Shown here in pieces: positions 1-64,000 of a stretch of DNA of 64,000 nt. Position numbers and translations under genes: made by a program. The notes beneath the pieces were generated by a model. The model was given only the letters and a program-made list of their open reading frames with translations. It was not told the DNA's origin and did no database searches. Source of the stretch: Pecten maximus (taxonomy: Eukaryota); the NCBI RefSeq assembly GCF_902652985.1, contig NC_047023.1:40238001-40302000 (forward strand), read 5' to 3'. Position 1 is the stretch's first letter; every line of letters starts with the position of its first letter.

Positions 1-557
1 TATATAAAGGAATTGCGTACTAGGGCAATATTGGTACAAGTGATTGAATAATTATAATGAGAAATCACATATTCCCTCTCGAACGCCGGCCACGTATCCT
101 CAGGTGAAGATCAGTGGTGCTTGGTTCGACGCTCCCGAACCCGTGTTGATTTGTGTTTGTGTTGGAAGCTGAGAAACTCTGGATGACATGCGACAAGTCT
201 CACTATGTTGTTCAGTGAGGTAGTCACCAACTACTACAAGGATTTTTCGTCTCAAAATAGCACTGGCTGTTCCCGTAGCGATAAATCTAGCAAAACAAAA
301 CAAACACTCATTCTGGTATCTTTTGTTATTGATATGCTTTCTTCGCATAGTATTAGAAACAGAGTAAGCGAATTGGCCATTTATCTCGTAAGGCATACGC
401 GCTACCAAGCTAATTGGCACGCGTAACCTCTCCTATTCAAAAGGTCTACCTACAGTGTATATTGTTTATGATATCAATTAAGTTTTTGGGTTGTGTATGT
501 GAAAATTGATATTGTTTGATACTTTGTATTTGTTTTATGTATTCATTTTACTTTCAG

Positions 558-1120
558 GTATTTACTTGACCACGGTAATGGCGCTTACCTCGATGTCCGT
601 CATTCTAGCAGTTGTGACTTCAAATATCAACCAACGTGGATTCAAAGAGACCGATCTACCATCTTTCTTCAGGGGATTCGTCATATTTCTCAGCAAATCC
701 ATGTGCATGAAACTCGCGCATATTAATAATGACAATCTGGACGAAGTCAAATTAGAACAAATTCGAAACGGCATGCGGGATAATTATACACGACATATGA
801 AAACTACGTTTTCGAACGACTCAGGCTGTAATTTAATAGAATATGAGAATGGCGAGCCTCGGGCTTCAGGTAACGCAAATGCAAGAATAAATCAAGGAGA
901 TCGAAATTGGGAACTCCAGGAAATTCTTAATCGTCTTCAAATTCTTATTCAAAAGGAAGAAGAGAAGGAGAAATCAGACGCATTGGCAAAGCGTTGGATG
1001 GAAGCTTCGGAAGTCATAGACCGGTTTCTGTTTTGGGTGTTTGTTTTAGGAACTGTTATTTCTTCCGTATTTCTGCTGATGATATATCCAACTATCAAAA
1101 AAGTGTCATTAGATAGCTGA
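558..1120 (+). CDS. Terminal coding exon of a Cys-loop ligand-gated ion channel, nicotinic acetylcholine receptor-like subunit (M3, cytoplasmic loop, MA helix, M4). Upstream exons are not in the window.
   Basis: Acceptor ttttactttcag at 556-557 (phase 1). Then GIYLTTVMALTSMSVILAVVTSNI (M3), a loop, and KRWMEASEVIDRFLFWVFVLGTVISSVFLL (W..AA.VIDR + M4 pattern of nAChRs). Stop TGA at 1118-1120. Confidence 0.9.
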
Positions 1121-3479
1121 GACAAACCAATGATGTCACAGGGCAAAATCATACGTCTTCCTTGCGTTTGTTTTACGCGTGTTTGGATTATGTGACACGT
1201 GGGTGATTTCATATACGGATTACTCGTCAAATGTCTGTCGATTTTTCAGTGAAGATTTGCGCGACTCGTAAAGAGCCGACATTTTCGACGAGGACTCGTC
1301 ACAATTTGTCAATTTATGATGGGTATTTATTTGATTCGTTTTCGATTTTCGGTGTGCTTTTGCATAATGTAAGAAAACACATTTTGCAAGACGGATGAAT
1401 GTGACTTGTCAAAATACATCATCGGAATCCAACTAAGATTAATGTGAATCGTAAATAAATATCGGCAGTTTCTGAGGTGGATTTACCTACATTTTGTAAC
1501 ACCACACTGTAGCCATCATCCAACTTGACGGTCTTATTACATAATTTGAATATGATCGTACGGTAGACTTTATGTTGGTGGTGAAACATATTTATGCATA
1601 ATATGTATGTTTTTTTTCTAGATACGCACGAATGCACTATTACCAAAAACAAGCGTTGATAAAAACTTTACAGTCTCATATTCATTAGAATCCATATCGT
1701 TCCTTTTTATACAATTGCAGCAGTCCCATTTGTTTGTTTGTTTGCCAAAAGTGCAAAATGCCACTTCAATACAATTTTTAGAAATAAAGTATATTCTCGT
1801 TTTGTTTTGCAGTTTTCTAATAGTACATATATAATGAATGAACGATTCCTATTGAAGTGGAAGTATCTTTTATATATGATAGACAACGCTTGGTCATCAT
1901 TTCTTCGGCCTATTGCATCATTGTTTTGTCATGATCAAAAATCGCACTTATCAAGGACAAAATCACGCCGGCATTAACGGGATTTAATAGCCTATAAATA
2001 TTCGTTCTTCCGCTTCATAATATTCTTCCTTATCGCGAAATAATCGCAATGATGATTTCTTGGTTCTGTCGTTGACTTCAGCCATTTTGGTAAAACAACT
2101 ATCAACTAACAGATCAATCAGTAGTTGCTTGGTTTCACTTCCGCTGTTGACGTTGATGTAATTTCCGTTTTTGCTTATCTTGTATTCATTACATCGAATT
2201 TACATGGTAATGTAATCAAAGCCAGTACAGTTTGTGTCGATAATAATGTTAAAATGAGGAAATACGAAATGCTTAGAAATGATGCAAAACTTAACTAAAG
2301 ATTTCAGATTATACATTTGTCTTTTCTAGCTTTTTGCGCACCCCTTTTGTTGGTTATCATGACTTTGATAAATTGATTGTATTCAAGACAAAAATGAAAT
2401 GTGATTCGGTCGTTTGTTTTCTTCTGTATATTGCAATTTGCGATTTGGAAACAACAAGGTTTTATCTCAATAAGAACCGGAAATTATTTCAAGTGGAAAG
2501 TATTGTAAATCAAACAATACCCCATATATTTGAAAAAAGAACATTGCAATTACAGAATAGCGATTAGATTTGCGTCCCAGGTTTGGTTTCAATTTCCTGC
2601 ACTGGTGACGTTTTCCGGAAATCCGTCTTTGCTCTGTTTTTTATTATCCTCAGTTCGAACAGATCAATTAAAAGAATCTAAGTTTTGCATTGAATAATGA
2701 GAGTAGTACACTCTGGAGAAAACTACATGGTTAATCAATGGCCAAGTGTAATGCTTGATTAGGAGCTTGAGGGTAACAGATTACAACGCCGTGTGATGAT
2801 GATATCTCGACTTGTAACTTATGTTCTTGTATTTAATTGTAATATACAAACTAACAATTTATATATTCAATATATCATCTCCATTATTTATTTCAATCAC
2901 TGTCAATGATAATCAATATATCATTTCTCCATTGTTTATTTTAATTTCAGTTTATTCTATTGATATTCTAAGAACATTTCTTCATCACTATCTCAATGAC
3001 AATATTGTTTATATATCTATACATGTAGGTGTAGGGTTCATGTTATATAGACGTTTCTTTGTCAGTTAATAACAGAATGCGCCTGACGAAATATGACAAA
3101 GTGGACTTACTGCTTAAAATAATTAATTATACCATTCTACCATAAAGTAAAACGTTGTTTACGTACCAAAATAGATGATTAGCTATTATGAATTATTGTC
3201 AGGTTTTTATCACACTCAATCATGAAATAGGTAATTATCATCAACACAGCATCTATACGATTAAAGCAGGCGGTATTCTTTGAGAGTTGTTGATCAAATA
3301 ATAGGAAGTAACTCTGTTTAAGGGGCGTCTAAACAGCGAATCCAGCCAAAACAATGATATTTTACAAGCCTTTAAATTCCTACTATGGTGCAATTTAACA
3401 AAAGTAGCAGAATGAACTTCTAGTATGTATCATGGCAAACCGTGTGACTTGCTGTTGACATGTTATTTGTTAAGATGTT

Positions 3480-4200
3480 TGTAAATTTCAACAAAACATA
3501 CGAAAAATGCATGTTTCTGGGGGCATAATTAGCTCATTGGTATCGCATGTATTACACAAACTCGCCATATCATTTTGCTTACTATTGTCTAATGCGCAAA
3601 ATAGGAGCATTGGTGTGACCCGATTTGACTTTATTATATGTATCAATACTGTTGTTTTGACCTTGAAATTCAAATGGTGGTCGTGAATGATTTTACGCAA
3701 ATGTGGCATATAAGCAGGTATTTCAAACATCAAAAATGCTCGTATTAGACAATATAAAGAATTCTAGAAATTGCAAAAAGACTGCTTTTAGAAAAATATG
3801 TGCAACCGTTGAGTTTGGTGTAAAATATGCTTATTTCTGAAAAAGGCCACAAACTCACCAGATTAACAATTAGACTTTAAAAGGCCCTTCTTACTATGAT
3901 TAGATTCTTAAAAGTATGATATAGGAGCATTTTTATTGATTGAATAAATACATGTTTTACTCACAGTCACCATGTGCATTTCAAGGTCAAAACAAGATAA
4001 GCGTTTATACTTACATGAAGTAAACTCCGGTCAAACAAATGCTCCTATCGTGTGCTATAGACACTTGTGAGCATAACACCTTGGCTTTTTCAGGTTTGGT
4101 TATTTGCGTGACTTAGACTTATTCAATGCTACATCTCACCATAAAGTTACTCCATAGTAGAAACTGATAGCGTCTACCACAAATTATTGGTGATTGTAAA
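3480..4200. mobile_element. Degenerate fold-back/MITE-like DNA element with long imperfect inverted arms. A related fragment lies at ~34200-34480.
   Basis: ataggagcattggtgtgacccga (~3601) pairs with tccggtcaaacaaatgctcctat (~4026). ttttgaccttgaaattca (~3655) pairs with tgcatttcaaggtcaaaac (~3976). 34229-34280 is the reverse complement of ~3735-3785. Confidence 0.55.
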
Positions 4201-4346
4201 AAGCTAAATGTCCTAGCAAACATTTTGGTATACAACATGACTATTTTTGAGCAAATCTTTAGATATGTATTCGTGTTTGAAATTAAACATTGTTCTGCTA
4301 TATAGATGACCCTTAATGTGATTGTGAGAGAGGTTTACTACAGGAG

Positions 4347-4755
4347 CCCGAGCTACCTGGAAAGACGAGAGTTTATCTCACGATAACGTGATATTACTAA
4401 ATCAGCGACAACATAACATAAATGGGTTCATTTGTCTCGTGTCTATGTTTATTCTGTATAGTACATATATACTTCATTTCTAATCCCGGGTGTTTTAATC
4501 CGGAAAGAAATTGAATTGTATATTTATATTTTGTTTAGACACTGTTCTCTTTGACATAACCCGAGCTATCTGGGGAGACGGACGTTTGTCTCACAATAAC
4601 GTGAAATTTCTGACTAAATAGGCGACAAAATAATGTACAATGTATATTAGGTTCAGTAGTCTCGTTTCTATGTATATTTATGTCCAGTTCTGATACTGGA
4701 TGTTTTAATCTGGAAATAAATGAAATTGTTTATCAATATTTTGTTCAGCCACTGT
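4347..4755. repeat. Diverged ~213-bp tandem duplication (2 copies)
   Basis: cccgagctacctgg...gtttatctcacgataacgtg...tgttttaatccggaaa...gacactgtt recurs from 4560 as cccgagctatctgg...gtttgtctcacaataacgtg...tgttttaatctggaaa...gccactgtt. Confidence 0.75.
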
Positions 4756-5711
4756 TAATTACATTGCATTATTATTTCTCTTTGGCTTTTTTAGATTTAT
4801 TTTCACATGGATTTGAATTTGGGGAAGTGCCAATAGCGCATCTCCACGATAATTAGTACATTGTACGATAGATGTTCATTATCATTTCGATAATTAGTAC
4901 ATTGTCCGATAGATGTTCATTATTATTTCGATGTATTTTGCCTTCAAAATTTATCTTTGTTCTTCGTTCATCTGCATATTAAGTACAAAATAAGGCTAAA
5001 CCACATACTAATTAAATTGATTTTAAGGTAACAGTGCTGATACAATTCCGTGCTACAAGCAGGAATCATTGTCAGTTTACGACGTTGTTTTTAGCTGCAG
5101 GGTATTCATCACGTGTTGCCAAACCAGCAAACTGTGTCAATCAGTAAATACATTATGTAAAACTATTTCGTTGGTGTTTTCATTTAATTTTCTACTAATA
5201 TTGAACATGTAATCAAATTATGTACGCATATATAAACTTTGATTATGATTTCTTTGCGGTCGAACCTCAGTTATATCCAGTTTGAGAGGTTGGCATCCAG
5301 GGACGCCAGGAATAGCATGACCAGTTATGTTAAGGAAAAGCGAGTTAAATAAATATGCCCGCGTTATACAAACACGAAATTGCAATGTACTTTTCATTCA
5401 TTTCCTACAAAACTCATATAATGTCCATGTACTGGTATTTAAGAATACACGGGAAGATAGTTAACCGACGGTTACAGGCAGGAAACAAAATCGATTAGTG
5501 GAAGCACAGGCATCGGTGCCTGCTTAGCAATTATAGAATAAAATACAAGCCCCAAGGCATGTCAACATAGGTACACACTGGGACTTCATGGAGCGTTAGT
5601 ACAATTCAATATTTTCAACTCTCAGTATACACATCAAAACAGACATATATATACTGTGAATTCGCAATGCAAACACAAAAACGCATTCGGAACTCACAAA
5701 TTTATCAAAAG

Positions 5712-6458
5712 AAGTTTGTTTCCCGTGACTGTTGTACTGTTCATGAGAGCGAGGTTTGTTTCCGGTAACTGTTGTACTGTCTATGGGAGCGAGGTTTGTT
5801 TTCTGTGATTGTTGTACTGTCTATGGGAGCGAGGTTTGTTTTCTGTGACTGTTGTACTGTCTATGGGAGCGAGGTTTGTTTCCTGTGACTGTTGTACTGT
5901 CTATGGGAGCGAGGTTTGTTTCCTGTGACTGTTGTACTGTCTATGGGAGCGAGGTTTGTTTTCTGTCATTGGTGTACTGTTTATTGGAGCGATGTTTGTT
6001 TTCTGTTATAGTTGTACTGTCTATGGGAGCGAGGTTTGTTTTCTGTTATTGTTATACTGTTTATGGGAGCGAGGTTTGTTTCCTGTGACTGTTGTACTGT
6101 CTGTGGGAGCGAGGTTTGTTTCCTGTGACTGTTGTACTGTCTGTGGGAGCGGGGTTTGTTTCCTGTGACTGTTGTACTGTCTATGGGAGCGAGGTTTGTT
6201 TCCTGTGACTGTTGTACTGTCTATGGGAGCGAGGTTTGTTTCCTGTGACTGTTGTACTGTCTATAGGAGCGAGGTTTGTTTCCTGTGACTGTTGTACTGT
6301 CTATGGGAGCGATGTTTGTTTCCTGTCATTGGTGTACTGTTTATGGGAGCGAGGTTTGTTTCCTGTGACTGTTGTACTGTTTATGGGAGCGAGGTTTGTT
6401 TCCTGTGACTGTTGTACTGTCTATAGGAGCGAGGTTTGTTTCCTGTGACTGTTGTACA
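5712..6458. repeat. 40-bp minisatellite, ~18 copies
   Basis: Unit gtttgtttcctgtgactgttgtactgtctatgggagcgag. Confidence 0.97.
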
Positions 6459-6465
6459 CTTTATG

Positions 6466-6972
6466 GAAATATTTTCGTTGGTGTTTCATTTAGCATGTTT
6501 ATATATTGAACATGTAACAAATTATGTACGCCATATAAACTTTTGACTTATGATTCTATGCGGACGAACTTGTTTATCACTTTGATGGTTTGGCATCCAG
6601 GTGGTTCCGATAGCTGACCATTACTGTTAAGGAAAGCGAGTTTAATAAACTATGCCGTACGTTTATGCAACCGAAGTTGCATGTACTTTTCATTCATTTC
6701 TACAGAACCATTATGTTCGTTATATGTACTTTAGATACGGGAGGATGTTTACGTGACTGTTTGCGTCTTGGAACAATCGAGTTAGTGGCAGCACATGGAT
6801 CGGTCCTGGCTAGCAATTGTAATAATCATAGTCCCCAAGGCATGTCACATGGTACACTGGCTTATGGGAGCGTAGTAATTCATTTTACTCTCGTATTACT
6901 TCTAAAACAGGACAGTTGTTTCTGTGAATTACGTCAATGGCAACAATAACGTTCGGAACAAATTTATCAAAA
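6466..6972 (+). repeat. Indel-rich direct duplicate of ~5160-5711
   Basis: Colinear motifs in both copies: ttcgttggtgttt, attgaacatgtaa, ttggcatccag, gttaaggaaa, ccccaaggcatgtca, aaatttatcaaaagaag. Confidence 0.85.
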
Positions 6973-6974
6973 GA

Positions 6975-7592
6975 AGTTTGTTTCCCGTGACTGTTGTACT
7001 GTTCATGAGAGCGAGGTTTGTTTCCGGTAACTGTTGTACTGTCTATGGGAGCGAGGTTTGTTTTCTGTGATTGTTGTACTGTCTATGGGAGCGAGATTGT
7101 TTTCTGTGACTGTTGTACTGTCTATGGGAGCGAGGTTTGTTTTCTGTGATTATTGTACTGTCTATGGGAGCGAGGTTTGTTTTCTGTGATTGTTGTACTG
7201 TCTATGGGAGCGATGTTTGTTTTCTGTGACTGTTGTACTGTCTATGGGAGCGAGGTTTGTTTCCTGTGACTGTTGTACTGTATATGGGTGTGAGTTTTTT
7301 TTTCTGTGACTGTTGTACTGTCTATGGGAGCGAGGTTTGTTTCCTGTGGCTGTTGTACTGTCTATGGGAGCGATGTTTGTTTTCTGTGACTGTTGTACTG
7401 TCTATGGGAGCGAGGTTTGCTTCCTGTGGCTGTTGTACTGTCTATGGAAGCGAGGTTTGTTTTCTGTGACTGTTGTACTGTATATGGGTGTGAGTTTTTT
7501 TTCTGTGACTGTTGTACTGTTTATGAGAGCGATGCTTGTTTTCTGTCATTGGTGTACTGTTTATGGGAGCGAGGTTTGTTTTCTGTGACTGT
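6975..7592. repeat. Second block of the 40-bp minisatellite, ~15 copies
   Basis: Same unit as 5712-6458, with identical first two variant units. Confidence 0.97.
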
Positions 7593-7719
7593 TTTAAATG
7601 CTCTGGGGTTGTTTCCTCAGTTCATTTTGTGAAATTACGTCAGTTTGTACATGTTATAAAAGAGGATACTATTTCAAAGGTGCTTCTCGGCGGAGTTATT
7701 GTCTCTCGTTCACTTTTAT

Positions 7720-8420
7720 CAAAGGCGATCAAATTCTTATTTAAAAAGACTGAACATCATATCAAAGGCGAAAGAAATAAAAAACAAAACAATTAACATC
7801 CTATCAAATGCTTATTTTGATATATTTTGTTTAACGTCCTATCAACAGCCAGGGTCATTTTGTAGGGACGTACCTGGTTTTGGAGGTTGGAGAAAGCCGG
7901 AGAAGCCGCAGAAAAACAACCGACCTATGGTCAGCACCAGGCAACTGCGCCACATTGGTTTCGAACTCGCAACCCAGAAGTGGAGGGCTAGTGATAAAGT
8001 GTCGTGACACTATAACCACTTTCCACTAGTCCTTTTCTATCAGAGGCGATAAAAAAATCAAATAATATCAAAAAATATTGAACATCCTATCAAAGGCGGT
8101 AGAAATAATAAAAAAAAAAAACACTGAACATCCTATCAAAGGCAATAAAAATAATATTAAAAAAATTGAACAACTTATCAAAGGCGAAAGAAATAATATA
8201 AAAAAAAAAATTGAACATCCTATGAAAGGCGGTAGAAATAATATATAAAGACTGAACATCCTGTCAAAGGCGAAAGAAATATTATCAAAAAAGACTGAAC
8301 ATCCTATCAAATGCGGTAAAAATAATATAAAAAGACTGAACATCCTATTAAAGGCGATAGAAATAATATCGAAAACGACTGACCATCCTATTAAAGGCGA
8401 TAAAGATAATATTAAAAAGA
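7720..8420. repeat. ~40-bp A-rich minisatellite interrupted by a SINE
   Basis: Unit ~aaaaagactgaacatcctatcaaaggcgatagaaataatat on both sides of the SINE at 7826-8030. Confidence 0.85.
7826..8030 (-). mobile_element. tRNA-derived SINE
   Basis: Colinear with 50917-51117. B-box gttcgaaac on the minus strand, central ccggctttctccaacctccaaaacc domain, 3' taggacgttaaacaaaa tail. Confidence 0.85.
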
Positions 8421-9642
8421 CCTAAATATTATCGAGATCATGCCTTACATATAGTTTGTCGTCTATGATTTTGATTTACTTTGAGTGAGTTGGCTCTAAA
8501 TTCTGTATAACTGTGAATTATCTGATAAAAGACCGGGCAATAAAGGAGAAAATTTGAAGTGTGATTTACTTGTGCCTTCTTTTTTAAACACATTAAACTC
8601 TTATTCTATTTACTAAGATGCTAGACGTAATGGTATGGCTTTGTACAACTTCATTGTTTCTTCTCGCTTCAGACTGATGCCATCATGGAAAGACGGGGAA
8701 AAATAGCGTGTAGGATTCAACTAGTTGGTATTCATCATTTGGAATACCTGTTTCATTTTTATGATTCATTGTCAAAAACGCGCGACAAATTTGATACTGG
8801 TTGTCATTTAAAGGTATTCCATCGACAATGAATTGGTCTTTTTTTCAAATTTATTGCATTCTAATTTTCCCGATTATTGTTTGTATCATGAACGTTTATA
8901 GCTAAATTTAGGACGAAAACAGTTGGCATATATTGCTGATGACCGTTCAGAAAATTACAAAACAAAATTAAAGGCTTCGTAAATGTATTATCAAAAATCA
9001 TTATGGAGTAAGAATGATGTTTTTTGGGGTTTGGTATATGTAGCCTTAGATTTCATATCCAGAGAAGCGACTACCCAAGCTAACAATACCTGTACAGCTG
9101 AATTATAGGTCTACTTTATTGCAGACTGTCCAGTTCTGACGTGAAAAATACAAAACGCATTTACTCTCCGTGTATTTAGCAAACGGCGAGGACATACCTC
9201 TAATAGAGAGTCTATTAAACAGGAAAGAAATAAAGCAAGTCTGTAGAAGTCAAACATTAACCATCCGGGTAATAAGATTTCGAGGAAATCCACGGCCGTC
9301 GCCCAGACAGGGCATCGGCCTACAGGTCGCGCTTATTTAATAATGGGAGGACGTAGCAAATGGCTGATAGATTTCCATGAATCCCCCCGGAGAGGGAGAT
9401 AAACTCCGGAAAATCCAACGGGGAGTGAGGAAGACCAGCCATATGTACTCTTTAGCTACATCACACAGTATTTCAGTAGTTAAATGTACTTTCTGAGGAG
9501 CAAGGGCAAGTGAATCACAACATTACCGGTATAACAAAGTAAAGGTCTCTGCAAAGTGGTCCAATGTCATACAGTTCTTATCATACAATATACGACTTTA
9601 CCATGACACTGATCCATCTAGACGGTTATCGTGTAATGTTAC

Positions 9643-10950
9643 AAATCGGTACTTGTCATGTGACTTTAAATATCGGTACTTGTCATGTGACTGTTACACA
9701 TCGTTACTTGTCATGTGACTTACAAATCGGTACTTGTCATGTGACTTTAAATATCGGTACTTGTCATGTGAATGCTACATATCGGTACATGTCATGTGAC
9801 ATACATATCGGTATGTGTCATGTGACTGTTACACATCGTAACTTGTCATGTGACTTACATATCGGTACTTGCCATGTGACCTACATATCGGTACCTGTAA
9901 TGTGACTGTTACAAATAGGTACTTGTCATGTGACTTACATATCGGTACTTGTCAAGTGACTGTTACATATCGGTACTTGTCATGTGACTTACATATCGGT
10001 ACTTGTCATGTGACTGTTACATATCGGTACTTGTCATGTGAATGTTACATATCGGTACTTGTCATGTGACTGTTACACATCGTAACTTGTCATGTGACTG
10101 TTACGTTGCGGTACTTGTCATGTGACTTACATATCGGTACTTGTCATGTGACTTACATATCGGTAACTGTCATGTGACTGTTACAAATAGGTACTTTTCA
10201 TGTGACTTCTATAAATCGATACTTGTCATGTGACTGTTACATATCGGTACCTGTCATGTGACTGTTACGTTTCGGTACTTGTCATGTGACTTACATATCG
10301 GTACTTGTCATGTGACTTACATATCGGTAACTGTCATGTGACTGTTACATATCGCTACTTGTCATGTGACTGTTACATATCGGTGCTTGTCATGTGACTG
10401 TTACAAATAGGTACTCGTCATGTGACTGTTACATATCGGTACTTGTCATGTGACTGTTACATATCGGTACTTGTCATGTGACTTACATATCGGTACTTGT
10501 CATGTGACTTACATATCGGTACTTGTCATGTGACTGTTACATATCGGTACTTGTCATGTGACTTACATATCGGTACTTGTCATGTGACTGTTACATATCG
10601 GTACTTGTCATGTGACTTACATATCGGTACTTGTCATGTGACTGTTACATATCGGTACTTGTCATGTGACTTACATATCGGTATGTGTCATGTGACTGTT
10701 ACACATCGTAACTTGTCATGTGACTGTTACATATCGGTACTTGTCATGTGACTGTTACAAATAGGTACTTGTCATGTGACTTACATATCGGTACGTGTCA
10801 TGTGACTTACATATCGGTACTTGTCATGTGACTGTTACACATCGTTACTTGTCATGTGACTGTTATAAATCGGTACTTGTCATGTGACTGTTACATATCA
10901 GTATTGGTCATTTGACTGTTACATGCCAGTACTTCTCACGTGACTGTTCG
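9643..10950. repeat. 26/28-bp minisatellite with two length variants
   Basis: Units tgtcatgtgacttacatatcggtact and tgtcatgtgactgttacatatcggtact. Confidence 0.97.
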
Positions 10951-11789
10951 ATACCAGTAAATGGCTTTCATGCAAACCTGGCCAGAAGTCAAATGAAAAA
11001 TATATGCACCTCAAGGTTGCTCTCTTTCTCTCTATGACAAAGAAGACGGCAATTCGATGCTGAGTGTGAAAGATATAAACTTTTTTTTCGGCATAGGCGT
11101 ATAATATTCTTTTGGCCCCGGATATGACGCGATAGGTGGCGTTACTGGTCAAGATGAAGTATGTGATTGGTCAATGTAGCGGTAAATGCAAAAGGCAGAT
11201 ATGGAGTTAAAAACAAAACAAAGTTAAAATTGAATGCAAGCTGAATAAGTGGGTGTATCTTTTCAAATGACACACTGATAAAATTATATTCCTGATTCAT
11301 TTGCAGTCTTATTATCACCAAAAATGATTCAAACTGATATAATTTTGTTATCCGTGCTGAAACGCATTAGTTCGTTAATTTATTTCACCAGCAGTTTTAC
11401 ATTTTAACCATCGGCATTAAACTATGCCGTTTATCTTTTTAAAAATATATTTCGTGTGACCTTTGTTTAAGATATATACACTTCTGAAATTATATGATTT
11501 ACGAGCGCCTCGTATTTCGATTCACATATTTATAGTAATTTCAATCATTAGCAAACTTGTGTTGAAATTCAATTATACTAAAATGAATATATATATTGAT
11601 ATTTTTTGTTAATTGTTTTGCCAAAACGCAGATCCCTAGAACTTCTAAGAAACTATATTAGAAATCCATCAAATGAAACTTAAATAAGTATGCATGCGTG
11701 TGTATGTTTATCCGAAAACAAATTCTGCTATTGAAGTGAGGAGGTCGAGAACTTGATGAGACAATGAACACCAAGAGACGTTCAATGTG

Positions 11790-12800
11790 TGTACACACTA
11801 TAGGGTAGGTCCAAACAAACCTAATCAAGTTATCAGTCCCTGTGTACATTGTTGTAATACACACTGTATTCTGAATATACCTATACTGTAACAAGTGTCC
11901 AGGTCCCTGTGATGTTTTTCTCCGGGTACTCCGGCTTTCCTCCACCTCCAAAACCAGGCAGGCCTTTAAATAAACCCGCCTGTCAATAGGACATTAAACA
12001 AAATAAACAAAACGAAAACAATGTGTTATACACACTGTAATGTATATCCTAATATACCTAAACTGGTACAAGTTGCCAGGCCCCTGTGTTATACACACAA
12101 GGATGGGTCCCAATATATATAAACTGTAACAAATTGTTTGGTCACTGTGGAATACACTCTAGGATGGGCAAAAATATACCTAAACTGTAACAAGTTGTCA
12201 CATCCCTGTGCTATGCACACTACATTGTATGTCCTAATACACATTAACTGTAAATTGATGTCAGGTCCCTGTGTTATACACACTATAGAGTGAAGTCAAA
12301 ATATACCTAAACTGGTACGAGTTGTCAGGTCCCTGTGTTATACACACTATAGAGTGAAGTCAAAATATACCTAAACTGGTACGAGTTGTCAGGTCCCTGT
12401 GTTATACACACTATAGAGTGAAGTCAAAATAAACCTAAACTGGTACGAGTTGTCAGGTCCCTGTGTTATACACACTATAGAGTGAAGTCAAAATATACCT
12501 AAACTGGTACGAGTTGTCAGGTCCCTGTGTTATACACACTATAGAGTGAAGTCAAAATATACCTAAACTGGTACGAGTTGTCAGGTCCCTGTGCTATACA
12601 CACTATAGAGTGAAGTCAAAATATACCTAAACTGGTACGAGTTGTCAGGTCCCTGTGTTATACACACTATAGAGTGAAGTCAAAATATACCTAAACTGGT
12701 ACGAGTTGTCAGGTCCCTGTGTTATACACACTATAGAGTGAAGTCAAAATATGTACCTAAACTGGTATGAGTTCTCAGGTCCCTGTGCTATACTCACTAG
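11790..12800. repeat. 64-bp minisatellite: ~8 homogeneous copies at 12265-12800, diverged copies upstream
   Basis: Unit atatacctaaactggtacgagttgtcaggtccctgtgttatacacactatagagtgaagtcaaa. Confidence 0.95.
11913..12020 (+). mobile_element. 5'-truncated SINE inside the 64-bp satellite
   Basis: gtttttctccgggtactccggctttcctccacctccaaaacc...aataggacattaaacaaaataaac matches the 3' half of the SINE at 50917-51117. Confidence 0.8.
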
Positions 12801-13923
12801 GTCCCCGAGAAGATCAGACACACAATATATACCCTACAAGGATTTGAGAAGCCAACAATTCACACGGGAGTTTTTCCATTGAAAGCAAATGTGCAACTTG
12901 AAAAGAAAAACGAAGAGTCATTCATATAGACTAAGTCATTTATTAACATGGTAACAACATTTAACTATAAATCAATACTGTTCATGAGAATTTTTTGTAC
13001 ATTATCATTTGTAGGGGTATACAATATCCTTGATATGATAAGTTGAAAAACATCGAAAAAGTAGTTATGTTTTTATAAAAAGAAAAGTTATCTTTCCTGA
13101 ACGAAAATAGTCATATCGTAGTGGAATGCATGTTTGAATAACAAATACAATTCTGTGTTATGAAGAAAAGGGAATGGAGACTATATTGGAATCAATTAAA
13201 GACAAAAGAAAGATTAATAGTAATAAAAAAAACATTAACTTTAAAACTAATGTACCAATATTATAAATGACTAGTATTGCATATATGGAGATGTCGTAAT
13301 CAGTAAAATAATGATAATCATGCATGACCATGATATTACGGCTAAAAAAATACAAAATAACATGTGAAGTAATAAACGTGAAAATAAAATGCTTTGAAAA
13401 CAAATATACCAATATTACAAATGACTAGTATTGGATATAATGGAGATATCGTGATCAGAAATGTAATATAATGACAATCTTGATGAAAAAGATAAGGCAA
13501 AAATACTCGATAAGAACTTTAATTGCAAACATGTTTTACTGGAAACACCTCGTTAAAAAGAAGGAATGTAATGTTTCTAGTACAGTGTATTTGTTATCGG
13601 TTAGTTTAGACTAAAGGGACAGAACGTTATCCATTAATTAAAAACAAATTATTATCTCGCCAAGACTATCAAATTCACGATGTTACCTCAGATACACAAC
13701 TGGTTTTTGTTTTTATAAAAACACCAGTAAGAATATAAATGGTTAAATGTATATATCAACATACATAACAAACCGTTCACTTTCCCCATGTGTAAACTTT
13801 TCTGCCGGCCGATAATATCCGTACGAAGAACGACAACTCGTGTTAAAATAATTAAGTCTAAAGTTCTTAAATAGTCTGTGTGATTTTGAATGTCGAATCT
13901 TGAGCACTTTGAATGAAATCAAA

Positions 13924-26818: not shown

Positions 26819-26913
26819 GTTATTGCATGGCGTTTGAGTAATAAGGGACTTATCAAACCCGAGTGAAGCGGGGGTGTAATAAGTCCCGAGTGATGCAAAA
26901 TTATGCAATAACT
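26819..26913. repeat. Imperfect palindrome (MITE-like hairpin). A homolog lies at ~58543-58625.
   Basis: gttattgcat...gggacttatcaaacccgagtgaagcgggggtgtaataagtccc...atgcaataac. Confidence 0.65.
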
Positions 26914-28059
26914 GACTTACTGCATACTTCTCGCCTCAAACAAACAGAAATAGTGGATCAATTCCAATACCGGTACACTTCTCATCTTTATTGTTTAATG
27001 TAAAATTTACCTGTTTGAATATTTGTCAATTCCAGGGAATTTTGGCTCAATACTAACAACACAGTCTGAAAGGTGTAGTACATCCTAATGGACACAATGA
27101 TGTTTTCATATAGAGTGAATTGCTGTCTTTAGTGTTATTAAAACATGAAATATAACGAGATGTTTGGGAACATTGTAATGTATGAAAGTTTACTAATCGT
27201 GATCATTTGCCCAGAAACGTAAGGAGTCTTTCAGTCTGTTGAACAATTAGAACAAACTACGGGAAACAACCTGTTCAGAAGCTTTAGAGAGGCAGAAAAA
27301 AACTAATTTTTAGTTTATTCTTCAAGATACAAAGGTACATGGTATTCAAATAATTACCATTCGTAACGGAGTTATCAATCCGAAAGGAACTCATGTAGAT
27401 ACGTATCTTACAAAAAATAAGTGTAAATTGGTATAGGGAAACGGCTCCTGAATATTAACTTTTTTTTCGGTAAATATTTATATATATGTGTTTTTTTAAC
27501 CAAGAAATTACAAATCTATATTATTTTGAAAATTTGAAATATGTCATACAAGTTTATACCTCCATGTTTGTTGCCTTCATCATTACTTAACCTGGTACTT
27601 ATTATTATTTCTAATTTTCATTTTCATTTTTCTGAAATTTAAATGTGTTAATCACAGATTTATGATATTTATATTTCCACTGGTTTTGCTAATTTTTGAT
27701 TATCTCCCCTTTCTTACAGCATTTGTTATCACAGTGCGCTGCCCACACACCTTTCATTGTCACCTAAACCTGATTGGCGATAGAAGGGGACTATATTTGC
27801 AGTGGTTGTGGTAATAAGTGGTTTATTGCCAACACTTTTCCATTGTGAGAGGTAGGAAGTATGCAGTTGAGACCTGTATTGCCTTAACAAGTGTTAATAA
27901 GCGTGTTTCTAGATTTACGTGTGAGCTGTTTTTACTGGATATGTCCACGCACAGGTAAATGTGTGATTCATATTTCGGACATAAACAGTAATGTCGGTAC
28001 CTGATAATACACAAGGAAAACTAAAAAAAATCAACTTACATTTGACAATTATCGTATAG

Positions 28060-28560
28060 TTTGTATAGTGTTTTGGGAAACACTTTGTCAGATAGCCCGC
28101 GTCATCAGATAGCACGAAGAAGGCATCTTTTATATGTTTTTAATCATATAGCCCGAGGGCAATGCACAAAAACATTTGTATGTTGATGAGCTTATAAAAC
28201 AGGTAAATAAAAACCTTTCGAACTCCTTCAGGTTCACCTTAAGGTATATTGACGGTGTGCTGTTTTAAAATAGCAAAACTGTTAAGCTGTATTATACGCA
28301 TGACGACTTCAATTTACCATTTGTGAGTTTTCCGTTTCCATCACTTACCTTTGGTGTGTCAATATTCAAGGGTTCTAGTTATTATGGTTTAACTGACATA
28401 TGTCGTCTATTGACAGAGACATTAATAGCACAAGAATGGTGAAGGTTTTGAGTAGGTTGATGTGGGTTGATAGGTTGAGGAAGACCATGAGAAAGTGCTA
28501 TGGTCGACATCATGAACTCAAATATTCTATTCCTTGTGCGATATGAAGTCAGACGTGTAT
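28060..28560 (+). mobile_element. Degenerate Penelope-like retroelement RT fragment
   Basis: Remnant motifs NSFRFTLRYIDGVL (FRYIDDVL), HDDFNLPFVSFPF (RDDFNFPIVNFPF) and LRKTMRKCYGRHHEL (L.KFYGRHH.L), with frameshifts. Confidence 0.65.
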
Positions 28561-29396
28561 GATACTTGTTACTGTTCGCACTCGTTTGACGCTACCAAAC
28601 CTAGAGAAACAATTTCGTTAACTAAGTGATCACGAGTTAACAATCAACTCGTGATATATTGACGGTAAGTGCCCAAAAATATAAAACAAACGGTGTGGTT
28701 TCCAGCAATGTTAATTTCCAAAAGGCGTCGGCCTAAAGATTGTTTTACACTTAAAGAACCACTCACAAACATTACTTTGTGCCATCAAAGCTGGTCTCGT
28801 TTGCTAAACAATTAGTCCAAGTTAATCGATGATGCACTTCCCTAATTAATTAATTACGTAACTAAGTCATTAACCTTAGTACGCAGATTGTCACAAGAGA
28901 CATAAAATGAACAGTTTATTCTAATGTAAAGGAAACTTTGAACCATAAAGTTAATACCAAAATACTAAGACAGCTAGTATACTGCCGTCATTTTTTTGTG
29001 AACATAACAACTTAACAATTTGTGCAAAGTGTTTTTTGGCTATGATTTGTGTAACCCAAATGACTTGTTGAACGATAGAGGGCATAACAGACCACCTGTT
29101 GCACTCAAATTCTTAACATATACATGTGCCTTTCCTAATATGAAAACCCCGTATCACACATACAAGTAATCCCGTCATATGGAGGACAAGTCTTCACATG
29201 ACCATCGCTGTTAATTATAATTCCGATGGATTCTTTCAACATCTATTACAATACCGTCCTCACAATGACAGATAGGCGTGTGGGTACGGGGTGCCTTGGA
29301 TGTGAGCATCTTACAAGAGGTAATATTCTGGAGCACAACACAGTGCTCTACGAAGCATTTTGGCAAGCAGGCGGCTGTCATAATTGACGGTACATT

Positions 29397-29558
29397 TAAG
29401 CATTACACTGTCTTTTTATGGATTATATGGTCTATATAGATGCCAGAGCTTTGCAGACAATCTTCATAATGCGCGCTAGCGCATTATGAAATGATTGTCT
29501 GCAAAGCTCTGGCATCTATATAGACCATATAATCCATAAAAAGACAGTTTAATGCTTA
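29397..29558. repeat. 162-bp near-perfect palindrome (~79-bp arms, GCTA loop)
   Basis: taagcattacactgtctttttatgg...cataatgcgc GCTA gcgcattatg...ccataaaaagacagtttaatgctta. One mismatch and one 2-nt indel. Confidence 0.97.
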
Positions 29559-29893
29559 TATTTACGTTTTCTATATTAGTTTCTTTTTGATTTCAACTTT
29601 AATTTTCATTATAATTTAAAATCTGACTTTTACCGACGTTTCCATTGTCAGAGGTCAACAAATTGAACAGCCTATTGTGATTCACGTGCTGATTGGCAAA
29701 AAAAAAAATTAAAAAAATAGTGCGTGGAAATAATTAAAAAAAATACTGAAAACATCATCAGATATTTTAATAACAATATTAATAATAGTGGTAGTCAGTA
29801 TTTCAGAATATACGGATGAATTATTCAGTTTGTTAACGATTTCGGATTTAAAAAAAAAAATTACCATCCGGAACAATTATGCGGATGGAAATT

Positions 29894-30376
29894 TCACCCG
29901 TCACCACGCGCACGCAACGGCTGACAGCATTGACAGAGTTTAGCTATGAAAGTTGAATGTGCAGTGGGAGAAAGTGGAATTCGCCAAAAAATATCAGGTG
30001 TAAACATGTTCTTTGATTGCATGGAAACAGCATTACAGTTTATAGTAGCTACAACAGCACCGGTGTCAGGGATACGACCAATGAGAGAAGTGACAGTGGC
30101 CGAGGGAGTTAGACGAGCTTCAGCGACAACGTTGCTTGTGACGGGTACCATGGCTGTTTCAAGTTTAGGATGCGTTAGACACGATGATGCACCACTTGAT
30201 GCTTTCTTTTGTGAAGAAGAAGCTGTTCTATTGTATGACCGGAGAGAAGCCTCGTTCTTATGATTTGATATAAACATGATGTGTCGGGTTTCAAAATTTT
30301 TGTCATTCAAACACTGGGTGGCGGTGGCGCGCAAACAATGTGGTGTGTAATGATTTTCCACTCTGGCCCCGATCAA
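29894..30376 (-). pseudogene. C-terminal fragment of a Crypton-type (DUF3504-like) tyrosine recombinase
   Basis: HYTPHCLRATATQCLNDKNFETRHIMFISNHKNEASLRSYNR carries H-x-x-R, H and Y catalytic positions with CryptonA/KCTD1/ZMYM-like spacing (TNHSLRAT...IM..TGH....L..Y), followed by a low-complexity tail. The N-terminal part is absent. Confidence 0.82.
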
Positions 30377-32090
30377 ATATCTTTTATTAAATCTTGTTTT
30401 ATTCCATTTTCGTGATTGTTAACCATTCTTACCTTTATTTTCGTTTTACATTTTAAGAATTTGTTTTCTGGTCTCTTACTCTATCCGATAGCATGATGAG
30501 CAATGATAAGATGTCATTTGTTTATATTGGTTGCAAGTAGTTCCGGGGGATCCGGTCGCGTATGAATAACACCTGAATGCACGATTTGGGTGTCAGTTAT
30601 GCATAGAATGGTGTCACGCTTTGGGTGTCAGTTATACTCTCATAGACTGCAAATTTGTTTAGTTTGTTTATATCATGGCTTTGCCATCCAAATGTAAATA
30701 TATATCTTTATTTCTAAGAGGTCTAATCACAAACTCCAGAGGATATCCTACTATGGCCAGAAGAAGCGGAACTGTTTGAAGTTAATGAGCAAAAAAATTG
30801 ACTTTAAAAATATATATCATATTCGGTTTTCTTATTCTTTTTAATATTTTGGTATTCAGTTTATTGTTCAACGCCCCTATTTCGGTAACCTAAAATAGTT
30901 TCTGTTTTGTGACATCTACGTTCTTAGTTTAGTAATTTTGCTACAAAATTAGTTAATAACGCAGGAACATGATCGATTAATCTTTGCAAAATATAAAGCC
31001 GAGGAAACAAACTTTGATGGCAAAAAGCAGTGTATCGGTAAGATGTCTTTAATGTTACAAATATTCTTTAGGCCGACCCCTAAAATTATCATTGCTGGAC
31101 ATCTCACCTTTGTATTTAAATAAAGAAGCTACACTAATATTTAAACATGTCTATATATCGCCCGCGATGGATTATACATCAGCTTTGTAGGGTAAATAAT
31201 GTAAGACGTATACCAATAACCTAACAAATTTGCAGAAACAAGCTTTTTGAATTATTTTATAGTTACCAACCCAAACACCTTCAAGGGCACTTTTTAAATA
31301 ACTTAATATTTTACCTTTGCGAAATGCGAGAAAGAATTATCCATTAGTTTCAGTTATGAATTACAGTACTACCACAATGTAACACATCTTAACAACGGCA
31401 GTCATTTTTCTGTATAAAGCAATGACATATCTAAATTGTAACATTGTTTTTACAAGTGTATGTCGTTGTGCCTTATTCGTTGGATTCTTCATTGTGTATA
31501 TAGAGACAATTCGTCTATGATGACATTTGATCGAATGTTTATATCATTATGTATTATCATTGGCTTTTAACAATGAATTTATGTACTTGTTAGTTCGTTG
31601 TTTTGGGAGGGTCACGTGGAAGGTTATAATATACTAAATATAACTCTCCTTAATTAAAGACTTATTATTACTGTTCATTTGCTGCGCCAGTCAGAAGTCG
31701 GTTGTTCAATATGGACAATGACGTGAATCATGAATTGAAAATGGCGCAAAACCATTTCCTTCTTCATGTTTTTACTTCAAAACATGTCCAAAAGTAAGAC
31801 GTGCAATAACAAAAATGTGTTTTTGATTCTAATGACATTTCACGAAATTTATCTAGCTGTTTTGACTGGAAAACTCAAACCTAGGACCTCTGAAATTTCG
31901 ATGACATTATTGTTTATATAATGACATCATAATCGATTTCTGACTGGCTATGTTAAACGCTCTGTGGCTTATTAAACAAGTAGCAATTGCAAAACCATCG
32001 AACAGATATATAACAAACCGATCGTAGGAGAAATAATGTCCCAGACATCAGTTTGTTAGTATCCGTATTTGTAACAAAAGAAACACTTAC

Positions 32091-32379
32091 TCTTTGAGAA
32101 GTACATTTTTGGTGTCGATACGTCAACATCCTCTTCAACAATTAATCGGGAGTAAGTGTCACACGTTTGGTCGGCCGCTGAGTACGAGAAAGAGAGGCAC
32201 TCCTCACTTTTGCAATTCTTTGCACAAATAGCATGGTTTGGGATTTCAGTATTGGAACTGAGTGTATAAAAACTGTGGTTTACTGGGTCTACACGCAGTA
32301 CTCTGTTGAACTGGTAACGCTTGGGCTTAACTGTTGCCTCTATTGCTATGACAACTAAAACCAGGCATAAGATTTTCAT
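32091..32379 (-). CDS. PAN-FReD gene, coding exon 1: signal peptide + PAN/apple domain
   Basis: ATG at 32379. MKILCLVLVVIAIEA is signal-like. CAKNCKSEECLSFSYSAADQTCDTY fits the PAN core C-x3-C...C.SF.Y.....C. Donor A|gtaagt is phase 1 and matches exon 2. Acceptor tttcag at 32397-32402 precedes the ATG. Confidence 0.85.
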
Positions 32380-33016
32380 TTTCACTGCTAACACTGCTGA
32401 AACAGAGTACCTGTCATCACATTATATACACCAACACAGCCTGTCAAAGTCGTGTTGGCATTAATAAAATATTCTTATCAGGTTGAAGATGCGATTGGCT
32501 ATTTACCTCTTAAACATGGTCACAGAGTGTGAACAAGTTGATCGATCATGTTTGGAAGACCGTAACTGGTGCTTGCCGTATTACTTACTACCACATACAG
32601 TTGCGTCACCATCCGAAGGTATACAACATATCACTGTGTGTATTGATTGTTATCTGTACTTTATATACCCTAAACCTCAACAAGCCCGACATATACCTTA
32701 GATTTAGTCAGTAAGACTTATGTCAACATATTGCGATTTTAATCCTGGTCGCTGACCAGAAAACCTATGAAATAAATAAACGCACATAAACAGCCACACA
32801 TCACTCACTCCATAATATATTTGCCATACAATGATGCGATGCAGCGAATGATTAGGATAACAATTACAGTATTTCACATATTACTTACCAGGAACATCGA
32901 GAGTAAGGTAGTAACTAGACATTGTTCTCGTCGGTACCATGTATCACTCTCGAGGGAATTTTTGAAAGTGAAGTAAGGAGACGTTGGTTATTAGTATTTG
33001 GACGAGTGGTCCGTGC

Positions 33017-33363
33017 TCATACATACATACATACATACATACATACATACATACATACATACATACATACATACATACATACATACATACATCGAACACA
33101 TGCGAGTGAAAATAGGTAAACGCAAATGCTACGGTAATGCTACGGTGAGTGGACGCAAACGGTACGGAAGTGCTACGGAAATGGTACGGTAATGCTACGG
33201 AAGTGCTACGGAAATGATACGGTAATGCTACGGAAGTGCTACGGAAATGGTACGGATATGCTACGGAAATACTACGTAAATGGTACGGAAGTGCTACGGA
33301 AACGCTACGCTTAAATCGGAACTGCGAACGTACACGTGTCTGTACATACATACATACATACAT
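33017..33363. repeat. (ACAT)n microsatellite split by a ~250-bp insert of 11-bp tgctacggaa-type subrepeats
   Basis: ACAT arrays at 33017-33092 and 33343-33363. Internal (t/g)g(c/g)tacgg(a/t)aa units at 33127-33308. Confidence 0.9.
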
Positions 33364-35719
33364 CTGTATGTCTAAAACCCGATGTCAAAACCAAACTTGA
33401 TGACAGGTTTATTGTTATGTTCAGATGAGTCATCTAACAACTCCATTTCTTTTGCAAGACCAGCAAACAAATGTCTTAGTCCCAGAAGACCAAAGAGAAT
33501 GACACACGACTAAGTCCCAGAGGACCAGAGAGGAAAACTTACGACTATGTCCCTGAGGACAAAAGAGGCAAGTATATGACTAAGTAAATATACTCATTCT
33601 CAGGCAGTCAGGCAGGCAAACATAAGAGATCGTTGGCGGCGGTCATATTCCGTAGGAGACTTACACCATTTTTCATTACATCAAGAACATTCGTTGATAA
33701 AAGTTCTATATTTGTTCGTGAAGGCTACAAGAAAACAAATGAAATATGAATTTAAATATGGCCTTGCTTCAGATATATCTTGTAGATGCTCGAATTATGT
33801 TAGACGATTCAACAAAGGCGCTTGTTGAAAAAAGAATAGTATTAACAGGTGGTATTATTTCGATTTCGAAACTTATTTCGACTCATTTTGATCCTCCCTA
33901 GACGCCTCCTGGGTATTGACATTAACAAAAACACGAAACAGCTGTATGATACAGTTTACCTAATGTTGGCTCTACTGTGTTTAAATCTAGGTTTTCATTG
34001 AAAGCTTCTTATATCGTATGTATCTTTCACATGAACTTTAGACACTATAAAACCATTATGGGGATGTCGATTCGATTCGTTTAAATGACTCCCAAACAAT
34101 TTTAAACTATAACATATTAAACGGATTTTTGTGTTCCTAGCAAGAAGTATGCTTATGATAAATAGTAAAATTACGGAGTGTGGGGCTTTCTTCAGAAATA
34201 TGCATCTTTTATTTCAAATCTTAAAACCAGTCTTTTTGCAATTTTTAGAGTTCTTGACAGTGTCTGACGAGAGCATTTCGATAATTTGCAATTCAAGGCA
34301 AATATAGATTCAGTGTTTTTACAGTATATGAAGTCAAATCCGCTTAAACAAATGATTATATTGTGTTACAGACACTTGTGTGCATGAAGTATATGTGAAA
34401 CACATAAGCTTCAGTTATTGCGAATACTTACAATTGATCGAGTGACGTTTGTTAAATTCAACCATAGAAGTTATTTATATTGCAAAATATCGCTGAAATT
34501 GCTACATGTAGCTTATATGATCTTAAATGGTCAGACAACATACCGTGTTTTGGGTAAGGTATAATGTCCTTCCTGAAACATAGAAAGATGTGTCAGTTTC
34601 AGTGATTTCATCAATGTATGTAGACATTGCACATAGGTAAACGTGCTAACTAGTGCTTGAGGTAGTCGATGGCGCAGTTGATGTATCGTCAAAGTGACCT
34701 AAAGATATACGTTCGATTCTTTCCTTGGCGTCGTAAATCAATTTGATTTTTTAGTGAGCAAGTGATTTTCTGATGGAAGATAATTATCATTTTATTGGCC
34801 AAACGTATTCTCCGAAAAGTATGTAATTTTTTTTTTATTTCAAGCCTAATTTATATTTGTCTACCTTTGTCTATCTTAACAACGGCTCTTCATACAACCC
34901 GGTGTATTGTCCACTATTGGTATGGGATTTTGAGGTGTTTTTCGGTCGGTAATGGTAAAGTGATCCCCAGAAGCACCATCCTTCTTCATTTGTCAATCAA
35001 GTTTGGTTCACTAATACATATCAAGACATGGTCATGGAATAGTCATACTTGAAGAGTTCAGCGTCTAAAATCAGCAATGAAAAGAAGAAGGAAACACTTC
35101 ATTGTCTGAAGAAAATCTTATTATCAATAACTAGTCATCGAACCAACTACTTTGTTCAGTTCGTTTTTGTTAACTAGTAAAGGTAAGACTTACACGATTT
35201 CTTCAAATCCAGAATTACCTGTAAAATCATCATTTGGACAGGTGCATCATTGATCTCATCAGTTTAATTCAAAGTCAAATCTCTAGCCCCGTTTGAGTGC
35301 GGAAGACTTTCGGCGGCGGTATGCTCTATTTGTTTTTGCCTCTTCAGTAAAAATGATTGATAACAATTATTGGCTAAAGATTTCATTGTCGGACATTACA
35401 GTTTGTCACATATTAATTTTACTCAGAAAGATAGAGTAATTTGACATAATGGCTTTAAGGCAAGATTTCGCTAATTATGCGGAGTAGATATCAGTGATTT
35501 ATGCGCTGTGTACTGTTTCATTCTGCACAAGTGAGAGGTTGAAGGATACAGTAGTAAAAGGCCAGAGTGACTATGAATTCACCGCTTTTCAAGATAGAAG
35601 ATGAAATGGCGGAAAGACTTTTTATGAGTAAAAGTGGCAATACAAAAAAAAAAAAATGTCTAGCTTTGGGAATTTTTCGTTTCTTCATATGGACACATGG
35701 TTTGTTGGATGTGCAATGA

Positions 35720-36336
35720 TGTAAGGCAGCGAGTATGTCGATTAGAAAACAGATTAGTCATATATATTGTCAATTGCAATTGAAGTGTAAGTCGCTATGT
35801 ATTTGGGATAAAAAATGTAGCTCCCGTCGCCGTTCCGTTGTTACAGTGTTAAGGAACTGGGCCCAATTTATAGCATGATCATACGACATCCAAAATCGGT
35901 CATGTGACCCGGACGTTCTTACAGCAGGACACTGTCCAAGTTTTGGATTGGCCTTCAAAATCTCCCGATTTGGACTCAATGGAACAAATCAGCGGTGTCC
36001 TCCCTCAAGCTTACAGAAACTAGCGCGGGAATTGAACGAGGAGTGAAACGGCATCCCGGCTCACACCATATTGATGATATACAGGCTCTATGCGCCGGCG
36101 TTGTAATGTTGTGGTCCTAGCCAATGGTGGTCATATACACGTTACTAACACCGTTCTTGGAGACATGACCACCACACAAAATCACCGAACCGGAACGGAT
36201 TTCGGTCGGCATTTAAGCGTCCTTAGAAGGACATCCTACTTCAACATTTGATCCCTCATTTACTACATTTCACTAAAACCTGACATATCTACCGCCGTTT
36301 CAAACATCGATAATATTTCTTTATTTGTTAAGTATA
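35720..36336 (+). pseudogene. Tc1 transposase 3' remnant with probable right terminus. Repeated at ~39685-40300 and ~43640-44256.
   Basis: TRTFLQQDTVQVLDWPSKSPDLDSMEQI, PPSSLQKLARELNEE*, SMRRRCNVVVLANGGH. Terminus tttctttatttgttaagtata. Confidence 0.85.
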
Positions 36337-37224
36337 TATTCACAACTACTAGTCTGAGGCCGGATTCACCGGAGACGGCAAGGAGAAACCAACAGTGTGT
36401 AGAATATTGACAAACTTAAACATGTAAGATGATAGATAAAAAAGCCAACACCAATTCTGTACGATATTCAATATAAATTTATACTTGTTGTGTTGACAAT
36501 AAAATATTTTGAAATTGAAAATAGATAAAAAAAAAAAAAAAAAAAACATTCTGTTTTTGTGTGTTCTTCGGGTTCCATTGTGACTAGTTTAATATCCGAT
36601 TTTGTTCATATTTAGTGCTTTTTACATCGTAAAACATAGAACCGTATCCGATTGTCGCAAACACCAGGTATGGGGAATTGCAATATTCACTATAGCGCTT
36701 CTGGGCAAATACATAAATCCACGATTTCGTCTTTTGAATAGCTATACTCTTGCATAATGTATCTTCCTATAGGGATTTTTGGGATCAGACTCATTTCCGT
36801 TGTCATAACAAACTAAAAAACATGCGCTTACATTTGTTTGTTGTTTTGGGGCGTTTATATCATCGCAACAGCAGGGTCATATAAGAGTGGGTTTCAAAGA
36901 AACAACAACAGTCGAGGTCATTTGAGGACGGGTGTCTAGGAGAAATCAACAGTCGTGGATGAACCGGGATATCAATAACATGTTTTATGAATAAATTCTA
37001 TCATTTGGTGCAACATTTCTTCTACCCAATATGTTAATGATTCCTTTAAGCCTTGCTAATTAATAAATAATAACTACGCTGATGAATTATATGTAGAGCC
37101 ACATTAAATTCTATTCCAAGGAGTGACAATTGTGTTGAGCCCTACTAAGTAAGTATCTTGTCTATGTTTTTTTTTTACTTCTAATTAACATTACTTAGTC
37201 AACTTTCGGAACGATCTAAAATAA

Positions 37225-37472
37225 ATTCCTAAAACCGAAAAACTTAAAAGACTTTCATAACAAAATTCCATGGCAGAGAGTCAAAAGCTTTCTCAAAATC
37301 TAGCAAATGCAACATGCCTGGTATGTCTTTTTATTCTGTGTATTGCATAATATCATAAACTAGCCTTGTGTTCTCTCCAATGTATCTTCCTGCAAGAAAT
37401 CCTGTTTAGTCATGACTAATAAGCTTATCTTACACAATTTTAATTCGATTTGCGATTACCCCAGAAGCTAAT
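37225..37472 (-). pseudogene. Tx1/L1-clade LINE reverse transcriptase fragment. Repeated at ~41175-41420 and ~45143-45390.
   Basis: IANRIKIV*DKLISHD*TGFLAGRYIGENTRLVYDIMQYTE*KDIPGMLHLLDFEKAFDSLPWNF...KFFGF. Confidence 0.88.
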
Positions 37473-38102
37473 GTTTAAAAGGGAAATGGTTCTCTCGTTT
37501 TAATGGAATATCTAGGTGTATATCCCTTGATATTCCTAGTTTTAATTCCTTGTCGTTGTACAATATAAATATGACAAGTGACCATTTTAAAAATTAAGTT
37601 TATAGACCGAACTACAAACATACCAATTTTCTTCTTTTTTTTATTACTATTATTAATTTTTTCCATCCGGTCGAATCTGAGTGATTAATATAAATCAAAA
37701 TAAATTTGTTTCGCAATTGTTGTTAACTAAATAATGTTTGCATTTTTCAAATATTCACGAAAGTTATATTTATATAGCGGCATGACGGTTTACCTAAAAA
37801 TACTCACATTTACACTGCAGCCTAAATCTAATTAAAATTACATTTTTAATTTCTACTCCTCTACAATACACTGCAATACAAGTCCAACTATAAAACTTTA
37901 CAAAGCTAACTTGAAGTTTACGAGTCCATAGCTTTCAAACCTTTATCATAACGTCATTTTTATTGCGCCGTCATAATTGTGACGTCGGCGATAAGGAAAT
38001 ATGCCTGTGGCTGTTCCGTCTTTGACGATATTTTTTTCATTGATGGTACGAGCAAAATTCCTCGATTAAGCCTTTAAAACTCGTTGTCAAATGCAAATAC
38101 AT

Positions 38103-38267
38103 ATATGAACGTTTACTTGTTTTCAGTTGGAAGTTATGGGCTGATGAATGCTAACTGGACAAAGGCAAATTCAACATGAAGCTCTAGTGCGCTTCATTAA
38201 CATTGTCTTTGTCCAGTTGGCTTTCATCAGCCCATAACTTCCAACTGTAAGCAGTTGAATGCTTATA
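38103..38267. repeat. ~165-bp imperfect palindrome. Repeated at ~42052-42216 and ~46021-46185.
   Basis: cagttggaagttatgggctgatgaa...ctggacaaag...tgaagc tctagtgc gcttca...ctttgtccag...ttcatcagcccataacttccaactg. Confidence 0.9.
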
Positions 38268-39060
38268 CATACATGTACCAAACAATACATAATAATACAT
38301 ACCTACGGTTTGGAATGTAGTTGATAACATTTAAAATATCATCATTATATTATTTCCCGGACTTCGTAGCGTTGTTGTTAACCACGTATTAAAAGGGGCG
38401 TAACTCTTACAGGAAATTCACGAAACAATAAATGAAGACAGTTGTTCTTTTATTTCTTTCACTAATCTTACTTATGAGTAATACAAGATATGTGATATAT
38501 ATAAAACATCTTGTACGGATATCTAAGACATAATTACAAATGCACAAGAGTTACTTTAAACAGCATGTATCGGTTACGCTTTTTACTTTTTCGACCAATA
38601 TGATTGAAATTCGAGCCATATAATACACATGATATACATAACAATATTAATATGTGCATGATGATAGATGTGATAGGGTCAGATATACACTGTAGCTGTT
38701 ATATTGTCGTGGTTTCTGTCATGTCTCTTTATGTGTGTTTACAGGGAGTGTTCTGTTTACCTGTGATGTTTATTTATAATGTCCATGTGCGTCCGGTAGT
38801 CATGTACTGTTGCGTCTATATTGATCGTTAACCTGTTTGTCCAGTCGTGTGCGGGTATGTTAGAGTGTGAAGGGATGTAAACCTGGTAAATACTAGCCGC
38901 AATATATCGCTCGGCTAGAGAGATCTTCTCTGTGTATTGTTTTTTTGTCATGCACCCAACTTGATCTGAGTCTCCTAAGTTATTCATTTCAAGTCATGTA
39001 GAGATGATGAACTGATTTGGTAATGGTGTTTGAAATTGACAGAAGGGAATTTAGACAGAT

Positions 39061-39540
39061 GTACGGCTTTTCACCTCAAAGCGACACCTTTAAAATATTG
39101 ATACCCAGGTTCCGTGATCTTGGATCCGTCAGGGACTTACATTCTGTGTCATAATTTGTACGTGAAGTATGGCAAATAAACACAAACTCAAGATATATAA
39201 CGTTCGGGTAGTTTCATTAAGACAACACTGTATAATATATACAGAGACAAAGTATACAACTCTGTCATACACTCAGCACACATACTATATGACAACTTGA
39301 CAGTAATTTAGTAAACTAGCGGCTACATGGCCCTACCATAAACGATAGTACACACAACTACTGACAGTGAGTGTTACTATAACAGTCTTTTAAAGACTTT
39401 CATTCTGACTACGTGAGTCAGGGAGAGCTGATCCAGGCAGTCATATCGAGACTTTCCATCTGACTGACGAACTACGCAGGTGTACCGGCTTATATAGACA
39501 ACCGGGGCAATCCGCACGTGCAATATTCGTGCCAAATTAC
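39061..39540 (-). mobile_element. Truncated LTR copy created by the triplication. A second one lies at 43015-43495.
   Basis: Matches the first ~480 bp of LTR 46984-47613, ends at the unit junction, and has the same caga left flank. Confidence 0.92.
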
Positions 39541-42500
39541 GAATTCACCGCTTTTCAAGATAGAAGATGAAATGGCGGAAAGACTTTTTATGAGTACAAG
39601 TGGCAATACAAAAAAAAAAAAATTCTAGCTTTGGGAATTTTTCGTTTCTTCATATGGACACATGGTTTGTTGGATGTGCAATGATGTAAGGCAGCGAGTA
39701 TGTCGATTAGAAAACAGATTAGTCATATATATTGTCAATTGCAATTGAAGTGTAAGTCGCTATGTATTTGGGATAAAAAATGTAGCTCCCGTCGCCGTTC
39801 CGTTGTTACAGTGTTAAGGAACTGGGCCCAATTTATAGCATGATCATACGACATCCAAAATCGGTCATGTGACCCGGACGTTCTTACAGCAGGACACTGT
39901 CCAAGTTTTGGATTGGCCTTCAAAATCTCCCGATTTGGACTCAATGGAACAAATCAGCGGTGTCCTCCCTCAAGCTTACAGAAACTAGCGCGGGAATTGA
40001 ACGAGGAGTGAAACGGCATCCCGGCTCACACCATATGATGATATACAGGCTCTATGCGCCGGCCTTGTAATGTTGTGGTCCTAGCCAATGGTGGTCATAT
40101 ACACGTTACTAACACCGTTCTTGGAGACATGACCACCACACAAAATCACCGAACCGGAACGGATTTTGGTCGGCATTTAAGCGTCCTTAGAAGGACATCA
40201 TACTTCAAGATTTGATCCCTCATTTACTACATTTCACTAAAACCTGACATATCTACCGCCGTTTCAAACATCGATAATATTTCTTTATTTGTTAAGTATA
40301 TATTCACAACTACTAGTCTGAGGCCGGATTCACCGGAGACGGCAAGGAGAAACCAACAGTGTGTAGAATATTGACAAACTTAAACATGTAAGATGATAGA
40401 TAAAAAAGCCAACACCAATTCTGTACGATATTCAATGTAAATTTATACTTGTTGTGTTGACAATAAAATATTTTGAAATTGAAAATAGATAAAAAAAAAA
40501 GTTTTTGTGTGTTCTTCGGGTTCCATTGTGACTAGTTTAATATCCGATTTTGTTCATATTTAGTGCTTTTTACATCGTAAAACATAGAACCGTATCCGAT
40601 TGTCGCAAACACCAGGTATGGGGAATTGCAATATTCACTATAGCGCTTCTGGGCAAATACATAAATCCACGATTTCGTCTTTTGAATAGCTATACTCTTG
40701 CATAATGTATCTTCCTATGGGGATTTTGGGGATCAGACTCGTTTCCGTTGTCATAACAAACTAAAAAACATGCGCTTACATTTGTTTGTTGTTTTGGGGC
40801 GTTTATATCATCGCAACAGCAGGGTCATATAAGAGTGGGTTTCAAAGAAACAACAACAGTCGAGGTCATTTGAGGACGGGTGTCTAGGAGAAATCAACAG
40901 TCGTGGATGAACCGGGATATCAATAACATGTTTTATGAATAAATTCTATCATTTGGTGCAACATTTCTTCTACCCAATATGTTAATGATTCCTTTAAGCC
41001 TTGCTAATTAATAAATAATAACTACGATGATTAATTATATGTAGAGCCACATTAAATTCTATTCCAAGGAGTGACAATTGTGTTGAGCCCTACTAAGTAA
41101 GTATCTTGTCTATGTTTTTTTTTTTACTTCTAATTAACATTACTTAGTCAACTTTCGGAACGATCTAAAATAAATTCCTAAAACCGAAAAACTTAAAAGA
41201 CTTTCATAACAAAATTCCATGGCAGAGAGTCAAAAGCTTTCTCAAAATCTAGCAAATGCAACATGCCTGGTATGTCTTTTTATTCTGTGTATTGCATAAT
41301 ATCATAAACTAGCCTTGTGTTCTCTCCAATGTATCTTCCTGCAAGAAATCCTGTTTAGTCATGACTAATAAGCTTATCTTACACAATTTTAATTCGATTT
41401 GCGATTACCCCAGAAGCTAATGTTTAAAAGGGAAATGGTTCTCTCGTTTTAATGGAATATCTAGGTGTATATCCCTTGATATTCCTAGTTTTAATTCCTT
41501 GTCGTTGTACAATATAAATATGACAAGTGACCATTTTAAAAATTAAGTTTATAGACCGAACTACAAACATACCAATTTTCTTCTTTTTTTTATTACTATT
41601 ATTAATTTTTTCCATCCGGTCGAATCAGAGTGATTAATATAAATCAAAATAAATTTGTTTCGCAATTGTTGTTAACTAAATAATGTTTGCATTTTTCAAA
41701 TATTCACGAAAGTTATATTTATATAGCGGCATGACGGTTTACCTAAAAATACTCACATTTACACTGAAGCCTAAATCTAATTAAAATTACATTTTAAATT
41801 TCTACTCCTCTACAATACACTGCAATACAAGTCCAACTATAAAACTTTACAAAGCTAACTTGAAGTTTACGAGTCCATAGCTTCCAAACCTTTATCATAA
41901 CGTCATTTTTATTGCGCCGTCATAATTGTGACGTCGGCAATAAGGAAATATGCCTGTGGCTGTTCCGTCTTTGACGATATTTTTTTCATTGATGGTACGA
42001 GCAAAATTCCTCGATTAAGCCTTTAAAACTCGTTGTCAAATGCAAATACATATATGAACGTTTACTTGTTTTCAGTTGGAAGTTATGGGCTGATGAATGC
42101 TAACTGGACAAAGGCAAATTCAACATGAAGCTCTAGTGCGCTTCATTAACATTGTCTTTGTCCAGTTGGCTTTCATCAGCCCATAACTTCCAACTGTAAG
42201 CAGTTGAATGCTTATACATACCTGTACCAAACAATACATAATGATACATACCTACGGTTTGGAATGTAGTTGATAATATTTGAAATATCATCATTATATT
42301 ATTTCCTGGACTTCGTAGCGTTGTTGTTAACCACGTATTAAAAGGGGCGTAACTCTTACAGGAAATTCACGAAACAATAAATGAAGATAGTTGTTCTTTT
42401 ATTTCTTTCACTAATCTTACTTATGAGTAATACAATATATGTGATATATATAAAACATCTTGTGCGGATATCTAAGACATAATTACAAATGCACAAGAGT

Positions 42501-45500
42501 TACTTTAAACAGCATGTATCGGTTACGCTTTTTACTTTTTCGACCAATATGATTGAAATTCGAGCCATATAATACACATGATATACATAACAATATTAAT
42601 ATGTGCATGATGATAGATGTGATAGGGTCAGATATACACTGTAGCTGTTATATTGTCGTGGTTTCAGTCATGTCTCTTTATGTGTGTTATCGTTTACAGG
42701 GAGTGTTCTGTTTACCTGTGATGTTTATTTATAATGTCCATGTGCGTCCGGTAGTCATGTACTGTTGCGTCTATATTGATCGTTAACCTGTTTGTCCAGT
42801 CGTGTGCGGGTATGTTAGAGTGTGAAGGGATGTAACCCTGGTAAATACTAGCCGCAATATATCGCTCGGCTAGAGAGATCTTCTCTGTGTATTGTTTTTT
42901 TGTCATGCACCCAACTTGATCTGAGTCTCCTAAGTTATTCATTTCAAGTCATGTAGAGATGATGAACTGATTTGGTAATGGTGTTTGAAATTGACAGAAG
43001 GGAATTTAGACAGATGTACGGCTTTTCACCTCAAAGCGACACCTTTAAAATATTGATACCCAGGTTCCGTGATCTTGGATCCGTCAGGGACTTACATTCT
43101 GTGTCATAATTTGTACGTGAAGTATGGCAAATAAACACAAACTCAAGATATATAACGTTCGGGTAGTTTCATTAAGACAACACTGTATAATATATACAGA
43201 GACAAAGTATACAACTCTGTCATACACTCAGCACACATACTATATGACAACTTGACAGTAATTTAGTAAACTAGCGCCTACATGGCCCTACCATAAACGA
43301 TAGTACACACAACTACTGACAGTGAGTGTTACTATAACAGTCTTTTAAAGACTTTCATTCTGACTACGTGAGTCAGGGAGAGCTGATCCAGGCAGTCATA
43401 TCGAGACTTTCTATCTGACTGACGAACTACGCAGGTGTACCGGCTTATATAGACAACCGCGGCAATCCGCACGTGCAATATTCGTGCCAAATTACGAATT
43501 CACCGCTTTTCAAGATAGAAGATGAAATGGCGGAAAGACTTTTTATGAGTAAAAGTGGCAATACAAAAAAAAAAAAAATTCTAGCTTTGGGAATTTTTCG
43601 TTTCTTCATATGGACACATGGTTTGTTGGATGTGCAATGATGTAAGGCAGCGAGTATGTCGATTAGAAAACAGATTAGTCATATATATTGTCAATTGCAA
43701 TTGAAGTGTAAGTCGCTATGTATTTGGGATAAAAAATGTAGCTCCCGTCGCCGTTCCGTTGTTACAGTGTTAAGGAACTGGGCCCAATTTATAGCATGAT
43801 CATACGACATCCAAAATCGGTCATGTGACCCGGACGTTCTTACAGCAGGACACTGTCCAAGTTTTGGATTGGCCTTCAAAATCTCCCGATTTGGACTCAA
43901 TGGAACAAATCAGCGGTGTCCTCCCTCAAGCTTACAGAAACTGGCGCGGGAATTGAACGAGGAGTGAAACGCCATCCCGGCTCACACCATTTGATGATAT
44001 ACAGGCTCTATGCGCCGGCGTTGTAATGTTGTGGTCCTAGCCAATGGTGGTCATATACACGTTACTAACACCGTTCTTGGAGACATGACCACCACACAAA
44101 ATCACCGAACCGGAACGGATTTTGGTCGGCATTTAAGCGTCCTTAGAAGGACATCATACTTCAAGATTTGATCCCTCATTTACTACATTTCACTAAAACC
44201 TGACATATCTACCGCCGTTTCAAACATCGATAATATTTCTTTATTTGTTAAGTATATATTCACAACTACTAGTCTGAGGCCGGATTCACCGGAGACGGCA
44301 AGGAGAAACCAACAGTGTGTAGAATATTGACAAACTTAAACATGTAAGATGATAGATAAAAAAGCCAACACCAATTCTGTACGATATTCAATGTAAATTT
44401 ATACTTGTTGTGTTGACAATAAAATATTTTGAAATTGAAAATAGATAAAAAAAAACAAAAAAACATTCTGTTTTTGTGTGTTCTTCGGGTTCCATTGTGA
44501 CTAGTTTAATATCCGATTTTGTTCATATTTAGTGCTTTTTACATCGTAAAACATAGAACCGTATCCGATTGTCGCAAACACCAGGTATGGGGAATTGCAA
44601 TATTCACTATAGCGCTTCTGGGCAAATACATAAATCCACGATTTCGTCTTTTGAATAGCTATACTCTTGCATAATGTATCTTCCTATGGGGATTTTGGAG
44701 ATCAGACTCGTTTCCGTTGTCATAACAAACTAAAAAACATGCGCTTACATTTGTTTGTTGTTTTGGGGCGTTTATATCATCGCAACAGCAGGGTCATATA
44801 AGAGTGGGTTTCAAAGAAACAACAACAGTCGAGGTCATTTGAGGACGGGTGTCTAGGAGAAATCAACAGTCGTGGATGAACCGGGATATCAATAACATGT
44901 TTTATGAATAAATTCTATCATTTGGTGCAACATTTCTTCTACCCAATATGTTAATGATTCCTTTAAGCCTTGCTAATTAATAAATAATAACTACGCTGAT
45001 GAATTATATGTAGAGCCACATTAAATTCTATTCCAAGGAGTGACAATTGTGTTGAGCCCTACTAAGTAAGTATCTTGTCTATGTTTTTTTTTTTACTTCT
45101 AATTAACATTACTTAGTCAACTTTCGGAACGATCTAAAATAAATTCCTAAAACCGAAAAACTTAAAAGACTTTCATAACAAAATTCCATGGCAGAGAGTC
45201 AAAAGCTTTCTCAAAATCTAGCAAATGCAACATGCCTGGTATGTCTTTTTATTCTGTGTATTGCATAATATCATAAACTAGCCTTGTGTTCTCTCCAATG
45301 TATCTTCCTGCAAGAAATCCTGTTTAGTCATGACTAATAAGCTTATCTTACACAATTTTAATTCGATTTGCGATTACCCCAGAAGCTAATGTTTAAAAGG
45401 GAAATGGTTCTCTCGTTTTAATGGAATATCTAGGTGTATATCCCTTGATATTCCTAGTTTTAATTCCTTGTCGTTGTACAATATAAATATGACAAGTGAC

Positions 45501-47613
45501 CATTTTAAAAATTAAGTTTATAGACCGAACTACAAACATACCAATTTTCTTCTTTTTTTTATTACTATTATTAATTTTTTTCCATCCGGTCGAATCAGAG
45601 TGATTAATATAAATCAAAATAAATTTGTTTCGCAATTGTTGTTAACTAAATAATGTTTGCATTTTTCAAATATTCACGAAAGTTATATTTATATAGCGGC
45701 ATGACGGTTTACCTAAAAATACTCACATTGATACTGAAGCCTAAATCTAATTAAAATTACATTTTTAATTTCTACTCCTCTACAATACACTGCAATACAA
45801 GTCCAACTATAAAACTTTACAAAGCTAACTTGAAGTTTACGAGTCCATAGCTTCCAAACCTTTATCATAACGTCATTTTATTGCGCCGTCATCATTGTGA
45901 CGTCGGCGATAAGGAAATATGCCTGTGGCTGTTCCGTCTTTGACGATATTTTTTTCATTGATGGTACGAGCAAAATTCCTCGATTAAGCCTTTAAAACTC
46001 GTTGTCAAATGCAAATACATATATGAACGTTTACTTGTTTTCAGTTGGAAGTTATGGGCTGATGAATGCTAACTGGACAAAGGCAAATTCAACATGAAGC
46101 TCTAGTGCGCTTCATTAACATTGTCTTTGTCCAGTTGGCTTTCATCAGCCCATAACTTCCAACTGTAAGCAGTTGAATGCTTATACATACCTGTACCAAA
46201 CAATACATAATGATACATACCTACGGTTTGGAATGTAGTTGATAACATTTGAAATATCATCATTATATTATTTCCTGGACTTCGTAGCGTTGTTGTTAAC
46301 CACGTATTAAAAGGGGCGTAACTCTTACAGGAAATTCACGAAACAATAAATGAAGATAGTTGTTCTTTTATTTCTTTCACTAATCTTACTTATGAGTAAT
46401 ACAATATATGTGATATATATAAAACATCTTGTGCGGATATCTAAGACATAATTACAAATGCACAAGAGTTACTTTAAACAGCATGTATCGGTTACGCTTT
46501 TTACTTTTTCGACCAATATGATTGAAATTCGAGCCATATAATACACATGATATACATAACAATATTAATATGTGCATGATGATAGATGTGATAGGGTCAG
46601 ATATACACTGTAGCTGTTATATTGTTGTGGTTTCAGTCATGTCTCTTTATGTGTGTTATCGTTTACAGGGAGTGTTCTGTTTACCTGTGATGTTTATTTA
46701 TAATGTCCATGTGCGTCCGGTAGTCATGTACTGTTGCGTCTATATTGATCGTTAACCTGTTTGTCCAGTCGTGTGCGGGTATGTTAGAGTGTGAAGGGAT
46801 GTAACCCTGGTAAATACTAGCCGCAATATATCGCTCGGCTAGAGAGATCTTCTCTGTGTATTGTTTTTTTGTCATGCACCCAACTTGATCTGAGTCTCCT
46901 AAGTTATTCATTTCAAGTCATGTAGAGATGATGAACTGATTTGGTAATGGTGTTTGAAATTGACAGAAGGGAATTTAGACAGATGTACGGCTTTTCACCT
47001 CAAAGCGACACCTTTAAAATATTGATACCCAGGTTCCGTGATCTTGGATCCGTCAGGGACTTACATTCTGTGTCATAATTTGTACGTGAAGTATGGCAAA
47101 TAAACACAAACTCATGATATATAACGTTCGGGTAGTTTCATTAAGACAACACTGTATAATATATACAGAGACAAAGTATACAACTCTGTTATACACTCAG
47201 CACACATACTATATGACAACTTGACAGTAGTTTAGTAAACTAGCGGCTACATGGCCCTACCATAAACGATAGTACACACAACTACTGACAGTGAGTGTTA
47301 CTATAACAGTCTTTTAAAGACTTTCATTCTGACATAGTGTGTCAGGGAGAGCTGATCCAGGCAGTCCTATCGAGACTTTCCATCTGACTGACGAACTACG
47401 CAGGTGTACCGGCTTATATAGACAACCGCGGCAATCCGCACGTGCAATATTCGTGCCAAATTACCTGTACTCGGAACACTTCCGCTGTCAAATGACTAAG
47501 GAGCCCCGAATAGTGTAAACAGCCGGTATATCGAAAAATACAGTGGAACTTGTAAGTAGACAGTCACCATATAATCTACTCAATAAAGTTTAAACATTTC
47601 CTCGACTTTTACA

Positions 47614-47629
47614 CTCCTCCCCCCTTAAG
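47614..47629 (-). other. Polypurine tract
   Basis: Minus strand cttaaggggggaggag immediately before the TG of the 3' LTR. Confidence 0.88.
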
Positions 47630-49568
47630 ACAAAAAATACAACTTTTTGTCAAAATTTACATAATTTATAAACTTTGATGACAAAGAAATATATCTCAGC
47701 AGATCGTACAAAAACTACACAGGTCGGCACAACATCAGCTTTAACATGCAATTGTAGTTGCAAAGTACAACGTCACTACAAAACATACTTTCACAAAGTT
47801 TTGTACACAATTAAGGTTCCAATCAGTTCTGATGGCGATACCAACTTACTACCTACATTTTGTATAAACAATAATCATACATATATAATTGATACAACAC
47901 CTGATACAATCTTCAAAAACATTTAATATAAATAGGGATACGTCCCTCTTACGAATTCTTAACACATGTAAACAAACATTATACATATTGTAGGTGCTAC
48001 AAAATAATCACATAATAATTTAGCATAGAATCCAGTACTACAAAATAATTCATGAACCCTGTCTATTAATTACAATGTGACAGTAGATTTGGAATGAAAT
48101 TCTTTACTTAAAATAATTCATGAATTCATACAACATATTCAACCAGCAATTTAACACCTAAATTCCATACACTGCACAACACTCGTATAAAGTACACACT
48201 AAACAATCAGATTGAGCACACACAACAATCACAAACATTACTTGAATCATTATATCCACTCCCCTAGAAACCTATATTACAAAATGTAATGATAGTGTTA
48301 CTACATGTATGTTACAACATCAATATATAAATGGAACTACAATCACAGAACTACACAGCACACTCCTCTTTGTGTTAATAGCTTCAAGAGCATAATTCAA
48401 AGTGCCCAGTACACTTTTTTTTTCATGAATTTGCTTACCATGCCAGGGTAACATGGTCAACCATTGCGTTTTACCAAAACTACCTACATGGTTGCTCACT
48501 CTTCAGAAGCACAAACACAATAAAAACAAGTTCCTGTATAACAAAATAACAATAAAATAAAATATAAGACAAAATGCATAACAAAATAAGCACTTGATTA
48601 TCTCGAGCTCTGCCACATCAAATTCATTCTGTACATAACCACAGACAATATGTACAGAGTCACTACATAATGGCAAGATACACTAAGTATCCAGTTCCAG
48701 TAATTTTTAAGTATCCAAATCATAAAGTACTTTAAGCTGTACACACAATGAAAGCAACTCGCACACAAACACAGCTTCCGGGAAAACACGAAGTCATTTA
48801 CAATCCATGTGTTGCTACTCCAATAGTTGGTTCCACTTTACCCACTGTACTGTCTTAGAAACATACACATTTACAAACTCTTATTGGTTCCACTATACCC
48901 ACTGTACTGTCTTAGAGATAGACATACCTCTACAACCTCTAAGTGACGTTACTAGTCAGCTAGCACTGAGACAATCTCACACACCCATAGTTAGCTCTAG
49001 GTTGACCCGACTCCTTTCCTTCAGAGTCATATTCTAAAATGGGTTCCTCTTCCATATTTAGACAGGACATCGTATCACTCCAAAAATTCCACATTACTAC
49101 CCAAGTAGTTCAACCAAGGAACAAAAGTCTCCTTATAAAGTTTAATATAAACCACAAACACTGCTAACCTGTCACCTGAGGCTGAGTACAGCATTATCAC
49201 TTCTGCTTTTCAACTCTAGCCTCCTAGACTTTGGTATAGATTTAAACTTAAACTAAGACTTCACAAGATACCAGGAACCTTCACCATACCCTGTAGCATT
49301 AACAAAGGAAAACTCTGACTATATTATTAAACCAAGCCAATTATAACAACTTTTCCAACTACAGATTAAAGACGCGTTTCTGTGTTCGACATACTTCCGG
49401 TATACATCAGGATTTTTCCGGAAATACCAAGTACAATGTATATTCATAAAAGCTGCCACTCCCTCCAAGTAAACACACACGAATAAAGTCTATTTGCCAT
49501 TACTTCATTTCACTTTTACAAATCTTATCACACCAACATTTCAAAAATGCCCAAAACGGGTTGCCAAG

Positions 49569-49589
49569 ATCCTGGTCAGTACGGCACCA
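49569..49589 (-). other. Primer-binding site, tRNA-His type, with a 3-nt insertion
   Basis: Plus strand atcctggtca-gta-cggcacca versus the invertebrate tRNA-His 3' end ATCCTGGTCACGGCACCA (recalled, not searched). It lies 1 nt from the LTR end. Confidence 0.75.
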
Positions 49590-50526
49590 ATGTAAAAGGA
49601 GCGGCTTTTCACCTCAAACCGACACCTTTAAAATATTTATACCCGGGTTCGGTGATCTTGGGTCCGTCAGGGACTTACATTCTGTGTCATAATTTGTACG
49701 TGAAGTATGGCAAATAAACACAAACTCATGATATATAACGTTCGTGTAGTTTTATTAAGACAACACTGTGTAAAATATACAGAGACAAATTATACAACTC
49801 TGACATACACTCAGCACACATACTATATGACAACTTGACAGTAATTTAGTAAACTAGCGGCTACATGGCCCTACAATAAACGATAGTACACACAACTACT
49901 GACAGTGAGTGTTACTATAACAGTCTTTTAAAGACTTTCATTCTGACATAGTGTGTCAGGAAGAGCTGATCCAGGCAGTCATATCGAGACTTTCCATCTG
50001 ACTGACGAACTACACAGGTGTACCGGCTTATATAGACAACCGCGGCAATCCGCACGTGCAATATTCGCGCCAAACTACCTGTACTCGGAACACTTCCGCT
50101 GTCAAATGACTAAGGAGCCCCGAATAGTGTAAACAGCCGGTATATCGAACAATACAGTGGAACTTGTAAGTAGACAGTCACCATATAATCTACTCAATAA
50201 AGTTTATAAATTTCCTCGACTTTTGCACAGATAAGACAAGGTAGTATTTGTTGATACAAGATAGAAGAACATGGTTAAAGACAAATTTCAGAGAACACTA
50301 CACTTCTCAGTATAAAATTCTTTCTTCTTTACCGCACAGGTGTTTGCTTCAGGTAAGTATTTATAACGGAAATAATAGTCACTGCTCTAAATTACTATAT
50401 CAACAAGGTGTAACACTCAAAGATCAGAAGATGAATTGAGTGTGTAACGGAAGTACGCTTTTGATTGGTCAAAAATATGCAGACTACTTTCTGTCCACAG
50501 TTGAATAAGGGTTATTTTTCTATATA

Positions 50527-51015
50527 TTTACCGTTACCTGTGCTTGCTGCTACCATCGTAAACCAAAATTGCTTATGGGCATATACAGTTTAGAAATGGA
50601 TCCCGATACCTACTATATTTTTCCTGGTATAGCTACGCTTACATACTTTAAATATTAATTTTGGTTTGGTTTTATTTTGTTTAACGTCCTATTAACAGCC
50701 AGGGTCATTTAAGGACGTGCCGTGTTTGGAGGTTGGAGAAAGCCGTAGTACCCGGAGAAAAAACCACCGGCCTACTGTCAATATGTTTACCGTTACCTGT
50801 GCTTGCTGCTACCATCGTAAACCAAAATTGCTTATGGGCATATACAGTTTAGAAATGGATCACACTACCTACTATGTTTTCCGGATATAACTGCGCTTAC
50901 ACACTTTAAATATCAATTTTGGTTTGGTTTTATTTTGTTTAACGTCCTATTAACAGCCAGGGTCATTTAAGGACGTGGCAGGTTTGGAGGTTGGAGAAAG
51001 CCGGAGTACCCGGAA
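50527..51015 (+). repeat. 259-bp tandem duplication including the SINE 3' half
   Basis: tttaccgttacctgtgcttgctgctacc...cccgga starts at 50527 and again at 50786. Confidence 0.9.
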
Positions 51016-51117
51016 TACCTGACAACTGCCCCACGTAGGTTTCGAACTCGCAAGCCAGAGGTGGAGGGCTAGTGATAAAGTGTCGGTACACCTTAACCAC
51101 TCGGCCACCGCGGCCCC
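50917..51117 (-). mobile_element. tRNA-derived SINE, near full length, small internal deletion
   Basis: Minus strand ggggccgcggTGGCCGAGTGGttaagg (A box), GAGTTCGAAAC (B box), ccgggtactccggctttc central domain, aaaaccaaacc tail. Confidence 0.9.
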
Positions 51118-51689
51118 TATTCAATATCTATCTATAAATAAACTTTCTTTATAAGAACAGAAAACCATGCATCATATAATATTTATTAGCATATCTTTAG
51201 GTATTCATAGGACGATGCTTCGATCTGTATTTTTCCATTTGCTGTATAATCGCATATTGATTGCACAATGCAAATGTACTTACAAATATCTTTTCTAAAT
51301 TACACAATACAAAATGAAATAGAAACACAGAAAAAGGGGTAACCTAGCTAGTGTACCCACTAGATATATAGTTAATTAGTAGGACTAGGATTATCATCCA
51401 AAGTTTGACCAAAGTATGTAGTAATAGACGATTTTTAGCCATGTATTGTTACTCACTAAAGGTGTATGTTATTCCATCAGGACACTACAGTGGATGACTC
51501 TCTGAACAGCCATGAAAAGGAGCTCTATAAAAGTGACATTGAGGCCCTTAAACACTGCTGGCAAAAGTGTATAGATACTGAAGGGGGTTATATTGAAAAA
51601 TTATACAATATCTGGCAAAATTCAAATCCTTCAATATGAGGATAACAACATATCAATAAGCCCTCGTTTGTTGGGAGAGGTCGATTCAT

Positions 51690-51925
51690 ATATCAACTAT
51701 AGTCTGTCTTGTTGTGCCTCTCTGTATACAACCAGCTCTGCATCGAGATACCTATCCCAGTCATTAGACTTCTCCAAGCATGGGTTCCTCAACCTGGATT
51801 CTAGTGTTCCACTAAACCTCTCCACAGGTCCACTACACTAGGGTGATATGGAGTGATAGAAGGTTTCGACATGGATAATAGACGACTTACATTAAATCTG
51901 GAGTGAATTGTGTCCCTTAGTCACT
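51690..51925 (-). pseudogene. Gypsy-type integrase core fragment
   Basis: SD*GTQFTPDLM, then TPYHP*CSGPVERFSGTLESRLRNPCLEKSNDWDRYLDAELVVYREAQQ (cf. TPYHPQ.NGLVERFN.TL...DWD.YL...LFAYRE.PQ). Confidence 0.82.
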
Positions 51926-53229
51926 CAGGATTTCCCGTGGAACGCCTACTCGTGAAAATATCTGTAAAATGGGATTCCGATACATGTTCCATCCCAATGG
52001 TCTTCAGTGGAACAGCTTCGGAATAACGTTTTGCATAATACGTATTGCGGAATAACCCGCAATTCACGTTATAAAATTGGGTGCAGGTACTGCTTGTATC
52101 TGTTTCGATGAGAAATCTTGTACTTGCATGTATTAACGAAACAAGTTTAGAGCACGACGCTTTAATATAAAACATAGGATACATTACTGAGTTACCTCCC
52201 TTGTCTGTAAGCTCTTTCCGGTTTCAACAAGAAGATGAAATCAATTTGGCAGTGGAACAAATTCGTTCAATTAAGTATCAGAAACTGTTTGTTAGCAGGA
52301 AATAAGATTTCAAAAATATGTATAGATATTTGTTTTTTACGGATAAACCTAATTTATCCGTAGATGTGCAAATTTAGGCCTGATTGTGGCCGATTGCTTC
52401 TCGTGTTAAAAAATGTATCCGACGCCATGCTAGTCACACATGGCGCGATTGAAATACACATTATAGATATAGTGCGACTATCAGATATTAAATATCTAGT
52501 CATGCAATTTCACTCATTTAATTTTGAAGTACTACATTTGAAAATGTTTATAAAGTCAATTTATGTTGGTAAATGTCTGTGCCAGTTATGCGTATAATAT
52601 GGGCGATGGCCACGGGGTGCCGATTGATTTGGAACCCAAGTTTAATGATTATGTGTCATTATTATCAGTGATCAGAATCGTTCAAATGCATTATGTTGCC
52701 TATTTATAAAACGAAACATAGCATGGTGTTAAAATTATGTGTATGTTCTGTGTAACGGAACCAATGTGCTTTATAAATATGGCATTACCTCGCCTGACAT
52801 TAAATTGCTGTTGGTTGATGTCGTTATATGATTAGAAAGGGGCCATCCGAGTCGGTTATGTCAAAGAGGAATAGAGGGACTGATCCAGGCAACAATGAAC
52901 CTCATTCAGATCTACCCGTGCAGGTCATTGAAGGTGGAGATCCCCTGGAGACCACGTTTACAAGGGAGTCCCTATGGCAACCAGCAGTCACATGACAACA
53001 GTCATCAGAACCATCTACAGGTACACCAATAACTCAAATTGTCAGTGTAAAATGATCTGGGAATTTTGTTGCTAATCAAGCTCGGTGAATGTAGTAATGC
53101 ACAGAAAATATGCTTGATTGTTATTTGATGGGGTGCTGATAGTCAGGCCTAAAACAGCTACAAAAACGATATATAAAAATATAACTAGACAGTTGACTGA
53201 TGATCGTGCATTCGTAGTTAAAATGAGCA

Positions 53230-53560
53230 TTTGGCATGGCATTCTGAAATAGATGCATACGGTGCGGTTAGGTGTTCAAAGGTCAGGATCCCAGTAATGG
53301 AAACTGTACGATGAACAGTCCATGTTGAGAAAAGCTCCCAACCCAGAAAGTTCATGGGGAAGGGTGGACAATGAACTATATTTTACTGTACATGACCCCT
53401 CGAGGCCCCAGGGACAAGCATAATGTAATACTAGTAGCTAGATGAAGGAACGTTTTGATTATAATTATATAAAAAGGACAGTGCACTCGAAAGGTATACA
53501 CTTATGCTCACAAGTGCTTGCGGTGCAACAGGGCACATCCGATTTCAAAATTGTTATCAG
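53230..53560 (+). pseudogene. DIRS/Ngaro gag C-terminal remnant
   Basis: WKLYDEQSMLRKAPNPESSWGRVDNELYF (W..YD..FR...W..ID..L pattern), followed by a C/H-rich knuckle remnant HKCLRCNRAHP. Confidence 0.55.
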
Positions 53561-53699
53561 GCTGGTGGTCAGGGTTCAGCAAATGGGTTGCCAAGTACCA
53601 CAGGTCTCAGTATCCAGAGGGGTTCAAAATTCAATATCAAGGGCCCAGGGTAACTACATTTAAAAAAAAGAGTGGAGCAGGAGTGAAACCGAGGGAAAA

Positions 53700-55000
53700 A
53701 TCATGAAGGAAGTTTAGTTAAGTAGACTAGCTGGCCCTTTCACGGTTAAACCTATTTCAACACTCCATATATCCCCTTTAGGAGTTGAACATTACACACC
53801 TAGCTTATCCTAGGGAAGGAGGCATAAATAATATGATTGACCCCCAGGAGGTTTTAGTTCAGTACTCATCCTTTGACAAGGTGGTAACAATGAATTCCAA
53901 TGGGGCATTGTTGGGGAAATGGACATTAAGTCCGCTTTCAGGTTGATTCCAATACACCCTTTAGATTTTGACCTTTTAGGCTTCCAATTAAAGGGAATAT
54001 TAATGTTTGACAAGTGTCTCCAAAGGGGTTGCTCTATATATTGTAGCATTTTTGAGAAATTTGCTAGGTTTATTGAATGGATAGTAAAGGAGAAGTCTGG
54101 GGATATATCATTGGATCATTATTTAGATGTCTTGTTTTCTGGTAGAGCTAACACAGGAACCTGTGGCATTTTGATGGGAGAGTTTAGGGAAGTTTTTGAT
54201 GAACTTGGCATTCCTATTGCTAGAGAGAAAGCACAGGGCCCCAAAAACTATACTGATATTTTTAGGGTTAGAATTGACACAGAAAAGATGAATGGGAAAA
54301 TTCCCCATGACAAACAAGTGTCAAGTAGTACTTATTGTTGAAATTAACTTAATGTTACAAAAGGGAAAAGTTACCCTGAAAGAGCTACAGTCATTAGCTG
54401 GTTCCTTGTCAATTTATGCTAGGGAAATCCCTGTGGCATGTTAATTCATCAGACGGATGTTTGATGCAATGACAGGTGCATGTAAATCATTACACTTGGT
54501 TCTAAGTACTCAATGAATTAGACAGGATCTTGAATTATGGGTAATTTCCTAAATCATTTCAATGGTGAATCCTATATTTCTGAAGTAGATTAGTCATCTA
54601 ATGAGTCTTAGGGCTTACTTACAGACAGTGCAGAAAATAACACCTTTAGATTTGGGGCTCTTTTTTGGGAACCATTGGTCTGTTTTTAGGTGGCCAACCC
54701 TATGGCAGAACGAACCACTCATGAGAGATATTACATTTCTAGAGTTTGCCAATTCTTCTTGCATTCCTTACTTGGAAAACAGTTTTCAGTTTTCAAAAAA
54801 AAAAAAAAAAAAAAAATGGTTTGTTGATAATGAGGCACTTGTTACTATACTCAACAAGAAAACTGCAAAGTCTTTGAGGGTTTATGTCCTTATTGCGCCC
54901 CCTGGCGTTGTGCTACATGAATAATAGTATTCAGTTTTAGACAATACATCTGGCAGGGGTATCCTATTCAGCATCTGATGCTTTATCTTGGTTTTAGCTC
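53700..55000 (+). pseudogene. DIRS/Ngaro RT + RNase H, frameshifted
   Basis: RT: MDIKSAFRLIPIHP.DF.LLGF...FDKCL..GCS...IFEKF...HYLD. RNase H: TDSA, DITFLE, FVDNEALVTILNKKT. Confidence 0.9.
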
Positions 55001-55089
55001 TCAAAGTTTCGGCAGGTAATCGCAGGAGCAGACATAGGATCGACAGAAATACCAGGGAATTTCTGTGCTACATATTGACAGTGAAGTTG

Positions 55090-55975
55090 ACAGGTTGATA
55101 GGGAGTTCTTTCACAGAAAATGCTAAGGCATTATACAGTAAAGCTATGACTAGTTTTGAAAAAATATTTAAGTGATATGAACTTGGTGTATAGTTGGCCC
55201 CATCTATTAAGCAAATAGTTCATTACATAGCTTATATGTCATTACAGGGTTCAAGGCATTCAATAGTGCAATGTTACTTAGCGGGTCTTGGTTTCAATTG
55301 CAAAAAAAAAAAAAAAAAAAATTGCTTAACCCAACTCAGCATTTCATTGTACATAAAATGCTGGAGGGTATTAGAAGATGCAATGGTGTGGCTGATTCAC
55401 GACTGCCAATTACATTGGATTTGTTGATAAAGTTTATTTCTGTTCTTCTTCAGATCTGTAGCTCCTCCTTTGAAGTGTGACCGTTTTTATGTGCTTATTC
55501 CATGGTATTTTATGGATTTTTCAGAGTTGGGGAGTTAACATGCGGTAGCAAAACACCAGTAAGATGTGTAGACAGCTCACAAGTTATTGTAGAAGATGGC
55601 TTTGCTTACATACAGTTATCATTTTCCAAGATAGACCAATATGAAAAGGAAACTACGATTATATTGCCCTATGTTAACAATATCAGCCGCCCTGTTTCAA
55701 ATATAAAGTTAAACTTGGACATTAGGCCTGGTGTAAGGGGCACATTCCCTTGTCATTTCGGTTGTAAACCACGTACCTGGTATAAATTCTCAAGTATATT
55801 AAGAGAGGCTTGCAAGGCAGTAGGCATAGAGGCTAACACTAACAGATATACATCTCATTCATTCTGTATCGGAGCAGCAACAACAGCTGCAATGGCCAAC
55901 ATGTTGGAGGGGGAAATCATGGACATCAGCCGTTGGCGGTCACTAACATATAACAAGTACATAAGGATTCCAACA
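55090..55975 (+). pseudogene. DIRS/Ngaro tyrosine recombinase (SAM-like N-domain + catalytic domain), disrupted
   Basis: IVHYIAYMSLQG...YLAGL, RLPIT, FYGFFRVGE, SKIDQ, YTSHSFCIGAATTAA (catalytic R replaced by C), RWRS..Y.KYIR. Confidence 0.9.
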
Positions 55976-56009
55976 CAAACATTTTTAGACCAATTTTTAG
56001 CGTGTTCAA

Positions 56010-56217
56010 GGACAGGTCTGGCTGGTGGGGTCCTCGATAATAAGGAGGGCTTGTGTACATGCCCAAAGTAGACCGGGGGGAAGTCAATGGAACATTGGCA
56101 GAGTTGGACTGTCCTTGTGGTGGCAGGGCAAAGGGGGAATGAAGATCAAGCACCTGCGACCAGTAGTTCAGCATTTGGTTAAGTTTGAGGATCCTCCTCG
56201 CATTTTCATATTGCATG

Positions 56218-56252
<35 letters not shown>

Positions 56253-56615
56253 AATGACCTTCGTAATGACCTTCTGGAGACAAGGATGGGGAAAATTAAG
56301 AGTTGAAATCAAAGAGGCCATAATTTGGTTAGAGGTAAAATTTCCGAGAACTTTAATGATTTGGTCATAGGTATTACCTAGATTGCATTGGAGAGGGTCG
56401 AATAACACTGTAGCATCAGAAAGGACCAGGCGAAGATTGAAGGGTCCCTTTCTGCATTTATGATAAATAGGGGAAGTGCTTTTATTCAATACCCTAAGTT
56501 GAAGTTGGAAGACCAGTTCTTCCTTGCTAATGACAAGGTTCACTTGTCTAGTTTTGGCAATGACATTTTTGTAAACACCTTGCAAGGAGTGATAGAAACC
56601 TTTTTCACAACTAAT
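56010..56615 (+). pseudogene. SGNH/GDSL-hydrolase-like accessory ORF of the element, disrupted
   Basis: Block I VGSSIIRRA, block II WQGKGGM, block III ILHVG(G)nNDL, and block V-like FLANDKVHLS..GNDIF. A poly-G expansion and frameshifts interrupt it. Confidence 0.72.
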
Positions 56616-58950
56616 GGTAGGGCGTTCCCTGAACTTAGGAAGGGATTTTTTAGTCACAACCTTGTCCGCGACTTTGTTGGCCGTTGGCGGTGAACAAGCC
56701 AATTTGAGTTGTCTTGTTCATATGGCATAGTTCGCGGTACAAGTTACTTTAGGTAGGTTTTGGGGTACATGTATATTGTTCAGACTTGCTGTGTTGGTGA
56801 AATGCTACCTATTACATGTACATCAAAAAAGGTTACCGCACCTATAGAAAAAAATACTCTTGGTTTGCCCTCATTGAGAGTGCCGTGTTTTGACCTTGAA
56901 GTTCGTGCTGCGTTGTCTCTCAGACCAGGATTCGGATAAATCGACAATGTTCAAACTAATCCCTTGCTATATATCTTTGGAGAGCTGCTGCCCAGGATAC
57001 AGTTTATTAACTGATTTGTCTAATTTACAATATTTTGGACATTTTATTCATTGTGAACATTGTTCTGCTGATCTGTTTATATTGAATGCAGTTGCAGCTG
57101 CATATTGATTTGTTGAATATTGATTTCAATGATTTGGCATCTTGATTAACAGGGATCTGGCACCCAGAATCTGTTAAATATTGAGGATTTGTAAACTATT
57201 GATTAACGGGGAGTTGTCACCCATGAACCGTTGATTGATGTGATTACTTGATTTTTCATTGAATTTGCTTTATAATTAACGGGGAGCTGTACACCCAGAA
57301 ACCGTTAATTATCATTGTTTGTATTATTGATTTGTGGCATGTCATTTATACCCATGCTGGGACGACTGCCAATTCTAGTAAAGTTGTGACTAATAAATCC
57401 AATCAAACCTTTTTATGATGTCTTTGTTTTGCATTCATATTTTATAATACGTATTGCGGAATAACCCGCAATTCACGTTATAAAATTGGGTGCAGATACT
57501 GCTTGTTTCTGTTTAAATGAGAAATCTTGTACTTGCATGTATTAACGAAAAAAGTTTGGAACACGACGCTTTAATATAAAACATAAGCATATCATCACTC
57601 GATGTTCATTATAAAAGAGACGTTAACCGTGTCCCCTAAAACGCCTGTATATCCTCGTCGATGTCCTCTATACCTCTGGTTTTTTTTTTTTTTTTTTTTT
57701 TTTTTCTTCATTGTTATGATTTTTCTCTTTGACTATCATTTTCTTTTCTGCTTTCTTCCTTTCTTCAAATACAGTGTAAAAGTGTTATTTTCGATGGTTC
57801 ATATTTTACAAAATTCGCTGCTGATGTGTTTCTGGTGTGGGTTTTAACAACTTGACGAGCGGCATGCAAAATTCATGCGTATTATTATTTTTTCCGCGTC
57901 AATGCACTGATTTAAGATATTGAAATAATCATAAAATCATATTTTCAAATGAGCTACGAAAAGATAGTACTAAATATATCGTTAGCCTACTGTAGAGCTT
58001 AGCCCTGCTGTTGTTTGTGTTAAAACACCATTTACATTCCGAGCAAATATGAATTATAACAACTATAAACACATATGTGAATATATACCTTTCCTAAAAA
58101 TAGAGATAGATATACAATAAATTCATTTATCAGTTAATCAACATCTTGCAACATTTTGAAAATTAAACTAAAAATGTAGTTTTTTCTGCTTCTTTCTAGC
58201 TTCTGAACAGGTTTTTTTTGTATGTTGTTCTAATTGTTAAACACACACCCCTTTCCTTCCCGGACACCAGCTCTGGATAGTAAACTCTCATAGATTACAA
58301 TTTTCCAAAACACTATGTTGGAAAAGCACTTAAGACAGAAATTCACTCCATATGAAAACATACATTGTAATTGTGTCCATTAGGATGCATGATTTCGGAC
58401 TGTGTTGTTAGAACTGAGAAATACTCCTACAGGTAATTATATGTATTACAGAAAGCAATGAAGAAGTGAGTATTGGGTCTGAACAAATAATTTTCCGCTC
58501 ACCCTTTCTGTTAGTTTGAGGTGAGAAGCATGCATTAAGTTAGTTATTGCATGATTTTGCGTCACTCGGGACTCGGATCGCTCGAGTTTGATAAATCCCT
58601 TATACTCAAGAGCGATGCAATGACTTTTTCAAGCTATACAAAAAATGTATAGAGGGAGGGTTTTAGCTGATAGTGAATACGTACGTCAAAACGTTGTACA
58701 TAGCCCGCAGGCGATATACCGGAGCGGGCTTTCAGCAGATTCTAAATTATAAAACCATTGGCTTGGCTTGTGCTGGCAATTTAACGGATCGGGCAAAAAA
58801 TAGGAAATTCCTTTGGAAATGAGAGTTCATGTCATAGACAATCATTTCCTGAACAACATTGAGTCAATTGACTCTGTCTTCTTTTACCTTTTATTCTATA
58901 TGCGAATGCTTCTGATGTCACTAAAAAATGTTTTTTTTCAAGCATTATAG

Positions 58951-59063
58951 CCGTAGGCGATTCCTCTGACGTCAAGTCCTCGTCCGGTGTCTGTGAAATC
59001 ATATCTGAAGGTAAACGTGTCAATTTGTTCTGTGATACGGACACGTCGGATGGACCATGGTAT
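58951..59063 (+). CDS. FReD paralog, exon equivalent to coding exon 2 (function uncertain, possible pseudogene)
   Basis: tatag|CC...TAT|gtaagt, 113 nt. VGDSSDVKSSSGVCEIISEGKRVNLFCDTDTSDGPWY. About 90% identical to 26358-26470. Confidence 0.7.
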
Positions 59064-59533
59064 GTAAGTATGGAATACTTCAAATTCCCCTATAATGGAG
59101 TGAATGAGTATATAACCTTTATAACATTTAGTGCTAACCTCAGGTATTGTGCGTAGAATATCTATTGTAATATTTTGAAGTATGATGTACATTATATAGA
59201 AAATGTTCTCTCTTTTTTGTTCTAATTTCATGACAATATGTTAGTATACATATTCTGTAGTCTATGTAGGCAACACATGGTGGCATTTAATAAGAATTTC
59301 CTCTTCGCATTTCTATGTAATTCACTGTACGGAATATGGAAACTCAGGACACCCAATTACCAGTCCATGCAAAGGTGCAAAGGTTCTTTGATATCAGCAC
59401 AGTTCGTCGTCAATTTTGTGTTGTACTTAAAAATGTATAGGATTTGACACATGTATATAAACATCATTGAATATCTTCTTCAATACAATAGTTGTATTGA
59501 AAAAGTGAAGCAATGATAAAAAAATTTACACAG

Positions 59534-59603
59534 GTGATACAGAGACGAACAAGTGGAGATGTCGAAAACGGTTTCGGGGATCTACTGGGGAATTTCTGGA
59601 TTG
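59534..59603 (+). CDS. FReD paralog, exon 3 equivalent with an in-frame 27-nt deletion
   Basis: acacag|GTG...G|gtaagt, 70 nt. VIQRRTSGDVENGFGDLLGNFWI. Confidence 0.7.
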
Positions 59604-61714
59604 GTAAGTTGGTTTATATTTGACCTATCAGGATTTCTGGATTGGTAAGTCTGTATCGGGCAAGAGTGAAAATTCCTTTTTGGTGGTTTAACAGGTAAGC
59701 CCCAAACAGTTTCTAAAGAATATCGATGTATTTTATGAAATATCTATTCATATCATTAGCATATGAAAATAAATTGTTCGACTCGCTCAATTTTAAATTA
59801 CTTTGTGATTGTTTTCTTCATTCCCAACTATGATCTGCATGTCCAAAAAATGCTTGAAAATTTATTCATGTTTCCACCAATTTAACTACAAAACCTTTTC
59901 GATGTGCCTACACTGATGCTTTGATCATTTATCTATTCAATTCATGATTCTTTACATTGGCTATTTTAAACATGATAATTTTGAGCAAATAAATTTAGAT
60001 TTCACAACCGTGTAATTCTGAAGTTACAGTACTCCTGACGTGTTAGTTGACTTTGATGGAGACATGTATTATTTTTAGTTACATGTATTAGTTGCATTAT
60101 TTGTTTTCTTTGATTAGGTAGAATCCTGAATTTCAGGTGGTATATCCCGTGTACCTACATATATTTATATTTCATCAAAAGACAACTCCGGTCCAACCGT
60201 GGTTCAAATATGTTGGCTGCAAACAGATTAAATCGGTCAATGTCATCAACGGTCTATAGATAAAAACAATTTATCGCCAGATTGGCATTACATAAGTTTC
60301 GAGATATACACCATTTAGTAGGGAGATACCTAAATGAGGTTCCATGTGAATTGCGATTTAATTGTTACAAGTTATTCTTACAATGACTGATTTCATCAAG
60401 CAATGTTGCCTTACTTGCGTTTTAAAATGTAATGCTATTAAATACATGTCCATGTATTTCGGAAGGTATACAACGGATTTCTGAGGTGTAGGGCGTAAAT
60501 TTCATACAAGTACTAGTAAAATGCGTCTAAATGTCTCATTTTGTTTAGTTGAGCATTTGCCCCTGTGAGGAAGGCTTTCGGTTGTGTGCCCATGCCAATA
60601 CATACCAGAGTGTATAATACTAGTACAGAACTTGCTAGTCCTGCTTAGCGCTCGGCATTTTTGGAGTGGGATGACTAATTCATCCGTTGTCTGCAAAATG
60701 TGACCGGGTTCGTGTCCTCCTGGATGGCTTCGGCAGTTTGCTACTGTGAGGTAGCACTGAAAATTCGGCATCATAAGGAGATAGACACAAACATACTTAC
60801 TACAGCCTCAAAAAACACACCCAACCACACAAACATACATGTTCAAAATGTATCTCGAACACAGGGACGGCCATCCTTAAATCTCATTAGCTGTTGATAG
60901 GACGTTAAACAATACCAAAGCAAACCAAACCGAAAATTAAGAGTATGTCATTTTCCCTTCGTACATTCGATGGTTTGGTTTGGTATATTTTTTTAACGTC
61001 CAATTAACAGCTAATGTCATTTAAGGACGGCCTCCCGTGCGTGCGACATGCATGCGTGTAGTGAGTGCGTATGTGTGTTTTGGGAGGCTACGATATGTTC
61101 GTGTTTAGTCTCCTTGCGATGGCATTTTCATCATACAGCAATGATTTATCAGCAGTTTACTTTTTCATATTGGACAAGATTTTATACCTACCGAAAGGAC
61201 ATCAATATACGGACGTTCTCCTACGGGGAAACTGGGGAAAATAGGACATTGTTTGGGAAACAATCGCTCTGATCTTTTGGCGGTTGTTTACACTTGAAGG
61301 GTACTATTTTTTATCTTTTTAGGGAAACAAGCTTTTTTTTTAGATTTTGTTACATATGAACATGTCTTTCTAAAAATATTTTTCTGATATTGCTTCCATA
61401 GTATATCTGGTGTCATTTAAACTGTCAAAAGACACATAGACCGGCGCCGTCAGAATTTTATATTGATTTACATTTCCTCTATATATCGATATTCTGTTTT
61501 GAAGTTTCTGTGACCCAATACAATCTTACATGTCACCTAATGTTCGATACAATTATAATGATGATAATTAATCATAATTTTCATCGAAGTCTGCTATCCT
61601 TTTGGTTATGCATGCCTGTTATATCTGTGTTGTATATAAAAATATCCATGAACAGGCACGAATGGTCGATGTGTGACTGGTTCTCTCTTTATCTTCTTTT
61701 TCTTTCCATCAAAG

Positions 61715-61879
61715 GCAATGACAACCTTCATCTGCTGACTACCATCCCGAGGATCCTCCGAGTGGAACTAGAGGCCTGGGACGGGACAAGAGGATATGCC
61801 CAGTACTCGACATTCCAGGTGGCCGGTGAAGATCTGAACTACAAAATTCTTGTACAAGGATTCTCCGTGAACGTTTCCT
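61715..61879 (+). CDS. FReD paralog, exon 4 equivalent. The last exon is expected beyond the window end.
   Basis: aaag|GC...T|gtaagt, 165 nt. GNDNLHLLTTIPRILRVELEAWDGTRGYAQYSTFQVAGEDLNYKILVQGFSVNVS. 7 substitutions versus 22748-22912. Confidence 0.75.
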
Positions 61880-62111
61880 GTAAGTTATCACCATAATTTT
61901 TTTTATTATTATTTCAAAAGGTATGGTACTTCATTGTACTAATATCAATAAAAATATCATCGCCTACTCATGCTACTTATCATACATGCACATGTATTTG
62001 CTAATATGTTTTATATGGACGTCATCGTATCTTAAAGCAAAGTGAAAGTGATTGAACTAGTCTTTATCTCAGAGAACGGGACGACTTAACATATTTGTTT
62101 TCAGTATGTTC

Positions 62112-64000
62112 ATCTGTCAATACACCCAATATATAACCATCGGCGCCACTCGCCTGGTCTGTAATTACACCCAATATATAACCATCGGCGCCACTCGTCT
62201 CGTCTGTCAATACACCTTATACATGTATATAACCATCGGCGCCACTCGCCTCGTCTGTCAATACACCTTATATATAACCATCGGCGGCACCCACCTCGTC
62301 TGTCAATACACCTAATATACAAGAGGCCCAATGGGCCTGTATCGCTCACCTGGCTATAGAGCAAATTTGCAGTTGATTGAAGTCATTTCTACAGATACTA
62401 TGCTGATAAAAACATTATTCAAATATCAGAGTAAGCTAGGTTTATTCATGTCAATATATTTTTTAGTCCTTCATTCCAGCATACTATTGGCCTAAGATCG
62501 GGTCTTGGCTCTTGGCTCTAAGCATGCTACAGACAGGCCCAATATCAAGTCCCTGGGCCTCTTGGTTATTGAGAAGTCTTTTAAAGATTTTAACCTATTT
62601 GACCCATGTGACCTTGAATGAAGGTCAAGATCATCTATTTGAACAAACTTGGTAGCCCTTTACTCCAGCATGCTACAGGCCCAATATGAAGTCCCTGGGC
62701 CTCTTGGTTATTGAGAAGGAGTTGTTTGAAGATTATAACCTATTTGACAAATGTGACCTTGAATGAGGGTCAAGGTCATTTATTTTAACAAACTTGGTAG
62801 CCCTTTACCCCAGCATGCCACAGGCCCAATATCAATTCCCTGGGCCTCTTGGTTATTGAGAAGAAGTCGTTTGAAGAATATAGCCTATTTGACCCATGTG
62901 ACCTTGATTGAAGGTCAAGGTCATTTATTTTGACAAACTTTGTAGCCATTTACCCCAGCATGCTACAGGCCCAATATCAAGTCCCTGGACCTCTTGGTTA
63001 TTGAGAAGATGTCATTTGAAGATTATAGTCTATTTGACCCGTGTGACCTTGAATGAAAGTCAAGGTCATTTATTTTAACAAACTTGGTAGCCCTTTACCC
63101 CAGCATGCCACAGGCCCAATATCAATTCCCTGGGCCTCTTGGTTATTGAGAAGAAGTCGTTTGAAGAATATAGCCTATTTGACCCATGTGACCTTGAATG
63201 AAGGTCAAAGACATTCATTTTGACAAACTTTGTAGCCATTTACCCCAGCATGCTACAGGCCCAATATCAAGTCCCTGGACCTCTTGGTTATTGAGAAGAA
63301 GTCATTTGAAGATTATAGCGTATTTGACCCCTGTGACCTTGAATGAAAGTCAAAGTAATTTATTTTAACAAACTTGCTGGCCCTTCACCCCAGCATACTA
63401 CAGGCCCAATATGAAGTTCCTGGGCCTCTTGGTTATTGAGAAGAAGTTGTTTAAATGAAAAAGTTGACGCCGGACGGACGGCCGGACAGACGGACGGGCA
63501 GGTGAGCTAATAACCATCGGCGCCACTCGCCTCGTCTGTCAATAAACCTTATATAAAACCATTTGCGACACTCGCCTCGTCTGTCAATACACCTTAAATA
63601 TAACAATCGGCGGCACCCGCCTCGTCTTTCAATACACCTTAAATATAACCACAGGCGGCACCCGCCTCTTCTGTCAATACACCCAATATATAACCATCCT
63701 CGCCACTCGCCTCGTCTATCAATACACCGAATATATTACCACAGGCGGAACCCGCCTCGTCTGTCAAAAAAACCAATATATAACCAGAGGTACTCGCCTC
63801 GTCTGTCAATACACCTTATATATAACCATCGGCGCCACCCACCTCGTCTGTCAATACACCTTATATATAACCATCGGCGCCACTCGCCTCGTCTGTCAAT
63901 GCACCTTATATATAACCACAGGCGGCACCCGCCTCTTCTGTCAATAAACCCAATATATAACCATCCTCGCCACTCGCCTCGTCTATCAATACACCTAATA
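62112..64000. repeat. 42-bp intronic minisatellite (62112-62318 and 63511-64000), split by an insertion
   Basis: Unit ~tataaccatcggcgccactcgcctcgtctgtcaatacaccttata, the reverse-complement homolog of 21752-22058. Confidence 0.93.
62319..63510 (+). mobile_element. Non-autonomous Helentron-associated (HINE / CvA-pearl-like) element with ~7 internal 145-bp tandem repeats
   Basis: Starts acaagaggcccaatgggcc (hairpin) then cgctcacctg. 145-bp period (cccaatat at 62680, 62825, 62970, 63115, 63260, 63405). (GACG)n microsatellite at ~63466-63497. Ends caggtgagctaa, inverted to the 5' motif. Confidence 0.85.

Follow-up and report, generated by a model that had tools for sequence, protein, structure and literature searches.

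In the available text of the 2011 description by Kojima and Jurka, no terminal repeats were found in animal Cryptons (PMC3212892), and the available part of its supplement lists the termini as n.d. for all eight CryptonA rows. For CryptonF-1_cRei, copy number is reported to rise despite clean excisions (PMC9977147, in the sections available), and the accessible text of a 2026 paper on Glomhopper describes poorly conserved repeats and does not contain 'hairpin' or 'palindrom' (PMC13465315). Bacterial attC sites are, according to the available sections of PMC4792948, palindromes without sequence conservation; their folded bottom strand, with its extrahelical bases, is recombined and replication resolves the product.

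We analysed a window of 64,000 nucleotides of Pecten maximus DNA (contig NC_047023.1, 40,238,001-40,302,000), to which all coordinates without a locus name refer. A first-pass annotation had pointed to palindromes of ~160 bp at 29397-29558 and, in three copies, at 38103-38267, and both are present with the apices that it quoted. Its proposal that they are the cis module of Crypton-like elements, whether autonomous or not, was upheld, as the palindromes travel with the element and are enriched downstream of tyrosine recombinase (YR) genes. We conclude that palindromes A and B are the 3′ end module of CryptonA transposons, whose YR is of the DUF3504 type. The features of the first element, a member of family A, are as follows.

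29396-30701, minus strand: family A element, an internally deleted, non-autonomous copy assigned to CryptonA, 1306 bp (shared ends, empty allele)
30690-30701, minus strand: 5′ end word ATATTTACATTT, its first AT element-borne (junction counts, minisatellite neighbours)
30382-30383, minus strand: internal-deletion joint, where ~1.45 kb of the YR gene is absent (blastn against L091)
30200-30376, minus strand: YR C-terminal remnant with H-x-x-R, H and Y
29558-29569, plus strand: inverted internal copy of the 5′ end word, adjoining palindrome A on its inner side
29491-29492, plus strand: inner-arm bulge of 2 nt, separated from the loop by ~12 bp
29473-29480, plus strand: GCGNNAGC mini-hairpin tip, loop GCTA at 29475-29478
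29397-29558, no strand: terminal palindrome A, 162 bp (self-complementarity, shuffles)
29394-29395, minus strand: target dinucleotide AT at the 3′ junction, host DNA (the empty allele holds one AT)

The arms of palindrome A are complementary at 96% over 73 nt, with one substitution, the 2-nt bulge and a 4-nt loop as imperfections, and its best self-centred score was 253 bits, compared with at most 46 bits in 20 shuffles of 27-47 kb. Searching the 918-Mb genome with this palindrome gave 866 first-look candidates; the 40 that were scored match at 97-100%, nearly all of them starting at the palindrome's left end. The whole stretch up to ~30701 is common to 28 of the 30 family A loci fetched, with the same ends, and AT stands at the 5′ junction in 52/52 family A copies. 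The truncated YR fragment lies 335 bp from the palindrome, as had been described, but it is not a lone gene, being part of a multi-copy family with a fixed internal deletion. The window copy matches both ends of a 2.77-kb copy at locus L091, and is such an element minus the ~1.45 kb. The deletion joint was also found in contigs of 4/4 RNA-type runs; its ends read CA..TG, and it is therefore no splice. An empty site, which the first-pass annotation had suggested looking for, was recovered: no flank paralogue spanned the site, and reads supplied it instead, the empty allele skipping 1306 bp and joining 29393 to 30700 in 4/4 DNA runs (contigs; 3 samples, 3 studies). The insertion is therefore recent, and family A is a young family.

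An older, 70%-identical inverted repeat (28679-28968 and 30841-31121) flanks the insertion and is probably a decayed TIR element that formed the landing site of this copy. Another dispersed repeat, with 314 candidates, lies at 29060-29222. Further away, 53877-56068 holds broken reverse-transcriptase and YR-like frames in tandem, resembling a DIRS or Ngaro remnant (RVT_1 E 0.013; the YR-like frame had no Pfam match). The window also contains a large old inverted duplication (21400-27330 and 58150-64000, 70-93%) with fibrinogen-domain exons and a 42-45 bp minisatellite, and, at 503-1120 and 32056-32421, a neurotransmitter-gated ion channel exon and a short PAN-domain frame. The second element belongs to family B.

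37800-38268, plus strand: gene-less family B element of ~410 bp, decayed copy
41749-42217, plus strand: second family B copy, product of tandem triplication
45719-46186, plus strand: third family B copy, product of tandem triplication
38103-38267, no strand: terminal palindrome B, first copy, with a decayed tip
38101-38270, 42050-42219 and 46019-46188: the palindrome B copies

The core of palindrome B is self-complementary at 81%, and the copy at 37800-38268 has a degenerate 5′ word and a ~60-bp insertion near its 5′ end. The genome search with palindrome B gave 1271 first-look candidates, 40 of them scored, and the loci define a gene-less family of ~410 bp. Three copies do stand in the window, but they represent one multiplied insertion, because it sits inside a tandem triplication of a 3.96-kb unit (35572-47464, 98.7% identity); these near-identical units reflect either a recent triplication or an effect of the assembly. 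Family B also showed a 6-bp insertion at its inner joint (38094-38110 and L034), and the copies concerned have a similar sequence in their 3′ flank. The terminus quoted as common to both palindromes is present in each, but in A it is the inner end facing the YR and in B the outer end. The arms had been called unrelated; the interiors of A and B are in fact weakly related (z 3.2-3.4 against shuffles), whereas those of most other family pairs are at background. In four loci (L044, L095, L067, L013), families A and B are inserted in or beside each other's ends, giving mixed tandems; the element ends resemble their own target.

Being MITE-like in shape and size, each palindrome could instead be a TIR MITE in its own right, one that belongs to a DDE family and lands at Crypton ends, the outcome that the first-pass annotation had set against its own proposal. 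The palindromes, however, have no target-site duplication. Moreover, none of the 10 loci with two outer-type ends belongs to family A, the two that belong to family B consist of one with a body and one fold-back, and the arms are specific to each YR family. On these grounds the reading is refuted for A and B, and we give it next to no credence. Locus L171 is possibly a solo palindrome of another family.

The window YR fragment matches Phage_integrase with E 5.7e-5, short of the curated cut-off. A search with it gave 150 scored matches, including copies with 384-425 stop-free codons. The 2.77-kb copy (L091 5203-7969) has both ends together with an exon upstream and a frame of 424 codons; no other long frame was found inside it, and it encodes no replication protein. 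DUF3504 and Phage_integrase exceeded the Pfam cut-off in 4/4 frames, and the catalytic residues R, H-x-x-R, H and Y were present in five of six aligned open frames (L091, L096, L100, L103, L104), L093 being without the second R (HCLH replaces HCLR). Such a complete catalytic set (R, H-x-x-R, Y) separates CryptonA from domesticated DUF3504 genes. Homologues numbered 131 at E<=1e-20, the named ones being mollusc proteins, two of them labelled KCTD1_15. Contigs from 4/4 RNA-type runs gave no cover of the intact YR (L091 5595-6881).

An AlphaFold model of the YR (mean pLDDT 88.8, lowest certainty at 181-187) matched QRICH1, Cre and XerA in Foldseek, and a sequence search of solved structures with the YR returned 0 matches. 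With VIA-align the model superimposed on XerA with Z 15.6 (rmsd 3.0, 174 aligned), followed by Cre (13.7), QRICH1 (12.5), IntI (11.4) and protelomerases (5.3-5.7). By protein, mobility and absent target duplication, we assign the elements to CryptonA. They have a DUF3504-type YR and neither reverse transcriptase nor DDE transposase, they occur as dispersed mobile copies with non-autonomous derivatives (866 and 1271 candidates, empty allele), and they combine the lack of target-site duplication with a short donor motif like the target. Their internal inverted word and terminal palindrome depart from the 2011 description of no terminal repeats; since that description records an absence of finding (n.d.), the mismatch weakens the fit to CryptonA as described, not the lineage. 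The full-length Crypton of L091 lies within a short minisatellite, beside an adenovirus-type protease frame (Peptidase_C5) and a 433-aa frame (L091 615-4900). These surroundings resemble a Polinton/Maverick region.

Every complete A or B element studied follows one order, namely 5′ word, body, inverted 5′ word, palindrome and GCTTAA, and in element orientation the 5′ word of both families is ATATTTACATTT. The first-pass annotation had captured the palindrome module; the 5′ end, the inverted copy of it within the element, and the target site had escaped it. Its expectation of enrichment near YR hits was confirmed in 58 YR loci, 18 picked from a first YR search and 40 from 143 rows of a second: a palindrome starts 300-1150 bp downstream of the YR in 31/58 loci, compared with 11/88 control windows. 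Three of these 31 palindromes (L107, L127, L135) are probably not terminal ones. A downstream palindrome was present in 17/31 YR families, the design extending to YR families at 24-35% identity; the other 14/31 had none in the scored window, and many of their copies are truncated. Counts over families are not independent, because the families share ancestry. On the YR tree, where 48/58 rows were long enough, palindrome presence did not cluster beyond shuffles (152/500), since truncated copies scatter the label. In one family (L160, L162, L164) three copies end at one base and no long palindrome was found; these loci have a short GGC-TYC-GCC hairpin ~60 bp before the 3′ end, with GNA on the antisense strand. 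A metagenome scan for other taxa yielded three loci, of which two were too short downstream and the third, L188, had no palindrome in 1578 bp.

The 5′ word and the inner flank of the palindrome covary. The words of L133, L143, L146, L156 and L149 each scored best on their own family's flank, at 9-10 of 10; word boundaries came from defined ends, and for the single-copy L143 and L149 from best match only. These boundary-defined words replaced a scan with sliding 16-mers, which was dropped because controls scored as high as own matches. At the natural head-to-tail joints of L062 and L053, the hairpin runs 10-12 bp past the joint and has two unpaired bases there. As the flank inside the palindrome changes along with the 5′ word, the hairpin therefore continues across natural joints. 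Each YR family, on the alignments made here, has its own arms.

The plus strand at the tip of palindrome A is the element's antisense (bottom) strand. Among 12 YR-oriented palindromes with an intact tip, 10 have GCGNAGC/GCGNNAGC on the antisense strand and 0/12 have it on the sense strand, the remaining two (L149, L163) reading TTTA. Family B likewise has a tip of this type on the antisense strand and at family level its tip, in element orientation, is the same as that of family A; in the L099 family the sense strand bears the GNNA loop in one of three copies. G and A are constant, while the bases between them differ (GCTA, GAA, GTA, GGA). According to the available text of PMC13037366, GCGNAGC/GCGNNAGC are extra-stable DNA mini-hairpins closed by a sheared G.A pair. 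In 6/6 distant families the antisense strand also has G.A mismatches close to the tip, and in 7/7 near families folded the inner arm exceeds its partner by 1-3 bases at a distance of 8-12 bp from the loop. ViennaRNA folding energies favoured neither strand and were uninformative as a strand test.

A palindrome downstream of a YR gene might also act as RNA, either as self-silencing dsRNA or as a transcript end signal, and the deleted form is indeed present in contigs of RNA-type runs. The stabilising features, however, lie on the antisense strand, and GNA triloops have been characterised in DNA (PMC13037366, sections available). Rfam gave 0 matches in 28.5-47 kb, and the same design is kept in the gene-less family B. 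We therefore regard an RNA role as highly improbable.

Junctions of families A and B were pooled, using 115 of 128 5′ junctions (7 tandems and 6 degenerate ends dropped) and 119 of 131 3′ ends (10 tandems and 2 without GCTTA dropped). The target is a dyad, YAT-N6-ATR, with Y at -9 in 99/115, A at -8 in 96/115 and T at -7 in 65/115 on the left side, and A at +1 in 93/119, T at +2 in 109/119 and R at +3 in 118/119 on the right. The target is broken at the right-hand edge of its 6-bp spacer (114/115), the donor spacer stands at the 5′ junction in 1/115, and GCTTA is kept at 129/131 3′ ends. Some copies had been picked by likeness to an intact end and ~70 loci by YR or by inner end and tip; the two exceptions overall bound the selection error at 3′ ends. 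AT occurs at 109/115 5′ junctions versus 87/119 3′ junctions (p 5e-6). At target position -1, T was seen 71 times versus 35 for A (p 6e-4, A and B pooled). This bias reaches significance in family A (38:11) but fails to do so in family B (33:24, p 0.29). T at -1 is the base of the folded donor's inner arm and A that of the double-stranded joint.

Neighbouring minisatellite units, which exist for 24/121 complete copies, were used as stand-in empty sites. In six minisatellite copies the 3′ junction dinucleotide is not AT; neighbours match it in 5/6, and the 5′ junction is AT. Because the neighbours hold the 3′ dinucleotide, insertion has duplicated nothing: AT on the 5′ side belongs to the element and the 3′ dinucleotide to the target, an origin thereby demonstrated in copies other than the window's. 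Tandem repeats contain 24/121 complete copies versus 10.6-11.3% of control AT sites. Any bias is no more than mild, and one array counted thrice contributes part of it. Insertion specific for microsatellites, as reported for CryptonV in the available text of PMC8869645, was considered and rejected on these proportions.

These scars bear on the number of strand exchanges. YRs, as in the loxP geometry, cut each strand near that strand's own 5′ spacer edge. The enzyme is left on a 3′-phosphotyrosine and 5′-OH ends in the crossover region are swapped (PMC5871717, figure legend). Taken with the break at the right spacer edge, this cut position therefore points to cutting of the antisense strand, which also bears the mini-hairpin. 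If two exchanges took place between unlike spacers, both daughter types would result; one was seen, so a single exchange fits. The classical Crypton model, in which a double-stranded circle integrates by two exchanges independently of homology, as in Tn916/Tn1549, and the palindrome and internal word serve as accessory sites for binding or bending, has already been proposed in print (PMC3212892 and PMC13565253, in the parts available). It agrees with the YR fold, closest to XerA and Cre, with a target geometry like the Tn1549 consensus TTTT-n6-AAAA (PMC5871717, text available), and with the existence of head-to-tail tandems (7/128 5′ junctions). It does not predict the one daughter type (114/115) unless repair is strand-biased, however, and it leaves the strand-specific mini-hairpin, the G.A pairs, the joint bulge and the -1 T bias unexplained. 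We consider it unlikely, though a serious contender.

The symmetry of the arms gave further evidence. In 72 family B copies, 10 rare substitutions were mirrored in both arms and 128 occurred in one arm, whereas shuffling predicted a mean of 0.94 mirrored changes with a maximum of 6 (500 shuffles), in keeping with the earlier suggestion of arm-to-arm copying. Among exact-pattern tips, 221 were normal and 17 flipped (17/238). Flips involve the tip alone, the tip and bulge, or render both arms alike, and the outer markers are unmoved; in family B these read TAG/CAG 13 times and the reverse never. Inversion of the whole palindrome between joint and internal word, as by FLP, was thus rejected, as the outer markers are not inverted. 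Flips and mirrored changes could be mimicked by assembly polishing.

In protelomerase-like resolution, which the first-pass annotation had touched on, or in rolling-hairpin replication, cutting of the palindrome by the YR would produce hairpin ends that are covalently closed. A long, perfect palindrome beside a YR would suit such a process, as would the 17 matches with flipped tips. Flips would then be expected in half of the copies, however, and they are a small minority restricted to the tip or tip and bulge, so that tip orientation is essentially fixed and the family B markers are never reversed. In addition, the palindrome occupies one element end only, its axis is an unpaired loop of 3-4 nt without a perfect dyad, and the YR fold is nearer XerA, Cre and IntI, protelomerases ranking low (Z 5.3-5.7 vs 15.6 for XerA). 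This reading is very improbable.

In a survey of 58 family A copies, three of which had been selected for flips, 41 had normal tips, and the nearest neighbour of 13 of the other 17 was normal; rearranged tips therefore arise repeatedly. Five unrelated family A copies (L063, L071, L079, L087, L093) share the same centre deletion, which lies between two copies of a 10-bp self-complementary word. A tip-less subfamily was not supported, as these five do not group together. A family B palindrome at L168 1500-1665 has two outer ends and 14 mirrored flank bases, and is a fold-back product. The hairpin might be mainly a priming or replication signal on the excised strand (a second-strand origin or fold-back primer), with a double-stranded form integrating. 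The L168 product agrees with this, as does the observation that rearranged tips found no subfamilies (13/17 nearest a normal copy); the same mini-hairpins occur at single-strand origins of phage G4 and plasmids and at the N4 promoter (PMC13037366, text available). Priming does not by itself explain the one-sided scars or the covarying internal word, however, and the element is without a replication protein. We consider it improbable.

Taken together, these results favour a model in which a folded single antisense strand would be inserted by one strand exchange, as in integrons, which we hold to be probable on sequence statistics from one genome, the source of all the evidence on mechanism. The donor site of the recombinase would likely be the folded antisense strand of the 3′ end and not a double-stranded circle. 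The antisense strand would fold, as a cruciform or when single-stranded, and the YR would release it as a single-stranded circle, with the joint within the stem beside the bulge. In a double-stranded YAT-N6-ATR target, the antisense strand would then be joined to the circle by one exchange; host replication would resolve the junction. The donor would keep its other strand, and copy number would therefore rise. Arm interiors would be free to drift, because only pairing matters, and repair or template switching in the hairpin would likely keep the arms matched and occasionally flip or delete the tip. One-sided scars (114/115) fit exchange of one strand, and strand-biased repair could give the same; in silico folding of natural joints indicates an attC-type palindromic site with extrahelical bases and free arm sequence. 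More broadly, animal CryptonA elements may, with a little better than even probability, be 'peel-and-paste' YR transposons, one folded strand being excised and inserted and structure (joint stem with 2-nt bulge, mini-hairpin tip) being read in place of sequence, kept to 24% YR identity. We know of no description of integron-like folded-strand chemistry in eukaryotes.

The locus provides precisely defined ends, the consensus of the target, a prediction of which strand is cut and where, and open-frame catalytic copies in a still-polymorphic family; the question is therefore reducible to a direct oligo assay. If true, the model would explain how a YR element multiplies, would give an annotation rule for many unclassified palindromic repeats in animal genomes, and would offer a small integrase with no target requirement beyond a loose AT-rich site.

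The consensi of Eulor5 and Eulor6 may be hairpin-like. Like the present families, these vertebrate elements and, in salmon, Crypton-N1_SSa along with CryptonA-N2_SSa are non-autonomous Crypton derivatives alike at their termini, and 'palindrom' does not occur in the available text of the Eulor5/Eulor6 paper (PMC5753468). The literature searched, in the portions accessible, contained no description of this end design; Repbase, Dfam and subscription journals, outside the search, may hold one. With animal CryptonA, as far as described in the available text of PMC3212892, the elements share a single DUF3504 YR gene, a length of 2-3 kb, many non-autonomous derivatives and the lack of target-site duplication; unlike the 2011 elements they have defined ends, with a 10-12 bp word and its internal inverted copy, a ~160-bp 3′ palindrome and the YAT-N6-ATR target. 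[quoted passage not shown]

Tn916 and Tn1549 resemble the present elements in their YR, their AT-rich dyad-n6-dyad target and the little spacer homology needed. Their flanking bases are variable and travel as heteroduplex within a double-stranded circle (PMC5871717, sections available), whereas the spacer of the Crypton donor does not vary and always comes to lie at the 3′ junction. With the attC x attI reaction of IntI and the XerCD-driven integration of CTX phage, as set out in the available sections of PMC4792948, the Crypton elements share a shape-conserved palindrome with extrahelical bases, one preferred strand, a YR and, as predicted here, a single exchange. Those systems are bacterial, and IntI has a dedicated insertion for extrahelical bases. 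Unlike attC, the Crypton site becomes complete only once the two ends are joined, and the YR is encoded by the element itself.
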